Shown: positions 1-64,000 of the stretch, in pieces | How the letters are laid out: the number at the start of each line of letters is the position of its first letter | Numbering within the stretch: position 1 is the stretch's first letter | Assembly (NCBI GenBank): GCA_004431415.1 | Contig: QPMI01000075.1 | Span: 54,642-118,641 of the forward strand | DNA: 64,000 bases | From: Cyanophora paradoxa CCMP329 | Taxonomy: Eukaryota > Plantae > Glaucophyta | Direction of reading: 5' to 3' | Position numbers and translations under genes: made by a program | Notes under the pieces: model-generated | Told to the model about the DNA's origin: nothing | The model's database searches: none | Seen by the model: only the letters and a program-made list of their open reading frames with translations

Positions 1-3000
1 CGCTCTCCCTCCTGGAGGCCCTGGACGCGCGCGAGAACCGCCTCGCGAGCCTCCCGCGGGGCCTCGGCGCCCTCCCGCACCTCCGCAGGCTCGTCGTGGA
101 CGGCAACCCCCTCTCCAAGGCCGACCTGCCCCCCGCCGCCCGCCGCACCAGCGACGCCCTCCTCGAGTACCTCCGCTCCAGCCGTGCGCCCCGCGCGCGC
201 TCCCGTCCCGCGCCGCTCTCTCTGCTCAGCGAGGCGGGGCGGGCGGCAGAGCGCGTGCTGGTGCCCAAGGAGGAGAAGTGGAGCCCGGGGGAGGGCTTCC
301 TCAACCTCTCCCAGTCGGGCCTTGAGGCGTGGCCCGCCGACGAGATCGCCGCCGTCGGCCCCGAGAACATCCGCGAGCTCGACCTCGGCGGCAACCTCAT
401 CCGCTCCCTCCCCGGCGCGCCCCGCCCCGATTCGATCTCGCCCCGGATCGCGGCGCTATGTGCCCCCCCTGCTGACCGGGGCGCGCGCGTGCACGCGCAG
501 GGCCCGAGCTCGCGAAGCTGGTCAACCTCACCTGGCTGCGCCTCACCCACAACCTGTGCGCGCTCGCCGCCCGCCCCGCTCCGGCCTCCCCCGCCCCCTC
601 GCGCTGACGCCCTGCAGGCTGACGGAGCTGCCGCCGGAGCTGGGGCGGCTGACGCGGCTGCGGACGCTCCTGCTGCGCGAGAACAAGCTCTTCAGCCTGC
701 CCCGCGAGGTCGGCTCCCTGGTCAACCTGCGCGAGCTCCGCGTCTCGGGGAACGGCCTGCGGGCCCTGCCCCCCGAGCTCGGCCGGCTGCCCAGGCTCGA
801 GGTCCTGCACCTGTACCCCAACGAGCTCCTGCGGCTGCCCCCCGGCTGCCACGAGGGCGACGCGCCCGAGACCGTCCTCGAGTGCCTCCGCTCCCTCGCC
901 GCCTCGCCCCGTGCGCCGCCCTCCGAGGCTCCGCACCCGCACCCGCCCACCTCTCACCGCTCGCGCAGAGTCCTCCTCGGGCCCCTTCGGCTCCCGCCTT
1001 CTGGTGCGCTCCCCTTCCCTTCCCGGCGCGCAGGCGCCCACCCGCGGATAGCCGCTGACGCCGCGCCGGCAGCGCGGGCCGGGGCCGCTGGAGCTCGCCC
1101 CGGGGGGCTACCTGAATCTCGAGTGCCGCGGGCTGACCGAGTGGCCGGCGGCGCTGATCGAGGCGGCGGGGCCCGCCCGCCTCCGCCGCCTCGACCTCGA
1201 CCGCAACAGCATCGCCGAGATCCCCGGTCCGCCCCCGGCCCCGCCCCGCCCCGCCCCGCCCCGAGGCCCGTACGCCGTCCGCCGAGCGGGGAGCGCAGGC
1301 GCGGCGCTGGCGCGGCTCGCGGGCCTGCAGGAGCTGCACCTGGGGGGCAACCGCCTGCGCCGCCTGCCCCCGGAGATCGTCTGCCTCCGCTCCCTCCGCA
1401 CCCTCACCGTCCACGGCAACCTCATCCAGGCGCGCGCGCCCCCGTACCCCTCCCTCTACCCCTCTTAAACCCCTTCCCCCCCTTGGCACCCCGCAGGCGC
1501 TGCCGCCCGGGCTTGCGCAGCTGCCGCGGCTGGTGTACCTGGCGGCGCTGCCGAACCCGCTGCAGGAGCTGCCGGCGGCGGCGCGCGCCAGCGACGAGGC
1601 GCTCCTCCGCCACCTCCGCCGCCTCGCCGCGCAGCGTGCGCCCCGCGCCCCGCCTGCCCGCCCTTATGTCTTCGAATTTGCGCCTCCGGGATCCGACAGT
1701 GCCCGACGAGCCGAGCGACGAGGCCGCCGCGCCCGCCACGCCGCGCGAGGCCGGTGGCGCGGAGAAGGAGCAGCCGCCCTCCCCGCGCCGCCGGCGGTCC
1801 GCCACCCCGCCGCCCCCGCCGCCCGAGCGCCGAGGCGCGCCCCTCCGACCGGCCCCGTGCGCGCTGCAGCGGTTCGACGATGCGGCCGAACCCCTCCCGC
1901 CCGTCGCGGCGGCCGGGCACGGCGCGGGCGGCCTCATGGCTAGCGCACACGGGCCGTGCAGCCTGGCGGCGGCCCCTTCGGAGGCGACGGAGGCGGAGAC
2001 GGAGGCCGAGCTGGGCGCCATCGCCGAGGCCCTCGCCGCGCTGGAGGGGGGCGGGCGGAGGGGCAGCCCGAGCAGGCGCCGCAAGCCCCACCACCGGAGC
2101 CGCTGGAGCCGGAGCCGCAGCTGGCGGCGGCGGCGGGGAAGGCCCCGCCGGAGACGCCGAGAGCAGCCCCGGAGGCCGCCCCGACGGCGCTGCCGCTGAC
2201 GCCCCCCGAGTCGGCGCGAATGCCGCCGGCCCCGCCGCTGACCCCGACGCCGGGCGCGGGCGCGGGGCCGGCCCGCCCCGCCGGCCTCGCCGCCATGTCC
2301 GTCGACGACGTCGCCGTGTGGCTCCAGTGCGCGCCGGCCGCCCCTCCCGCCCCGCCCCGCCCTGCCGACGGGGCCGGGGCTGCAGGCGGGCGGGCTTCGG
2401 GGCGCTGGAGGGGGCCTTCCGCGCGAACTTCGTCTCGGGGCGGGCCCTCCTGCGCCTCGAGGAGGCCGACCTCGAGCAGCTCGGCCTCGCCGCGCCCCTC
2501 GCCCGCAAGAACTTCCGCCTTGAGGCCCGCCCCCTAGGCCTTCGCCCGCGTCGCCCCTCCCGTCCGACCCTGGGCTTACTTTGCCCGCCTGCCCAGCTGG
2601 ACGCCCTCAAAGCACAGGCGGAGGAGGCGGAGGCGGCGCCGCGGCCGGGGCACGCGCACGCGCCCCCGGGCCTAGGGCTCGCGGGCGCCCCGGCGGGCCC
2701 CGGGGCCCTCCGCTACGACGCCTTCATCAGGCGCGTCCCTGGAATCTCGCCCCGCCCGTCCGACGTCGCTCGCTAAAAAGCGCGCAGCTACGCGCACGCC
2801 GACGCGCCGACCGTCCGGCGGTACGTCGAACGGCTTGAGGCCGCCGGCTTCTCCCTCTGGTGCCGGCCCCGCCCCCGGCCCCGCCCCACCCCGCCCCGGC
2901 CCGCCCCGAGCGGGGGGCGCCGCGCGCCGCAGGGTGGACCGGGAGCTCAAGGCCGGCCAGCAGTGGCTGGAGGTCATCGCGGTGCGCCCCCCCCCCCGCC

Positions 3001-3496
3001 CGCCCCGCGGCCCGGGCCCCTCGAACAGCCCCCCCTCGACGCGGGGGGTACGCGCAGGAGGCGATGGTATGCTGCCGGACGTACGTCTGCTTCCTCTCCA
3101 CCCACTACTTCGCCAGCAAGAACTGCGACGACGAGATGCAGGCGCGCTGAGAGCTAGACGGCCCCGCGCGCGGCCTGTCCGAGGCCGACGTCGCGCCGCG
3201 CAGTACGCGCACCACAAGCTGCGCATCCCGAAGATCCCCGTCTGGCTCTGCGACCCCGCCACCCCGGGGCTCAAGATGCGGAGGGCGCGCCACCCCCCGC
3301 CCCCCCCCCCCCCCCCCCCCCTCCCTCTTCCCTCCCTCCCCTCCCCTCCCGCGGCCTCTTGACTGATTGGCGGCGGCAGGACTACGAGGTGATGCTGGCG
3401 GGGTTGACACACACGGCGCAGCTGGGCCCCGAGGCGCCCCACGTCGACGCCGCCTGCCGCGCCCTCGCAGAAGGCCTCCGGTCCGCCCGCCCCTAG
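1..3496 (+). CDS. Multi-exon LRR - SAM - TIR domain protein (5' end outside window)
   Basis: Joined exons give LRRs (LRTLLLRENKLFSLPREVGSLVNLRELRVSGNGLRALP) and a Pro/Ala linker. A SAM domain follows at ~2295-2610 (MSVDDVAVWL..FRANFVSGRALLRLEEADLEQLGL). A TIR_2-like domain is at ~2710-3496 (YDAFISYAHAD..VDRELKAGQQW..CRTYVCFLSTHYFASKNCDDEM..KIPVWL). Stop TAG 3494-3496. Confidence 0.85.
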
Positions 3497-4223
3497 CCCT
3501 GCCAGCCCTGTGCCTCAGGGGCTTGCAATTGCTCGTAGGTCGTTCGGGCTCCCGGGACCCCGCGCCGCCCCGCACGGTGGCCCACACCACGGACCCGCGG
3601 CGACACCATGAAACGATTTGGCGAGGCGATGATTTCACTGACCACGCCCAATATTAATCATTGAATAATACACGCCCAATATTAATCATTGAATTGAATT
3701 GAGAATGCATCTGAATGTTTGCAATTGTCTCGAATACAAAAGCCAGTAGCTAGCCAATAGCTAGATACAGTGCCGAATTGCATTTCTAATCGAATCTCAA
3801 TATTGTCATGTCATGATCATGATGTGCCGGAAGTCTTTTTCTTTTGGAAGTCTTTTCAATCTAACAATATTGGCGTCGACGTCAGAGCTACGTTAGGCTA
3901 CGGTATTTTAATATATAAGATATCGATCATTGCCCGGTTGGGCTTTTGATTTGCAAAAAACTAGCTATTCATGCAGTGTTCGCAATTCAAAGCTCCCCAA
4001 AGCTGAGCCCACCATCCCGTGTCCCGAGGCTCCCATGACATGCATGGCCGGCCCCACTCTCTCCGAGGCTCGGCGAGGTTTCGCCAGCGCTCTCGCGCGG
4101 CCGCGCGCTGCAGCTGCGCGCGTGAGAAAGCTCAAGAATTGGAGCCGCGGAATAATCACTTCTACCTATAGCTGCGTCGGTGCGAAATGGTTTTCCACCT
4201 TTACGGACGCCTCAGTCCTAGGC

Positions 4224-6159
4224 CTATCGGCGGCCATAATATGGGTGCAAATGACGATCAGCGAAATACTCGTCGACCATGCCCATGCCTAGGCCCTCCA
4301 GAAACTCCTCCGTCGAAAGGTCCTCCTCTTCCTCCTCTTCCTCCTCCTCGCTCTTCCCCCCCGGCCCCCAGAAGGAGACGCGGGCCGAGGGGAGGGCCGC
4401 CGCCGCCGCTGCCCGCGCCGCCCCCCGCTCGGCGTAGACGCCGCCCTCGTCCCCGAACCGGAAGAGGAGCACCCCCCTCGGGTCCACCCGCAGGCGCACC
4501 TGCGCCGCTCTCAGAAGAGGGGGGGGGAAGAAGAAGGGGGGTACGGACCTCGGTGGACTCGATGGCGCAGCCGGCGAAGGCGGAGAGGCGGCCGAGCTCG
4601 TCGACGAGCCCCGAGAGGTCCTCCACGGCGTCCTCGCCCACGGAGGGCACGAGGGCGAGGCGGCGGGGCCGGGCGGCCGCCAGCGCCGCCGCCGCCTCCG
4701 CCGCGCGCCCCGGCGCGAGGTCCACCGCCACGTCGAGGGAGATGCGCCCCGGGAAGCTCTGGCCCAGCGCCGCGAGCTTCGCCAGCAGCTCCGCCGCCGG
4801 CGGAACGTCTGCGGGGTACGTCTTAGAAAGGGGCGGGGGGGGGGGAGAGGGGGGTACGCGCGGGACGCACGGAAGCAGAGCTCGAGGTCGGAGAGGGAGG
4901 GGGAGCGCCCGAGGGCCGCCGCGAGGCCGTCGAGGCGCCCCGCGATGCGCCCGGGCTCGATGCGGCTCCGGTGGCAGACGTCCAGCGGCCCCAGGCTCCG
5001 CAGCGCCGGGCAGGCCCCGAGCGCCGCCAGGTCCTTCCCCTCCACCCCCGGGTGGAGCTGCCGTAGCTCAAGTTAGAATAGGAAGAAGAAGAGCGGCAGA
5101 GGAAACGGACCCCGTAGAAGACGTGCAGGTGCTCGAGGGCGGCGAGGCGCGGCAGGGCGCGCAGGGCTCGCCCCGAGAGGAGCGCGCGGACCCGGAGCCT
5201 GCGGTCGCGCGGGCCGGGGTTAGCTAAGCCGGGCGGGGCGGGGCGGGGCGGGGCGGGGCGGGGCGGGGCGGAGCGGCGCGCACTCTTTGAGGGTGTGCGG
5301 AGCGGTGGCGGAGGATGCGAGGGCCTCGATGAGGGGCGCGGCGTCGCGGGCGGCCTCCAGGCCCGGGGCGGCCCCCTCGTCGATCTCCAGGCACTCGAGG
5401 CTCGGGAAGTGGCGGAGCAGGCCCCAGAAGTCCGCGTGGAGGCGGAAGAAGCTCAGGAGCATCTCGCCGTCGAGCGTGCCCCTGTACGTGTTCCGTATGG
5501 AGAGCCGGCGGAGCGCGCGGCACGCGGCGGGGACCGCGGCCGCGGGCGCGGCCGGCGGGTCGAAGGAGTGCAGAACGATGGGGACGCATTGCATGCACTC
5601 GCGCAGCCTCACGTCGAGGCCTCCGAGGCCGCCGCTGGCCATGGTGCACGCTGAGATGAGGGATTCGAGGCTGGGGCTCCCGCTGAAGGCGTCCCCATCG
5701 CCCTTCGCCTTCAACAGCAGGCGCGTGTTGAGCGAGGCGCCGGGGGCCAGGCGGATCCACCGCCTGCCCTCGCCAGCCCCGACCAGGAGCTTGGCGATCC
5801 GATCCGCGACGTCGATCTTCGAGCTCGGGCGCCGCCCGACGACCTCCAGCCGCCGCCAGAGGATCGCCTCGGCCGCGTCGCGCCAGCGGCGACAGACCAG
5901 ACGGGCTTTCGCCGCCGCCTCTAAGCCAAGGCTCTCGAGGATTCGCGAGATGAGCTCCTCGGGCAGCCGATCGATCGGCGGCGCGGCAACGTCCGCCTCG
6001 AGGGAGCGCTCGCTCGAGCCCCGAGCTGCGCGTGGATGAGCGGTGGCTTGGAAGTGGAGCGCATGCATATGCACGCGCACTGGGGGGCGATTCCGCGGCC
6101 TCTGTCGTCGGGCGGGCTTCCGCCTGCGGGTTCTTCCTCTTACGCCCGGCAACAGGCAT
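4224..6159 (-). CDS. F-box protein with LRR-like C-terminal region (multi-exon)
   Basis: F-box motif IDRLPEELISRILESLGLEAAAKARLVCRRWRDAA; ATG at 6159 (MPVAGRKRK); acidic C-terminus, stop at 4224. Confidence 0.8.
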
Positions 6160-6372
6160 CTGCGGCGGAGTCAATGCACGCTAGATCGCTCTAATGCACG
6201 CATACGCACTGCGCGTGCGGGAGAGGCCGCGCTCGGCCTCGTTGGGGGGGCTACGTGTTTCTTCGTTCGCATTCGGAGACGGCAGGCTCGTAGGTAGTGG
6301 AGCGGAGCGCAAGAAGACCGGCTCTTCGGGCGTTGCTGCGGCCAGCGAGCTCAGTGCGGTGAGAGAGCAGAT

Positions 6373-9036
6373 ATGCCGCCAGCCGGCCGGCAGCGGGGAG
6401 TGAACGGAGACAAAGAGGAGCTCCTGGACGTAATCTGCCAGCGCTCCGACGACCCGTCGTTCTCGGATGGCGCCTCATCGCAGAAGAACTCGAAGCAGGA
6501 GCGAATATTATCGCCTATAGTCGAGCACCTGCCGGAGGACGACCGAGAGCCGACCTGGTTCGTAACCATCATGTATGGAGCGGGCTGCTTCCTGAACGAA
6601 CTCACGGCGGCGATGTGGTTCTCGTAAGCTCTCTTTCTACAATCTTTGGCGCCCGCCCGCGCCCGGCAGCTGCGCAACTGACATCAACCGCAGCTATGTA
6701 CTCTATGCTCTTCAGTTGCAGGGCGTGTCGACCGGCGGAGCCGCGGCGGTGTTGTTAGCGGGGCAGGTCCGTTTGCTGCTGGCCGCCTTGCGGAGCCTTG
6801 CGGGGTCGTTGACCGCTTCCTCAGATTGCCGATGCTGTGGCCATCCCGATTGCGGGACAGCTGTCCGATATGACGAATCACAAGTGAGATGATTCGCGCG
6901 CTAAACGGCCCCCCGACCGATCCGCAACCCCCGCAGGCTCGGCAAGCGGAGACCGTGGCTGGCAGTGGGCGCGCTCGTACTGTCGCTGGCGTTCATCGCG
7001 CTCTTCTCGCCGGCGCCGTGCGTGCCGATCTTCCCGGCCTGCAAGCAGGACAGCGTGGCGATCGCCTGGTACGTTCTCTGGGCGGTCACCTTCAACTGCG
7101 GCTGGGTGCGCGCTCCTTGCCCGCCGCGCCCCGCGCCCGCGCCGACGCCGGGGGGCGGCTGCTGCAGGCCTCGGTCCAGGTCGCGCACCTCGCGCTGGGC
7201 ACCGAGCTCTCCTCGAAGCAGACCGTGCAGGTCCGCCCCGCCGCCGCCCCCGCCGCCGCCCCCGCCCCCGCCGCGGTGCCTGACGGACGGACGGACGGGG
7301 CGCGCAGGTCCGCCTGAACAGCGTGCGGTTCGCGTTTGCTGTGGCGGCCCGCCTCACCGTCTTCGCCATCGCCGCCGTGGTACGCTCCGCCACTCCCCCG
7401 CCGCCGCCGCCGCCCTCGCCGCCACCCTCCCGACGCGCGCCCCGCGTCCCCCAGTTCTTCCAGACGATCGACGGCATGTCCTTCGGCCACTTCCAGGTAC
7501 CCCACCCACACACCCGCCCGCCCGCCCGTACCCCCCCCCCTCAGGCTTCGTTCGCAGCTGGTGGCGTACGTCATCGTGGGCCTGGGCGTCGTCGCCGTGG
7601 CCCTCTGCGTCGTCTTCGTCAAGGAGCCGGACTTCGCGACGGCAGCCGCCACTCCCCGCCCGGGCTCCGCCACCCCCACGGCCGCGCCCGGGACGCCCGG
7701 GTCGCCCGGGACGCCCGGGGAGGACGGCGCACCGGTGCCGATGTCCTACTGGTTCGGGGTACGCCTCTTCCACGAGGTCGCCGTCATCTTCACGGCCTCG
7801 CGGGTCGTCGTCGTCGTCGTCCAGGTGAGATCAGATTCGATCTCGAGATTAGATCTAGGTCTTGAAATATTTCATGTCACCCTTTTTCTTGTCACTCACC
7901 TCCACAATCACAAACCTTCTATCTCCAGCCTCCAGCTAGACAAGGGTCCCGGGCCTCACACCGGCCCGCCCCGCCCGCCGCGCAGTCCTCGATGCCGTTC
8001 TTCGTGGAGCGGACGCTGCACATGGAGAAGACGGCCGTCGCCATGGGGCCCCTCTCCCTCCAGCTCGCCTGCCTCTTCGGTGCGCGCTTTGATAGCTATC
8101 CATCCATCCATCGGGTCCGATCGAGGCTGACTGACGGGCGGGGCCGCGGCAGGCTCCTCGCTGATGCCGAAGCTGGCCCAGCGCCTGGGCGTCCGCGGCA
8201 CCTTCCTCGCCGCCTCCCTCGTCTGCATCGCCGCCAGCGCCTGCCTCAAGTGCGTCCGATGCGAACGAAGCGCGCGCGCGCGCCCGCCCCGACGCTCGCT
8301 CGTTCGACCCTGCGCAGGGCCGTCCCAGCGGGCCCCGCCGCCCCCTCCGTGTACCCCCTCTTCGTCGTCCTCGGCTTCGGCACCGCGGGCCTCATGGTCC
8401 GTACCCCTCCCCGGAGAGCCGCCCCGGGCCGTCCGCCCCGCGCCGAGCCCCGCGGCCCCCGCCGCAGGTCTGCGCGATGACGTTCGCGTCGACGGTCGTC
8501 GGGCCGCACAGCGCCAGCGGCGCCTTCGTCTTCGGTACCCCCCCCTTCTTCCTGCCTCCTTACGGGCCTCCCTGACTTGGTCCGACCTCGCGGGAAGGCT
8601 CGTTCGGGTTCCTGGAGAAGCTGGCGACGGGCCTCGTCATCTTCGTCCTGCAAGTCGCCGAGGTCTACCACAGCGCCGAGGCGAGCGAGCGAGCCCCGCC
8701 TGCATCCCCACCGCCGCTGCGGCTCGCTCAGCTCTCTTCGGACAGGGCTCGGCCATGGCGATCTCGGTGGTGCCGGCCGTGGCGGGCGCTCTGGCGTTCC
8801 TCCTCGTGCTGCAGAGCCCGGCCCTCCGCCGCGGGTCCGCGGCCGACGCCGCCGACGCCTCAGCCTCCTCCGCCTCGGAGACGGCCAACGGCAAGCCGGC
8901 GCCGAGCTCGCCGCGGCCCCTCGCGGCGGCGGCCGCCACGCGCCGCAGCGGCGAGGGCGACCGCTCCCCGCAGGCGAACGGGCACCACCACCCCTCCGTG
9001 CAGGTCGTACCCCTCTACTCGGGCGAGCCCGTCTAG
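6373..9036 (+). CDS. MFS transporter, MFSD12 / sugar-cation symporter (MFS_2) family (multi-exon)
   Basis: YGAGCFLNELTAAMWFS, LLAGQ..IADAVAIPIAGQLSD, FNCGWASVQVAHLAL..ELS, GSFGFLEKLATG match the MFSD12-like pattern; many TM helices. Confidence 0.85.
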
Positions 9037-9326
9037 TCTAGGCTTCTTCTCCCGCTCTCGGCCTCGCGCTGCTTTTTGTGTTCCCCTTGCGCCTAGCTCC
9101 CGCCCCGCTGTTCCGAGTTCTCCCCCCTCCACGCTGTCCCGCGCCTCCACCCTGTAAATGCACCCTGGCAACCCCAGCAAAACCCCGGCGGCGTTGGGGA
9201 GCGCATGCACCTACCGTAGTACAGGCATATGCACATGCATATGCATATGCATCTGCATGGCAGACGCGGCCGCGGCTATAGCTGGCGCGCATGATCGCTG
9301 GCAGGCCCTGAGGCGTCTAGATCTCT

Positions 9327-9882
9327 GAACCGCCGAGCTTGAGCCTCGGAGCTCGAGTCTTAAAAAGCTTGGAACGTTAACTTAGTAACCTGGTCGACGT
9401 CCGACGCTCCGCTGCCGGCGAGGGCTGCGCTGCCCGGCGGCCGGCGGCGGCCGGCGATGTGCCGCAGTGCGGCAAGCGCCCGCATGCGCAAGCGCAACGC
9501 ACACCAGCCGCGCAACGCACACCAGCCGCGCGCCGGCAAGCAAGCGCCCGCGAGCGCAACGCACAGTAGCGCGCACATGTACGCATGTACGGTACATGTA
9601 CATCTGCAGCGCTAGCCTGGCACGCAGCTAGCGCGCGCTGCCTTGAGAAGAACCGCCGAGAGAACCGCTGGAGAAGAACCGCCGAGCTTGAGCCTCGAAG
9701 GCTTGAAACGTTAACCTCGAGCTCAGGGCCTGGTCCGAGGCTCCCGAGTCCGCTGCCGGCGCGCGAGGCCTAGGCCTATAGCTAGGGCTGCGCATCCAAC
9801 GCCGACTGCAATCGCCCGCGAGCGCAACGCAACGCAACGCACAGCAGCGCGCATGCGCACAGGTATATACGTACATCTGCAA
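9327..9882. repeat. Degenerate tandem duplication (two units, ~280 and ~210 bp)
   Basis: Collinear shared blocks gaaccgccgagcttgagcctcg (9327/9676), cgctgccggcg, cgcccgcgagcgcaacgca, gtacatctgca. Confidence 0.65.
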
Positions 9883-10034
9883 CTACCTCGACTTCGCGTT
9901 CGGGGGGGAAGGGCTCTGCAGGGGGTACAGCATGCGCACGCTGACGGGTGAAGAAGCAGTTATTGAGGAGCAATACTGTCTGCACACAGTTGGCCTTGGG
10001 GACGGAGTTCGAGGAGCGACAACAGAGCTCAACG

Positions 10035-11879
10035 ATGCTCGACTTCTTCCGCCAGCTCGCGTCGTGCTGCAGGTGCGGACGACAGCGCTAGCGCGCGGCC
10101 GCGGCCGGGCGGCGCGCGGCGCGCTCGGCTGCGGGGGGCGGGTCGGCGTGCAGAGTCCGCACGCAGCCCATAGAGACGCTGCATATGCGGGATACGTGGC
10201 CTCTGGCTCCGCCGTAATAGCGCGAGCCCCTAGGCGCGCGCCGCGGGCGGGGCGTTTCGTAGATGGTCGCCTCGCAAGCAATCTGCCCGATCGGTCTTGG
10301 CGAGAGTGTGCATTCCGCCTCGCACAGTATGTTCTGACCTCTTTTGCTCTGCCGCAGTCTCGATGCCGTCGGGAGCCCAGGCGATGCCACGGTGTGCACT
10401 CGATCATCATGCGCTTCGAGACCTGCGCGCCGCCTGCTGACCTGCCATTCTGTCGCGCACAGCCGCGGGACCTTCCCCAAATACCGCAGAGCCTCGCGGA
10501 CGCCGGGAAGCTGTCGATACCGCCCCGGTTCGACCGGTCCCCTCGAGTTAAAGCGAAGCGGCCACGCGTGCCGTCCGTCCCTGATCATGACCGTCCCTCC
10601 CCGCCGGCCGCGCAGGACGCCGCGGTCGCTGCGGGAAGAGGACGAGAAGCAGCTGCTCGAGGAGTACATCTCGAAGCTGAAGGAGAAGGAGGAGGAGCTC
10701 GGCACCCGCATGCGTGCGCCCGCCCCGGCCCCGGTCAATCTCACGCCTCGCGTCCTCTGATCGATCTGCGCGTGCAGGTGACCTGCAGGAGACTAAGTAC
10801 GAGCTGGACAAGGTCCGCGGGGAGCTGCAGGCAGCCATCGCCGAGCGTGACGAGCTCGCCCGCCGCGTCGCGGTGCGTCCTGGGCGTAGGCCCCGGATCA
10901 AATTTGGATTCGCGCCTCTGATCTCCCGCTTCTCAGCTCCTGCGGCTGTGCTCGAGCCCCATCCGCATCTCGCGCATCGACATTGCGCGCACCGCCAGCA
11001 GCGAGGGCATCAAGGTGAATTTGATCTCCGGATCCTCTAAAACTCGAACTCGGGCAAACTATCGAATCCTCACGCCCGTCCCGCGCGCAGGAGCTGATGT
11101 CCGAGATCCGGGACATGTCGGCCGCCTCGTCGAGGTTCTCGACGCCCTCCGAGGTCGACCGCTCCTTCGACGGCCTCGCCGCCTCGATCCCCGCGCCCCG
11201 CGCCGCCCCCGTCGAGATCGGTGAGCAGATCTAGAGCGCCGCTTCTTGATTACTCGGTCCGCTTCTTTGAATTCCCAACTAACGCACCACGGCGCCCTCG
11301 CGCGCAGGCGACATCGACTCGGCTAGCGCGAGCGGCGACTCGGTCGTCGTCGACCGCGAGGAGCCCAAGGCCGAGGCAGAGGCGGAGGCGGAGGCGGAGG
11401 CGGCGGCGCCCGCGGAGGCGCAGGCGGATGCGGAGCCCGAGTCGCTGCCCCAGGAGCAGGAGGCGAAGGCGGAGGCGGAGGCGGCGGCGGCGGAGGCGGC
11501 GGTGGAGGCCGAGAAGCCCGCCGAGGAGGAGGAGGAGGCGCCTGCTGCGGCCGAGGCGGAGCCGGCGGCGGCCGAGGCCGAGGCGGAGGCGGAGGAGGTC
11601 GTCGTCATGACGCCCTCGGAGGTCGACGCGGCGGAGGCGGCGGCGGCGGTCGAGGAGGCGGTGGCGGCGGCGGCGGAGGCGGCGGCGGCCGAGCCGTCGA
11701 CGCCCCGCGCCGCGTCGGAGGAGGTTGCGGACGTGCCCGCGACGCCCGCGGCGGCCGCCGAGGCCGAGGCGGAGGAGGCGGAGGCCGCCTCGGCTGAGTC
11801 GCCGGCGCCGGCGACCTCTTCGGCGTCCAAGGTCGCCGGGGGCGTCAAGGCCTTCATGTCGCGCCTCTCTTTCTTCTAA
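10035..11879 (+). CDS. Hypothetical coiled-coil protein with Ala/Glu-rich tail (multi-exon)
   Basis: Exons join in frame: MLDFFRQLASCCSLDAVG..SLREEDEKQLLEEYISKLKEKEEEL..ELDKVRGELQAAIAERDEL..(AE)-rich..MSRLSFF*. Confidence 0.65.
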
Positions 11880-12548
11880 GCCCGCAGGCGACGCTACCTG
11901 CAGCTGCCTGCGGCCTTTGATTTCGTGTACTTTAGCCGTGTAGATGATAACCCGAGCTCGATCATTTCTCCTTTCTTGTTCATTCGATATCGTCCATGCA
12001 TTCATTCATCCATTCCTCATGCAATACGTTGCTTTTTTAGCTCTTCGCAACCATTGAACACTTTTTCGCTCCTCAGTTGTCCCAGTGTGGTCTCCCCGAG
12101 CGACCGGGGGCCGGATCGTGCCCCCTTTCTACATTCCCGATCATGAGCTACATGCGAAGTGGAGCCGCCGGGCCCATCCTGCGTCGGCCGGCGAGAGAGC
12201 TTAGTGTAAGGCAGTCTTGAGTGTACGTTCTAGGATTGCAGGTATCATTTTATGCAAACCGTTGAACGCAGATGCGTATTACAGTTCGCGAAGCCCACCC
12301 ACGCGCCCATGGGAAGCCATGGGGAGAGCTCGAGGATGCCCATGTGGCCATGGCACCAGGCCAGCGGGCTCCACCTGGGCCCCTTACATGCTTTACACCC
12401 GTCACTTGACCACTCCACCCCCGACTTCCAGCCGGTGTCCCCCTCGAGCCTTTGATCCGTGCCCGCGCTTGGAACCGCTCGAGATCTCGAATAAATTAGA
12501 GCCTCGACCTGGGCTTCGATCGGGGCCTGGTCGGGCGGGGCCGGCCAC

Positions 12549-12866
12549 GCCTAGACCCAGTCGAAGGAGCGCGTGACGGCCTTCCTTCGACAGGGCCCAG
12601 GCTTAAATCTCGAACAGAATATTAATGGCGGCCTAGACGCAATCGAAGGACCGCGTGACGGCCTCGACCTAGGCTTCGATCGGGGCCTGGTCGGGCGGGG
12701 CCGGCCACGCACGCCTAGACCCAGTCGAAGGAGCGCGTGACCTGATTATTATTATGATAGCCTGCGATCCTTATTCTCAAATAGATGACAGGACTCGGGC
12801 TCGAATCTCGAATCGAACAGAACGGCGGCCTAGACCCAGTCGAAGGAGCGGGTGACGGCCTTCTTC
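12549..12866 (-). repeat. Four extra copies of the glycerol kinase terminal coding segment and stop codon
   Basis: gcctagacccagtcgaaggagcgcgtgac(ggcctt) at 12549, 12631 (variant), 12713 and 12828; it is the reverse complement of (KA)VTRSFDWV*, whose genic copy starts at 13005. Confidence 0.85.
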
Positions 12867-13006
12867 GAGAGGCGCGAGTGTACGTTGTAGAGCCACAGGT
12901 ATAATTTTGTGCAATGCAGATGCATATTACAGATGCATAAAATTACAGCATCGACCTAGCCTAGTAGGCTTTGATGGGCGCCTGGGAACCTAGGGCCGGG
13001 ACACGC

Positions 13007-17009
<4,003 letters not shown>

Positions 17010-17116
17010 GGCGGCGATGCGTGCGGTACGTGCGCTCTCGGCGCCGATCGGGCGGTCGCCGGCGTCGGCTCGGCGAGCTCTGGTTCGAACCTCGCCCTCC
17101 CGCGAGCTCTGAACGG

Positions 17117-17990
17117 GGCCGGCGCTGCGCTCGTCCAAGAGCGGTCCTCCTCGTGCGCGAGGGTGCGCTTGGTCGCCCTGATCCGCCGCCGAACCTCGGC
17201 CCAATCAAAGTGGGCGGTACCCGTCCGTCGATGTCAAGATGATCGACCCGGAGCCGCGCTTCCCCGACGCGTTCGATGTGCTGCCGCCGCCTCCGCTGCT
17301 CCGTCCCGCGACGGGCAGAGCGCCCTCGCGCGCAGCCGGCGCCGCGAGCGCGCCGCGCTCCGAGGCAGCGACGGGCACCGCGCGGGCCCGCGATTCCCTC
17401 TTTCATCTTAGCCATCGTCGAGAGCAAGTCGCGCGAGATGCATACGCGTCGCTCGATTCGCGCAGCCGGCCCTGATCGCCGCGCCTGCGCAGATCTAGAT
17501 CGGCCTGGCGGCGTTCAACCTGCGCGCCCCGTCCCTCGTGCTGAACCAGGCGAGCGATGCGGCGCTCTATAGCCGCCCTCTCGCATCGCTAAAAGCGCTG
17601 TGCAGTTCAAGGACGGAGGCCCGCGCCGCCATGGCCAGCGCCTCGCTTCCCCCTCCCTGAGCGCCGACCGCGGCTCCCGCGTGGCGCGCTTGCGCAGCCT
17701 CCTACATCTACGCACTCGGGCAACTCGAGGTCTACAACCCAAAGGAGGCCCGCACGCCCGCCTTAGAGCAAGCTGAGCTCCCCGGCCCGATCCCACGACG
17801 GCGCCGCGCGCGCGCAGGTGGTGGTGCCGGCGCTGGCGGGCCCCGAGACGAAGCTGCACGCGCTGCTGGGCTCGGCCGAGCTCGCGATCGAGTACCCCAT
17901 GGCCACCAGCCGCGTCGAGCTCCCCCGCCGCCTCTTCGACGAATCCGGATCCCACGGTCCGCCCGCCGCCGGCGCCCCGGGCCCGCGGCA
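17117..17990 (+). pseudogene. MSH4 pseudogene fragment: upstream region plus first exons and introns, an inverted copy of ~36735-37590
   Basis: Closely similar to the reverse complement of the MSH4 5' region (PEPRFPDAFDV..; VVVPALAGPETKLHALLGS); an extra T near 17401 shifts the frame; the copy is truncated. Confidence 0.9.
17202..17217 (+). promoter_or_regulatory. CCAAT box plus GC box in the GK / psi-MSH4 divergent promoter
   Basis: ccaatcaaagtgggcgg, also retained in the MSH4 upstream copy (ccaatcaaatcgggcgg on the minus strand near 37463-37479). Confidence 0.45.
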
Positions 17991-19104
17991 ATGCGCGCCG
18001 CCGGCACCGGTATATACGTATACGTACCCCGCGATCGCTTCCCGTGTCTCTAGCTATAGGCTGGGCGCCGGCCTTAAAGCTTCTCCTGACTCTAGGCCCT
18101 GAGGCTAGGCTCATGATGCGCGCATGCGGCCGTGTGCATGCCATGCACTCCCCCGTCGAGGTCCTCGCGGCGGGCTCGCGCTTCGAATTCGCGCCTCGAG
18201 GTCTAAAGGGAGGCCGCCTCTCCGCGCAGAAGTCCGCCTCGCGCTACGCGTCCCCACTGACCGCCACCGGTACCCCCCATAGGGCCGTCTGTGCATGCGC
18301 ATGCACTCCACGGCGCCCCATCATGGCATCGATATCGGCACGTGGCCCTCGCGCGCGATCCGCTGGCACCGCTGCGCATGCAGCCTTTCGGGCGGCGGCG
18401 AGTCGCCGGCGACGTCGACGCGTACGTCGACAATTGCAAGCCGTCACACGCGCTATCGATATCGGTATCCCCGCGAGGTCGATCGCGAGCATGCGCAGCC
18501 CAGGGTCCGGCCTCCCGAGTCCAGGCCTAGCCGCCTAGGGTCCGGCGGCGGACTCCGGCCTTCCTGAGAGATCATAGATCGAGAGTCCCAACTCCCGACT
18601 CCCGAGTCCGCTTCCGAAGTTCCGGTCCGGCCGCCAGCTGCAGCGCGCAAGGCAAGCTCCGCCCCCTGGTCGAGCTCGCGATCGAAGGGGCAGGATCTAG
18701 GAGGCGATCGCGAGGAACTACTTTGAATTTAATTTGTCGTGTGGCGAGAGTCCAAACGTCGAACGTATCCAGCGGCGATTCCAGCCTAGCCCGCCGCCTA
18801 GGCGCCGGCCAGGCTGCGCATGCGACTCATAGGAGTCCTAGCCTGGCAGTCCTAGGCCTGTCTCGAGCCCCGCTTCGGCACCGAGCTCGCGATCGAGCCT
18901 GCATGGCACCGCTTCGGCTTCGGCACTGATCATGATGTCGAGTCATTGTCGACCATGCATACAAGCTTTTGAGTCCAAATTTAAAGTTAAAGCTAAGATA
19001 TGCATATGCGAGCTCGAGATTGAGACACACTCAGTGACTGTGACATACTAGTACGTATACATGTGTGCAGCTGCTGCGCTGCAGCAGGCTGCAGCTCGCG
19101 CTCC

Positions 19105-19150
19105 TAATATCACTACCTACGGGGGGTTCGCCCCACCATAGTCTCTCAAA
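19105..19150 (+). repeat. Hairpin-containing ~45 bp repeat, copy 1 (short A tail)
   Basis: taatatcactacctacggggggttcgccccaccatagtctctcaaa, one mismatch to the copy at 30503. Confidence 0.85.
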
Positions 19151-21649
19151 TAAAGTCCGTTCTACGGTAGCTATAGGCTATAGCCTTGTAGCGGCAATGT
19201 AGCCTCGCTAGTGTGCGCAGTGCAAGCTGTGTGCAGTGGATCCGATCCCGGAGAGGCTGGGAGAGGCCCGGAGAGCCCGGCCGCGCCCGGCCCGGCCGCG
19301 GTGAAAAGAACGCCTGCTGCCAATTGGGGGTACTCGAGCTCCGGTCCTATAATTGCTTGCATGCATACTCCGTGTTCGCATATGAGCTCAAGATTCCGAG
19401 CGGGTAAGTCTCATGAAACGCAGAAGTCCTCTATCGACGTCGACGTGCACCAGGTAAGTTCAACGGTAGCACGACGAGTCGACGACGTGCACGAGTACGT
19501 ATACGTGACGACTCTGACGACTCAGTGACGAGTCACTGACGAGTCAGTGACGACGTTACCAGATCTAGACGGACGTCGACGACCAGTCGACGTCGTCGAC
19601 CGTCGGTCCGGCGTCGGACCACTCGACGCCGACGAGTCACTGAGTCGGCGACTCGGCGTCGGCGGTACGTCGCCGAGTCGCCGTCGACTCGCCGAGTCGT
19701 CGCTCAATTGCAAACGTTAACGTTGGCGGGGCCCCGAACACATGAAAGCATGCATTCTGAACTCTTCGTCTCATATGCAACTGCAACATGCAGTTTTATC
19801 TCGAAATTCGATTAAGCATTCGATAATTTGGTGTTGACGGAAAATTGGCCAGTATATATATATATTATAGATATTGCAGTTGGTGTTGATGGAAAACGGC
19901 CAATTAGAGTTTTTCGCACGCACATTTTTGTTATACTGACCTCAGGCAGTGTGGCACTACTAGCTATACTATGATAGTACTATGGCTGGTACTAAGTCAC
20001 GTGCACACTGAGTGGTACTCAGTGTGAGTAAGAAGTAGTACTAAGTGTGACTAGTACTGTCGAATCAGTGTCGAGCGCGCTGCGGGCCTGCCGCAGTACT
20101 AGTGCGGGCCTGCGGGCCTGGCTGCGGGACCGGCGCCCGGGCGGCCGGGTGCGGGCCTGCAGGCTGCGGCACGTGCCAGTCGATATCGGAAAGAAAACAT
20201 AATGTTTGCAATCACTGAGTCATTAAATGTTCAACGGTTTGCGGTGCATGCGCACTGCGGCATATATACTGCCGGCGATTGTGCCGTGGTGTTCTTAATG
20301 AGACGTCCACTTTTGCAAAAAAAACGGCTTGAGCAAGCCGGCTCGAGGGGGACGGGCCCCGGACGGCGCGGCCGGCTCGAGCCGGCGAGCCGGCGAGCCG
20401 GCTAGGTATTTTATATATAGTATTTTATATTATTGGAAACGGTATATCGAATATTACACATGGCGAGGACGGCGTACCCCCACCCTCGAGCGGGCTCGAG
20501 CCGGCAATTTGCGCTCGAGCCCCACGGCCCGGCGGTCCCCACCTCTACCGGTAGTCTCTCACTGTCTCTGCCATGGCCAGTGCGGCAGGCAGCCGGCGCC
20601 TGGCAGGCTGTGGCAGGCTGGCAGCTGCAGCCTGCAGGCTGCCGCAGTCACTGAGTGCTGCCTGTACAGGCTGTACTACAAGTAGTGTTACTAGCTATAT
20701 AGTGTACTGTTTACCACTAGTAGTGTACTGTTTACCGTAGTACATGTGGGCCGTGACAGCAACTGCACCTGGCAGCCTGCAGCTGTGGCAGGCAGTGGCA
20801 GCGCAACTCACTGAGTCAGTGTGCCGCAGTGAGTGCAGAGTCACTGCAGACCTTGCCGCGTCGGACCTTGCGAGACCTTGCGCGCGAGACCTTGCAATTG
20901 CGGCCTGCACGAACTCGAAACTGCGATCGGCAGCAGCGCAGCAGCGCATGCAGCTGCTGAGTCGGCGCCGCTGAGCTGCCGCAGTGCAACTACTGTCAGT
21001 ACTGCGCACGCTTGCAATTGCGTAGTGCACTGAAGCACCAGTCGCCCGAGCGCACGTGCCGCAATTCCGAAGTTCGCCGACGTTATAATCAACATGGTCA
21101 CTGGTAGGGTCCCATCCTCATGCATAAATACGCATGAACGCTGATCATGCTCGGTCCGACCAGGAGCGCGACCGGAGGTCAGAAGCGCAGGGGGAGCGCA
21201 ATCTTACCCGCCTCCGGAGCCAGCTCGGCTTCAGGGGGGGGATGCGGTCCACGCATCTGTCCATGCATATGGTGGGCCAAGGCCAGGTAGTAGGCCTACG
21301 CATCCAGGTGCGATGTCGAGCCCTGCCGCAGTGCGCGCGTGGCCCACTGGCCGCGCGCCTTTGAGCAACGCCTTCCGAGTCCGACATCATTCCACATGAT
21401 CAGAGTATTCGACGCGTACGGGCATACAACACACAAGCTCGATGGTTAAGGACTTAACGAATTCGAAGCCGACGTCCGCGAGTCAGCCGCAAATGTCAGG
21501 CATGTACCGTAGTACTTGCAATTGATCATGAGATGCATACATATGCATATATATACATATTCATGCTCGCATCTATATACGTATGCAATGCATATCTATA
21601 GCTAGCTAATCTGTTTCTTGGTTTATTGAAATGCATATAATCCGCACTG

Positions 21650-24600
21650 ATGCGCGCGCGCGGCGCATGCGCAGATCCGCCCGGACCCGCTTACGACAGG
21701 ATCCGGCGCAAAATCGTTGACGGAACCCCAGAGAGCTTGATACAAAAGCTCGATATCAGCCTTGCCACCCGGCGGAAGTTCGGTACCCTTCGTCAATTCC
21801 TCTGTGTGCTGGTTCTCGCTGGCGTGCTGGTACGTTGCGAGCTGCCGCAATTGATCTTGATGGCATGCACGTGCGTGCGCATTTACAAGTTTCGCGATCG
21901 CAGCTCTTCCTTTTCGTCAGCCTTATTCAACATGGAACGACAAAGGACGGATGTAAGGTGCTCTTCCGCAGATGATCTTGAGACCTCATCTGCACGAATT
22001 GCAATTGCAGCTGCATTATCAGCACAGATCTAGCTGTTTTGTGTCCTCGGGCTCTAGATCTCATGCATTCCAACTGATTGTTTTCATTTCGTCAGGATTT
22101 CGATGCCACGCGACGTTTTACAATCGTGTCGGATAATTGCAGAGTCCTGTTTACTGCTCAAAACCGGCCGGATGAGACTGTACGCAATGGACCGTCGACA
22201 CTGCGAGCTTGCGTTGAGATCGACGGCGGTCAATGGCCTATGTGAGTTCTAGCAATAATCATTATGATCAACCATGCGCTAGGACTGCCTCCGCCTCACG
22301 ATCAAATATATATTTGCAATGAATTTGATCGGAGTTGGAATCATGAACAATTGCAATCATCGAAAAACAAAATTTGAATCCTTTCGCAGATCGCAGCGAA
22401 ATCCCCCAATCGCAGACCTAAATACGAACACGCTCAAAATTGTGGTGCGGAGTTAACTTTGCGCCTTCGAGCCCGTGATCACGGTGGTTGATGTTGCAAT
22501 TGTTGCGCTTTAGAATCAAAGATTCTTGGGCGGAGGTCTGACGGACCGGTTAGCGAATTCTTTTGGGGTGCAGTCGAATGACATGGAGCAAAAAGGCGGC
22601 CTTCGAGACTTCATGGAATGGTCCGCCGAATTCGAAATTCAAAACTCTGCTTGAACTTCGGCGCGCCTATTATTGCAAGGTTCGCCCGTGGCCAACAACT
22701 CCTGTGCCATGGTGCAGGTCGTGCACGGTCTGGATCGAGTGGAGTGGCAACCTTCCGCCCGTGAACATATCCTCTGTTCCCTCGCCAGCGAACGTGGAGT
22801 ACCTTCCCGGTGCACGGGATGCGCCGATGCGCCTAGGCTTATAAAATTAGTCGACCAAAGCGGAAGTGACGCGGCGCCAGGTACTATCGTCAAAAACTGC
22901 CAGTACTACGGGGACGAAAAGGTCTGCCCTCCAAGAAAGAGAACGGAGGGTGTTGGAATCGGAGCAGTCTTCCAGCCGGACGCGGAGCTCCACATCGAAG
23001 GTGACTTTCATGCTCTCGTTCAAACACGTTAACGTTGCAGTGGCAGTTTAATTTACCATAATCAATTAAAACGACGACGGCGTGCGCAGGCCCTGATTTG
23101 CGCGTGCACCTGGATGGAGTCGTCGTCGACAAGCTAGCCGTCATCGATACGAAAAGATCGGCTTTCTTCATGTCCACTAGGCAGCAGATCACAGATGCGA
23201 AAGTGGAGCTCGCAGACGGTAATTTCCAGCTTTGGCAGCCGGTCAGTTGCGGAAACTTGATCGTGTGATTAAATTGATTGCGTCGTTGATGTCTGACTTA
23301 TGCGCCGCTGAATGCAGGAGCCCTTCTGTGCTACTGTCCAGCCTCCTGCCGAAGGTTTCTTGAGCGAAAACGGAGGGGGCTCGTGCTTCTTCGGTGATTC
23401 GGTCACCAATGTCAGCACTATTCCGGATCCGGATCCTGCCTTTCACGGCGCCAGCGTTGCGTGGTCGATTGGGAACTCGGCTGCAAGCTCTTGCACCCCT
23501 GAGAGATTCAAGGTTACCGCGAGTGGCAGGAGCGCCAGAATTCAGCTGGAGGCCAAATTGCGGTTCGACGGTCTGAGCCAAAATGCATACCCGGATCTTG
23601 TCAGCACTACGCCGGTGAGATCGAAATTTGCTTAAGCTTTCAGCTGATCGGCATCTGCGCTGACTGTCACCTGCAGGCAGCATTTAGCCTAATCAAGGAT
23701 CTGAAATGGGGGCAGCCTTCCGCAGCCACTCCGTATAGAATCAGCAATGCTGAGGTCGAAACGATGCGTTCTTTGTTCAACAAAGACGACACTTCCGTCG
23801 GATATGTTTTCTCTTTGCCATCGGACTACGTATCATTCGTCGACACTGGTGCATTCAATGCTTTAATTTCAATAGTTTTGTCTGCATTCGAATTCGACTC
23901 TCGGTGTTTTCTCGGAATTCGAATTCTTTCTAACGATTATTACTTAATGCAGATCACGCCGCCACCGACATCGTTGGACAGTGGCTGGCTGTATCAAACA
24001 CGATGTATGAGCTCATGAGGCCGCAGAATCTCGTCCTGGTGCGTGGGGTCGTTTTCATTCTTCGTTGTCTTCGATTGCGATCTCGTGTACGTATTCATCA
24101 AGCGCAGATTACCGGCGGCCTGCTCTACCCCACGAAAACGCTTCTTCCTGTCGTTGTCATCCCGCCTTGCCCTTCGTGGTCCTACAACCCGCTGAGGACC
24201 CTCGCCAACGATCCGAGGGCGGCGGAGAAACTTCCCACGATTACGGAATCGCAGTTGTTCGGGATAATTGACGAGAACATTCTGGAGATGCCGAAGGGCA
24301 GCAACATGGCACTTGTGCGCGGAGCAGTTGGTGGTGACTCGTACTTGCTCAAGAAGACCAACAACGATTACTGGAAGACCGACACGATCAACTCCCTTCG
24401 TTCGAGATCCAAGGTCTTCCTCGCCCTACTCGTGCTCACTGGAGTTCTCAGCGTGGGGCTTCTCACGCTCTTCATCACTCTCCTCGTATTGTTCGTAAAG
24501 CTTGCTTTATCCTATGAAACCGCAAAATTCGTTTAATATCTTCAGAATCGCACCTCTTTTGACTCAAGCTACGCGATCGCCCGCAGATTTGCCCGCAAAA

Positions 24601-27600
24601 CGACCACCAGCCTCGTCAACAAGGGCAACAAGGCTTACAACGACATTTTGAGTTTGAAACGACTGCGACACAAGCGTGAACACACGCACGATGCAGACGA
24701 CGAGGAGGAGCTCATGAATACGGCGAAAAGCTCTTCAGCGAATCCAGCGACCCCGAAACAAGACTGGGAAGACGTTGACCTGGAAAAAGAGATGGGCGAA
24801 TATGAACATGAGTTGAGCCGTGTGCAGCGATACAAATTGCGACTGCTAAACTTCCTCGTCGCGAGCAACATGAGTCGTCTTTTCTTGCTGGTTGACATAT
24901 CGCTTTTGCTCGACCAAGTGCAAAATAAGGCCCGTCGTCAGGAGAAGACGCTTGAATCAAAGGAGCACACCGACAGGCAAGATGGAGACCTTGAGGCAAA
25001 CACCGTAAGCGGCGGCCTTCTCGATCAGTATGGCGCGAAGCAGCAAGGCGTTTACGTCGAGAACGTCGACGTCATGCATAGCCACAGTGCGCTGAGCGAT
25101 TCCGGATCTGAACTATAGCTCGGATCCGAGTCGTCTGAGCGACGGTAATCTGCAGGAAAGCCGGACGAACGCGACCCCGATGAGTCGTTTTTCAGGTCTC
25201 TCTTCAACAAACGATGGAAGCGCGACCTTCTGTCCTTCTCGCTTCATATATGTAATTATTTCGTGTTTCAATGCATATGCAAAAGCGCCGAATTTCTGAA
25301 TTCGGTCATTGAATTACATACTGCAGGTGTCATCATCTTTCCGACACTTCCTGTGCTCGTAGCAGTGTGGGGCTACAATGTCGCTTGGGCGGACTTCGAT
25401 TTCACCACCAACACCGCTGCGGAGGACTGGGAGCAATCCACTACAAGCCGAATAGATTACAGGGCGAGCTCAGATTATGAACTTCTTCCTGTGTTTCCGT
25501 TTTGTGAGTGCCTGCAGGTGACAATATACACTGCTGTCTACAGCGCGGCGATAGGAGTCTACGTGTTCTCGTTGGTGCGATCATTGTATCAACTGCATCG
25601 CATGCATACTCACAAGAACCCGCAAATCGCTGACCGCGGCATGCATTGTGTGCAGACTTCTCTCTGCAGGTGATTCAATTTGAATTGAGGCTGCAGCTGG
25701 AGAAATTGAGGATATGTCATATTAATACTTCAGCGCGCAGGTACTACTTCCTGAAACAATCGGCCGCGCAAGCCAAGGCAGAAGCCAAGGAAGCTCCCGC
25801 TTCCGACTCGAAAAAACAGGAACAGCTGTCGGACCAGCCATCAGGAAACACTGTGACTAGAGCCTTTCAGACATTCTTAAACGGTGGTTCAGCCGGCTCC
25901 CAACTCCGGAATCTGAAGGGGTTTGGGGGCTGGTTTCAACGGAGTTGGCTTGTTGGCTGCATGAGCTCGGTAAGTCTGGCTTTTGATCATCCATGATCAA
26001 GCGGTTCGTGCGCACATCATTCATGATCAAGCGGTTGTTCGGCAGATTGGTTTCCTCGGATGGCTTGTGTTTCTTTTCGTTTCTCTGATTGGCATCTCTG
26101 TAATGACACTCTGGGTCCGCCAAGCTGAAGGCCCGATAACATGATTTCGCATTCTCAAAGCACTCTCAGGTTCTTCTCGGAACAATTCTGAAGCCAGAAC
26201 GGGTTATTCCTTACTGCGTGGCCATCGGCGCATTCTATGCGCACATCGGGGTGAGCTGCGCACTTTCCCCTGAAAGCTGAACAATCTCTAGATCTAACGC
26301 ATTCTTGGAATTAAATCAGTTCCTGTGGAAGTTCCTTCAAAAAGTTCGCAACACTATAGAAGAAGAGCTCAACAAACTTCGGAACAGAATTAGAGATACA
26401 TTGGGCCTACTGAACCGCTGGATGGTGATTGCCAACGGACTTATCAACGAAAAAGAGGTAGAAGAGAAACTCAAGGAGAGTACTGCACCTGTTCTCCAGC
26501 GGGTAACACAAGGGCTGAAAGACCTGGATGCAAATGCTTCAAACAGATTCAATGTAGCGACGAACGGCAATTATTTTCAGGTTCGCTTGATTATAATTCT
26601 TGACGCTTGGACCAAATCCAGAAAAATGTGTTCAAACGCGCAATCTGAATTGTGATTGGGGCATCCAGCGCGTCGACGAGCTTAAGGAGAAGATAAAAGA
26701 TAAAGGCTCGAGGATTCAGTTCTTTGGAGCGTCCAGCAAAGGCTTCCTCGAAAGTCTGGATTATATTAGCCGTGAACTGGTGATCCACAATGAAGACGAT
26801 TGTGATTGCACATTACCGATTAGGCCTGCGCAGGAGAGTGCTTTCAAGCCTAAAGAAGACGGCACATTCCCCTTGAAACAGTGTGAGGAGGCGCTGATCA
26901 AGAAGCCGGTATTAATATTCTTACGTATACATTCCACATCTGTCCTACTGACGTAACACATGTAAATAACCGTTGTCGACCGCCCCCGCGCAGGGCTCGC
27001 AAGTCCAAGGCCCGGGTGCGGAGAGTGCCGAAAAGGTCCCCTGTCCCCCCCCCCCCCCCCCTTCCCCCCCGCGGGTCCCCCTTTTTTGCATGACCGAGAA
27101 TGACTGAGATTCGCACGCGCAGAACGCCGGCGCCACCGGCGCCAAGCCCCAGGACACAACTCGAGGAAATCTAGCAAATCTTCTCGAAAAGAAACAGGAA
27201 TTGACAGTGAAAAAGAGGAAGTTCGCAAATGCGCGGGCACAGATCGAAAATCCTCTCGCGAATGCATTCTCCAAGGTAGGTTTGCGTTGCCTGAAGCGTG
27301 CAGCCCGCAGCGCTACCTCGCAAGCCAGAACCTCACTTTGGAGTTGCAGCTTGAAGACATCTACACCAAACAGCTTCTGGATGGTGCGAAAGTCAAGGAC
27401 GATCCTTCCAAAGTGAAAGACTGCTTCCAAAGAATCCGCAACCTGGTTTGCTCTCGGGCGGCCCAACTTTAGCTTCAAGACAAGCTCTTTTATTACCGTA
27501 TACGTAGTACTGATGCCGGCACGCGCTGCAGGTCAAAGACCCTCCCGAGCAATTCGCAAGAAGTCTCCAGACTGAACTCGAGAACTTGAGAGGGTGGGCT

Positions 27601-29306
27601 TCTACTGCAAAGGTACATTAGATATTACTAAGTTAATTTTAGTTAATAGTAATAAATGTTTAGCGGGTTCGCTCCAAACGCGCGCAGCACGTCCTGGGCG
27701 CCCGTTCCATCGCCACTGACACTGTTAATGTTGTCAGACCAACGACCTGGAAATTTTCCAACAACTTATGAACTGCATCGCCGGGGCCAGATGCGTCTTG
27801 GCAGCGACAGTGCGCATCCTGTATTAATTACTCGCACCTTTTGTCGACGTCCTCTTGCGCGTCTACAGGCAAAGGATCTTGAGAGCTATGCTAGCGACAT
27901 TTTGAGAGAATTGCAGGCGGTCACACGCTTCCTCATCATAAGTAAACTAAAGAATGTGAGCATGCGCTCCCTGCCCCCAGGCCTACCGCACTGTTCACGA
28001 ATTAAATTCGGATTCGTGCACAGCGCTTCATGCTCATTATCATCTTGGCAAAGCGTGGATTTAATGACGGTGTCGATAGGGCGCTTATGGAAAATCAAGC
28101 GCGTGGAGGTATTTCATTTGCAATATATATATATATATTGAATCAGTCGAAGCTGCAGCTGGCCTGACGTGCGAGCCCAGGTACCGGTGCCAGCGCTGGC
28201 GCCGGATCCGGAACTGGCGCCAATTGGCCAGAGGCGAATTCGACCCCCTTGCAACCGGCACCAACGCCGGCCTCCCTCCCTCAGCCGGCCTCGGGCAATG
28301 CCGTGGCAACGGAGAGCCCGGGATTCCCGGCCGATCCAAAGGACATCAATGCGACACAAGAGGAAAAAGAGCAAGCGGAGAAAATCATCAGGGAATTCGG
28401 CGACAGTACGTTCCACCTTATAATTATGCTTTGATTCGCAATCGTGATCGGGCGCATGCGCAGAGATGAAAATCTTCATGGAGGCGATCAAGACGGTGTT
28501 CATGCCCCAGGCCCGCGGGTTCATCTCCATGCAGTCGCGCTTCGCCGTCGGTGACGCGAAATCCATCCTCGTCTCCTCCGTCTATCTCATCATCCTGTTC
28601 ATCTTTATCTTCGTCGGGATTGCCGCGTGCGCCCAAACGCTTGTACTACATTCTCTACTACGCTGTCTTCGAGGTTAAATTTCAAAGTTAATGTCTACTA
28701 CCCTGAATCAGGTTCGGCGTCCCCGGCTACATCACGGCGGGAATCAACTGCGTTCTCGCTGGTGGCGCAGCGCTTGTCACGAACAGATCCGCCCAGAACA
28801 GCGTACGTGCCTCCCCCGCTCGAACGACAGACGTCGACAATAAATACAAGCCACGGATCCGAACGCATACTGTTGCGCAGGAGGTGAACAACATTGACGG
28901 CGGAACTCTGGGTTTGTCTATCTCATTCCATATCTGCAATGCGCCCTGCAACTGATTCTAAATCGCAGGGAGGTTTGCCGAGCGCGCCACGAAGGTCAGC
29001 GAGAAGATCCGGGCGAAGATCGACGGCCTGTTCGGGTCGTTCAACCAGCTGGTCGACAAGGCTGTCGGCGCGAAGGCGTTCCAGCTGCTGCAGTCCAATG
29101 AGATCAAAATCGATGAATTTGCCAACAGCGATCTGGAGAAGTTTCTCCCACTGCTCCTCGCCGCGATGCCCTCCAAGGAGGAGCTCTTCGACCTGTTCAA
29201 GGAGACCGCCGCGAAAAAGAACGACAGGATCACGGGCATGGGCGTCGAGGCTTCCGCGGCCGCCGACAATTCAAAGCACGTTGTTGCGCAAACGCAGTCA
29301 GTGTAG
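21650..29306 (+). CDS. Very large multi-exon multi-pass membrane protein of unknown function (start uncertain, ~21.1-21.9 kb)
   Basis: A chain of GT/GC..AG-bounded coding blocks on +; TM segments FLALLVLTGVLSVGLLTLFITLLVLF, VLLGTILKPERVIPYCVAIGAFY, VSSVYLIILFIFIFVGIA; the last exon ends VAQTQSV* at 29306. Visibly lower GC than the flanking genes. Confidence 0.65.
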
Positions 29307-29849
29307 TTACTGTTAGCGTTATCTATCGCAGCCGTTGCCTGCACAGACAATTGCAGTCGCAGCTGCAGTTGCATGTTAAGCTATCGCTTAAGCTTGTTAC
29401 AAGTTAGCTCATTCATTCTACCTAGTCTGGCAGAAATCGGAACCGCAGACCGTCGGACGCCCCGCGATGGAATCATAGCTAGCGCGTCATGGTGAATCAA
29501 ATTTTGTCGCAATAGAAGTTAGCTGGTTCGAATATTGGCATCGTTTCGATGAAACTATGACACGCACTTTAGATGTACTTCGGTCATAGCGTATACGTAT
29601 CATAGCTAGCCTGCTTCAGCTGGAGCTTGCCCATGCATTCAAGCTCGCAATGGAAGCTAAGCTGTTTTGACAGTCTAGATGTACTAGGGCTTCTTCAACA
29701 CGTCGCTAATTCGTATACGTATACATTGTAGCTGCCCCGCATACGTCCACTGACCCGCCATAAATGTATGCGATTTGAAATTTATATATATAATTTAGTG
29801 CTTTGATGCCACGGGACATTTATAGTTCAACGGTGGGCACTGACTTTTG

Positions 29850-30559
29850 GGTCAGACGGTTTCTGGCGGGGGACCGGAGGCGAACGATTTAATTTGGTAC
29901 GAAGATGGGCCCAGCGCGAGAATATTTGCCTCTCCCGCCTGGTTCAGCCCCATCGTCTGCCTTCCCTGTCACTACTGGCTTGCGTTTCGCCCCTCCTCTT
30001 ATACTGCCGATTCCGAGTCTGCACCCGAGCTCTGCCCCTTTCCTCGTGTCGTCCCCAGTTCCTCAGATTAGTCTTCAGCCGTCCATTGTTTTACCAACTC
30101 TACAATCTCGATTCCGTTTAGACACTCCGCCAGCTTCGACTTTCCCTCTAGTGGTGTCCTACGTTTCGCCTCTCCTACTGTTCTACCGCCTTTGCCTCCT
30201 GCGACTACGTCTTCTAGTTCTGCTGTTAGCTCTGTCTTGTCGTCTTCGTCTAGATCTTCGTCTTCGACTGTAGTTCCTCGTGCTCGTTCTCCTTATTTGC
30301 TGCGTCCCGTGCTCCTCGTCGTTCTAGTGTGACTAGTACTTCTGCATCGACGCCCTTGAGCTCTTCTACTCCTTCTCCTCGTGCTCGTTCTCCTTATCTT
30401 TTGCGTTCTTCTGATCGTGTCCTTTCTCGTGATCCCTCTTGATTCTGTATATATTTTGTGCTAGTTTACTGTATCTTTGATTTGTGATTGCTTTGTTGTC
30501 TTTAATATCACTACCTACGGGGGGTTCGCCCCACCGTAGTCTCTCAAAAAAAAAAAAAA
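29850..30559 (+). mobile_element. Probable retroposon (SINE/LINE) 3' remnant ending in hairpin plus poly(A)
   Basis: Strongly pyrimidine-skewed body, then CTACGG-GGGG-TTCG-CCCC-A-CCGTAG stem-loop, TCTCTC and A14 (30546-30559). The 5' boundary is uncertain and I found no TSD. Confidence 0.5.
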
Positions 30560-30661
30560 GAATTTTGAAGGCTTCGAAAATTCTAGATATACGTTTGAGA
30601 GCGCGAGCTCGTTCATAAAATTTGAAGCGACTTGAGCGATCGCGATCGCATGCGGGCTCCC

Positions 30662-31125
30662 CGTACGCGCGGGGCTGGATCCGGGGCTCCTATTGGACGG
30701 CAATGCCGGATTTACTTGCAATCAAGGCGCCCTACCCCCGTCTATACCTAGGCCCCCCCCCCCGGCCCCCCCCCCCCCGGCCCCCTTCCCCCCTCCCCCC
30801 CGCCCCCGCGGCCCCGCTCCCCATTCAACCGGGGGCCCTGCAGCTCCGCCGCCAGCTCTGCTTCGCCGTCAAGGCGCCCTACCCCCCGTCTACTCCCCCC
30901 CCTCCTCTGTCTACCCCCTTCGCTCCGTTCGCAGCGCGGGGCGAGCGGTCTGCTGGACGTCGCGCGGCAGACCTACCTCGAGACCAACGAAGGCCCGCCT
31001 CCCTGGGCCTCTCGGTTGGTTGACAGGCAGGGGTACGATACAAGCGTACGTGCAGCAGCTAGCGCTGGTGCAGGGGTACAAAGCCGAGTGGGCCATCTCC
31101 TCCCTGCGACTCCAGGCCCGCCGTC
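30662..31125 (+). pseudogene. Second MSH4 pseudogene fragment (inverted copy of ~35081-35390, introns retained)
   Basis: GALQLRRQLCFAVK / GLLDVARQTYLETNE / LVQGYKxEW exons with their introns match MSH4 in reverse complement. Confidence 0.9.
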
Positions 31126-31180
31126 AGCCCGGGGGCCTCTCCCCTCCTTGCATCCCCTGAAATGTGCACAGCAGCTCTCG

Positions 31181-31272
31181 CGCTGCACTACGCGCCGGGG
31201 AACGCGAGGAAGGAGGCCCGCCTCTCGATCGCCGTCACCTTCTTCGCGGACGGCGCGAAGCTCCTCCCCAAG
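31181..31272 (+). pseudogene. Fragment of a PhyH dioxygenase gene (inverted match to 44755-44846)
   Basis: LHYAPGNARKEARLSIAVTFFADGAKLLPK versus LHYAPGNATKEARLSIAVTFLADGAKLLPK; DNA nearly identical. Confidence 0.85.
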
Positions 31273-31562
31273 CCCTCGCATACGCAATGCGGATTCGCGA
31301 TTCGCGATGGATGCGCACGCCCAGTTCCTGAACTACTGGTCCGGTAATGCACATGAAGGCGGGCGCCAGCATGCGCAAGCTCGCGCAAATCGAACTGACC
31401 CAGTCCGGCTCGCCATCCCCCCCCCCCCCCCCCCCCCCCCCCTACTTCGGCTAGCCTTGTAGCTGGCTAGCTAGCGAGCAAGCGCCGGACCGGTCCAGCT
31501 ACAGGCTACAGGCTACAGGCTACAGCTGCAGCCCCGCGCGGGCGCGGGCGTCGCGGTCACGG

Positions 31563-34500
31563 TCAGGCGCCCCCGAGGGCGGCTCCGCCCTCCTCCGCCC
31601 CCTCGCCCTCCTCGCCCTCGGCCACCTCCAGCGCGTCCCGGTACCGCCCCCGCAGGTCCCTGCCGCCCCGGTCAGCCCCGGCCGGGCAGCGTCAAAAAAT
31701 CAGAGCCGCTCTCGGGGCGGCGGCGGCGGCGGAGGGAATTTTTCGAAGCGTTGAATAGTGCTTCCTTAAGCTTCCTATACGATCTAATTATAAGCTCTTA
31801 AGCTCGAGGCGGGCGGTGGGCGGCGTCCGGGCAGCGGGCCGCTCCCCGGGCGGCGGCGGCGGCGGCGGCGGCGGCGCCGGCGGAGGGAATTCAAAGCGTT
31901 GATAGCGCGTGCTGTAGCTTCGAAAACTCGTAACGATCTCAAGCTTTAGATCTAGCTCTAGATCGAATCTGGATTCGAGACAGCTACGAGTTGAGTTCAA
32001 AGGGGCTCACCTGAGGACGGAGCGGAGGGTCTCGGCGTCGAGGGTCGACTCCCGAAGGGCCCGCAGGCGGCCCACCAGCTCCAGCCGGCCCCGCACCTGA
32101 CCTCGGATTCGACCCGAGAGAGAAGGGCGCGGAGAAGGGGAGGGCGGGCGGCGCACGCGGCCGCGGAGGCCCGGCTGGCCCAGCTGCCCGCCCGCCTCCG
32201 CGCGCGCCTCGATCTGGGGGTACAGTACTAGTTGAAAACGGAAGCGAAGAGGAGCCGAGGGGGACGGGGTGGGGGTACGCGCGCGCTTGGACGGCGAGCT
32301 GCTCGGCGCAGTCGACGAGGGAGGGCGGGAGGCCGGCCGCCCGCGCCGCCGCGATCCCGTAGTGGCCCGCCGCGTTCCGCCCCTAGAGCTAGAGCTTCAG
32401 GATCAAATTCGAAGCCGAGGCGGGTAAAGGGCGCGGGTTCGAACCTCGGCGAGGGTGTACCGAAAGTGCAGGTCGCCCCCCGCCCGCGCGTCCGCCTGCC
32501 GAGGCCCAGTCGGTCCGGGCAGGAAGGGGGGGTACAGTGCGGGGCGGGCCCTGAGGTGGTAGTTGCGGACGTTGGGGTACAGCACCGCGAGCTCCGTCAG
32601 GGCTGCGGGCGGACCGGAGGTGAGCGGCCGCGGCGCGCCCTTGCCCTCCTCGGCTGCGTCTCAGCTCTAGATCTGGGGCCGAAGCTTGAGGGGCGGACCG
32701 TCGAAGTGGGTGGCGAAGAGGGTGCAGGCGCGCGTGCTCAGCAGGAACTCGCACACGCTGCGCGCGCGCGGCAGAGTGAGGTGAGCTAGGAGGGGATCCA
32801 GAGGGGCGCGGGAGGGCAGCGGGACCCCAGGCGGGGCCCCGGACGCCTAAATCAAGACCCAGATGAGATCTTGATTAGGACGGAGAACCGCGGCTCGAGG
32901 GAAGTGCGATCGTCCCCAGGGGGCCCGGAGCCCCGGCCGTCCGCGGGGTGGGCCTCCATGCGGGGCCCCGGCCGCCTGGATCTGAATCTAAACCTAAAGT
33001 AGATCTAGATCCGCCCGGGGTGGGGGCGGCGGGCCTCCAGGCGATGCCCTACGGCGCGAAGTTCCGGCCTAATCTAGATCTAGATCTAGGAATGTAAATG
33101 TAGATCTAGACCTAGCTGCCGGCGGGGGCCGGGGGCGGCGCGCCTCCAGGCGATGCCCTGACCGTCGAGGGCGGCGGTGCCGCGCCCCAGCTCGTCCACC
33201 GCCACTAGCGACCCGTTCGTCACGTTCTGCGCCCAGAGTTAGACATAATTAGGGTCTACAGAGTCATGCTTTGCAGAGCGCTGTGGGGGGCGGGGCGGGC
33301 GGGCGCGGGCCCGCTTAAGCCTCCAGCTCCCCCTTCTACGCTCTGGATGTAGATCTGGACCCCCCCCCCCTCCCCGCGCCCCCCCGCCCCCCTCCTCCTC
33401 GCCTGGACGATGTAGGCGGCCTCGGACATCTCGACGAAGAAGGTGGAGGCCCCCGGGCCCGCCCCCCCCTCCTCCGCCGTCCTGCCCGCCGGCTCACACT
33501 AAGGAGGGGAGAGGGAAGGGGCAGGGTGGGGGCGGACCCGAGACGAGTGAAGAGGCGGTCGAGGCACCGCAGCGACGCGAACTCCGCTGCGGGGGCGGAG
33601 CTCGCAGTTGAGGCGCAGAGGGCGTAGAGGATCCAGTGCGGGGCGTGGAGGATCCAGGAAGCCGGCCGGGGCCCGAGGCAGCGCGGCAAGATGGCGCGTA
33701 CCCGGGACGTGGCAGCCGACATGGGCCATGATCGCGATCAGCGCCACCTGCGCATGCCCCCCGGGGGTACCGGTCGAAGGAGAGCAAGAGAGGGGCCCCC
33801 GGGGGTACGTGTCGAAGGAGAGGAGGGAGGAGGAGGAGGGAGGGGTGGGGTGTGTGTGTGTGTGTTGGGGGGGGGGGGGGGGGGGAAGGGGGGGCTGCAG
33901 GGCGCGCCTGGCGGAGGTAGGTGCTCTTGCCGCTCATGTTGGCCCCCGTGATCACGTGCAGGTTGCAGCTGCCGGGGCCGGGGCGCGGGTGAGGGGCCGA
34001 GAGGCGGGGCGGAGTGCAATCTCTTCGGCCAGCTTGTGAAGCTATTTCAACTGGAAGGGGAGGGGGGGTACGGGGCGCTAACTTGTCTGCGAGAAACGTG
34101 TCGTTGGGCACGAAGCGGTCGGCGCCCGCCTCCTGGGGGGGCGAAGTGAGGGCGGTACAGCGCGGAGGAAGAAAGGGGCGCGCGCACCGCGCCGCGGGCG
34201 CGGGCGTGGGGCCCGTGCGCGAGGCGCTCGAGGATGGGGTGCCGCCCCTGCGGCGGCTCGAGCTCAGGAATCGTAGAGGAGTGAGTTTGAGCGTAAGCTC
34301 AAGTGGCTAGAGCTTAAGCTTAAGCTTCAGAAAAGGGAGCGGCTCGGGCCCGGGGTGGGCATGCCTGCTTGATGGCGACGGGGCCGCCGTCCGTCAGCTC
34401 CGGCCGCACGTACCTGACGCTCGGATCAGATCAGATCGGATCTGAGATCAGAGGCGGGCGCGCCGGCCGCCGGTGCCGACAAAGGCGGCGAAGGCGCAGA

Positions 34501-37447
34501 TCATGTCCAGCAGGGCCACGCTGCGATCCATCCCGAGTTCAGATCCGGCTCGGGGGGGTACATGCTCGGGGCGGGTGGGGGTACGGTACCAGTCGGCGAC
34601 GCGGTGGAGGGGGTCGAGCCGGCCCCGCACGCCCGCCGCGAGGCTCGCCACCACTCTGCAAAAGGAAAGAAAGGGAAGGGAAGGGAAGGGAAGGAAGGGG
34701 GCGGACGACTCTGTGAGGAGCAGCATCTCGTCCTCGCTCTCGCGCGCCCGCGCCGAGAGGCTTGCCAGCGCCTCCGTCGTCCCCGTCTGCGCGCGCGCGG
34801 CCTCTGTATAAACGCCGAGGGGAGCCAGCGACAGTAAGCTTAGACCGGACGCACGCAGCGCCTGCCCTGCTTCGCCACCTGAGGCGAGGGAGGCGCGGCG
34901 CTCAGGGAGAAGCGAAGTGAAGAAAGGCTAAAGGAAGTGGTTGCCTGGACGAGGCCTTGGGGCAGCTGCTCGCCACCCCCCGCGAGGGCGAACGAGAGGA
35001 AGAAGCCGCGCCGCGGCGAGTGCTGCCCGGCGCCTGTTAGGGGAGGAGGCGGGGAGCGCGGGGGGGCCGCGGGGGGCGCGCGGCGGGCCTGGAGGCGAAG
35101 AGAGGGGATGCCCCACTCCGTCTTGTACCCCTGCACCAGCCGCTGCACGTCTGTCGTACCTCCGCCTGTCAGCCAACCGGCGGCGAAACCCTGAGAATGA
35201 GGGGGCCGGGCCCTCGTTGGTCTCGAGGTAGGTCTGCCGCGCGACGTCCAGCAGGCCGCTCGCCCCGCGCTGCGAACGAAGCGAAGGGGGTAGACAGAGG
35301 AGGGGGGGGGGATAAGACGGGGGGGTAGGGCGCCTTGACGGCGAAGCAGAGCTGGCGGCGGAGCTGCAGGGCCCCCCGCGCGTACGCCGCCTCCTCCTGC
35401 AGCACCTGCGGGGGTGTGGGGGGTACAGGGGCGAGGAGGGAGAGGGGATGGGGATGGGGGTACGCTTCCGAGCTCGTCGCGGAGGGCGGAGAGCTCCGGC
35501 GCCAGCAGAGCCGCCCGCATGTGCTGCCCGGTTCGAATTCGAGGCTGGAGTCAGAGCCCGGGGGGTACGGGAGAGGGGCCGGGGGGGGGGGTACGGGAGC
35601 GGACGCGGAGGAGGGGCCCCTCGGCGGGGGCGAGGGCCTCCGCGAGCACCGGCGCCGCCTCCAGCAGCTGCTTCAGGTACACCTGGGGGGGGTACGTGAA
35701 CTGGGAAGAAAAAAGCAAAACCGGGGAGGGGTACCAGGTTGCGGATGGAGGCGGCCGCGCCGGCCTCGGAGCGCTTCTTTCGCGAGTAGACGAACTGGGG
35801 TCCCGGGGGGGGGGGGTACGCGTTTGGGCAGGTAGGCGGGGTAGCCCCCACTTTGTGCTTCCGGCACCTGGGAGAGGAGGTGGTCGGGGTCCAGAAAGTT
35901 GGCGAGCGCCGCCTGCGGGGGTACGTGAGCAGACCGCGCTCCCGGGTACGCGAAATTCAGGCGGGGGGAGGGGTAGGGCGCCTGGCAGTCGAGGAAGAGG
36001 CGGTCCTTCGCGACGAGCTCGTCCAGGCAGTCCAGCCGCATCTGCGGGGGGCAGGGGTGGGGTACGCGTTCGATTCGGGGGTACGGGGCAGGAGGGAGGT
36101 GCGGGGCACGCGTTGATGGCCTCGCGGCGGGCGAGGGGCTGCAGGAGGCTCGTCCGCAGCATCCGCGCTGGGGGAGGGATCACCGGGGGGTGAAGGGGGG
36201 GGGGGGGGGAGGAGGAGGGTACCGCCGCTGGCTGTTCGGGTGAGGTTGAGGACTCCGAAGAGGGAGCGCCGCGGGTCCCCCGTGCGCACCCCGGCCACGA
36301 GCTGTGCATGTACCCCCTCTCAGGGAAGGAATCGGGAGGAGGGGGGGTGAAGGGGAGCGCTCGCTCGCCTCGAGGTTCGCGGCGGTGGCCGCGTCGATGA
36401 GCAGCTGCCCCTCGAACCCGCAGCACGTCACCTGGGATCAAATCTTCAGCGCGGGATCGAGTCTGAAGCCTTCGGGGGGGGGAGGGCGGGCGGGCCTTTA
36501 GGGCGCGCGGCTCGAACGCGACGTCCTGTGCCGCCTCCACGTGCCTCAGCAGCGCCCCCGCCGCCTGCACGCACAGGCCCCTGCCGCCCGGGTTCGGGCC
36601 CGCGAGGGCCCCGCGCAGCGCCGCGCACTTCCCGTTGGCCTGCAGCTCCGCGACGACGCTCGGCTGTGCGCTCGCCAGCTGCCCCAGCAGCGCCGCCCCT
36701 GCGCGCGCGTGGGCCTCGGAGACTGAGAGGGCGGCCGCGGCCGCGGGCGGCGGGCGGCGGGCGGGCCGTGGGACTCGTCGAAGAGGCGGCGGGGGAGCTC
36801 GACGCGGCGGGCGGGGTACTCGTCCGAGCCCAGCAGCGCGTGCAGCTTCGTCTCGGGCCCCGCCAGCGCCGGCACCACCACCTGCCCGCGCACGGCGCCA
36901 GCCCGACGGTCGCGGGACTGGAAGCTCGGCGTGCTCTAAGGCGGGCGTGCGTGCCTCCTTCGGGTTGTAGACCTCGAGTTGCCCGAGTGCGTAGATGTAG
37001 GAGGCTGCGCGCGCGCCCACGCGGGAGCCGCGGTCGGCGCTCAGGGAGGGCGGGAAGCGAGGCGCTGGCGGCGCGCGCCTCCGTCCTTGAACTGCACAGC
37101 GCTTTTAGGGATGCGAGATGCGACTATAGAGCGCCGCATGGCTCGCCTGGCTCAGCACGAGGGACGGGGCGCGAAGGTTGAACGCCGCCAGGCCGATCTG
37201 CGCGGGCGCGGCGATCAGGGCCGGCCTCTCGCATCGAGAGACGCGTACGCGCCTCGCGTGACTTGCCCTCGACGATGGCGACGATGAAGAGGGAATCGCG
37301 GGCCCGCGCCGTCCCCGTCGCTGCGCCGGTGCGCGGCGCGCTCGCGGCGCCGGCTGCGCGCGAGGGCGCCCTGCCCGTGGCGGGACGGAGCAGCGGAGGC
37401 GGCGGCGGCACGTCGAACGCGTCGGGGAAGCGTGGCTCCGGATTCAT
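31563..37447 (-). CDS. MSH4: MutS homolog 4 (meiotic MutS-gamma subunit), multi-exon
   Basis: IVAIVEGKSRE-IGLA start with no mismatch-binding domain I; LIDAATAANLE, SLFGVLNLTRT, LRRQLCFAVK, LLDVARQTY, GRHPILE, FVPNDT, ITGANMSGKSTYLRQ, STFFVEMSE, DELGRGT, TLFATHF, LYPNVRNYH, HYGI. Confidence 0.9.
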
Positions 37448-37885
37448 TTTGAACGACGGGTACCGCCCGATTTGATTGGCAGAGGTTCACCGGCGGATCA
37501 AGCTGCAAGGGACTCGAGGCAACCAAGCGCGCTCTAGAACTCGCGGACGATGAGGACCGTTCGCGCATGCACACGAGCGCAGCGCCGGCCTAACGAATTC
37601 TGGGGCTTCCAACATGTACAGGGGCCCGCTGATCATGATCATGAGCCGACGCCGTGACGCGGACGCCTGATCATGAAGCGCCAGCTAGAGTTTCATGCAG
37701 TTCGCTTCCCGAATCCCGATCATTGTGCAGCCAGCCCCGCGCGCGAATCCGTGACTCCCGGACCGTGAGAACTTACTCTTGTTAAATTAAAGAAGGCAAG
37801 AGAACGATAATGAGACGACTACGTGAAAGGGAAATGCGGGCCGCGGGTCGCGCAGCGGCCGTGAAAGGAGAGAGGCACCAACAGC

Positions 37886-39764
37886 TTAGTCGGTGGTCAT
37901 GACAATGCGGTACTTGGCCTGGCCCTTGTGGCAGCGCTCCATGGCCTCGTTGACCTGGAAAAAGGGCGGATCAAATTAGCGAAATCAAATTCAAAAGGCG
38001 AGCGGAGTAAAAAAAAGCACCTGGGAGAGCTTCATGAGCTCGATCTGGGGGCGGATGCCGTGGATGGAGGCGAAGCTGAGCATGGCGCGCATCTCGCGGC
38101 GCCCGCCGACGATGGAGCCGACGATCGACTTCTGGCCGAAGATGAGGGTCATGTTGCCGACCTTGACGTCAGTGACCGGGATGCCGATGAGCACGAGCTT
38201 GCCGTCTGCGGGCGCGCGCACGGTCAGCCGCTGCGGACGCGAAGCACGAGAGGCGGGGCGGCGCACTGTTGCGGAGGAACGAGCAGAAGAGGTCGTAGTC
38301 GATCGGGGCCGGGCAGGTGTTCAGGATCTGCGTCATCGGGGCGTGAGACGAGGAAAGAAAACGGCGGCGAAGAGAGCGGGCGCACGAGGTCCTGGGTGGC
38401 CTTGGCCGCCGCGCAGTGCTCCTTGTCGGAGAAGTCAACGAAGTGGTGAGCGCCGAACCGCTTGGCATCGGCCTCCTGGTTGGCGAACGCCGAGAAGGCG
38501 GTGACCTCGCAGCCCATGGCGCGGGCGAACTGCAGGGCAAGGTGGCTGTGCGCCCGTCAGGCCCACGGCTGCGCAATCGGGCGGACGCGAGCGCACCCGA
38601 GGCCGCCGACGGCGATGACGCCGACCTTCATGCCCGGCTTGGCCCAGCGGTCCAGGGGCGAGTAGACGGTGTGGCCTGCGGGCGGCCGGATCAAATTCCG
38701 AACGGCCGAGAGGAAGAAAAGGAGCGCGTCTTACCGGCACACATGAGCGGCGCGGCGTACTCGCTCGGGAGACTGTAGAGACCGATCAGATGACGGAACA
38801 AGACGGACGCGCTGGAAAAGGACGCACGCGTCGGGGATCTTGAAGCAGAAGCGCTCAGAGGCGCGCATGCGCTCCTGCCAGCCACCTGCAAGCAAACAGA
38901 GCTTAAGAATGACATTGCTAGAGGAGAAGAGAAAGCTTGCTTGGGGAGAAGAGAAAGCCGGAGCGAACCGTGGTTGCCGACGATGAGGCCCTTGTAGCCC
39001 TACATCGACAGGTTCGGCGGTCAGAGACAACGAGTAGAGCTGTTCGCTCGAAACACGAAGTCACCTTCTCGCACAGGTTCTCATCGCCCATCTCGCACTC
39101 GCGGCACCCGCCGCAGGAGTCGCCAATCCAGCTGTCATCCTTGGGGTTAGGCAAAGCGACGAGAACGCCAGCGAAGCGAAGAAAAACGCGAACCCGAAGC
39201 CGCAGCGTTCGCCAACCTTCACGCTATTGGGCACGAAGTGGACGTGAGCTCGGGGTTAAAGACGGACGGCGGTGGTGGGCGAACCGGGAAACCTTGGAGC
39301 CGATGGCCTCGACGATGCCAATGACCTCGTGGCCGGGGATCTGTACAAAATGGCTTCGGACGCGGCGACTTCAACGGAGCCTGGACCTGAACGTACGAGA
39401 GGGAAGGTGGAGATGCCCCAGTCGTCGTCGCGCATGTGGATGTCGCTGGGAACACGTAAGAGGGCGTGTGACGCGTGTTGGACGCGCCAGCTCGCTCACG
39501 TGTGGCACAGGCCATTGTGGGTGACCTTCAGCTCGACATCGTAGTCTGCCCAGCACGTCAGCGCGGCGGCGACGCGTCAGACGCACGTCTAGAGTCGAAA
39601 ACTCACCGCCGAGGGGCTTGGGGGTGTACGTCCACGGCTCGAGGGGCTGCGCAGCGAGAATGTTCGGCCGACGTCCCGGAAAACGGGCAAGCCGTCGAAA
39701 TGGCGTAGCGAAGAGCAGGCACCTTGCCCTTGGAGAGGACGGCGTAGGCCTTGAAGGTGGTCAT
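37886..39764 (-). CDS. Zn-dependent alcohol dehydrogenase, CAD/YahK/Ahr-like (multi-exon)
   Basis: GLCHSDIH, IPGHEVIG, SCGGCRECEMGDENLC, AAPLMCAG, GVIAVGGLG, IVGSIVGG, AKYRIVM. Confidence 0.92.
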
Positions 39765-40027
39765 GGCTGCAGATCGAGCTTGCGGACGGAGACAAATGCA
39801 CTCTACCCGGGCTCGGGGTACGGTTGGAGAGTGGGGGGGGGGAAGGACGCCGGACTTAGTCTGTTCGATTCCCACGAGCTCGCTGGCGTACGCGTCTCGC
39901 GCCTGGCGGCGGCTGGCGGAGCCTGGCGCCCGCCTACCAGTAGTAGGCGCCTACATGCGCATGCGATCGTTCATCGATGAGTTGACGATGACATGCACAA
40001 GGGAATTCGAAGGAGACAGGCTACATC

Positions 40028-43000
40028 CTACAGGGCGCGGGCGTCGGCGGCGCGCGTCTCCCGCAGGCGGCCAGCGAGGACGAGGCGCCGCCCGCCAGTC
40101 CCGGCGCCGGCGTCTTCGCCGGGGCGCAGGAGCGCTTTTCGGGAGGCGACGGGCCCGACGGAGGGCGCGGGGCCGGCGGCCGAGCCGGCGCCGGCGCCCC
40201 CGAACCAGACGTGGAGGCCCCGCAGACCCCCAAACGGGTTCCTGGAGATGGCCGCGGGGCCCGGGGCCCGAGGGGAGGCGGCGGGATGCCCGGGCGGGGC
40301 CTTTGAGGGCGACCAGAGGTCCTCGTCGCCGTAGTCCGAGCTCTCCCCGCTGCTGCTGCTGCTGCTGCCCCCGCTCGACTCCTCGCGCTGCGGGGCCGGG
40401 TGGGGCCGAGAGCGCGTCAGACAAGGAACGGATGTGAGGGCGCAGAGGGCGGCGCGCCTCCTGGCGGCGCCGGCTGGAGAGCTGCTGGCCATGGGCAAGC
40501 TGCCCGTCGTCCGCCGCGCGCGGCTGCGAGGTTCGAGCGCGATCAAATCAGGGGTCCGAAGCGCTGAAGTTAGAGCCGGGTCGGCGCCAGGGATACCGGG
40601 AGGGAGCCCAGGGGCCGGCCGGCGCCGGCTGGCCCATCGCGGCGCCGAGGCGAGGCGCTGGGACCCAGGACCACTCCCCTGCGGATCAAATCAGGCTGGG
40701 CGGGCCGGGCCTGGGCGGGCCGGGCCGGGGCGGGGAAGACTCGCCCGCGGGGGCTCTGCGCGGATCGGAAGGTCGCGGGGCCGCCCGCCCCCGGGCCGAT
40801 GCGGAGGGACGAGAGGAGCGGCGGCGCCTGCGCCCGCGCCGGGGCGCTCCGCCCGGCCGCGGCGGCCACCCCGCCGCCCCCGCCCCCGCCCCCGCCCCCC
40901 CCGACGCGGGGTACGACGGTGTAGCAGTAGCAGAGGCTCGCGTCCTCCTCGCTCAGCTGAACGACCGCTGCGCCGACCCGCCGCTCGCCGGGGGGTACGG
41001 TATCGATGGGGGGAGGGGAACGAACCGGCCTCCTCGGCCCGCGCGGAGGTGTCCTCGATGTACCCCCGCGCCAGCATCTCGGGGCTGATGGGGAGGCCCT
41101 GCGGGACGCGGGCCGTGAGAAACGCTCTGTACCCCGCAGCGGCGGGGGCGGTGCGTACCGCGGCGATGCGGGTGAAGAGGGGCCGGGCCCGCTCGGGGCG
41201 CTCCGCCGCCAGCTCCCGGAGGATGTCGGCGGGCCGGTACCCCCCTCCCGACATGGCGGCGCGCAGGACCTGGTGCGGGCCTACCCCCGCCTGCGCGCCC
41301 CGCCCCGGCTCAACGGTCGCGGGGGGGAAAGGCGGATGGGGGGTACGCGCCTCCCGCATGTTCGCGTAGAGCTTGGCAACCGACACGCCGTGGGCGCGGG
41401 CCAGTACCCCCGCCAGGTACCTGCCCTAGGATATCAGCGACTTGCGGAGCGGGGAAGAGAGGGGAGGGGAGGGGGGCACTGCGGCGCGAGGGATCCGTGC
41501 GCGATCATGCGAACGACGTCGCCCTTCCGGAGCGCTGCGGCGCGTCGGCATCAGGCCCCCGGGCGGCGCCCTTTAGATAAAAAAGAAAGCGGGAGTCACC
41601 CAGGCCGCCCCCGAAGGCCTCCCGCCCCGCCCTGCGTGAGCGGTCAAGCAAGCGGACCAGGGCGCGCTCAGACAAGGGGGCGCACGGCTCGACAGAAGCT
41701 CCCCGCCGCCGCCGCCGCTGGGCGCGGCGGCGGGCCCCCGGCGGCCTCCGGCGGAACGAGACGACGAGGACTCGGGTCGCGCAGGCGATGAAGAGGAGCG
41801 TCCGGGGCGGCGCGCCCTCCTCCGCCCCCACGACCGGCGCCGGGCCCGCCCACAGGTCCGCCGCCGGCGCCGGCAGGTTCACCTGATGCGGGCTCGACCG
41901 GGGCGGGGCGGAGCAGGGGTGGAGGCGGGTACAACGATCGGACCTGGAAGAGCGGGTTCCCCGTACCCGGGTCCCAGAGCCGGACCGTCGAGTCCCCGGC
42001 GGCCGTGGCGAGCAGGAGCCTGCGGGGACCTGAGCAGCGAACGAAGAGGAACGTTCACCGAGGCCGGGCGAACCGATCGGCGTCGTGGAGGAACAGGCAG
42101 CGGGAGACGGGTCCGTCGTGGATGAGGGAGCGCTCGTAGTAGGCGCGGCGCCCCACTTGGAGGGGCCGGTCCTCGGGCATGGCGCCCCAGGAGCCGGCGC
42201 CGGCCACGGCCGCGACGCCGCCGGCGGCGCGGCGGCCCGGGGCGAGCGCGGCGCGGACGCCCTCGACCGCGGGCGGGGCCGCCTCGAACCGGTCGTCGTA
42301 CTGGTTCGCGATGCGCACGCGGTCGGACGCAGCGAGGGGCAGCTCGGCCGGCGGCTGCTCCTCCGCCGCGTAGTCGCGAGCGAAGCTGGCGGCCTGCCAC
42401 AGGCCGCACGAGGCGTCCGCCGAGGCCGTCGCGAGCCAGCGGCCGTCCGCCGACAGGCACGCGTCGTTCACCGACGCTGCGCGCGGTTCAGGGGGGGTAC
42501 GCGGGAAGTGGAGGGGGATACCGTGGTGTCCGGGATCCTCGACGTTCTCAGAGGGCGTGAAGGGCCGCTCGGCGGCGGGGCGCCCGAGCTTCCCCGGCGG
42601 CACGGCCCCCAGCAGCCGCCGCTGGCCCAAGTCCCACACCTGAGGAAACAAATGAGGAGCCGGGGTACGTGCACGTCAAGGGGGGTACCGCGAACCTCGC
42701 AAGAACCGTCGCTGACGGCGACTGTGAGGCGGCGGCGCGGGGCGTGGACGTGCAGGCGGCAGGGGTACCCCCCCGAGGGGCGCCCGCCCAGTTTCTGCGG
42801 TGACCGTCGGCGCGGCAGGGGTACCGCGTCTGCAGCACGCTCGAGGGGGGTACCGCACCTGCAGGAGGGTACCGCGCTGCCAGTCCCAGACGAGAATGGC
42901 GCCGTCCGCGCCGCCCGTGACGAGGAGCTCGAAAGCCTCTCCGACGCCCGTGGGCCGCCCCGTCGCCGCTCCCGGCGCGAAAGCGGCGCACTGCGCCTCC

Positions 43001-43521
43001 GCCGCGTGGCCCTCCAGGACCCTGCACCGGCCCGGCCCGTGAGCTCGGGCGGCGGCGGGCGGCGGCGAGGCTCGAGGGTCCTCCTAGCCCGGCGCACGCA
43101 CTTATCGCACTTGGCCTCGACGACGCTCCAGAGGACGACGCGCTTGTCCTCGCCGCACGTCGCCACGAAGCTTCCGTACGGGTGGATCGCGCACGCGAGC
43201 ACGCGGCCCTTGTGGATCGTCCCCACCAGCTTCCCGAACTGCGCGGGGCGCGCGCTCGGCGCCGGCCCGGGATGGCGCGAGGGGCGCGTGCACGCATACC
43301 TGGCAGATCTGCTTGAGGTCCGGGAGGCGGAAGCAGAGGCAGATCTTACCTACGCCGACCGCCAGCAGCGAGGCCGACGGGCAGACGTCGATGCAGGTGA
43401 CCGTCATGCCCACGTTGAGGGCCCGCTCGACCCGGCCCGCGTATGCGTGCGACTCTGGCAGCAGCTCGCTCCGCCACTCGGCGCCGGGCGTGCCGGGGGT
43501 CTCCTGTGCGCCGACCCACAT
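40028..43521 (-). CDS. WD40-repeat protein with long C-terminal extension (multi-exon; 3' end approximate)
   Basis: VATCGEDKRVVLW, VTGGADGAILVWD, LATASADASCGLW, LATAAGDSTVRLWD; splice-linked downstream exons continue to ~40028. Confidence 0.75.
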
Positions 43522-43798
43522 CGTGCTGGACCGGGAGGAGCTCTAGCTATCGGCCGCCGCTACTGCAGACTGAGCGGCAGTACCTATGGTGCATCATGCC
43601 GCCGCCGGGGCTTAGCGGGCAGCCGGGCGCTGCTCCCGCCGCGCGACTGCCCTGTCAGCCAGAACTGCCGAGAACGCGCAACGCGGTCGATAGAGTTACG
43701 CTGAAGGTGCTGCGGCTGCTGGGGCTGCTGGCAAAAGTTGCGCCTTGCAGGGGTACGGCAGGGTTGGAGGGTACACTCTGTTCGTAGAATCCAAGACC

Positions 43799-44257
43799 AT
43801 GGGTGCGCTCCGTATCCCGCCCGCCTGCGGTGGTTTCGCTCCTGCTAGCGTTACAGCACTGGAATCGTGGGATCCTAGCGCCCGGCTCGCGGGTTGCCGG
43901 GAGATATTTTACGATCCGTCGCCGCCGCCGCCGCGCTGACCACGCCACCCCGCTTTTCTCGTCTCGCAGGCAAGAACGCGCAGTTCCTCGCTGACATCCG
44001 CGGCAAGCCCGCTCAGGAGCTCGCCACCATGGCGAACGACCTCAGCAAGCAGCTCACCGAGCTGCGCCTCAAGCGCGACGTTGCGCGGTTCACCGGCAAG
44101 ACCGTGAAGCCCTCCGAGTTGTGCGTCCCGTTTTCCTTCCGCCGCAGGCCTCGCTCGGCCGCAAGCCTCGCTCACCTTGCCTCGTTCGCGCAGCGGCACC
44201 ATCCGCAAGCAGATTGCGCGGATATACACCGTCCTCACCGAGCAGAAGTCCGCATAA
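43799..44257 (+). CDS. rpl29: Ribosomal protein uL29, short bacterial/organellar type (3 exons)
   Basis: MGKNAQFLADIRGKPAQELATMANDLSKQLTELRLKRDVARFTGKTVKPSEFGTIRKQIARIYTVLTEQKSA*; introns 43803-43969 and ~44121-44193. Confidence 0.85.
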
Positions 44258-44610
44258 GTCCTTGCGGCGGCGATGACGGGTCGCATTAGGCGGCCCGCGC
44301 GTCCTCTAGGCAGATTCGTGCCGTAGACACGCAGCCCATGGAGCGCGGCGCATCTCGGCGCACTTTCAGTAGCTGATATTGGTAGTTGCGTGTCAGTTTC
44401 AGTTTTGCAGTCAATCTAAGCGCATTTCCTCTTTCGCCCGTGGTGCTCGATCGGAGGGGCCACGTGCCGCTCGCTCTGGCGGGTTCACAGTGCGACCTGG
44501 GAGGCTGGATCCCGTAATAGCACTGCAGCAGTCGCCTTCGAACTCCTTCTCCATCCCCTATCGCTCCGCCCCGAGCCCGCTCCCTCTACGCAGTGACGGG
44601 TTTCTGCTCT

Positions 44611-46187
44611 TCACGGTTTGGATCCGCCGCTATCTGCGAAGCCATCGTAGACTATGGGGAGCAGCGGGTGCCTGGCGAAGCCGCCAGGCTTCAGGTCCCG
44701 TATCCAGTCGCTGTAGGAGCTCGCGTCCTCCTCCTCGGGCCGCTTCCTGCTGGACTTGGGGAGGAGCTTCGCGCCGTCCGCAAGGAATGTGACGGCGATC
44801 GAGAGGCGGGCCTCCTTCGTCGCGTTCCCCGGCGCGTAGTGCAGCGTCCACCTGGCGAGGCGCGGTTCAGGGGGGTACAGAAGGGGAGGGCGGGGCGGGT
44901 CGGACCCGTGGTGCCAGGTGGCGTCCCCGATGGCGAGGGCGCCGTACGAGAACTCGCGGTACCGGCCCGAGAGGTCGCCCCCCGCCCCGTGCCAAAAATG
45001 CAGGGCGAAGTCCCGGTGCGAGCGGGCCGCGTAGACGAGCTGCGTACCCCCCTCCGAGGGCTTCGGCACCGGCGTCAGGGGGATCCACGCCGTCACGACG
45101 TCGTTCGTGTCGAAGGGGCTGCGCGGGGCGCGCGGGTGGGCGGTTTACATGTAAGGCGCAGGCAGAGGGGGAAGCGGGGCGGAGGGAAGGAGGGGCGGGC
45201 GGGCTCACGCCATCGTGAGGTCGGAGTGCCAGTTGGTGGGGCCGTCCCCCGGCCGCTTCAGGAACATAGAGTCCTGCAGCGGCACTCCAAATTAGTGCAA
45301 AGAAGCGGATGGAGCGCTACATTTGAGGGGGGAAGAAGCGGCGTGCCTGGTAGAGGCGGACGCGGCGGGCGCCCAGGAGCTGCGCGGCGACCGAGGCGAG
45401 GCGGCGGGAGTGCGCCAGCGCCCGGACGGCCCCGTGGCGCCGCCAGAGGTTGAAGCCCTGCAGGAAGGGGACGTGCTCCTGCGGGATCCGCGCGAGGGCC
45501 TGCCTCCAGTTGCCCTCGCGCTCCGCCCGCTCGTACGCCTTCTTCCCCGCCACGACCTGCGCGCCCGTGAGATGCCGTTCCTTCTTCCCTAATCAGGCAT
45601 CGACCCCGCCGTCGCCTCGCTCGGGCGCGCACCAGGATCTTCTGCTTGATCGCGGCGAGCTCCTCGGCCTCGAAGGCGCGCTTCAGGTGCGGCTTCAGGC
45701 TCTCCACGTCGTCGGAGTCGAACAGGCCTCGCGTCAGCGCGTATCCGTTGCGCTCGTACTCCAGGACGTGCGCCGGGTCCAGCAGCAGCTCCTCGTCCAG
45801 CCGCGGGAGCTCCAGATCAAGCTCGACGCCGGTGGACTCGGCGATCGGGGCGGCGGCGGGCGGCTTTTGTCGCGGACGAGAGCTAGAACCGGTCCCGGCA
45901 CCCTCCCGCCGGGACGCAGGGCCGCCGGATGCCCGTACGCGGGATCGATTTCGCGGGGCCGCGCTCGGCCCGCCCGGGGCCTCGCATACGACAAGCGGGG
46001 CGGCAGCTGGGCTGAAAGCGCGCCTGCGGCGCCCGCTGGAGCTGCTGCTGGCCGCAGCGCTGGAGACCGCAGGCCGCCGCGCTCGGACGGGGGCCACTGG
46101 CGCGAGACCTGCGCGCAAGAAGGTCAAATATGCGAAACGACTCGGCGCTGCGAGGGCGAGCGACGCACAAAGGAAGCAGAGCGCCAT
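44611..46187 (-). CDS. Phytanoyl-CoA dioxygenase (PhyH) family 2OG-Fe(II) oxygenase with probable plastid transit peptide
   Basis: YERNGYAL, FLKRPGDGPTNWHSD (HxD), TAWIPL, WTLHYAPGN..RLSI; N-terminus MALCFLCLAPVAPVRARRPAVSSAAASSSS is Ser/Ala/Arg-rich with an early Phe. Confidence 0.88.
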
Positions 46188-46506
46188 GATGTGCGGTACC
46201 CCCCACTCGGCTTGTTCGATGGCAACCGGCTTCGCCTGCGGCGTCGCAACCGTTCCAGCGCAGCGCGTGTCGGCTATCTCGGTCGCCGCCGTCGTCGAGA
46301 CTGGTGCGGATGGCCGGCGCGGTTGATGCGCGCGGCCGATAATTCGATCCGCAGCCCGCGGCCAGGCGCGCTCGAAGTCCGCTCTCCGCACCTCGACTTT
46401 CATCGGTGCCAGTTCGGGGCTCGCCAGGCGCTTCTTCGCCGGCCGCGCCACGTTCGCCGCCGCCGCAACTCCTTCCTGTCCGATCCAGCACCGCCAGTTC
46501 GCCGCA

Positions 46507-47886
46507 ATGGCCTCCAGCGAGAGCGGACCCACGGACGCGTACGCGTGCATCGTCGGCGCCGGCCGCATCGGCCTCGCGCTCGCCGAGATGGACTCGGACA
46601 AGTCCTGCATGATCCGCCGCGGCGAGACGGTGCCTGAGAACATGGAGGGCCCCATCTACGGTGCGACATTCTCCTCATTAGCCTCTCAGCTCGTCTCGTA
46701 AGCGCCCCCGCCGCTCCGGTCGCCCGCAGTGTGCACCCGCAACGACGACCTCGACGCTGGTGCGCCGCGTTAGATGCCGCCGCCCGCGGGCCGCGCCCGA
46801 CTGCCCCGCGCGCCGCAGTCATCCGCGCGACTCCGGAGTCGCGCCGCAAGGACCTCGTGTTCCTCCAGGCTCGCCCGGGCGCCGCCCGCGCCGCGTGCTT
46901 CGCCTCCGCCGCCGGCGCTGACGCCGCGGCGCCCGCAGAACGGCATGCTCGACTCGTACCTCCGCTCGAAGGGCCTCGAGAACAACACCCAGGTCGGGAG
47001 CGGCCCGTGCTGCGGCGGAGTCCGCGCCTTATCCGCGGGGCGCGCGCGCGCAGGCCCTCGTGTACTTCGCCGTGCAGCAGAAGGGCGACGCGCCGACGGA
47101 CGGCGGCCTGACGGTCGCGTGGGGCAAGTGGGCGGAGCACTTCGCGGCGCGCCTTTCCAAGGGCGGAGTCAAGTGCCGCGTCATCAAGGAGAAGGCCGAC
47201 TACGACAAGATCATGGTTCGAGCCCCGGCGGGGCGGTTCCTGGGCACCCGGCCCACCGTACCCCCTTCCAGGTCGAGAAGCTGCTCTGGATCGCCGTGAA
47301 CGGCTGCCTCGGCGGCAAGTACGGCCTCCCCTGCGGTGCGCGCCGGCGTATCCCTACCCCCTATGAAAGCCTCCCGTATCCCCCCGAGCGCCGGCGCAGG
47401 CGTCATCGCGCGGGAGCACCGCGAGGAGCTCGACGAGCTCACGATGGAGCTCGCCGGTGAGGGGGATACGCCGTTCTCACTCCGCGCGCCGTACCCCCCC
47501 CATCTCAAATGACGCCGTACCCCCAGGCGTGGCGGAGGAGGCGCTGAAGCTGAAGCTCGACCCGGGCCTCTGCCAGCGGCTGGGTACGCCCTCCAGCTAG
47601 CCAGCCAGAAGGCTCCGGGCCGCCCCGACGCTCAACCCCCCCCCTCCCCCCTCCCCCCCCTCCCCCCCCCTCCCCCCTTCGCCCGCAGTGGACTACTCGG
47701 GCAGCGTCTCGCACTTCATGTGCTCTGTGAAGGTCCGTACCCCTCCCTCGAGCTCCGCGTCTCTTCCTCCCCCGCTTCTTCCGGTTTTCGCTGCAGGAGT
47801 TCGAGTGGCGGAACGGCTGGTTCGTGAAGCAGGACACGAGCCCGCTGCACATGCAGTATCTCCGCGCCCTTGGCTTCGTGAACTGA
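46507..47886 (+). CDS. Ketopantoate-reductase-like Rossmann protein of the conserved algal/plant family (multi-exon)
   Basis: IVGAGRIG, GPIYVCTRNDDL, DLVFLQNGML, EKLLWI, VKEFEWRNGWF. Confidence 0.8.
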
Positions 47887-48540
47887 GGGCGGGGAGTGGG
47901 CCGGCTCGCCCGGCTCGCTCAGCTCCTCAGCGCCTCGCTCCACTTGTTTCTTTCTTTTCAATTGATCATGAGCTTCAGAGGCTGCAATTATACGGCACTA
48001 GATCTTCCAGGGCGGCCGGGCGGGTTCTAGAGGATCTCCGGCGCCGGCGCTCTTAAGGACTCCGGGAGGTGTCTCATGGTCAGAGTAGCTCAGAGCAGCT
48101 TGTTATAAGAGAGGAGAGGAGCCCGGAGAGCCAGGCGCTGAGCTGCCGCAGTGCAGTTGATTGCGCGACGTCGACCGCATGCACGCAACGTCGCAACCTC
48201 GCTCGTGCGGCCGCACCTCAGAATTTGATTGCAATTGCTAGAATAGCCTCGCAATTGCTGATATATATCGAGATGGCACTTTTGCTGCTTTTATATAGGT
48301 GGGCTCTTGCCAAAGGTCGAGCTCTCGAGCTTGCCCCTTCGCTGTCAATGCATTGTTAACCCTCGGAGGTTCGATGAGTCACGCGTCATGGAGGTTTGGG
48401 TGTTATATTGCGATCAGGTACGCCCCGCACTAACAGGGGGGCTAGCACTAACCGACGCGGGGAGTAACAGCCGACGTACCCCCAGGGGGGCCCTCCCGGC
48501 CTCTGACTAGGCTCAGGCTCTAACTGAATTCTGTACCCCC

Positions 48541-49263
48541 TCACTGGCCGAAGTGCGACGGTCCCCACTCGAGGTCGGGGTCGGGCCTTGGGGGCCTCCG
48601 GCGGGGTACGATGCTCCCGCTTGCCAGCTCCATGTACTCCCCCACGGGGTTGTCTTCGTCTGCAAGGTTCGCGTAGTTGCCCTTTACGAGATCCGCCGCC
48701 GCTTTGCGCCAGCGAACGGCCACGTTGTACGTGTTGTCGATGATGTTCTGCACTGTACCCTCCATGGGTATTAGGGACAGCCTATAGTCGAGGTTTCTCT
48801 TACGCAGGTTCAATTCCCTTTCGTAGTACTCCACTGCGTCTGGGAGGGCCCTGAGCTCCACCGCGTGCTCGCCCGGGTCCGACGAGCTAATGAGCCCGGA
48901 GCGCTGCAGTGCGTTCACAGCCGCCCGCAACACGATTTTGCCTACCCCCCGCATCGAATCCCTCTGCTCGGGCGTCCCGTATTCCCCCTGCGGCCCGTAA
49001 TCGTTGTAGTAGCTTTCTATTTCGACGGTGGCTGGTTTATTGCCGACCTGAGGCTGGACGGAGCCGTACACCCATGCCATAGCGTCATTGTCCGCTGAGC
49101 GGGCTTTCTTGGAAGGGGGCGGCAGCACTTCGATTTTGAACTCCCTGGTCCGTCGGTTGACGAGTGTTTTTAGATTGAGGGGGAGGCGCGTATCCCCGAA
49201 TTTATCAGGAAAGAGGCGGTGTAGCTTAAACCACGCTTCCTGATCACCGTAGGTGTACGACAT
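48541..49263 (-). CDS. Putative GNAT acetyltransferase (intronless)
   Basis: Acetyl-CoA motif A-like MRGVGKIVLRAAV followed by VELRALPDAVEYYER; NLS-like PPSKKAR. Confidence 0.6.
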   Translation of the reverse strand: MSYTYGDQEAWFKLHRLFPDKFGDTRLPLNLKTLVNRRTREFKIEVLPPPSKKARSADNDAMAWVYGSVQPQVGNKPATVEIESYYNDYGPQGEYGTPEQRDSMRGVGKIVLRAAVNALQRSGLISSSDPGEHAVELRALPDAVEYYERELNLRKRNLDYRLSLIPMEGTVQNIIDNTYNVAVRWRKAAADLVKGNYANLADEDNPVGEYMELASGSIVPRRRPPRPDPDLEWGPSHFGQ

Positions 49264-49300
49264 TTGCTCGCGGCTCGCTGAGAATTTATACCTGTACCCC

Positions 49301-50002
49301 CTACTCGCGGTCGGGGTACCTGTCGCCGGGCATCAGCCTCGCGCGCTTGCGCAGCTCCGCCTCCCCGGGTAGCCAGTTCTTCGGGTCGTTGCTCCACTCC
49401 TCCCATTCGCGTATGTCTCGCCTGACGTCACGTGGGGCGGGGGCGTTTATCGGTGGGGCGGGCGGGGCTGGCAGGGCCAGGGGCGGGGGGTTGAGGCCCC
49501 TGTCCCACGAGTACTCGGGGTATCTGTCCCATCCCAGGGGTACCAGATGTGCTGGAATCGGCTCGACGTCGTAGTTGGGATCTCTGGCGTTATGATAGTC
49601 ATAGCTCGTGACGTACTTCGTCACGGCCGAGCGCAGGCGCGAGAGGTCGCGCCTATTTACGTCGTCCCGTTCCGAGTCCCTTGCCTTCGCGTACCACTGG
49701 AGGATTTGCATTCGAATGTGGTCCGGGAGGGTCGAGAGAAAGCTGAGCTTGGAGCCCAGGGCGAACCAAATGCGCTTGAACTCATCGATAATCCTGCCCT
49801 CATTGTGGCTTCGAAGGTAGTGGGCCCCGCCAGCGTTGTAATGGCCGTCCAGCCACCCTTCGTTAGCCAGCCTTAGCACCGCCCACGGGACGCGCGGTCG
49901 ATTCGGTCGCGAGGCCTGCTCAACCACCCAGCGTCTAAGGTCCTTGACCTGATCTATGAACTCCGCGATCACGTCCTTGGGCGCTTCCTCTGCAGCCGAC
50001 AT
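49301..50002 (-). CDS. Hypothetical protein (intronless, ~233 aa)
   Basis: Clean ORF with protein-like composition, ATG 50002, Pro-rich linker, preceded by the element's upstream motif. Confidence 0.65.
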   Translation of the reverse strand: MSAAEEAPKDVIAEFIDQVKDLRRWVVEQASRPNRPRVPWAVLRLANEGWLDGHYNAGGAHYLRSHNEGRIIDEFKRIWFALGSKLSFLSTLPDHIRMQILQWYAKARDSERDDVNRRDLSRLRSAVTKYVTSYDYHNARDPNYDVEPIPAHLVPLGWDRYPEYSWDRGLNPPPLALPAPPAPPINAPAPRDVRRDIREWEEWSNDPKNWLPGEAELRKRARLMPGDRYPDRE

Positions 50003-50054
50003 TTGCAATTGCACACATCAAGAAATTCTAAACGCTACTGCGAAGCTAGGAGCT

Positions 50055-50708
50055 ATGGACTGCGAGACTTGCGAGAACTTGCAACAGGGGAGCGCGGCGT
50101 GGCACGCGGCGCGCCGTGAAAAGCTAACTGCCTCGAACTTTGCGGCTGCGTGCGGCATAAATCCCTGGAAATCCAGGGCCCGCCTCTGGGCGGAGCTAAG
50201 CGGGATAGCGGAGGAAAACAACTTTGACAACCCTGCCCTAACCTATGGGCATGACTATGAGCCCCTCGCGGTCTCTATCTACAAGGCACTGAACGATAAC
50301 GTTGACATTAAACATACTGGACTGCACGAACATAAAGAAATGCCGTTCCTCGCCGGTAGTCCCGACGGACTTATAGGAAATGATAGAATTTTAGAGGTGA
50401 AATGCCCGTACAAGGGCGAACTTTATGATAGAGTTCCTACCTATTATATGCCTCAACTGCAAGGACTTCTGGACATCACGGGCCGCGAGTGGGCCGAACT
50501 TTTTTGCTTCACTCCTCTGCGCGTGCAAACGTGGTACGTCAGGCGCGACGAGAGGTACATCGAGCTCATGAGGAAGTGCTTACAGCTATTTTGGATGCAC
50601 GTAAAGGCGGGGACTCCGCCCGAGCCCTACAGCGATCGAATGAAGTCAGAGAACCTCAGCGAGGAGCAGCTAGCGCTTAGGGAGTTCAAGACGTACGCGC
50701 TGATGTAG
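50055..50708 (+). CDS. YqaJ-like viral recombinase / lambda-exonuclease family nuclease
   Basis: QGSAAWHAARREKLTAS, YGHDYEPLA, FLAGSPDGL, LEVKCP, YYMPQLQGLL. Confidence 0.93.
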   Translation: MDCETCENLQQGSAAWHAARREKLTASNFAAACGINPWKSRARLWAELSGIAEENNFDNPALTYGHDYEPLAVSIYKALNDNVDIKHTGLHEHKEMPFLAGSPDGLIGNDRILEVKCPYKGELYDRVPTYYMPQLQGLLDITGREWAELFCFTPLRVQTWYVRRDERYIELMRKCLQLFWMHVKAGTPPEPYSDRMKSENLSEEQLALREFKTYALM

Positions 50709-51152
50709 CGGCTCAGGCCCAGGCCGGGTAGGCGAGTCTGTAATGAATCAGACCGCGCAGGATTTGGTTGAGCTGCTCGGTGCAGGGGGGCGGGAAGGCG
50801 AGGCCGCGGAGGGCCATAGAGACGTAGCGGAAGGGGTGGGGGAGGCGGCCCCTGTTATCCCACATGGCGTCCACTATGGCGTTGTGGACCATTTGCTCGG
50901 AGAGGGGCCGGAGGGCGGGGCGGGCCTGCGCTCACCGTCTCAGTGTCGTTCAGTGGCCCGGGAAGTCGTCCTCGGGGCTGAGTACCGGCGGCATGTCATC
51001 GTACGGCGAGTTGGCGACGGCCGAGGTTTACGCCTCGCTTCATTCGAATGCAGAAGACCTAGCTATCTTACGCCTGGCACTACTTAGCTAGATGCACGGG
51101 ATAGCGCATCAGGTTGGGCCCTGAGGTACGGCAGCTCAAGGCTGCTTTCCCG

Positions 51153-52140
51153 GGAACCACGTATCATAATACGTTGGCGATCGACCAGGGCGGATCGCCG
51201 TATGCCATTCCGGCCTCGCCCTTGCGAGTTCCGGAACAAGAACTCTCCGGGGTAAGCGCGCTAGGCGCCTGTACCCCGGGGAGGGCCGTTGCGGGTCGAG
51301 ACGGTGTACCCCGCTCGGGGGTACTCCTCTCGGGGCCGTCGCGGGGCCGATCGGGTACCCCGCTCGGGGGTACACTTGATCGGGGCCGCTCTGACGCCGT
51401 ACCCCTCTCCGGGGTACGCGTTCGGCCTCGGGCCGCGCCTTGTGGGGCCGGTTGGGGCGAACAGCGTACCCCGGGGAGGGGTACGCGGTTTCTTCCGGGT
51501 TCGGGGATCCGAAGCCGGGTACCGCCGCCGGAGGCCGCGGGGGTGAGCGTAGCGAACGCAGCACGAATGCAGTACCCCCTACCACGCGCATAGCGTGTCC
51601 GTCGTCCGCAGACGACCATGAGACCAAGGGGTCGTACAACATACGACAACCGAGGCTCATCAAAAACCAACAGGACTCCGAAACATGCGCGAAGTCTCCC
51701 CCCGCGCCGGGGCGGCAGACTCGAAAACCCAGCAAGTTACCGCGGGAAAAACCGCGTAACGGTCATGCGCTGGACCCCGGCTCGGCACCCGCGGGTCCAG
51801 AGGAAAAACAGGGTAAAACCCAGCGGTGAAAACCCGAGATTCTCCACGAAGCCGCGCGACTGTTTCTTGGGGGCGCGCTGGACCCCGGCCCGGCACAAGT
51901 GGGTCCAGCGGACGCGCGTGGAAAACGAATGACGACCGGTACACCGAGTCTGCGCGGTTCGTGCCCGAATCTTCGACGGGACTATTGTAAATTACCACGG
52001 ATCAGCTGTGCACGACCACGTCCGCGCTGGTGGCCGGCACCGAGCGGGAGTAACATCCGGAACCGTGTGCACAGGAGACGACAAGGAACCACGTATTATA
52101 ATACCCTCGGCGAACGCTGGCGCTGGTCGCCGTATGCATT
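51153..52140. promoter_or_regulatory. Hairpin- and repeat-rich non-coding spacer, candidate origin or recombination region
   Basis: Two ~55 bp structured copies (51153, 52085), GTACCCC..GGGGTAC palindromes (51270-51484), and two CTGGACCC/GGGTCCAG stems (51770, 51878). Confidence 0.5.
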
Positions 52141-52523
52141 GCCTTTTTTGCGCGAACTTTTTGCGGCGCCGGGGCTCGCTGGGTGGCGAGGTTCGGCGCC
52201 CCGGAAGGAAAAATCGCGGGGAGGTGGGCGGGAGCGATTTCGCTTCGCCGCTGGTCGCTTCGTGGCCTGGAGCGGCCGCGAGCGAAGCTGGGCGTGAAGG
52301 GAAACCCCGAATCAGCGTACCCCCCGGAGCTCGGCGGCTTCAAGCCCGCCGGCTCGGCCCAACGGCTAGCTCAGCTAGTCCCTTGCGGGACGCTCGCTGC
52401 AGCCTGCTGCTTATCCCGTGCTCGCCTCGCGCCGCTCCGCGGCTAGCGAGTCGCTCAGCTCTTTCGTGCCTGGCGCTCGGCTACGGTCTTCTTTGTTCGC
52501 ATTCCGTCGGCGCAAAACTCGAT

Positions 52524-55255
52524 TTACGCATTGAGAGCGCAAATCCCGACCTGCGACGGCGGCGGCGAGCCCGGGGCGGCCGAGCCCTGCGTGGCGAGGG
52601 CCGCCGAGCGCGCCGAGGCGAGCGAGGCCTGCGAGGGTGCCGGCTCCAGCTCCATGTCGAAGACGCCGCCCTCCACGGCGACGGCGACGGGGACGACGGG
52701 CGGCGAGGCCGGGATCGCGCGGGCCTGCTGCGTGGCGGGGACCTGAGCCGAGAAGTTCTCGAGCCGCCACTCGCGGCAGCCCGGGCACTCACCTGGACGA
52801 GGGGCTCGCGGTTGGCGACGGGCGGCGTCGGCAGGGCCTGCGTGGGGCGTCACTTACAGAAGCCGAAGGCGCCGGCCTTGTGGGGCGGGGCGTCGGGGTC
52901 GCGGGGCGTGCTATAGGCCTCCGAGCCCTCCGATTCAGAGTCACTCACCGGGCTGAGAGGGTGGGGTGAGAAGAGGCCGAGGCGGGCCTTCTTGGCGGGC
53001 AGGAGGTGGGAGCCGTTGAGGGCGCAATCGGCGCGGTGGGCACACCTCTCTCCGTAGGTGGGGCAGAGGGCCGGGGCCGAGGGCGCCGGAGCCAAGGACG
53101 CCGGAGCCGAGGACGCCGGGGGCTGGAGGAGGCGGTGAGAGGGGCCGAGGAGGAGAGGAAGGGGGAAGGGCGCGGGCACCGGCGCCTCGACGTCCCAGTC
53201 CGCCAGCTCGGGGAGGCCGTGCTCGTCGAACGCCAGCGCGGGCCGCCCGCTGAAGCCGAACGGGGCGGGGGGCGAGAGCGCGTTGTCCCCGACGCCCCAG
53301 ACGGCGCTGAACGCCGCATCGTCCCAGCGCGCCTCCGCCTCCGCCTGGCCCTCGTCCCTTGCCTCGTCCACCTCCTTGGCGGAGAGCGACCCGATCTTGA
53401 TGATGGAGGCCTGGATCAGCACAAACTCGCGCTGGAAGAATTGGACGAGCGGGATGGTAACTGCGGGAGAGGGGGTGAGCGGGGAGAGCGCGGGGCGCAG
53501 GCCAAGGGCGGGGGCGCAGGCCAAGGGCGGGGCGGACGCACATTCGATGCCGTAGGCCACCTCCTTGATGTAGCGGCCCCGGCGGCCGATCTCCTTGGCC
53601 AGCATGCTGCACTCCTTGCGCGCCGGGTGGCCGTGGCCCCACTCCATGGCGATCATCGCCTTCGCCAGACGGACGCCCTCGATGTGCCACTCGTCCATCA
53701 GCGCCTCCAGATTGGCGCAGATGCGCATCCAGAAGAAGACGCGCTTGAGCTTGTCGCGGTCGAATTCGGCGTCGCCGCTCTTGCTGCCCCAGTCGCGCAG
53801 GTCCGTCTCCTCCGCCTTCTTCACCTTGTCGTACCAGCACTTGATCTTCTCCGCCTGGCGCTGGAACTCGTCCGCCCGCGCCGTGAGAACGTCCGACTCC
53901 TCCTGCGCTCCGAGGGCCCGGGTCAGGGAGGAGAGGCGGGCTAAGCGGGGCGGCGGCGGACCGTGTGCGAGAGCTCGCCGACGATCACGGAGATGGCCGC
54001 CGAGAGGATCTCACGGGCGCGGGCCGGCCCGTTTGGGTGGCCCTCGCGCAGAACCTCCTCCAGCTTCAGCACGGCCGCCCGCGCGAGATCGCGGTGGCGC
54101 TGGCGGGCCTCGTCGCTCCGGCCCTGATCCACGAGAAGCTGGAGCTGGGGCCGCATGCCGGAGTCGCAGACGCTGGCGTACTTCCGAAGGGCCGCGCAGG
54201 AGAGCACCTTCTGCACGCTGACCAGCCAGTACGCGTAGCCCAGCGGGCTCTCCGCGCTCGGGTTCTCTCCGACCTGCGGACGCGACCTTAGCGCGCGCAG
54301 GGGCAGGGGAAAGGGGAAAGGGCGGGCTCTCGCGCACGTAAATGTCATCGGCGCAGGAGAGGAACATGTGATCAACGACGTCGAAGAAGCCGCCGGACGG
54401 GAGCGTGCCGACGCCGTGGTACGCGCCTTGGATGGTCTCACCGGCGCAGATGCCGGCCTGGACGGTGACGGTGTACTGCGAGGCCGGCGGCCCCTCCTTC
54501 ACGTAGACGAAGTTGAGGTCGTACTTCTTGGCGTACGTCGGGTTGATGCGCTTGGTGACGATGACGTAATCGCACCGAACGCCGAGGCCGGACGGGCTGG
54601 CCTTCTCCTTCTCCGTCACCGACGCCAGGCACTGATCCCGCGCGATCAAGAGCTGCGGCGGCCCGCGCGTGAGCAAGCGCGGGCACGCGAGCGCAGGGAA
54701 GGGCCCTCACCCCGTGGGCGCCGCCGCTGCCGGATTTGAGGTCCGCGAGGAACTCCTTCTGCTCCGGAGTGCCGGAGAAGATCGCGCGCGGATGGAAATC
54801 GCGATGGAGCGCGATGCTGTTGAAGCAGCCCGCCGCCGCATTGTCGGACATCAGCAACAGCGCCACATCGCCGTGCGTGAAGCCGTACTTCGCCTTCACA
54901 TACTCCGGCAGCTCGTGAATGCTGTAAGGCACGATCTGCGCGCGGGGCACGCGAGCCGGGGCATGTGAGCCGGGGCCGAAGCGGTGCGGGCGAAACCGCG
55001 AACCTCGTTGAACTTATTAACCGGCGTGAACTGGCCCTTGGTCTTCAAGCGCTTCGGGTGGCCGTCCGTGTTCTGGATCTTCTTCAGCCCGCCGAACGGC
55101 TCGAAGCGCGGCACGCCGGCCGAGTTGAACACGCTATCGTAGGTCATCGCGTTGAGCGCCTCCTCCGCCGATAGGCTGCCGAGATCGCGGGCTATGCTGT
55201 CCTGCTCGCCGGGCTGCTGCTGCTTCGCGCAGGAGCGGAAGGTCGCCGCCTGCAT
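52524..55255 (-). CDS. Intron-containing element protein with possible 2OG-Fe(II) dioxygenase-like domain (3' end uncertain)
   Basis: Exons join from MQAATFRSC; contains CFNSIALHRD (HxD) and IQGAYHGVG (distal His), then a helical region and a low-complexity tail with PAKKARL. Confidence 0.55.
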
Positions 55256-55550
55256 GGTGGTTGTTACTGCCAGTGAAGTGCAACACCTCCAACGGATTCC
55301 GTTCACGGGTCGTACCCCGCACTGGCTTGCCCCCCCCCCTAACTCGCGAAGACTCAGACTTGAAGCGCGCTTCTCCCCCCGTCCGCGTCGCGTACCCCCC
55401 CAGGCTGCAACCCCCCGTCGGTTTCTCGCTTTTTCTCTCTGGCGATGCAATGCAAGCCGCTCGTTCAAACCAGCTGGAAACTTGGCGCCAAAGCCTTCGC
55501 AGCCCGCGCGCAGCACTCGCAGCAGCGGCGGCAGCAGCAGCGGCGGCGGC

Positions 55551-56930
55551 ATGTCTCGGCTCGCGCTCCCTCCGGAGATCCCGGCTAAGCTGGCGAGGAA
55601 CACGCTGTACGACGTTCTCTGCATCGGCGACAGCTTCGGCATCGATTGGACGGTTTTCGAGGCCGGCATCAGCGACCAGGCGAAGGAGGCGCAGGCCCGG
55701 GCGCTGGAGGATGGCATGCAGTTCAGCCCGAACAGCAAGGATGTGCTGCGCAAGACCGAGCTGGCCGAGCGCAAGCGCAAGCTGGCCGCGGCGCAGACTT
55801 TGAACGCCGAGGGTGCCCCCGGCCCGTCGGTGCAGTTCTCCATCGACTCCGTCCTGTCGCGGCTGCGGCTCGCGGAGGTGCTCGCTGCCTCTTTCTCTCT
55901 GCGCTCGCAGCGGCTGAGGCGCCGCGGCGCATCGCAGGACGCGGACGTGCGGGCGATGCACGCGGCGCTGAACATGACGGAGGAGAACTTCGACACGCCG
56001 AGCAAGCCGAAGCCCGGGCGCGATGCCGACGCCCGCCGGCTGTTCGCGGCGCAGCGCCTGCGGCTGCTCATGGGCGCCGTGCCCCGGCACATCGCCAAGG
56101 GCGAGTGGCGCACGATTGGCCTGCTGACGGGCCCGGAGGAGTTCTACTTCAACCGCATGGCGGAGGCGGCCGGGCACCTGCTCTGGCTGCTGGTGCTCAG
56201 CTCGGACCCGGCCTACAAGCCCGAGGTGCGCCCCAGCCGCCCGTGCAGCCGCGACCGCCCCTCCCCGCCGACCCCGCCGGCCCGCAGATGCTGGCGAAGG
56301 GCATCATGGGCATCGAGGTGCGCTGCATCAAGAAGAACAGCCGCGACTTCATCACGCGCCACGAGAGCTCGGCGGTCTGGGGCGAGCGGCCGGACACCGG
56401 CGTCCTCACCGACGCCTACGCCATCCGCATCGTGCTGGAGGCGGCCTGCCGGACGTGCCGGGACCGCCACGGGCGCCAGGGCATCTGCGCCTTCGACCTG
56501 GTTCCGGAGTTCGAGGTGCCCGGCGTCACCATCGGCGACCGCGTGCAGGTGCGCCGTTTCTATTTGGATGCTATTTAGATGCTATTTAGACTATTTAGAT
56601 GCCATTTAAACCCCCTCGCAGGTCATCCGGCGGTGCTCGATGCCGGACTCGCACGGGCGCCCCATGATCCACGGCGCCGTGAAGTACGTGGTGCCGCGGC
56701 GCACCCTCGCCCTCGCCTTCTTCGTCCCCGTCTTCGACAAGGCGGCCGCCGCCGCCGCCGCCGCCGCCTCCCGCCCCCGCCCCATGCTCGCGGCCACGGA
56801 GTCCTCGGATTCCGGCTCGGATTCCGAGGAGGAGCGCGACGCCGAGGCCGCCGCCGCGGCCCGGGCGCTGGACTTCACGGAGGAGGAGCTCGAGCGGGCG
56901 CGGAGCCTGCGCGCGCCGGCCGGGAGATGA
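55551..56930 (+). CDS. Intron-containing hypothetical element protein (CxxC motif, acidic tail)
   Basis: Four exons join in frame from MSRLALPPE to ..LRAPAGR*; CRTC motif; its TGA overlaps the next ATG. Confidence 0.65.
56561..56610. repeat. 11 bp tandem repeat (TATTTAGATGC)n inside an intron
   Basis: tatttggatgc tatttagatgc tatttagac tatttagatgc catttaaa. Confidence 0.8.
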
Positions 56931-59900
56931 CCGCCGTCTTCAAGGCGGCGATCGGCGAGGCGACGGCCTCCGCCTCCGGCGACGGGGCCGGAGTTAGCAA
57001 GATCACGGCGGAGGGCCTCGCGCGCGCCATGCGCGTGGCCCAGGCCCAGGCCCAGGCGAAGGGCAAGGGCAAGGGCAAGGTCGCCTACATCAACCTCAAG
57101 TTCGAGAAGGAGGACGTGCCCGCCCCGGCGGCGCGGCGCGATCTCGGCGAGCAGATGGAGGCGGCGGCCCCCAAGGCGGCCGGCCCCGAGCCGGCCGGTG
57201 CGCCCTCCCCACCCCAAAATTCTGAGCCTAGGGCGTTCCGGCGCCGCAAAGGAATGACCCTGCCCACAGAGGAGGAGCTGGAGGCCGAGCGCGAGATGGA
57301 GGAGGAGGCCGCGCTGGCGGCGGCGGCGGACGCGAAGGCGGCGCGCGAGCTGGAGGTGGCGGAGGAGTACGCGATGGAGCTGGAGCGCGAGCGCGAGCGC
57401 GAGGGCGAGGCCGACGCCGAGCTGGCGGCGGCGGCGGCGGGGGACACCTTCGAGCCCGAGCCCCCGTCGACGAGTTCTACCCCCTCCCGCCCTCCCCCTC
57501 CCTCGAGTACGCCCCGCCGCCGCCCGTGGAGGAGTTCTCGGACGACGAGCCCGGCGACGCTGGCCCCAGGCCGCCCCTCGTCTCCCCCCGCCGCCCGCCC
57601 GCCCCCGTGCCCCCCGCCAGCCCCGCCGCCTCCGACGTCTCCTGGCGCCCGAGCGGCAACCCCTCGGCCTTCAGCCCCGTCCCGCCGTCGCAGCGCTCGC
57701 AGCGCTCGCAGCGCCCGCCGCCCTCCGTCCAGGGTACCCCCCTCGCCCGCCCCATCCCCTCGCCGCCGCGGGGCACGCCCGTCGCCACGCCCGTCTCCTC
57801 CCTCGGCCACATGCCCCCTCCGCCCCCTCCGGCCCCCCGCGCCGGCCGCCTCTCCCGCCGGGCCCAGCAGCGGCGCGAGCGCGAGCGGCAGCTGCTGCGC
57901 GATCAGCGGGCGGAGGCGGAGGCGGACCACGACGACGGCCAGGCGTCGGAGAGCGACGGCGAGCCGCCGCGCGCCACCAGGCTGGAGCTGGCGCGGGCGG
58001 AGCTGGCGGCGCAGCCGCGCGAGGCGCCCGAGATCGACATGTCCAAGTACGACGACGTGACAACGTACAGCAAGGACAACAAGTCGAGGAAGGAGGCGGC
58101 CATTCAGGATGCGCTCCGCCTCTTCGTCAAGAACAACGTGCGCCCCGCCCCCCTTAGAGGCCGGAGGCGGCCGTGGCCCAGCTGCGTAAGGCGCTGGGTC
58201 CGAGCCGCCTTCGGCCGGTGCGCCCCCCTCCCGCGTTCGAACCCCGCTAACCCCCTTTTGCCGGCGCAGCGGATCGTGCGCCAGAGACCCTACGGCCCGA
58301 ACTCCCCGCCCACCTTCTACGTCGAGCTCCCGAACCTCTTCGTGTACGACAAGGTCAGCGCGAACAGGCACGCCGGGCGCGGGACGATGAAGGAGGTCAT
58401 CCAGCTGCTGGCGATGACCTTCCACAAGACCTACGAGTCCAGCCCCGGCTCCTTCGAGTTCACCTTCTCGAAGGAGGTGCTCTCGGGGCGGACGCGCACG
58501 TTCGTGGAGGAGTCCCTCCAGCTCGAGGACGTCTGCCCGAGATGCCCGTCATCCCCGGCTTCGCCTTTGCCTGCGACACGCGTGCGCCGCCCGTACCCCT
58601 GCGCCCCGCCCCGTACCCCGCCGACGCCCCTTGCGCAGATTTCGTGGTGCGGGCGCCGCAGGACAGCACGGGCAGCGCCTGCACCCTCGTCATGTCGCAC
58701 GAGGAGGCACGGGAGCGGTACGCGGGCTACATGAACACCTGCTACATCCAGGGGCGCCTGCCCGCGGGCATCGAGGAGGCGGCCGAGACGTGCGACTGGC
58801 CCGCCGTGTACGGTATGCTGCATCCCTTCATGCCCAACGTCGTCAAGCACCTGGCGGACAACGGCTACGTGACGGCCGACGAGTTCGGCTACGCGGCGGC
58901 CGTCCTCTACGCCTTCAACCTCGTCGGGCCGTGGAACTTCTGCGACAAGCCCGTCTTCGACCGGGAGCCGCGCGCGGAGATCGAGCCGCCGTCCGAGGCG
59001 CCATGCTGCAGTACTGCGGCATCATCAAGGGCCAGTCGGGCACGGGTGCGCCCCGCCCCCGCCTTTCCCTCTTCCTTTTCCTGAGACCCCGCGCGCGCAG
59101 GCAAGTCGATGGTGACGCAGATCATGACGGAGTGCCTGCCGCCAAGCCGCGTCTGCGTCTACCGCCCCTCCAAGGGCTCGGCCTTCTCGGAGCACGGCGG
59201 CGAGGAGGCGATCTGCATGGTGATGGCGGAGGGCCTCGACCCTAAGGCCTGCTCGGAGGAGGAGCTCAAGATGCGCTCCGGCGACGCCTACTCCCGCAAC
59301 TTCAAGAACGTCCGCGGCGACGACGTGCGCACCAAGGCGACGCGCAAGGTGCTTGTCATCGTCTGCAACAGCTTCCCGCAGGTGCGCCCGTTCCCCTTCC
59401 CCTCCCCGGCGCCCTTTCTCACTTGCCCCGGCGCAGCTCGAGAACCGCATGCTCGAGTTCTTCGCCCGCGTCGTCCTGATCCCCCTCGACCACAAGCCGG
59501 CCAAGAAGCGCACCTACCTCCACTCCGACATCCGCGAGAACGAGCTGCCGGCGCTCATGGTCGCGGCCTTCACCTTCGCGTGGAAGATCATCCACGCGCT
59601 CTCCGACGGCAAGGCCTCCTGCATCCAGGCCTTCGAGCCGGCGTGGCTGCGGGCGCAGCGCCTCGGCTTCTGGCAGGAGACGGCCTCCTGCCCCCTCACC
59701 CGCTTCATCATCACCCACTGCGCCGTCGACCCCACCACCTACGTCGCCGCCCCGAACACGGAGGGCTGGATGACGAGCGTCGCGGGCATCGTCGAGTACA
59801 TCGCGCGCACGGAGGGCCCGGACACCTCCGCCGCCGTCGGCGCCGACATCGAGAACGGCCGGCTGGACGAGACCCTCGCCGGCTTCGGCTCCTGGTGCCG

Positions 59901-60755
59901 CCTCTACTCCTACAAGCTCGGCGGCATCTGGCAGACCTACATCCGCGGCATCGCCCCCAAGGCCCCGCTCTCCCTCGGCGAGAGCCAGCCGGCGCTGGAG
60001 GCGATCGCGATCCCCGTCGCCCAGTTAAAGGACCCGGTGGACGACGTCGGGCCCTTCCTCGTCAAGCCCCACACCAAGGGCAAGGGCAAGCGCACCCGCA
60101 ACTCGGCGCCGGCCTTCCTCCCGCCCCAGCCCCCCGCCACGGCCCCCCAGCAGCGCCCCGGCCAGCAGCGCATCGACGAGATGCTGCCGCGCCAGGTCCG
60201 GCCCCGCGTACCCCCCGCCTTCCCTGTACCCCCCCTCCCCTCGCCCCCCTCCTGATCCAAGGGCAGGGTACCCCGGCGAACGGCGGCGCGGGCCCGAGCG
60301 GCCACGGGAGCTCGGCCTCCCCCGTGAGCGCCGACGGCCCCAGCCCCGTCCCCGGCCCCGGCGCCGTCCTCTCCGCGATCCAGGGCTTCGGGGCCCAGCA
60401 GGAGGCGGAGCGCCGGGCGGCGGCGGTGCGGCAGGAGCAGGAGCGGGAGCAGCGGCGCGTCGGCCTCTGGCACCAGCGCCAGGGGCAGGTCCTCGCGGAG
60501 CGGCTGGACCTGGAGACGGGCGTCCGGACGGGGCAGGTCTCGGGCACCGATGCCGTGGCGCGCTGGCGGGCGATCGAGGCCGCGACCGTGGCGCTGGCGG
60601 AGCAGCTCGGCTACAGCTACCGGCGCGTCGCCGTCCCGCACTCGTACGGGCGGCGGGCGGCGCGGGAGGCCTCGCGGGCGGATATCGACGCGGCGGAGGA
60701 GGTGGCGGCGGCGACGGAGGCCCACGCCCAGACCTTCCGCCACCTCCACCACTAG
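56927..60755 (+). CDS. D5-like superfamily 3 helicase (multi-exon; apparent 1-nt frameshifts)
   Basis: Walker A GQSGTGKS after removing intron 59046-59100, Walker B-like ICMVMAE, motif C VIVCN, Arg-finger region FFARVVLIP; long acidic/Pro-rich N-terminus. Confidence 0.8.
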
Positions 60756-60808
60756 AGCGGCCGCGGGCTAGGTATTTTTTCTCAACCCTCCCTCAATTCG
60801 GTCCCGCG

Positions 60809-61000
60809 ATGGCCCTCGCTGACTCGTATCCTGCCCATTATAGCCTTGGAGCCCTCGCCGCGACCCTCACCTGGCTCCTCGGCGGCACCCCCACCGCCTC
60901 GGCGGTCATCGGCGTGGGCTTCGGCTACGCCGCCAAGACCCTCTACGCCCCCGGCTCCGTCTCGATGGCGACGGCCGGCATGCGCCCCGCCGGGCGCTAA
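60809..61000 (+). CDS. Small hydrophobic protein (63 aa)
   Basis: Two hydrophobic Gly/Ala-rich segments; upstream TTTTTTCT motif. Confidence 0.55.
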   Translation: MALADSYPAHYSLGALAATLTWLLGGTPTASAVIGVGFGYAAKTLYAPGSVSMATAGMRPAGR

Positions 61001-61113
61001 CTTTTCCCTTTTCAAAGTTTTCCAACGTTCATTCCCCCTTTCCCTTTTCCAAGTTGCTCAAGTCCGTCGACGTTCCCTTTTAAATTTTCTTCATTCACGT
61101 TACACGTCTGAAC

Positions 61114-61611
61114 ATGCCGAACGCCGTAGAGAAGCTGTTGTGTACAGTGTTCAAATCGGACTCGCGCTGCAGCAAGATCGGCGAGGCTGCCAAGGGCGGG
61201 GGCGGGGCGAAGGCCGGCGGCGGGGCGGAGGGGCCTAAGATAAGGGGCGCGGACCCGGCGCCGCCGGCGCTGAAGTCGATTAAGGCTGCGGGCAAGGGCC
61301 GCGGCGTCGGGCCCCTGCCCCTCGTAGCGATCGCCCCCGGCCAGAGGGAGGCGGCACACGCGGCGACGGCGGCGCTGGCCTCGCAGCAGCAGAGGGAGGG
61401 GGCGCCGCGCCTGAGCGCCGGCCTCTGGTCGCAGCCTGCGCCCGCGCGCGAGTACGGCGTCAGCGCCTTCTTCGACGGCGCGAACGAGCTTAGCCGCCAG
61501 GAGATCTGGGCCTGGGAGGCGCGGCGCGCGGTCGACGGGCACCTGCCGCTGCTCGTGGCGCTCGGCGGCTCGCTCCTGATGGTCTGGTACCTGCGCGGCC
61601 TCGCGATTTAG
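61114..61611 (+). CDS. Hypothetical protein with C-terminal TM helix
   Basis: Intronless ORF ending LPLLVALGGSLLMVWYLRGLAI; upstream AAATTTTCT. Confidence 0.65.
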   Translation: MPNAVEKLLCTVFKSDSRCSKIGEAAKGGGGAKAGGGAEGPKIRGADPAPPALKSIKAAGKGRGVGPLPLVAIAPGQREAAHAATAALASQQQREGAPRLSAGLWSQPAPAREYGVSAFFDGANELSRQEIWAWEARRAVDGHLPLLVALGGSLLMVWYLRGLAI

Positions 61612-61637
61612 ATAGATTTTCGGAGTCTAGGGCAAAG

Positions 61638-62039
61638 ATGGGCTGGGTAGACGGCCTCCTCACCAAGGTCTTCGGCCCGAAGAGCGCGCAGCCGCCGCCG
61701 AGCTTCAACCTGGCCGCGGCGATCAGCACGACGATCGAGCGCAAGAACAACGAGCTCATCCTCAAGAACGACGGCAAGCTTCCCTGGGCCGACGTGGCCG
61801 CGGGCGCGCTGGGCAGCACGTTGACGGGAATTGATCGGACGGGCGCCGCGGGCGTGAAGGTCGGGCAGGCGGTTGCGGCCGTGCCGGAGCTTGCGATGAA
61901 GGGCTGGCACTACGCCAAGATCGCCGCCGGCGTCGCCGCGGTGCTCCTTGCGATCTGGCTCGCGTGGCAGCTGCGCGGCGCCTACCAGGGCGCGCGGCTT
62001 CAGAGCGCGCAGCTCGACTATTTTCTAAAGGCTAGGTAA
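61638..62039 (+). CDS. Hypothetical membrane protein (MG start, amphipathic N-terminus, C-terminal TM)
   Basis: MGWVDGLLTKVFG..IAAGVAAVLLAIWLAWQL. Confidence 0.7.
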   Translation: MGWVDGLLTKVFGPKSAQPPPSFNLAAAISTTIERKNNELILKNDGKLPWADVAAGALGSTLTGIDRTGAAGVKVGQAVAAVPELAMKGWHYAKIAAGVAAVLLAIWLAWQLRGAYQGARLQSAQLDYFLKAR

Positions 62040-62051
62040 AGCGGGCGAACC

Positions 62052-62429
62052 ATGCCCCGCGGCGGCTCTTCCCCCCGTGTCTCCTTCGCTGAGGAGAACG
62101 CAGCGGACGCTACCCCCCTGGAGCCCGGCGTCAAGCTGGAGCGCGCGAACGCAGTCTCCACCAAGAAGGCCAAGCGCGCGCTGATGCTAGCGGAGGAGAG
62201 CCCAAAGGTGCAGCAGGAGAGTCAGATCATCGCATTCAACAAGCGCAAGACGTACAAGGCGATACGCGAGGGCCAGCTGCTGCCCACGGACGCGGTTCCC
62301 GGCCTGCCGGACACTACGGCCGGCGAGCTCCTAGTGCGCAACCTGCGCCTGCAGTACGTCTCCCGCCTCCGCCGCTCCAAGGCCAAGAAGGCGCGCCTGG
62401 ACTCGGGCGATAGCAGCGCTAGCTCGTAG
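62052..62429 (+). CDS. Basic hypothetical protein with RVxF motif and NLS
   Basis: SPRVSFAE near the N-terminus; RRSKAKKARL near the C-terminus; 12 bp after the previous stop. Confidence 0.65.
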   Translation: MPRGGSSPRVSFAEENAADATPLEPGVKLERANAVSTKKAKRALMLAEESPKVQQESQIIAFNKRKTYKAIREGQLLPTDAVPGLPDTTAGELLVRNLRLQYVSRLRRSKAKKARLDSGDSSASS

Positions 62430-62445
62430 GGCTTTGTACTCAATA

Positions 62446-62730
62446 CTACCAGTTCCTGTTCCTATCCCAGAGCACGACTCGGGTAAAGGGCACGGTCATA
62501 GCGAACATGAACTCGGCAAACTTGGAAAAGTTCATGAGGGTCCCCAGGCGCGGGTCCTCCCAGTAGATCGCTTCGCGCAGGGCCTCGTAGATGCGCATGA
62601 GGGAGCGCTCGTTCTCGGTCGCGAAGGCGTCGGAGGGCTCGTCCGGGTCCGGATCCGAGAGCTCCGAGTACTCGTCCGAGCTGCCCGCGCTCTCGACGCC
62701 TGCGGCCGGGTCGGGCGAGGGGTCAGCCAT
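62446..62730 (-). CDS. Small acidic hypothetical protein
   Basis: Intronless 94 aa ORF with upstream ATTTTCT. Confidence 0.6.
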   Translation of the reverse strand: MADPSPDPAAGVESAGSSDEYSELSDPDPDEPSDAFATENERSLMRIYEALREAIYWEDPRLGTLMNFSKFAEFMFAMTVPFTRVVLWDRNRNW

Positions 62731-62757
62731 TCTTAAAGCTAGGGCTAGAAAATCGGA

Positions 62758-63096
62758 CTAGCGCCGGTACTCCATCGAGTCGCCGCGCCAGTACTTGTTG
62801 CCGGAGGCGAGCAGCTTCATCGGCTCGCCCGTCGAATCGTGCGTCCAGGCCTCGCCCGTCCAGACGGCCGTGCCGCCGTCCTCTAGCTTGAGGCGGTGGC
62901 CCGCCTCGAGCCGATCGCCGTTGAGCATGCGGCCGGCCATGAGCGCCAGGTCCCACTCGGTGAGGCCGCGCTGCTCTTCGGGGGTGAGGCCGCGCTCGAC
63001 GCGCTCGGGCTGGCGCGCCTCGCGCTCCATGCGGCTGAGGCCCACTAGGAAGAAGATCGGCAGCGCAAAGGCCATGAGATCTAGCAGGGCCTCCAT
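62758..63096 (-). CDS. Hypothetical protein with N-terminal TM helix
   Basis: MEALLDLMAFALPIFFLVGL; upstream CTTTTCT. Confidence 0.65.
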   Translation of the reverse strand: MEALLDLMAFALPIFFLVGLSRMEREARQPERVERGLTPEEQRGLTEWDLALMAGRMLNGDRLEAGHRLKLEDGGTAVWTGEAWTHDSTGEPMKLLASGNKYWRGDSMEYRR

Positions 63097-63107
63097 TGAG
63101 AAGGGAC

Positions 63108-63398
63108 TTAGAAAAGGTTCCGGGCCAGGCCCGAGAGCTGCGGGCCCAGGCGCCGGGCGGCGTAGTAGAGCGCGGCGGCCGCGGCGGCCAGGATCAGGAG
63201 GCGAGGCGGGCCGCGCGCGGGCTCCTCCAAGGTCAAGTCCACGGTCTCGGGCTCGCGCGCCGACGTTGCCAGGATCTCGGGCTCGGAGCTGAGGGACTTG
63301 GGCCCGCGGCGGCGGCGCTGCTTGGGAGCGGAGGCGGCGGCCACAGAGAGAAGGTCCTCGGGCTCCTGCTTGATACCTGCACAGTCAGCAAAGTCCAT
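63108..63398 (-). CDS. Small protein with SUMO-site, NLS and SIM-like motifs and a C-terminal TM helix
   Basis: ATG 63398: MDFADCAGIKQEPE..PKQRRRRGPK..ETVDLTLEE..LLILAAAAAALYYAA. Confidence 0.6.
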   Translation of the reverse strand: MDFADCAGIKQEPEDLLSVAAASAPKQRRRRGPKSLSSEPEILATSAREPETVDLTLEEPARGPPRLLILAAAAAALYYAARRLGPQLSGLARNLF

Positions 63399-63568
63399 GC
63401 TTGCTGGGTACCTTGGAAAATTGTGATAGCTCACGTGAGCGCTCAGCTGAAGAGGGGGGGAGAAGTGACGCGGACGCGTCCCAAACCCGTCACCGTCACA
63501 GCGCAAGAGACTTGGACTCGGGGTCCCGGCCAAATTCTCGCCGGCAAAAAATCTAGGGGTACGGCCAA

Positions 63569-64000
63569 ATGACTGCTATCCCAGCAGAGAGGGAGTTCCT
63601 GTCCAACGCTATGAGAAGGGCAGAGGAGCTGGAAGTGCAGAAGGCCATGCGCCTAGCGCTCAGCGGCTCGCTGGAGAACCAAGGCAGGAGGCTGGCATTA
63701 GAAGAGGCAAAGGCGCGGGGCGCTAGCGCAGACGAGCTAAGCCAGTTCGACTGGGGCCCGCAGCGCTTAAGGCCCGGAGGCCAGGCCGGCCAGGTCTTCC
63801 CGGCGCCGCCGGCGCGCTCGCCTAACGATGTGTTGAACCTGCAGTTCAACTACCAGACAATGCTGAGCACGATAGAGGAAGCGGGCTGGCAGCTTCCCGA
63901 CGCCGTGCGCGAGCGCATCGCTTACTACGTCTTTGGAGAGGGAGAAGAGCAGCTGTGGAAGCTCACAAGGGGCGTGTTCGCGGGGCTGTTCGGCGAACCG
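63569..64000 (+). CDS. Hypothetical protein, open to window end (absent from ORF track because it has no stop)
   Basis: MTAIPAEREFLSNAMRRAEELEVQKAMRLAL..; 144 codons without a stop; upstream AAATTCT. Confidence 0.65.
   Translation, partial: MTAIPAEREFLSNAMRRAEELEVQKAMRLALSGSLENQGRRLALEEAKARGASADELSQFDWGPQRLRPGGQAGQVFPAPPARSPNDVLNLQFNYQTMLSTIEEAGWQLPDAVRERIAYYVFGEGEEQLWKLTRGVFAGLFGEP

What the first reader, a model, noticed from the sequence alone, without database searches (positions are those of the whole stretch)
1..3496. LRR-SAM-TIR protein: a SARM1-like candidate immune receptor/executor in a protist
Seen: after splicing, one gene carries LRRs, a SAM domain and a C-terminal TIR domain that keeps the glutamate in SKNCDDEM. 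Known: SARM1 (ARM-SAM-SAM-TIR) uses SAM oligomerisation to activate a TIR NADase, and the Glu of the SxWCxxEL motif is catalytic in plant, animal and bacterial TIRs. Inference: LRRs replace ARM as the sensor, giving a soluble pathogen-sensing NADase with no NB-ARC/NACHT or TM segment in the visible part. The ORF track hides this because several introns split the domains.
Basis: partly seen in the sequence, partly recalled or inferred. Interest (0 to 1): 0.75.

Follow-up and report, generated by a model that had tools for sequence, protein, structure and literature searches.

The report
Algal LRR-SAM-TIR sensor-enzyme, split in annotation
One spliced gene of the alga Cyanophora paradoxa, which sequence collections hold as two separate proteins because the assembly lacks two letters that its transcripts carry, joins leucine-rich repeats to a SAM and a TIR domain and likely works as a cytosolic sensor that switches on NAD+ cutting when clustered, as one of at least 15 related TIR proteins of this alga.

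Summary
Spliced contigs show 16 of 17 introns directly. They add one letter at each of two homopolymer runs in the linker; only with both do LRR, SAM and TIR share a frame. A stored protein supplies the 146 residues upstream, giving 959 aa: three capped LRR cassettes (16 repeats), a 175-aa acidic linker, one SAM, one TIR (Pfam TIR_2 72 bits, Glu kept). There is no P-loop or membrane segment.

The SAM-TIR half matches a Cyanophora paradoxa record. The TIR belongs to a Cyanophora clade of at least 15 proteins with shuffled partners (LRR, RING/IBR, beta-helix, BBS1-like, membrane). A second LRR-SAM-TIR is annotated as one gene.

It is not a SARM1 family member: no ARM, one SAM, unrelated TIR. It likely works like SARM1 by convergence. 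NADase activity, SAM clustering and an immune role are untested. Only 4 of 29 Glu-bearing protist TIRs were active in one published screen. SAM+TIR with other repeats is common in protists; LRR was absent from 51 such rows seen. Verdict: new variant of a known kind, interest 0.55.

The parts
1..3611 (+). Visible part of the LRR-SAM-TIR gene. Exons 1-183, 250-414, 501-555, 618-910, 969-1003, 1073-1226, 1299-1429, 1497-1635, 1700-1796, 1870-2326, 2386-2524, 2597-2730, 2788-2859, 2933-2981, 3058-3141, 3204-3284, 3380-3480, 3539-3611. 813 aa here, plus 146 aa upstream of the window.
   Evidence: Splice model (17 introns of 57-95 nt, 11 GT-AG and 6 GC-AG).
3..183 (+). End of LRR cassette 1 (last 2 of 7 repeats and the helical cap); the rest lies upstream of the window
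   Evidence: Pfam LRR_4 E 2e-4; P0169; motif count
250..910 (+). LRR cassette 2: family-type N-cap, 5 repeats, C-cap
   Evidence: LRR_8 40.5 bits on 619-900; cassette alignment
1073..1635 (+). LRR cassette 3: N-cap, 4 repeats, C-cap; 47% identical to cassette 2 and 48% to the cassette of paralog P0008
   Evidence: LRR_8 30 bits on 1301-1429
1700..2294 (+). Low-complexity Ala/Pro/Glu linker, 175 aa, net charge -18, predicted disordered
   Evidence: Composition; no Pfam hit
1781..1784 (+). C run one letter shorter than in transcripts (first frameshift of the assembly)
   Evidence: Tables 5 and 5c (runs X1, X4, X5); frame test
2052..2055 (+). G run one letter shorter than in transcripts (second frameshift); it causes the stop at 2197-2199 that ends P0169
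   Evidence: Table 4 (runs X1, X2, X3, X4)
2295..2620 (+). Single SAM domain over three exons; P0001 retains the in-frame intron 2525-2596 inside its last helix
   Evidence: SAM_1 37.4 bits; intron spliced out in X2 and X6; pLDDT above 90
2714..3480 (+). TIR domain over six exons
   Evidence: TIR_2 72.1 bits; five-strand TIR model, pLDDT about 90-97; VIA Z 15-17 to solved TIRs
3133..3135 (+). Codon of the predicted catalytic Glu in helix C (residue 873 of 959; E217 of P0001)
   Evidence: Invariant in 33 of 33 rows; 16 of 17 family TIR domains
3481..3538 (+).
   Evidence: Joint 3479-3538, GT..AG, in X1, X3 and X4
3539..3611 (+). Last coding exon, short Pro/Gly tail, stop TGA 3609-3611

Best explanation
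This is one spliced gene for a soluble 959-residue protein (three LRR cassettes, long linker, one SAM, one TIR with the catalytic-site Glu) that likely acts as a sensor-enzyme: the LRRs would bind a trigger, SAM self-association would cluster the TIRs, and the clustered TIRs would cleave NAD+ to deplete it or make an ADP-ribose-type signal, most likely in defence. Shown: gene structure, domain order, lack of P-loop and membrane segment, TIR fold, Glu, and membership of an expanded Cyanophora TIR clade with shuffled partner domains. Inferred: ligand binding by the LRRs, SAM oligomerisation, NADase activity, and the immune role. Odds by step: one gene 0.9; enzymatic TIR about 0.6; SAM as its clustering device about 0.6; defence role about 0.45.
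For: Overlapping spliced contigs tile LRR to TIR: X5 record 8 to 1900, X1 record 2 1700-2294, X2 record 6 1933-2522 and on into the next exon, X6 record 12 2415-2727, X5 record 9 2595-3282. The frame is open only with both transcript letters. Paralog P0008 is a single annotated LRR-SAM-TIR model, and near-copy P0002 joins LRR, linker and SAM. Pocket residues Phe, Ser, Tyr, His, Trp, Ser, Asn and Glu are invariant in 33 rows. 16 of 17 family TIR domains keep Glu across branch lengths up to about 1.5 changes per site; the one loss is the first TIR of a tandem pair. The model aligns with enzymatic TIRs: SPARTA TIR Z 17.4, rmsd 2.3, 135 aligned; AbTir Z 16.1; SARM1 Z 16.0. SAM fusion is a standard way to switch on plant TIRs (PMC12452931 passages). 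All examined enzymatic TIRs need the Glu and self-association (PMC10022894 passage). A cytosolic LRR-SAM protein that detects bacteria through its LRRs exists (LRSAM1, PMC8567218 passages). Lineage-specific expansion, domain shuffling, varied repeat number (4-7 per cassette) and decayed near-copies (P0002, P0006, P0042) are typical of immune families (general knowledge).
Against: No single contig spans the gene, and no DNA run laid covered the two indel sites. The Glu does not discriminate: 71 of 71 non-family rows have it. In an E. coli screen only 4 of 29 Glu-bearing TIRs of non-animal unicellular eukaryotes made a cADPR isomer, and TLR2 keeps a Glu yet is inactive (10.64898/2026.04.20.719644). 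That screen used isolated TIRs and measured three isomers. Scaffold TIRs fit the model as well as enzymes (Hydra TRR-2 Z 16.5, IL-1RAcPb 16.4, MyD88 15.7). There is one SAM, not SARM1's tandem pair. Several family members have no SAM (P0009, P0010, P0012, P0016), so SAM is dispensable in this family. The closest solved LRRs are LRRD1, Leptospira LRR proteins and the Ras scaffold SHOC2, not immune receptors. No data on infection or induction.
Confidence: 0.5

Rival explanations
1. Same single protein, but the TIR is a non-enzymatic adaptor that nucleates TIR-TIR assemblies with other family members (TIR-only, membrane-TIR, RING-SAM-TIR), as MyD88 and MAL do.
For: MyD88 TIR is among the better sequence matches in the PDB (25.5 bits). 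Scaffold and enzyme TIRs tie in structure. 25 of 29 Glu-bearing protist TIRs gave no product. The family includes TIR-only and predicted membrane-TIR members that could form a pathway.
Against: Glu and pocket residues are kept in 16 of 17 divergent family domains, which a pure scaffold need not do. The best single-domain relatives outside the family include bacterial TIR proteins (3 of 6 looked up carry names, all Firmicutes).
Confidence: 0.22
2. An enzymatic LRR-SAM-TIR whose LRRs read a host protein or stress state (a small GTPase, ciliary or cytoskeletal partner), so the output is cellular or developmental signalling rather than pathogen defence.
For: The LRRs most resemble SHOC2, LRRD1 and Leptospira-type 23-residue repeats. 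Paralog models join the TIR to BBS1-like and myosin domains. SARM1 itself senses the NMN/NAD+ ratio, not pathogens (PMC8635717 passage).
Against: The BBS1 and myosin joins may be gene-model fusions; I did not test them. Expansion, shuffling and decay of copies fit conflict-driven evolution better than housekeeping (inference).
Confidence: 0.18
3. The two frameshifts are real in the assembled strain, so the locus is a decaying gene or makes an LRR-only protein and a separate SAM-TIR, as the two stored proteins P0169 and P0001 have it.
For: Stored proteins are split. No single contig spans the locus. The family has degenerate near-copies. The one contig set that reads through introns like DNA (X10) did not cover the sites.
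Against: Both differences are single letters in homopolymer runs. They are seen in two samples (C) and three samples from two studies (G), in pieces with no other letter changed. Together they give an 813-codon open frame. P0169 needs a retained intron that transcripts splice out. P0008 shows the fused form independently.
Confidence: 0.07

Closest known systems
SARM1 / TIR-1 (ARM-SAM-SAM-TIR NADase)
   Same: SAM directly before a Glu-bearing C-terminal TIR and a repeat domain in front. Top PDB match by sequence and by Foldseek for the SAM-TIR half, because two domains add up. Top Atlas feature hit, 0.93.
   Different: LRRs instead of ARM; one SAM; TIR only 7 bits and 16-18% identical to SARM1's. 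The family's one entry in a published TIR atlas is 'Not in supported Clade', while SARM1 is clade 8 (PMC13142454 section and supplement).
Protist repeat-SAM-TIR proteins (Ank-SAM-TIR of Dolichomastix, WD40-SAM-TIR of Codosiga, many ARM-TIR-SAM)
   Same: A repeat domain plus SAM plus TIR in one soluble chain; listed in supplement 1 of PMC13142454.
   Different: None of the 51 SAM+TIR rows seen carries LRRs; their TIRs lie in other clades (8, 10, 12, 13) or in none; none is characterised.
LRSAM1 (LRR-CC-SAM-RING)
   Same: N-terminal cytosolic LRRs and a SAM before a C-terminal effector; its LRRs localise it to bacteria (PMC8567218 passages).
   Different: The effector is a RING E3 ligase, and it has coiled coils; here the effector is a TIR and the linker is disordered.
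Bacterial LRR-TIR proteins and LRR-Roc-COR-TIR
   Same: LRR followed by TIR_2 without a membrane segment; the nearest Atlas clusters for paralog P0008 (0.89, a lead only).
   Different: No SAM shown in those clusters; no Roc-COR here.
Toll-like receptors and plant TIR-NB-LRR
   Same: LRR and TIR in one chain.
   Different: No signal peptide-like or membrane segment, no NB-ARC/NACHT P-loop; TIR is C-terminal and soluble; a SAM takes the place of the membrane or ATPase oligomeriser.

Membership tests
TIR domain superfamily (Pfam TIR_2) | Profile match above the curated cut-off and five-strand TIR fold | tested here: met
   72.1 bits against cut-off 28; model and VIA Z 15-17
Enzymatic (NADase) TIRs | Glu in helix C at the catalytic position | tested here: met
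   E217 of P0001 invariant in 33 rows. Position judged by sequence alignment; the fold search gave no residue-level superposition
Enzymatic (NADase) TIRs | Glu-dependent NAD+ cleavage on self-association | not testable with these tools
   Needs an assay
SARM1 family | N-terminal ARM domain with NMN/NAD+ site | tested here: not met
   The whole N-terminal half is LRR
SARM1 family | Tandem SAM pair | tested here: not met
   One SAM stretch in Pfam and in the model
SARM1 family | TIR of the SARM1 clade | tested here: not met
   7.1 bits to SARM1 TIR against 60-154 bits for other TIRs; family member P023110 is outside clade 8 in PMC13142454 supplement 1. SARM1 was not a row of my own tree
SARM1 family | SAM-built octameric ring | not testable with these tools
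   Needs biophysics or cryo-EM
Toll-like receptors | Signal peptide and transmembrane helix between LRR and TIR | tested here: not met
   The protein starts with an LRR cap. The highest 19-residue hydropathy, 1.82, lies inside an LRR (residue 114); none lies between LRR and TIR
NLR / TNL (STAND) | NB-ARC or NACHT P-loop ATPase | tested here: not met
   No Walker A motif in 959 aa; no such Pfam hit in P0169 or P0001
Roco proteins | Roc-COR tandem after the LRRs | tested here: not met
   No Roc or COR hit; the linker is low-complexity
LRSAM1 | C-terminal RING | tested here: not met
   The C-terminus is TIR plus a short tail
Cyanophora TIR clade (described here) | TIR groups with the paralogs on one branch and shares the S-x-N-C-D-D-E-x-Q-Y/F-A-H-H motif | tested here: met
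   17 of 88 rows form one side of a branch, SH-aLRT 99, stem 1.6 (quick tree, unrooted)

The most novel reading that the evidence does not exclude
Cyanophora has built its own innate immune system around one TIR clade. Cytosolic LRR sensors are wired straight to an NADase TIR through a SAM polymer, a third route to a TIR 'resistosome' with neither the NB ATPase of plant NLRs nor the membrane of TLRs. SAM and TIR let different family members (LRR, RING/IBR, beta-helix, membrane-anchored) co-assemble into one network in the glaucophyte branch of Archaeplastida.
Probability: 0.25. Interest if true: 0.8.

Novelty: new variant of a known kind. Interest (0 to 1): 0.55.

Why it matters
Algal TIRs were left out of or unresolved in plant TIR surveys (PMC9806590 passages), and a 2026 preprint states there is no evidence yet for TIR-run programmed death in microbial eukaryotes (PMC13142454 passage). 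A natural sensor-SAM-TIR in a cultured glaucophyte is the design that plant labs build artificially to switch TIRs on, so it can be tested directly. The family's swapped front ends show how one effector module is rewired without an NB domain. Practically, the fusion is invisible in the stored proteins because two missing letters split it, so domain-architecture surveys on such proteomes will undercount these genes.

Tried and rejected
No whole genome was held, so the upstream DNA and paralog loci could not be read; paralog architectures rest on gene models I did not check against RNA. No listed run is on record as RNA; I treat X1-X6 contigs as transcripts because they skip GT-AG and GC-AG introns, while X10 reads through introns like DNA. 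Contig depth was not used for expression. Complex prediction of three SAM copies gave no verdict (score 0.25, mark 0.32, alignment not used, controls not run). The single-sequence fold of the LRR half P0169 was too poor to use (mean pLDDT 43.5). The wide VIA search was not run. The careful tree did not finish; the quick tree used 88 of 311 domain hits (45 bits or more, 70 or more aligned residues, one isoform dropped), is unrooted and has no SARM1 row. A bacterial origin of the TIR is therefore neither shown nor excluded. Word-index searches found only Cyanophora-type models (2 of 285, 1 of 542, 1 of 44 candidates), which is weak evidence of absence elsewhere. PADLOC gave only generic TIR matches (E 5e-8 or weaker for P0001). 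Three look-ups of earlier findings returned nothing. No second copy of the gene lies in the window (tblastn). Rejected: SARM1 orthology, TLR, NLR, Roco, LRSAM1 (see membership test).
Full report
1. Observation. The region is about 75% GC and dense with short introns. I built an 18-exon model with 17 introns of 57-95 nt, 11 with GT and 6 with GC donors. Contigs of public runs were laid on 1-3700 (X1, X3, X4, X10) and on 1560-3420 (X1, X2, X5, X6). None of these runs is on record as RNA, but contigs that skip GT-AG and GC-AG introns are transcripts; X10 reads through introns and behaves as DNA.

The stop at 3494-3496 lies in intron 3481-3538, which X1, X3 and X4 splice out; the protein ends at TGA 3609-3611. 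The assembly has two single-letter deficits in the linker: transcripts show one more C in the run ending at 1784 (X1, X4, X5) and one more G after 2052 (X1, X2, X3, X4). With neither or only one, SAM and TIR are out of frame; with both, the frame is open for 813 codons. And the gene begins upstream: P0169, a stored 696-aa protein with no source shown, matches my model for 413 residues and adds 146 residues from Met, in line with a contig that runs 428 nt past the window start. P0169 then keeps intron 1797-1869 and stops at 2197-2199. The other half is stored as P0001, EukProt Cyanophora paradoxa tig00000293_g23880.t1, 303 aa, SAM-TIR only, with intron 2525-2596 retained. No single contig spans the gene, but overlapping spliced contigs tile it from the LRRs to the TIR with overlaps of about 130 nt or more. 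The genome paper notes short introns (mean 86 bp) and models that need curation, and has no occurrence of TIR, toll or LRR in its main text (PMC6704402, passages).

2. Anatomy. The full protein is 959 aa. It has three tandem LRR cassettes of 7, 5 and 4 repeats (16 motif matches), each with its own N-cap and helical C-cap and 38-47% identical to each other. A 175-aa Ala/Pro/Glu linker with net charge -18 follows, then one SAM (SAM_1 37.4 bits) and a TIR (TIR_2 72.1 bits). There is no Walker A motif, and the most hydrophobic window (1.82) lies inside an LRR. AlphaFold2 on a 33-row alignment models SAM and TIR at pLDDT above 90 with flexible joins. Foldseek ranks TIR-1 and SARM1 first, because both domains match. 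For the TIR alone, enzymes and scaffolds tie: SPARTA TIR Z 17.4, Hydra TRR-2 16.5, IL-1RAcPb 16.4, AbTir 16.1, SARM1 16.0, MyD88 15.7. The Glu of SKNCDDEM (codon 3133-3135) is invariant in 33 of 33 rows together with other pocket residues.

3. Relatives. A full scan of 1.84 billion representatives gave a sharp top group. Of these, 14 were looked up and all 14 are C. paradoxa models; P0003 carries a model name on the same contig as two of them; P0042 and P0054 were not looked up. Full-length family TIRs score 104-154 bits against the query TIR and the next TIRs 60-71. Of six of the latter looked up, three carry names, all Firmicutes. In a quick unrooted tree of 88 TIR rows, the 17 family domains from 16 proteins form one side of a branch (SH-aLRT 99, stem 1.6). 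Sixteen of 17 keep the Glu, and so do 71 of 71 other rows. Partner domains vary: LRR-SAM-TIR (P0008, one annotated model), LRR-TIR (P0012), myosin-LRR-TIR (P0016), RING-SAM-TIR-IBR (P0007), beta-helix-SAM-TIR (P0011), BBS1-like-SAM-TIR (P0003), SAM-TIR (P0017), TIR-TIR-beta-helix (P0004; P0005 likewise), predicted membrane-TIR (P0019) and TIR-only (P0009, P0010, P0013). P0002, P0006 and P0042 look like decayed near-copies. The same capped LRR cassette recurs in P0008, P0012 and P0016. Some of these joins may be model errors.

4. Mechanism. Most likely a soluble sensor-enzyme. The LRRs bind a trigger (inferred), the SAM clusters (inferred), and clustered TIRs cleave NAD+ (inferred from the Glu and its retention). 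Known support: enzymatic TIRs need the Glu and self-association (PMC10022894, passage); SARM1's SAM ring is needed for activity and ARM holds TIR off (PMC8635717, passages); SAM fusion activates plant TIRs, though about 43% of Arabidopsis TIRs had the Glu and still gave no cell death (PMC12452931, passages). Against: only 4 of 29 Glu-bearing TIRs of non-animal unicellular eukaryotes made a cADPR isomer in E. coli, and some Glu-bearing human TIRs are inactive (10.64898/2026.04.20.719644, passages and part 2 of 6). The LRRs are of a common 23-residue type closest to LRRD1, Leptospira LRR proteins and SHOC2, which says nothing about the ligand. Nothing here shows an immune role beyond the pattern of expansion, shuffling and decay.

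5. Comparison. It works like SARM1 but fails three defining tests (ARM, tandem SAM, SARM1-type TIR). It is not a TLR, NLR, Roco or LRSAM1. In the TIR atlas of PMC13142454 (passages, section 5, and rows of supplement 1), nine Cyanophora proteins are listed. One is a member of this family (P023110 = P0004), marked 'Not in supported Clade'. This gene and P0008 are absent from that down-sampled table. The table mentions SAM_1 112 times and SAM_2 188 times; I saw 51 SAM+TIR rows, and 0 of 51 carry LRRs, while Ank-SAM-TIR, WD40-SAM-TIR and many ARM-TIR-SAM occur. So repeat+SAM+TIR is a recurring protist design, and the LRR version is an unreported variant as far as I could see. The Atlas found bacterial LRR-TIR clusters for P0008 (0.89, leads only) and no cluster showing LRR with SAM and TIR (three families shown at most, clusters of 50 or more only).

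6. Novelty and limits. Paper searches found no description of this gene, this family or an LRR-SAM-TIR architecture. 'Cyanophora paradoxa' with 'TIR domain' returned one unrelated paper. Also read as passages without such a mention: PMC7075850, PMC6040629, PMC9806590, PMC7145615, PMC2575513. Limits: subscription journals are missing, most SAM rows of the atlas table were not seen, and the supplement of the 2026 TIR screen, which lists domain architectures for about 16,000 TIRs, is closed and could hold this architecture from another organism.

7. Verdict. Observation confirmed with corrected boundaries; interpretation partly supported. New variant of a known kind. Interest 0.55. If the SAM-driven, NB-free immune network reading holds (probability about 0.25), interest would be 0.8.

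Noticed in passing
window 4200-6170, minus strand: An F-box gene converges on the 3' end of the TIR gene (F-box-like 41.2 bits).
   Followed up: partly
window 18000-30000: A 12-kb stretch at 50-59% GC against about 70% around it; 0 of 16 stop-free frames of 130 aa or more hit Pfam. Possibly a decayed insertion; unexplained.
   Followed up: partly
window 415-3379: 6 of the gene's 17 introns use GC donors, a high share compared with most eukaryotes (recalled, not checked).
   Followed up: partly
P0019 (tig00020693_g13027): N-terminal region, a hydrophobic segment (19-residue hydropathy 2.3) followed by basic residues, then a Glu-bearing family TIR: a Toll-like topology without LRRs.
   Followed up: no
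P0003, P0013, P0017 (contig tig00020902, models g15004, g15006, g15010): Three family members lie close together on one contig and group together in the tree (support 98); one is joined to a BBS1-like domain.
   Followed up: partly
P0004, P0005, P0014: Tandem TIR-TIR proteins whose first TIR is degenerate (Glu lost in P0004), two with a beta-helix tail; possibly a regulatory pseudo-TIR paired with an active one.
   Followed up: no
P0007 (tig00021348_g20536): RING-SAM-TIR-IBR: the same SAM-TIR module embedded in a ubiquitin-ligase-like protein.
   Followed up: no

Follow-up and report, generated by a model that had tools for sequence, protein, structure and literature searches.

A multicopy element of Cyanophora paradoxa with two spliced genes among motif-bearing intronless genes: a candidate Polinton-like endogenous virus

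The right-hand part of the window analyzed here (a 64,000-bp stretch of the genome of the freshwater alga Cyanophora paradoxa) holds genes with host-style introns set among compact intronless genes, and the question is what kind of genetic element carries such a mixture. A sequence-only reading had proposed a nucleus-replicating integrated virus with spliced early genes and unspliced late genes. Note that small integrating DNA viruses of protists have been catalogued on an intron-free premise, and endogenous Polinton-like viruses (PLVs) are treated as intron-free (PMC10120064), and the replication strategy of most PLVs is described as undetermined.

A multicopy element with a sharp left end

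The locus is a discrete unit with dispersed multicopy integration. In the data of two studies, the single-copy host contigs stop at 48,321 (depth 17 and 133) and contigs to the right reach depths of 643 and 4,213, a sharp rise of about 30–50-fold; subtracting 30 to allow for 31-letter words places the left end at ~48,292 instead of the 48,400 given before. Free viral DNA was rejected as the source of the high depth, which genomic copies account for. Element gene models were found on 50 C. paradoxa contigs, with 28 helicase (H) and 30 J models in one genome; J adjoins H on 16 contigs, and gene order is kept on all 29 contigs bearing at least two element genes. The search for other genomic copies thus returned dozens of copies rather than single-copy syntenic host orthologs. 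The copies are 52–100% identical to one another, and many are truncated or tandem. Between 48.5 and 64 kb, we count 13 genes (Table 1), namely, 11 intronless (L1, L2, YqaJ and R1–R8) and two spliced (J and H), so that the dense packing over more than 15 kb described earlier stands and its count of at least 14 ORFs becomes 13 genes plus one doubtful ORF.

Table 1. Features of the element, in positions of the window
Feature	Position	Strand	Description
Multicopy element	48292..64000	.	Left end inferred at ~48,292; right end beyond the window
L1	48541..49263	-	240 aa, intronless, KKAR present; earlier read as GNAT
L2	49301..50002	-	233 aa, intronless, no family
YqaJ	50055..50708	+	YqaJ/lambda-exonuclease family nuclease, 217 aa, intronless
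Doubtful ORF	50713-50892		59 aa, additional to the 13 genes
3' end of J	50950..51026	-	True 3' end, orphaned by the insert (25 residues and stop)
Insert	51027..52549	.	Non-coding, 1,523 bp, four short palindromes (51305-51487)
J	52550..55255	-	9 exons, 8 introns; frame of 719 codons, open as far as the insert
J/H promoter region	55256..55550	.	Divergent, 295 bp, without WWTTYY
H	55551..60755	+	10 exons, 9 introns; 1,523 codons with the four 1-nt gaps included
Walker A intron of H	59046..59100	+	55 nt; in some genomic copies, absent from many
R1–R4	60809..62429	+	63, 165, 133 and 125 aa, intronless, motif-bearing
Antisense intron	61591..61663	-	GT-AG with canonical ends, spanning the R2/R3 boundary; RNA contigs lack it
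R5–R7	62446..63398	-	94, 112 and 96 aa, intronless, motif-bearing
R8	63569..64000	+	>144 aa, motif-bearing, cut by the window end

The window covers the left part of the element, and within 48.3–64 kb neither a capsid (double jelly-roll major capsid or penton; Pfam and PHROG) nor an A32 ATPase or pPolB was found. No integrase matched in the window (Pfam, PHROG and NCBIfam), no TIR or TSD was seen in it with only the left end included, the 15.7 kb covered contained no NCLDV core gene, HK97 capsid or transposase, and Rfam gave no match anywhere in 48–64 kb. IMG/VR scans with YqaJ and with the H and J alignments returned no related loci, a metagenome search with YqaJ gave four matches, all weak, and R8 found no relative, none longer and none in metagenome or IMG/VR contigs. 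Two IMG/VR matches to R3, with ~30 residues aligned on tailed-phage-like contigs, were rejected as chance.

Intronless genes and their upstream motif

YqaJ is the sole element protein with a curated-family match, and its earlier assignment is confirmed by Pfam PF09588 (E 1.9e-28, 100.1 bits, cut-off 22) and TIGR03033 (E 1.2e-27, 96.9 bits, cut-off 68.05), with phrog_434 at 5.7e-40. The GNAT acetyltransferase resemblance proposed for L1 was not recovered by any profile or PDB search (Pfam, NCBIfam, PHROG and PDB). In the right block, the C-termini of R2 and R3 are hydrophobic, R6 has a hydrophobic stretch at its N-terminus and R4 is basic; three of its eight ORFs contain a 19-mer with hydrophobicity above 1.6, in line with the often membrane proteins described before, and the KKAR-type NLSs ascribed to several proteins correspond to a KKAR string in 3 of the 13.

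The intronless genes are also distinguished by a WWTTYY motif, located 19–36 nt upstream of the ATG in all 11 ORFs, absent from the spliced genes (0/2) and host ATGs (0/6) and carried by 9 of 272 other ATGs. Across 20,000 shuffles, this motif, defined after inspection of these same sequences, reached at most 5 of the 11 ORFs. For the separate promoter proposed for the intronless genes, the distinct upstream motif is a candidate. The early/late timing is unsupported, because the ‘late’ motif also precedes YqaJ and the right block is itself covered by RNA contigs, in part through an antisense spliced RNA. Indeed, the R ORFs are unspliced as had been read, yet the block as a whole is not free of splicing, given the antisense RNA across R2/R3 (joint 61588-61662, depth 473 and 365, with a shorter side of only 25 letters).

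The spliced genes J and H

The 17 predicted introns of the element are GT-AG, have a median length of 62 nt (10 host introns of the window, 66.5 nt) and match those of the host in size, GC and ends. At least 12 of them are spliced out in RNA contigs from three studies, which bears out the host-style introns noticed in the central genes: all nine in H and, among the 15 joints listed, at least three of eight in J (53961-53903, 53541-53461 and 52948-52838, skipped in X15 and X18). Runs were counted as RNA by splicing of the host RPL35 intron, which is kept in DNA contigs, and not by record. Introners were considered and rejected, as pairwise comparison of 13 element and 10 host introns (leaving out four element introns found later) gave best scores of 30–44 and no repeat family; the 13 element introns are not alike, the highest local score among them being 36. 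In H, eight of nine introns have no DNA-level skip in X9 and thus look common to the copies. The one inside Walker A is skipped in DNA contigs at depths of 446 (X1), 2,643 (X2) and 698 (X9); RNA of X17 shows the intron-less allele, X15 and X18 the GT-AG spliced form, and the peptide is identical with either allele.

Three spliced genes had been described, and only two exist, since the ‘hypothetical’ and the ‘helicase’ are one H gene of ~1,520 aa (sister models 1,435–1,519 aa). Its four 1-nt gaps (56909, 57460, 58535 and 58996) are all filled in read contigs, and decay of the family was rejected on this ground; among the sequences listed, 21 synonymous to 30 nonsynonymous changes against ~1:3 sites indicate a modest synonymous excess. 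H comprises an unassigned N-terminal domain, an acidic/Pro-rich linker, a D5-like SF3 helicase and a likely winged helix. Walker A, Walker B and motif C lie within ~110 aa, and tblastn against phages gave 11 weak matches (E 0.04–10), all on the P-loop region and 10 of them annotated as primase, helicase or polymerase. Using hhalign, three phage proteins, two of them annotated primase/polymerase with DUF5906 domains, aligned at probabilities of 83.5, 39.7 and 78.2, with Walker A and motif C aligned in all three and Walker B in register in one. These comparisons, chosen after the fact and each weak singly, agree with one another, and suggest that H is an SF3/D5-like helicase, a putative replicase of Polinton-like type, as had been read.

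Other searches gave little on H. Pfam returned only AAA_22 (E 0.003–0.17), and no primase (AEP/Prim-Pol) or PolA domain was detected in H, which would therefore probably rely on host or other polymerase functions. Among 1.84 billion proteins, 18 matched H (59–97% identical) and none was an NCLDV D5 at E 0.001 or better; all 18 look like sister copies, so that H has no close counterpart among the catalogued PLV helicases. The AlphaFold model of the H core has a pLDDT of 36, and Foldseek found no match for it at E 0.001 or better, the top BFVD row being an NrS-1-like helicase (E 0.022). The C-terminal winged-helix region (pLDDT 57–75) compared best with RFX5 (Z 5.6, rmsd 3.6 over 80 residues) and also with the P4 origin-binding domain (Z 3.5), both below the trust level of the tool. 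PDB sequence searches gave no match.

J, for which 22 homologues were found, consists of an N-terminal part with HxD (128-130) and His238, a helical region and a Pro-rich tail. The HxD and His238 have a JmjC-like (KDM4-like) look, and on this resemblance a predicted Fe(II)/2-oxoglutarate enzyme countering host silencing is plausible, if short of probable. Of the aligned copies, which are 90–98% identical, 12 of 15 and 15 of 15 retain these residues, with no structure placing them together (AlphaFold pLDDT 30). No JmjC or dioxygenase match was found in Pfam, NCBIfam, PHROG or PDB, so the dioxygenase-like family read earlier was not recovered. The ‘structured spacer’ between the blocks is in fact a 1,523-bp insert in the last exon of J, and was rejected as the origin of the element. 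A joint 51026-52550 in DNA and RNA contigs restores the J frame, 24 of the 27 third positions of the 3' piece, counting from that joint, are G/C, and the sister model P0050 has the same C-terminus. An X1 contig of depth 730 begins exactly at 51,027 and joints skip the insert, which is likely an independent repeat, separate from the element.

Nature and significance of the element

The data show the multicopy state, the conserved order, the sharp left end, splicing, the motif, YqaJ and the SF3 motifs in H. We lean towards an endogenous virus of Polinton-like type, of which this locus is one among dozens of dispersed copies and whose J-H pair would serve as a maintenance module that is spliced and expressed. 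In this reading, host RNA polymerase II and the spliceosome would express J and H from integrated nuclear copies; H would bind an origin via its predicted winged helix and unwind the element for replication; J, if an Fe(II)/2-oxoglutarate enzyme, would counter host silencing; and the genes that bear the motif, encoding the nuclease and small membrane or basic proteins, may be co-regulated as a second programme serving the productive phase. Genes for capsid, packaging ATPase and integrase would be expected past the right edge of the window. Of the integrated nuclear virus proposed earlier, multicopy integration, helicase with YqaJ, and nuclear splicing hold, and viral status stays a hypothesis.

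The element resembles PLVs (Polisuviricotina) in multicopy protist integration, an SF3 helicase replicase, a nuclease, compact small ORFs and the host species. PLVs carry primase-helicases (PMC10120064), YqaJ appears in the legend of one PLV map, Glaucocystophyceae PLVs have been reported (PMC12220804), and PMC10120064 lists 366 PLV-type capsid genes in C. paradoxa; the element may already be listed in the supplements of PMC10120064, PMC6704402 or bioRxiv papers. In contrast to PLVs treated as intron-free, it has 17 introns in two expressed genes, H lacks a detectable AEP or PolA, and capsid, ATPase, integrase and TIR were not seen in the window; none of six contigs representing those capsid genes, a small sample of the 366, is among the 50 element contigs. 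With the phage D5/P4-type primase-helicases (D5_N, DUF5906, Pox_D5), H shares Walker A, the Walker B region, motif C, a downstream motif and a likely C-terminal winged helix, but at ~23–31% identity over ~110–125 columns, with no Prim-Pol detected and ~700 extra N-terminal residues.

The two-module architecture is not unprecedented, because the Chlamydomonas GEVE punuivirus combines latency genes rich in introns with virulence genes driven by a motif (10.64898/2026.10.09.758095). Both express intron-bearing genes in ordinary culture and place intron-poor ones behind an AT-rich motif, and the TET dioxygenase proposed there as an anti-silencing factor parallels the putative JmjC reading of J. 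However, punuivirus is a single 506-gene nucleocytovirus with proven virions and an RNA polymerase of its own that likely transcribes the motif genes, whereas the element has a small gene set, is multicopy, uses a different motif and is known from genes and RNA alone. The KDM4-like JmjC genes of Amoebidium GEVEs, proposed to counter heterochromatin, keep their introns and, like J, are multi-exon and transcribed among intronless viral genes (PMC11244446), but were identified by Pfam and phylogeny, whereas J has no Pfam match and is only tentatively JmjC-like. Spliceosomal introns in dsDNA virus genes are also found in intron-rich mirusviruses, often in late genes (PMC12768974), unlike the J and H location here, and in dinoflagellate PLVs as repeated introners mostly gained post-integration (PMC12166617), unlike the 13 dissimilar introns tested.

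An unlikely alternative is a giant DNA transposon of transpoviron-, Tlr- or giant-repeat-like type, encoding a helicase but no capsid, which spreads in the nucleus and gained host introns because it never leaves: the 15.7 kb without structural gene, the many truncated and tandem copies, the 17 host-type introns and a 30–50x depth explained by genomic copies without free DNA all suit it, but eleven compact ORFs, several hydrophobic, sharing a non-host motif fit a virion or lytic programme better, and no transposase was seen in an element that runs on past the window. We consider it distinctly improbable that the locus is a piece of some larger endogenous virus, either a Nucleocytoviricota GEVE or a mirusvirus, that has been amplified. 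For such viruses, intron-bearing early and motif-driven late genes, YqaJ, D5-like helicases and AT-rich promoter motifs are known, as are spliceosomal introns in mirusviruses and punuivirus, and GEVEs are reported from C. paradoxa (PMC12344493). It would be unusual for giant genomes to occur as dozens of dispersed copies with a single sharp left end, H has no similarity to NCLDV D5 at E 0.001 or better, and our literature search found no text linking Cyanophora and mirusvirus. Capture or domestication of J and H as a host-style pair, riding in or duplicated with an otherwise intronless element and with introns of no regulatory meaning, is very improbable: the introns match those of the host, and in Cymbomonas, transcripts with introns from PLV regions have been interpreted as host genes or as domestication, but H is related to phage enzymes rather than host families, J-H keep their position among intronless genes across copies, and eight H introns look common to the copies.

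Beyond the Polinton-like reading, we raise as a speculative and unlikely proposal an undescribed lineage of small, nucleus-replicating, helper-independent endogenous viruses, kept active by a JmjC-like enzyme and an orphan D5-like helicase constitutively expressed from the spliced module, in which an own motif would switch on unspliced virion genes and introns would still be gained or lost between copies. If this were true, replication genes of this kind would have been broken up in PLV catalogues by ORF callers that expect no introns. Copies of one element differ in the Walker A intron, with both alleles transcribed, so that a tree of the copies can tell recent gain (via the CAG already in the exon) from loss. 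Altogether, the element, if a small virus, would show on a small scale the design of host-like latency genes combined with viral lytic genes that has until now been described in giant viruses, and if a capsid is linked to it, latency through host mimicry would extend beyond giant viruses and the latent-to-productive switch would become testable in axenic culture of C. paradoxa.

Copies, boundary and gene content of the element

The element is real, expressed and multicopy. GC-rich and intron-rich host genes fill the window up to ~48.3 kb, and single-copy contigs of two DNA runs from different studies end exactly at 48,321 (depth 17 and 133). Past this point, single contigs on the right reach depths of 643 and 4,213, i.e., ~30–50x host, contig depth being a rough guide only. 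From these contig ends and the 31-letter words, we infer a common left end near 48,292. Separately from read depth, element gene models were found on 50 distinct contigs, with J at most three gene numbers from H on 16 contigs and the order J-H-R2-R3-R5-R7 kept on all 29 contigs with at least two element genes. A EukProt model labelled Cyanophora paradoxa displayed 100% identity to one helicase exon of the window.

On several contigs, two to three J or R3 copies lie within a few gene numbers (EukProt g18074/18078/18080, g23372/23374 and g1756/1757), indicating tandem or nested partial copies. At least 8 of the 28 H models (P0009, P0011, P0013, P0018, P0022, P0025, P0026 and P0028) start near one helicase point with one common foreign sequence fused on, suggesting an amplified truncated derivative. 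The H models also include a subfamily with 60–70% identity (P0010 and P0014). In both DNA runs, summed contig depth over the YqaJ region is ~4x that of the rest of the element, and the YqaJ gene may be common to other element families.

Coordinates of the features in the window
Feature	Position	Strand	Remark
Gene J (putative JmjC-like)	55255-52550	-	8 introns, 719 open codons
Gene H (D5-like SF3 helicase)	55551-60755	+	
Walker A intron	59046-59100	+	55 nt
Spacer	51027-52549		1,523-bp insert in last exon of J
Second joint	50906-52551		depth 450, side 27, X1 only
YqaJ region	50004-50670		
59-aa ORF	50713-50892	-	without upstream motif; last exon of J in several sister models
Site of J/H 38-aa segment	55620-55730		
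Points of H derivative	59612 and 59815		
Antisense R2/R3 intron	61591-61663	-	GT-AG
Host intron	46869-46938		GC donor
Host gene	44600-46187		presumably PhyH-like dioxygenase; partial upstream duplicate seems apparent by eye, ~31100-31280
11.4-kb block	19105-30552		GC 0.52; flanked by 50-bp repeat (96%), right copy ending in poly-A, resembling a LINE 3′ end; low-GC, apparently intron-bearing genes, no Pfam match (2 ORFs tested)

The gene set comprises 11 intronless ORFs (L1, L2 and YqaJ on the left, R1–R8 on the right) and two spliced genes in head-to-head transcription. The sequence-only reading had separated a ‘hypothetical’ from a ‘helicase’ gene, but both belong to H, in which four 1-nt gaps of the window are each filled in DNA and/or RNA contigs and whose sister models span 1,435–1,519 aa. 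RNA contigs skip all nine H introns with GT-AG ends (eight in all three studies, the Walker A intron in two) and at least three of the eight J introns among the 15 joints listed (178 more exist). Note that the RNA status of these sets (X15, X17 and X18) was guessed; X15 and X18 splice a host RPL35 intron that DNA contigs retain. Up to 10 letters differ between RNA contigs and the window over J and H, and therefore sister copies may be the transcript source. Element introns have a median of 62 nt versus 66.5 nt for 10 host introns, with the same ends, and comparison of the sequences of 13 element introns found no repeat family among them; genes of C. paradoxa average 9.2 introns with a mean of 86 bp, as given in the accessible text of PMC6704402. 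A 38-aa segment (47%, E 2e-7) is common to J of other copies (P0038, 574-611) and the N-terminus of H (P0002, 23-60), which explains the opposite-strand joints; it is missing from J of the window copy.

Presence/absence of the Walker A intron and the spacer

The Walker A intron differs between copies of the element: DNA contigs also skip it, at depths of 446 (X1), 2,643 (X2) and 698 (X9), similar to family depth, and X9 contigs run unspliced through introns H1, H3, H5 and H7 and cover H4 and H8 at their ends. The allele lacking the intron, set apart by a single synonymous base, occurs in X17 RNA, while X15 and X18 RNA hold the spliced form. Both alleles encode the same peptide, and either a single insertion with an exonic CAG as acceptor or a single slipped deletion explains their difference.

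The spacer is skipped by DNA (depth 69 and 609) and RNA contigs, the joint gives back 25 further J residues as at the end of sister model P0050, and a contig of depth 730 begins exactly at 51,027, thus indicating many different flanks. On these grounds, the spacer is most probably a separate repeat that cut J short in the window copy, rather than the origin of the element.

Upstream motif and protein identities

The motif WWTT[TC][TC] was found 19–36 nt upstream of the ATG in 11/11 intronless ORFs and 0/2 spliced genes, compared to 0/6 host starts and 9/272 other ATGs; when the upstream windows were shuffled one by one, the mean count was 0.83 and the maximum 5/11 (20,000 trials), and the opposite strand had it in 3/11. 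The motif was defined after the fact, with a large margin. A separate promoter for unspliced late genes had been proposed: the distinct motif agrees with it, but ‘late’ is a guess since the motif also marks the left block, YqaJ included. The right block is also covered by RNA contigs, and one abundant RNA joint (side 25) reveals the antisense intron across R2/R3; this spliced antisense RNA may be a transcript continuing out of R7-R5 or have a regulatory role.

Family searches made the YqaJ identity certain and returned no confirming match for the putative GNAT resemblance of L1. In H, the P-loop is interrupted by an intron, and Pfam gave only AAA_22 (E 0.003–0.17, in 5/7 models). Searching phages by tblastn yielded 11 non-significant matches, all at the P-loop region, 10 of which are annotated primase/helicase/polymerase and two of which contain D5_N and DUF5906; hhalign with three of them, picked after the fact, aligned Walker A and motif C (prob 83.5, 39.7 and 78.2). 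Over its C-terminal 100 residues, the H core model may be similar to winged helices of the RFX type (Z <=5.6), and a C-terminal winged helix is expected in D5/P4 helicases. Against 1.84 billion representatives, phmmer found 18 matches to H (59–97% identity), the named ones being Cyanophora models. J carries HxD at 128–130 plus His238, and its third exon is, in our assumption, reminiscent of KDM4/5-type JmjC domains; no search or fold prediction recovered JmjC in J. Of the small proteins of the right block, described as often membrane proteins, R2, R3 and R6 show clear hydrophobic stretches, and the KKAR sequence is present in L1, R4 and J.

Probable viral character of the element

In the accessible parts of the literature, PMC10120064 counts 366 capsid genes in C. 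paradoxa and describes such viruses as without introns, and PMC12220804, which includes Cyanophora Polinton-like viruses (PLVs), mentions group I introns only. The same parts report introns in KDM4-like genes of giant endogenous viral elements (PMC11244446) and in mirusviruses (PMC12768974), introners in PLVs (PMC12166617), a few spliced transcripts in PLV regions (PMC10675990), YqaJ, shared promoters and SF3 replicases in PLVs (10.1101/2022.07.28.501842 and 10.64898/2026.10.13.758929), and for the giant virus punuivirus the same two-module design; those of 10.64898/2026.07.28.741278 and 10.1101/2024.01.18.576163 held nothing further bearing on the element. In the literature searched, which covered few subscription papers, neither the element nor any PLV whose replication module is spliced was found described.

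Our analysis demonstrated that many copies of the element are integrated, that J and H transcripts are spliced in the nucleus in ordinary cultures, and that the genes fall into two classes. H would start element replication, J would counter silencing, the host being one in which repeats and viral genes are methylated (CpG methylation of 32%; PMC12344493), the motif-bearing genes would form a productive-phase programme, and morphogenesis and integration genes would be situated right of the window. Against this viral mechanism stand the many truncated copies and the lack of hallmark virus genes in the part of the element inside the window. A further point against it is that purifying selection on H, L1 and L2 is only hinted at by their codon changes (21 synonymous and 30 non-synonymous among the rows listed; 40 of 75 and 20 of 564 used).

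Altogether, we lean slightly towards a candidate Polinton-like virus, and the element resembles, in how it operates, a latent endogenous DNA virus that carries a host-style module.

Follow-up and report, generated by a model that had tools for sequence, protein, structure and literature searches.

The window analysed here, 64,000 nt of the Cyanophora paradoxa CCMP329 genome, contains a virus-like element in which a short AT-rich word had been predicted upstream of essentially every intronless open reading frame (ORF), as an element-specific and possibly late promoter or initiator. The question raised by this locus is whether the word is a promoter and, if so, whose transcription machinery reads it.

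A Multicopy Element With Intron-Rich and Intronless Genes

The shared part of the element spans approximately 48292–63551 (~15 kb), limits that were inferred from a 30-nt unitig overlap; of the low-depth flanking contigs, one ends at 48321 (run X1) and one begins at 63522 (run X2). Helicase homologs occur on 30 different contigs, and the ORFs are intact across many copies of the element. No terminal repeats were found in a direct comparison of both ends of the multicopy part, inverted matches included.

Two genes are rich in introns. The first, “Rev” (50713–55255, minus strand), encodes ~800 aa in other copies, has no assigned function, and contains GT-AG introns that are spliced in RNA contigs; its C-terminus in gene models P0116, P0121, and P0128 matches 50713–50892. 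In this copy Rev is broken by a 1523-nt multicopy insert (51027–52549) that is missing in some copies (joint 51026–52550 in X1, X2, and X16) and showed neither a terminal inverted repeat nor a target duplication. Across 1.84 billion proteins, just three clusters (50% identity) contain relatives of Rev. The second gene (55551–60755, plus strand) encodes a putative helicase of ~1500 aa. Its P-loop domain, at the C-terminus, matched AAA_22 in five of seven models at E 0.002–0.17, under the curated cut-off, and we read it as SF3/D5-like from Walker A and motif C, identified by eye. AlphaFold models were too poor for use (mean pLDDT 31 for Rev and 42 for the helicase), an Atlas search with the helicase N-terminus gave no usable match, and a search of PDB sequences with the helicase alignment gave nothing meaningful. 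Profiles of both proteins had no match in the one viral record searched, and no related loci were recovered through YqaJ alone in viral contigs or through helicase alignment in metagenome and viral contigs. Cyanophora is unmentioned in the main text of PMC10120064.

Position and Strand of the Motif

Eleven intronless ORFs accompany these genes, and on rechecking the window all ten motif strings of the original prediction were found at their coordinates and on their strands. At the left end, AAATTCT (49281–49287, minus) places its TTC 21 nt before a 240-aa ORF (48541–49263, minus) that has no significant Pfam or PHROG match and by eye looks possibly GNAT-like. The near-palindromic AGAAATTCT (50021–50029) lies between two divergent ORFs, a 233-aa ORF to which Pfam and PHROG scans assigned no function (B233; 49301–50002, minus) and a 217-aa YqaJ/PD-(D/E)xK nuclease (50055–50708, plus; PF09588, E 1.9e-28). 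In line with its predicted double service it offers a site on each strand, at distances of 22 nt to the ATG of B233 and 29 nt to that of YqaJ (50055), with a full TTCYRA on the plus strand. To the right, plus-strand sites precede the 63-aa ORF (TTTTTTCTCA, 60775–60784; ORF 60809–61000), a 165-aa ORF with a hydrophobic C-terminus (AAATTTTCT, 61082–61090; ORF 61114–61611), a 133-aa ORF with a hydrophobic stretch (ATTTTC, 61616–61621; ORF 61638–62039), and, as the full motif, a 125-aa ORF (ATTTTCTAA, 62020–62028; ORF 62052–62429). Minus-strand sites precede the 94-aa ORF (ATTTTCTAG, 62745–62753; ORF 62446–62730), the 112-aa ORF (full-core CTTTTCTAA, 63108–63116; ORF 62758–63096), and the 96-aa ORF (full motif AATTTTCCAA, 63413–63422; ORF 63108–63398). 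Finally, AAATTCT (63532–63538, plus) precedes an ORF of at least 144 aa that runs from 63569 to the window end at about single-copy depth. Two sites lie in the last codons of the preceding ORF, as had been noted: that at 62020 in the 133-aa ORF, and that at 63110–63116, which overlaps the stop of the 96-aa ORF. No variant between copies falls in a motif among those listed (the best 40 of 852 and the best 40 of 249); one common variant form of the element carries 24 letters inserted on both sides of the ATTTTCTAG block, with none inside it among the variants listed.

Scanning the first 42 of the 50 nt 5′ of each ATG, we found HWWTTC, i.e., (A/C/T)WWTTC, before all 11 intronless ORFs, neither of the two intron-rich element genes, and one of 12 host genes, which were annotated by hand with ATGs placed by eye, some possibly wrongly (Fisher p 1e-5). 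The 60 nt next to the helicase ATG likewise lack the motif. The narrower WWWTTC consensus first proposed fits 10 of the 11 and fails at the 63110 site, CTTTTCT; WWWTTCT fits eight. The TTC core stands 17–34 nt before the ATG, and every intronless ORF has a W-rich 5′ side plus TTC on its coding strand within the predicted 15–35 nt. AT-rich spacer bias as the source of the motif was ruled out by shuffling: the observed HWWTTC count was reached in 0 of 3000 mononucleotide and 0 of 1500 dinucleotide shuffles (dinucleotide maximum 7), and the best equally degenerate 6-mer reached 11/11 in the real stretches vs. at most 8/11 over 25 shuffled sets. The supposed rarity of the word in a GC-rich context did not hold up, with 32 copies of HWWTTC in 48292–64000 (12 of them at intronless-ORF starts) and 31 of WWWTTCT in the 64-kb window; what is non-random is position and strand, rather than the word's frequency. 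Both divergent gene pairs have the motif, and the convergent junction of the 125- and 94-aa ORFs lacks it.

One further full motif, AAATTCTGA (57217–57225, plus), lies within a helicase intron (57198–57269), 34 nt 5′ of an ATG at 57254 that is in frame with the next exon and is also present as a start in gene models P0092 and P0093. We predict that it is an internal promoter of the helicase gene.

The Same Word in Mriyavirus-Like Genomes

A match in both sequence and spacing emerged independently from mriyavirus-like genomes, the comparison with viral promoter motifs that the original prediction had invited. Our viral set comprised 28 dereplicated environmental contigs with an NCLDV capsid gene, 22 of them with VLTF3; three (L001, L004, and L015) were checked with Pfam, and one (L023) is a named gamadvirus in the available sections of PMC11253617 (section 6, Fig. 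4 legend). TTCYRA precedes 211 of 380 ORFs in these contigs vs. 21.7 expected from shuffles, peaking 16–30 nt upstream of the ATG, the same spacing as in the element; in 16 marker-less control contigs it precedes 8 of 163 (6.5 expected). Its occurrences spread over all three reading frames (83/60/74), and therefore, with the marker-less controls, a stop-codon artefact was ruled out. Tandem viral junctions (n = 232) carry 129 sense vs. 6 antisense motifs, and divergent junctions of family-validated genes carry the motif at 32 of 34, on both strands in 21. Of the 20 convergent junctions, 14 likewise bear the motif; since 19 of the 20 are a single gene pair, ATPase/VLTF3, and carry it often, the word may also have a role at 3′ ends.

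The full viral YRA tail follows TTC at 4 of the 11 element sites (p 0.002) and at the intronic site, which is above chance but not general, as it is missing at the other seven. These YRA letters are a match to the viral word beyond what had originally been specified. A matrix trained on the mriyavirus-like contigs alone separates element from host upstreams (p 2.5e-4). It finds five matches of at least 10 bits in the element, all 17–34 nt before a same-strand ATG; four are originally predicted sites and the fifth is the intronic site at 57217. Three of the 11 element sites score below zero, and strong matches are about equally dense in host (11 in 48 kb) and element (5 in 15.7 kb) DNA.

Gene content overlaps in part. 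The element YqaJ is 35–40% identical to mriyavirus-like YqaJ and in a FastTree tree groups outside the capsid-bearing contigs rather than nested among them. The 94-aa ORF is a probable, modest homolog of a small acidic protein kept beside RuvC in mriyavirus-like contigs: its match (E 0.012) is the best among 1564 window frames and reversed decoys, and hhalign gives a probability of 41%, with 12% for the next best among 290 pairs. No other match to the window was found among 29 viral-locus families. Profiles of the mriyavirus capsid, A32 ATPase, and RuvC/A22 hit nothing in the window's six frames or spliced models (to 64000). The window yielded no capsid gene, and neither Pfam nor PHROG detected major or minor capsid proteins or a packaging ATPase of virophage/PLV kind in the element proteins scanned. 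For VLTF3, neither Pfam nor an hhalign comparison with Rev gave a match, and the sole hit of the family profile was a reversed decoy; the viral loci yielded no VLTF2 profile. General Pfam and PHROG profiles gave no HUH endonuclease match in the pieces and models scanned. Neither the helicase nor Rev had a match in 160 loci, in which no mriyavirus helicase was recognised for comparison.

RNA Contigs Over the Element

RNA evidence consists of assembled contigs from five runs taken as RNA by guess, each backed by spliced joints; contig depth was not used for ranking genes. The small-ORF cluster is covered in all five, by contigs that cross the motifs as spliced, mainly antisense read-through. Two GT-AG introns of antisense transcripts, 61436–61542 inside the 165-aa ORF and 61591–61663 spanning the motif and ATG of the 133-aa ORF (both minus), have joints in X17, X19, and X20 and not in the DNA run X2, and the strand-informative joints over the plus-strand ORFs are antisense. 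The host splices element RNA, and its splice acceptors, where seen, are G/C-rich. The 240- and 233-aa ORFs and the 1523-nt insert have little RNA-contig cover, which we do not take as silence.

Some contigs end just past motifs. Ends at 63378–63388, 27–37 nt beyond the 63415 motif, are seen in three studies; in two studies, contigs stop at 63081 and 63098, beyond the 63110 motif. These ends hint weakly at start sites; other RNA contigs stop at positions distant from any motif (63176 and 63235), and X17 cover across the 63415 site is low (depth about 5). Should minus-strand RNA indeed begin at these sites in culture, the motif would be partly active without a known helper.

What Reads the Motif

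We moderately favor the reading that the motif is a viral core promoter of mriyavirus type, a WWWTTCYRA-type word at which host RNA polymerase II would act in the nucleus together with VLTF2/VLTF3, late factors that a mriyavirus-like helper likely supplies. A virus-type promoter is supported by the absence of the motif before host and intron-bearing genes, by the divergent pairs, and by the viral match. The original prediction left the reader as either an element-encoded factor or a helper virus; the former was not found, and a helper-supplied reader is the likelier because no VLTF3-like protein was found in the element. Within the window, no helper virus was seen in this host. Mriyaviruses lack an RNA polymerase but encode VLTF2/VLTF3, according to the available sections of PMC11253617. 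“Late” is a label that we infer from VLTF3 co-occurrence and the CroV/mavirus TCTA precedent.

Under this helper-read promoter, transcription may follow a two-tier programme. The helicase and Rev would run as host-type genes that keep the element replicating, and the late factors of a compatible virus would turn on the 11 intronless genes, which encode the nuclease and small proteins (several of them having hydrophobic stretches), together with a short form of the helicase expressed from the site at 57217 in its intron. When the helper is absent, the cluster would be covered mostly by spliced read-through RNA, antisense to the YqaJ, 165-, and 133-aa ORFs.

The element might instead be a reduced or partly seen mriyavirus-like provirus, with capsid and VLTF genes to the right of 63.5 kb in rare long copies or at another place in the genome, the motif being read by its own or a sibling's factor or being a relic. 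The intronless, motif-bearing ORF at 63569 does run beyond the window at about single-copy depth, the nuclease, the large protein with a putative C-terminal SF3-type helicase, and the 94-aa protein are of mriyavirus gene types, and giant-virus insertions in C. paradoxa are described in the available part of PMC12344493. We nevertheless consider a provirus rather unlikely: the multicopy part ends at ~63.5 kb, the viral-locus families match the window for YqaJ and the small protein alone, and ORFs intact in many copies argue against a mere relic. A cytoplasmic giant virus whose late machinery recognizes the word, on the pattern of TCTA in CroV and mavirus, is a quite unlikely reader. TCTA precedes 6 of the 11 intronless ORFs, with 3′ flanks that are not AT-rich, and none of the 12 host genes, and TCTA in AT-rich flanks is common to CroV, ChlorV, and type-4 EMALEs; however, five upstreams lack TCTA whereas TTC with a mriyavirus-like W-rich 5′ side is found in all 11, RNA from the intronic site would still require splicing, and the one giant-virus-like locus examined (L142) has TTCYRA before 0 of 17 ORFs. 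The TCTA core lies within TTCTAA.

Two readings dispense with a viral factor. If host Pol II recognizes the word unaided, as an AT-rich initiator of constitutively expressed genes, this would suit the RNA cover of the small-ORF cluster in every RNA-type run and the contig ends just beyond two motifs. Such an initiator seems very unlikely, given that the motif is missing before 11 of 12 host genes and the element's two host-like genes, that informative joints over the plus-strand ORFs are antisense, and that viruses reported in unrelated hosts bear this word too. For the motif to split polycistronic RNA, as a signal for termination, cleavage, or trans-splicing, is highly improbable, even though several of the sites have AG at their end or run into the preceding stop and the viral ATPase/VLTF3 convergent junction often has the motif. 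Both divergent pairs, where no gene ends, carry it and the convergent 125/94 junction does not; host acceptors are G/C-rich, RNA contigs continue across the motifs, and no leader-like loose end at a motif was seen among the rows listed (24, with 1576 more, and 24, with 102 more).

Relation to Known Systems and Implications

Mriyaviruses (Mriyaviricetes, “Gamadviridae”; available sections of PMC11253617) resemble the element in upstream word and spacing (seen in our 28 contigs, which include one named gamadvirus), in a PD-(D/E)xK nuclease, in a large protein whose C-terminus is an SF3-type helicase (putative in the element), in a small acidic protein (the probable homolog), and in transcription predicted to be nuclear and by host polymerase. 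They are 35–45 kb, vs. ~15 kb for the element. Unlike them, the element carries two genes rich in spliceosomal introns and a nuclease not nested among theirs, and matches to capsid, ATPase, RuvC, and VLTF3 are missing from the window. Helper promoters are carried by mavirus and type-4 EMALEs (late TCTA of CroV; accessible parts of PMC8547959, PMC5294985, and PMC13196603) and by Gezel-14T (early motif of PgV; accessible part of 10.1101/2022.07.28.501842). Provirophages of this kind are likewise multicopy and integrated, with a short viral promoter word near the ATG, but they carry capsid genes and exploit a giant virus of the cytoplasm, whereas the element has no capsid found, a TTCYRA-like motif, and two spliced host-type genes. 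Transpovirons share the lack of a capsid, a helicase with small/membrane proteins, and, on our reading, helper-virus promoters; they exist as linear episomes of 7 kb bounded by terminal inverted repeats (available sections of PMC11788076), whereas the element has twice that length, sits integrated in many copies, and contains introns, with no terminal repeats found. The latent giant virus of Chlamydomonas, Punuivirus, shows a division like the one proposed here, between intron-bearing host-run genes and viral-late-promoter genes, but has 506 genes, makes virions, and uses a different motif, AAANAACATAAG (accessible part of 10.64898/2026.10.09.758095).

Tentatively, the element may be a capsid-less, chromosome-borne satellite of nuclear mriyaviruses, whose replication genes turned intron-rich and whose 11 accessory genes and short helicase use a WWWTTCYRA promoter read by helper VLTF2/VLTF3, with antisense spliced RNA silencing them meanwhile; we hold this fuller picture possible, well short of probable.

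Integrated elements that borrow helper promoters are known for cytoplasmic giant viruses. If our reading is true, such borrowing extends to small, polymerase-less nuclear viruses and to glaucophyte algae, from which we know of no isolated virus. WWWTTCYRA is a candidate mriyavirus promoter and, if true, would be the first described, possibly akin to the CroV late TCTA: the word “promoter” is absent from the founding mriyavirus paper, and in the accessible passages of one paper that covers both mriyaviruses and promoters (subscription papers and supplements being outside this scope) the promoter work concerns virophages and PLVs. The motif makes late-factor redirection of host Pol II testable in a culturable alga, and offers a marker with which the helper could be sought and the limits of such elements drawn.

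A Shared Motif at the Starts of Intronless Element Genes

All ten motif sites of the original prediction (49281–63538) were recovered at their positions. Among eleven intronless ORFs within 48541–64000 and 12 host genes annotated by eye, HWWTTC lies upstream of 11/11 intronless ORFs vs. one of 12 host genes, and of neither intron-rich element gene, bearing out the claim that the motif precedes essentially every intronless element ORF and is not equally common at host genes. The distance from ATG to TTC core is 17–34 nt. Shuffled versions of the same upstream stretches never attained a count of 11, and the best of the equally loose patterns, over 25 shuffled sets, reached at most eight ORFs. 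The supposed rarity of such AT words did not hold, as HWWTTC by itself is common in the element (32 occurrences, 12 of them at these ORF starts). The motif is a real feature, and its non-random signal is position and strand.

Layout and Gene Content of the Element

The host is Cyanophora paradoxa, as given by protein accessions. DNA contig depth rises sharply at ∼48.3 kb and drops at ∼63.5 kb, and 30 contigs carry helicase homologs. From the left, the element encodes proteins of 240 and 233 aa (both −), YqaJ (+), Rev (−, with introns, 50713–55255) and a helicase-like protein (+, with introns, 55551–60755), followed by ORFs of 63, 165, 133, and 125 aa (+) and of 94, 112, and 96 aa (−). The last ORF in this order (63569–64000, +; at least 144 aa) is intronless, motif-bearing and at about single-copy depth; it lies outside the shared part of the element and could signal either a variable region or a parent element of greater length. 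Neither capsid gene, integrase nor terminal repeat was found within the window, and the right end of the element may lie outside it.

Only YqaJ among the element proteins passed the Pfam cut-off. The large intron-rich protein is a putative SF3 helicase, judged from sub-threshold AAA_22 matches and motifs recognized by eye, and distant relatives of Rev were absent from 1.84 billion representatives (three matches). The 240-aa ORF (48541–49263, −) diverges strongly from other copies and contains stretches that, by eye and without Pfam support, we take to resemble GNAT acetyltransferase motifs. A multicopy insert of 1523 nt (51027–52549) interrupts Rev in this copy; it contains GTACCCC-rich repeats that are palindromic, together with a direct repeat of 38 nt (51767, 51875), and terminal repeats were not observed. 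Two helicase models from other copies (P0100 and P0106) share an unrelated N-terminal stretch, suggesting that some copies may have a further element within the helicase gene.

Left of the element, a 50-nt direct repeat (19105–19154 and 30503–30552, 96% identical, the second copy followed by an A run) flanks an 11-kb low-GC stretch. This stretch carries a membrane-protein-like gene that is spliced, and may represent a mobile element. On its flanks lie inverted partial duplicates (∼83% identical; 17117–17989/36734–37590 and 30831–31123/35081–35376), pieces of a gene that is MutS-like by eye.

The Same Word in Mriyavirus-Like Contigs

A search with a YqaJ alignment yielded 160 loci in 83 clusters. 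Among representatives of at least 5 kb, an NCLDV capsid gene was present in 28, together with VLTF3 in 22 of these, whereas 19 had VLTF3 alone and 16 no marker; Pfam confirmed capsid, A22 and VLTF3 on example loci, with A32 weak. An unbiased k-mer count in 24 such contigs ranked TTTCT, TTCTGA, TTCTAA, and TTCCAA highest. In the capsid-bearing contigs TTCYRA precedes 211/380 ORFs (21.7 expected), vs. 8/163 (6.5 expected) in the 16 marker-less contigs, with a distance peak 16–30 nt before the ATG. It also precedes 278 of 426 family-validated viral genes, including capsid (22/28) and VLTF3 (10/22). The full word WWWTTCYRA stands before most genes of loci L001, L004, L015, L023, and 24 further capsid-bearing, gamadvirus-like loci; PMC11253617 names L023 as a gamadvirus. 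No published description of this word in gamadvirus-like genomes was found in the literature searched.

TTCYRA occurs at 32/34 divergent viral junctions and, at 232 tandem junctions, in sense at 129 vs. antisense at six. Its occurrence at 14/20 convergent junctions, 19 of which are a single gene pair (ATPase/VLTF3), counts against a pure promoter role. Between these two genes WWWTTCYRA lies in most cases on the strand of the ATPase and points, in antisense, into VLTF3.

With a matrix built from viral sites only, element upstreams scored above host upstreams (p = 2.5e-4), and YRA after TTC, letters left open in the original prediction, was complete at 4/11 sites (p = 0.002). On this matrix three element sites nevertheless scored below zero. 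At ≥10 bits the element had five matches, four of them originally predicted sites; the fifth (57217) is intronic, in the helicase gene, and precedes by 34 nt an ATG that shares the reading frame of the next exon. Host DNA had 11 such matches in 48 kb, a similar density, so position again carries the signal. Modest support for kinship between element and viruses comes from the 94-aa ORF: among 1564 frames plus decoys, it was the top match to a small viral family that is conserved (E = 0.012; hhalign 41%). The YqaJ tree (135 sequences), in which the element protein groups outside the capsid-bearing contigs, lends it no support.

RNA Contigs Across the Element

Contigs were drawn from five runs in four studies that are presumed to be RNA; in them the GT-AG introns of Rev are spliced. 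Runs X17, X19 and X20 share two joints, 61436–61542 and 61591–61663, that the compared DNA runs lack. Both are canonical introns of the minus strand, so the RNAs are antisense to the ORFs of 165 and 133 aa; the second intron spans the motif and ATG of the 133-aa ORF. A further joint (50516–50586; X15, X16) has a minus-strand acceptor at its end, inside YqaJ. The joint at 62695–62761 (X17, X20) excises both the ATG of the 94-aa ORF and its motif. In this copy the joint has non-canonical ends, and it probably derives from a variant copy.

The contigs, which are not single transcripts, bridge the motifs at 61082, 62020, 62747, and 63110, and show much read-through. Two motifs have contig ends just past them, which hints weakly at initiation nearby: one has ends at 63378–63388 in three studies, the other at 63081 and 63098 in two, of which one ends in adapter. 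Further ends, at 63176 and 63235, are not just past any motif. X17 has thin cover across 63415.

A Probable Virus-Type Promoter and Its Possible Reader

We consider it very probable that the motif is a virus-type promoter of some kind. PMC11253617 describes mriyaviruses as having VLTF2/VLTF3 but no RNA polymerase, and as presumably replicating in the nucleus; factors of this type activate late genes in poxvirus work (PMC8400408). WWWTTCYRA would then be the core promoter of these viruses, used by the element with late timing. No VLTF3-like protein was found within the window, which tells against the suggested element-encoded reader; the factor would thus be supplied in trans by a helper virus, either one that infects or one with its own integration. 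We lean slightly toward this full mechanism, promoter and late factors in trans together. The motif, its viral match, the division of the genes and their splicing are observed, and promoter function, late timing, reader and helper belong to the proposal. The intron-rich element genes are motif-less and host-spliced, resembling the split gene programme reported for punuivirus.

The element differs from mriyaviruses in having no capsid, ATPase, RuvC or VLTF3 gene in the window, and from transpovirons in size and in its lack of terminal repeats; the membership tests run placed it in neither group. PLVs and insertions of giant viruses have been reported from Cyanophora paradoxa (PMC12220804, PMC12344493), and no description of the present element was found in the accessible text of these papers. 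As far as the accessible descriptions go, promoter sharing in mavirus/EMALEs with CroV, in Gezel-14T with PgV and in transpovirons with their helpers works like the element's motif, which by analogy would be a variation on known helper-promoter sharing.

Follow-up and report, generated by a model that had tools for sequence, protein, structure and literature searches.

Our results indicate that an intron-split D5-type helicase gene resides in a young, multi-copy, virus-like element of the nuclear genome of the glaucophyte Cyanophora paradoxa, and that this gene is real and expressed, the RNA status of the sequencing runs concerned having been guessed. The window, by which we mean the whole stretch of 64,000 nucleotides that was analysed, holds one copy of the element in its right-hand part. 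With a probability of roughly 0.6, we read this multi-copy, multi-gene element as a polinton-like endogenous virus (PLV) carrying an intron-split SF3 helicase gene of the D5 type.

The helicase gene (55551-60755, forward strand) comprises nine exons and eight introns, and in other copies it encodes about 1,500 amino acids. An N-terminal domain without family match (residues ~1-335) is followed by a low-complexity linker, a pre-ATPase region, the SF3 ATPase and C-terminal domains. Six of the introns, all on the forward strand and joined in RNA-type contigs, are located at 55878-55937 (intron 1, 60 nt), 56226-56287 (intron 2, 62 nt), 56549-56621 (intron 3, 73 nt), 58138-58269 (intron 4, 132 nt), 58582-58638 (intron 5, 57 nt) and 60196-60266 (intron 8, 71 nt). 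The remaining two, on the same strand, are each 55 nt long and read GTGCGC..GCGCAG, namely intron 6 (59046-59100, phase 1) and intron 7 (59382-59436, phase 0). An earlier note on this DNA had placed the former inside the Walker A motif and the latter after motif C, and both placements hold: splicing of intron 6 joins GGC CAG TCG GGC ACG G to GC AAG TCG and restores GQSGTGKS, removal of intron 7 yields VIVCNSFPQ/LENR, and both are joined in RNA-type contigs. Intron 6 contains an in-frame stop when read in the frame of the downstream exon. Short introns of host genes in the window, e.g. in an LRR gene, likewise read GTGCGC..CGCAG, in agreement with the host style that had been ascribed to the donors and acceptors. 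All eight introns are of the GT-AG type. They are mutually dissimilar (pairwise score at most 0.60) and so do not match introners, which are near-identical repeats.

Evidence for splicing comes from public sequencing runs. Screening 24 runs with words taken from 57900-60300 identified 17 that hold half or more of them, while five runs of the same species contained none and two a small share; the contigs of four of the 17 (X1, X4, X7 and X14) were compared. X1, X4 and X7 are RNA-type runs from three studies, a status that was guessed automatically, and contigs of this kind cannot show expression levels. The contigs of all three join across both 55-nt introns, as the RNA check proposed in the earlier note would have it, and across six more introns of the same gene; among the joins listed, seven of the eight were found in all three RNA-type runs and that of 56226-56287 in two. 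A single X7 contig of 1,410 nt covers at least three joins from 57935 onward. The contigs of X14 run through four of the helicase introns, and this run behaves as DNA. The intron inside Walker A is joined with the window's own flank only in X1 and X4, and a one-letter variant of the join occurs in X7 and also in a single contig of X14, which has a depth of 698 and a shorter side of 29 letters; the comparison was made at 90% likeness, a level prone to false joints. This DNA-type contig hints that some genomic copies are without the intron, i.e. that it is polymorphic among copies. A comparison of intron positions among copies, also proposed earlier, showed for intron 4 a homologue that the subfamily-B model P0011 translates as if it were coding (61% over 36 residues), which makes this intron older than the subfamily split, and for intron 6 the possible absence in one X14 contig.

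The window copy of the helicase gene appears not to be intact. Compared with the cleanest model (P0007), its frame changes four times, near 56910, 57460, 58535 and 58996, the last break lying 34 nt upstream of Walker A. An extra base relative to the window was present at 58535 and 58996 in all four runs, and at 57460 in three of the four. The four frameshifts may reflect decay or assembly error; the Cyanophora paradoxa assembly was built from long reads, according to the available part of its description (PMC6704402). Since the run contigs differ from the window copy at many positions, the transcripts seen are likely to derive from sister copies and not from the copy in the window.

SF3 helicases are defined by Walker A (GxxxxGKS/T), by Walker B, B' and C motifs within about 100 residues, and by an arginine finger after motif C. 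All five were found, in the SF3 order and on the forward strand: Walker A GQSGTGKS (59030-59108), split in the Gly codon preceding the Lys; Walker B CMVMAE (59214-59231), which, aligned to D5-type helicases, keeps the Glu and has Ala in the first acidic place; motif B' KMRSGD..RNFK (59268-59306) and motif C VIVCN (59355-59369), both recognised by sequence and alignment; and the arginine finger of FFAR (59467-59469; R383), invariant in the four-row alignment A2. Motifs B' and C and the helix after them align to D5-type helicases. The Walker A pattern is present in 21 of 36 helicase models, many of which are partial.

Profile searches point in the same direction. A profile of the two Cyanophora subfamilies, searched against 1.84 billion representative proteins, gave 22 matches, consisting of 18 host models and P0037, P0038, P0039 and P0040; the sole identified non-host relatives were P0037 (E 1.3e-5) and P0039 (E 2.2e-4), both of which contain D5_N and DUF5906. 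Comparison by hhalign gave 96% against each of the two, and, as both were discovered with the helicase query, their back-score of 54 bits is not independent. One of two profile rows matched PHROG 1156, a 'DNA primase', at E 0.0013, and the nearest Atlas neighbours were VapE/DUF5906 at 0.80-0.88 (below 0.9), which we regard as a lead only. A two-row profile found no match in a PDB sequence search; the four-row profile found the SaPI5 primase-helicase 7OLA at E 6.5e-11, a value partly carried by the two non-host rows. P0037 lies on a 22.9-kb JGI/IMG contig, and its N-terminal part shows, by eye, PolA-like motifs of the TVpol-S3H type. Locus L001 was rejected as a relative, being an unrelated tail-like protein hit by chance.

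Pfam and NCBIfam were less informative. The HMM check of the spliced protein proposed earlier did not bring out a helicase family: across all 15 spliced models scanned, no Pfam family passed its cut-off, the best match being AAA_22 (E 0.002-0.17), which is sub-threshold and covers the P-loop only, and an NCBIfam scan of the helicase models gave no match. Residues 1-335, in which a primase or polymerase was sought, matched nothing in Pfam, NCBIfam, PHROGs or the Atlas; no D5_N was found by Pfam before the ATPase, where the likeness to the relatives amounts to a short NGYV match. By-eye ideas of an HUH, TVpol or SGNH lipase fold for the N-terminal domain found no match. AlphaFold2 gave a pLDDT of 31 for the helicase region. 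Relatives were absent from other eukaryotes, both among EukProt models and in the set of 1.84 billion proteins; none of the helicase or of P0037 were found in viral, metagenome and prokaryote contigs, and tblastn against phage and plasmid sequences gave no match. Taken together, the motifs and the individually weak profile matches agree, and support the assignment, from sequence, of the ATPase as a very divergent D5/P4-type SF3 helicase. The earlier note's suggestion that the gene would be missed by searches based on ORFs is correct for this gene, the four exon frames scanned giving no Pfam match at all, but the spliced models also stay under every Pfam cut-off, so that divergence hides the helicase as much as the introns do.

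The helicase gene is not single. Searching with its middle exon retrieved 24 EukProt models from Cyanophora paradoxa, which reach about 1,500 aa when complete and one of which (P0001) matches the window exon at 100%. Helicase models or pieces of them occur on 31 named contigs and fall into two subfamilies that are about 70% alike; over the exons used as queries, likeness between most copies is 97-100%, from which we conclude that they are young and that their spread is recent. For the partner gene described below, 41 models in 22 clusters were found, and the named contigs that carry them number 20. Helicase and partner models occur together on 14 contigs, in every case within three gene numbers of each other, and seven models from copies extend beyond the helicase and take in small ORFs of the stretch 60773-62426. 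By protein models, the unit common to the copies is thus at least 11.7 kb long (50.7-62.4 kb). The full unit probably spans from 48.5 kb to beyond 64 kb, the membership of the blocks at 48541-50708 and 62446-64000 being deduced, whereas linkage in other copies covers 50.7-62.4 kb. Some copies are rearranged or deleted and keep the 3' part: at 59612, contigs of X7 and X14 fuse the helicase 3' part to other upstream sequence that ends like an intron acceptor, and models P0026, P0029 and P0031 begin matching at the same position.

The age of the copies bears on the long co-evolution with the host that the earlier note had proposed. A host-like GC3 (0.96-1.0 for the helicase and partner genes, against 0.95-1.0 for four host exons) and the intron common to subfamilies 70% alike are in its favour, but the 97-100% likeness of most copies indicates recent spread.

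The partner gene (50710-55255, reverse strand) is read divergently from the helicase gene, encodes about 700-800 aa with at least five predicted introns and has no known family. Its last exon lies near 50716-51050, at the ends of the partner models and against the stop of the YqaJ gene. Within it, a non-coding stretch at 51100-52480 contains four palindromes of the form GTACCCC..GGGGTAC, hairpin repeats at 51767 and 51875, and a 20-nt repeat at 51153 and 52085; it may be a long intron, a nested insertion or an origin-like region. At 54805-54390 (reverse strand) the partner shows HRD and HGV motifs that are spaced as in 2OG-Fe(II) dioxygenases. Identification as a TET/JBP dioxygenase was not supported: no Pfam match was obtained, a profile of 64 phage TET sequences scored below shuffles and hhalign gave 0.14%. 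The control family, represented by a Tet_JBP-like gene of mycobacteriophage Nigel (L004:626-1744, at the left end), has 125 relatives in viral contigs. Tyrosine recombinase and DDE transposase were by-eye candidates without a match. A PDB sequence search with the partner returned nothing meaningful, neither the partner nor the YqaJ gene has relatives in the viral, metagenome and prokaryote contigs, and AlphaFold2 gave a pLDDT of 34 for the N-terminal half of the partner.

The two spliced genes are flanked by intronless ones. A gene of the YqaJ/lambda-exonuclease family (50055-50708, forward strand; Pfam E 7.9e-29, TIGR03033 over cut-off) stands tail to tail with the partner gene. Beyond it, on the reverse strand, are two ORFs of 240 and 233 aa without known family (48541-50002), whose membership of the element is suggested by the upstream motif they share with the others; the ORF at 48541-49263 looks GNAT-like by eye (RGVGK..LRALPDAVEYY), a likeness without Pfam support. 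To the right of the helicase gene, four small ORFs of 63, 165, 133 and 125 aa are encoded on the forward strand (60809-62429); three of the four have hydrophobic stretches by eye, and three of the four recur in models on other contigs. Three small ORFs of 94, 105-112 and 96 aa follow on the reverse strand (62446-63398). A further ORF on the forward strand (63569-64000) runs off the window, so the element likely continues. GC3 in the eleven intronless ORFs is 0.65-0.94. No CpG depletion was detected (o/e 1.04-1.11).

In the right-hand block (60774-63550), each small ORF is preceded at 14-40 nt by an AT-rich motif, (A/T)(A/T)TTC, which mostly reads ATTTTC. Counting 14-40 nt before the ATG, the motif is found at all 11 intronless ORFs, versus none of the two spliced genes of the element and none of four host starts; the pattern was picked after viewing the right block, and the ORF starts were chosen by the analyst. 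As background, the motif precedes 19 of 277 and 12 of 249 ATGs where the host DNA is GC-rich, and 55 of 397 in an AT-richer block. The strict form ATTTTC occurs six times in the last 3.25 kb (mean 0.72 and maximum 5 in 1000 controls). Because the motif also stands between divergent genes, it fits a promoter and not a terminator, and by its position it may be called promoter-like.

Other repeats were seen in the host part of the window. An inverted duplicate of about 700 bp, 86-95% alike (17248-17946 and 36771-37441, 19 kb apart), brackets a block that is richer in AT (GC 0.47-0.60 at 19-31 kb) and contains a gene with many introns whose product resembles a membrane protein. At the edges of this block is a 46-nt motif (19106-19151 and 30504-30561), the second copy with an A-tail resembling the 3' end of a retroelement. 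Parts of adjacent host genes, which by eye resemble MutS and a dioxygenase, are duplicated in inverted orientation (30831-31130/35074-35376 and 31181-31275/44752-44846), and a 48-nt repeat occurs five times at 12537-13040 with a spacing of 82-177 nt.

Of the traits of a PLV, multi-copy integration with conserved gene order is observed; a usual but not strict trait, the lack of introns, does not apply to the helicase gene with its eight joins. PLVs form units of 15-40 kb with terminal inverted repeats, and no pair of such repeats was found within 47.8-64 kb. The 15.5 kb visible (48.5-64 kb) yielded no major capsid protein, A32 packaging ATPase, polymerase or integrase, be it of the rve or the tyrosine recombinase type. 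As virion genes are absent from the visible part, the element is not classed as a PLV; likewise, of the 'viral-type SF3' helicase named in the earlier note, the SF3 part is backed by motifs and profile matches, and 'viral' is likely, the visible part having yielded neither a capsid nor a packaging gene. The same absence is what one would expect of a mobile element that replicates itself without a capsid, resembles a transposon, transpoviron or plasmid, perhaps derives from a PLV, and spreads inside the genome by means of the helicase and its partner. Such a resident transposon would also suit the young copies (97-100% alike), the host-like introns and codon use, and the existence of the rearranged copies that keep only the 3' part from 59612 (P0026, P0029, P0031). 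However, eleven intronless ORFs with a common upstream motif and a YqaJ gene are a virus-like cargo, and no transposase or recombinase motif was detected, so that we think this explanation somewhat unlikely.

D5-type helicases and YqaJ are genes of nucleocytoviruses. The content of the element could therefore recall a repeated piece of a giant-virus or mirusvirus insertion, the more so as punuivirus and mirusviruses are known to have spliceosomal introns and as giant-virus insertions are reported in C. paradoxa in the accessible part of PMC12344493. We consider this improbable: ordinary host genes lie less than 1 kb from the left block, the 15.5 kb contain no giant-virus marker, and a small element better accounts for dispersed, nearly identical copies in their dozens. 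Very improbable indeed is a family of domesticated host genes, or a cellular AAA+ ATPase, that segmental duplication has multiplied, which the introns, the host codon use, the transcripts in unstressed-looking public runs and a best Pfam match to the generic AAA_22, below cut-off, might suggest, but this match covers the P-loop alone while B', C and the next helix align to D5-type helicases, no relative was found in other eukaryotes and a block of small virus-like ORFs travels with the helicase. As to a grouping with a cellular AAA+ family, the objection raised in the earlier note, no such family passes the Pfam cut-off in the spliced models, and the nearest non-host relatives, two sequences with weak E-values, carry D5_N and DUF5906.

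Under the preferred reading of a polinton-like endogenous virus, the mRNAs of helicase and partner would, in ordinary cultures, be products of host RNA polymerase II and the spliceosome. The helicase would assemble into a ring that uses ATP to unwind the DNA of the element during replication, its N-terminal domain, which has no family match, sitting where a primase or polymerase usually stands. The intronless small genes with their common AT-rich motif may constitute a separate program of viral type, transcribed by a polymerase of the virus or of a helper virus, and genes for capsid and integration would lie past base 64000. We would further suggest, as a tentative proposal that may well prove wrong, that the element represents a new lineage, still spreading, of small endogenous DNA viruses or of replicons without a capsid. 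This lineage would have handed its replication module to the transcription by polymerase II and the splicing of the host but kept an intronless module with virus promoters; public collections would as yet contain no relative of it, and the gain or loss of an intron within the Walker A codon could be observed among dozens of living copies.

A young multi-copy element with a spliced and transcribed helicase is a case that PLV surveys using prokaryotic ORF finders would misannotate. It also extends the latent/lytic two-module layout of a giant virus to a small element, and, in a cultured and sequenced alga, it allows direct tests of nuclear replication, helper dependence and intron gain.

Several studies provide a background for this element. 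In the sections available to us, PLV surveys call genes with prokaryotic ORF finders, assuming that introns are absent, and contain many elements without a detectable replication enzyme (PMC10120064, PMC9356565), and EMALE virophages are described with upstream motifs of this sort and without introns (PMC8547959). PLVs with SF3 helicases are common, as far as the accessible text goes (PMC11161782; bioRxiv 2026.06.19.733378, the latter with the word 'intron' 0 times in that text). Among glaucophyte PLVs, the part seen of table S6 of PMC12220804 has 156 elements, 40 with D5_N by column count, and the Cyanophora element may be among them. Some unassigned transcripts with introns are mentioned for PLV regions of Cymbomonas in the available portion of PMC10675990, and the accessible pages of the Halocafeteria preprint have nothing on spliced genes. 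In the openly accessible papers and main texts of preprints covered, we found neither this Cyanophora element nor any small endogenous virus with a spliced SF3 helicase.

With D5/P4-type SF3 primase-helicases (D5_N and DUF5906, TIGR01613, 7OLA), the Cyanophora protein shares Walker A, B, B' and C, the arginine finger and an L..I.ENEL helix. It differs from them in its identity of about 20-30% and in that no primase or PolA domain was detected upstream, and its gene differs by a 335-aa N-terminal domain without family match, a long low-complexity linker and eight introns. PLVs, virophages and EMALEs, including the glaucophyte PLVs, are likewise multi-copy and gene-dense, with an SF3 replication gene and small ORFs that have a common upstream motif; five of the 11 Cyanophora motifs read AT-rich plus TCTA like the late motif of mavirus and CroV, as given in the available part of PMC8547959. 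Genes in PLVs and EMALEs are described as intronless, whereas here two large genes are intron-rich at host GC3 and the helicase is transcribed. The punuivirus of Chlamydomonas, in the accessible text of bioRxiv 10.64898/2026.10.09.758095, resembles the Cyanophora element in that genes with introns and a host-like character stand next to intronless ones that bear a viral promoter motif; however, it is a single giant virus of 506 genes, while the Cyanophora element is small and multi-copy, and its replication helicase is itself spliced. Spliceosomal introns are likewise found in viral core genes of intron-rich mirusviruses, where, in the part of PMC12768974 at hand, they are enriched in virion genes, and in the dinoflagellate PLVs invaded by introners, which, according to the available text of PMC12166617, are repeats, unlike the eight Cyanophora introns. 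Introns are already known in mirusviruses, in punuivirus and in dinoflagellate PLVs; in the literature covered, a spliced helicase in a small virus-like element appears to be new.
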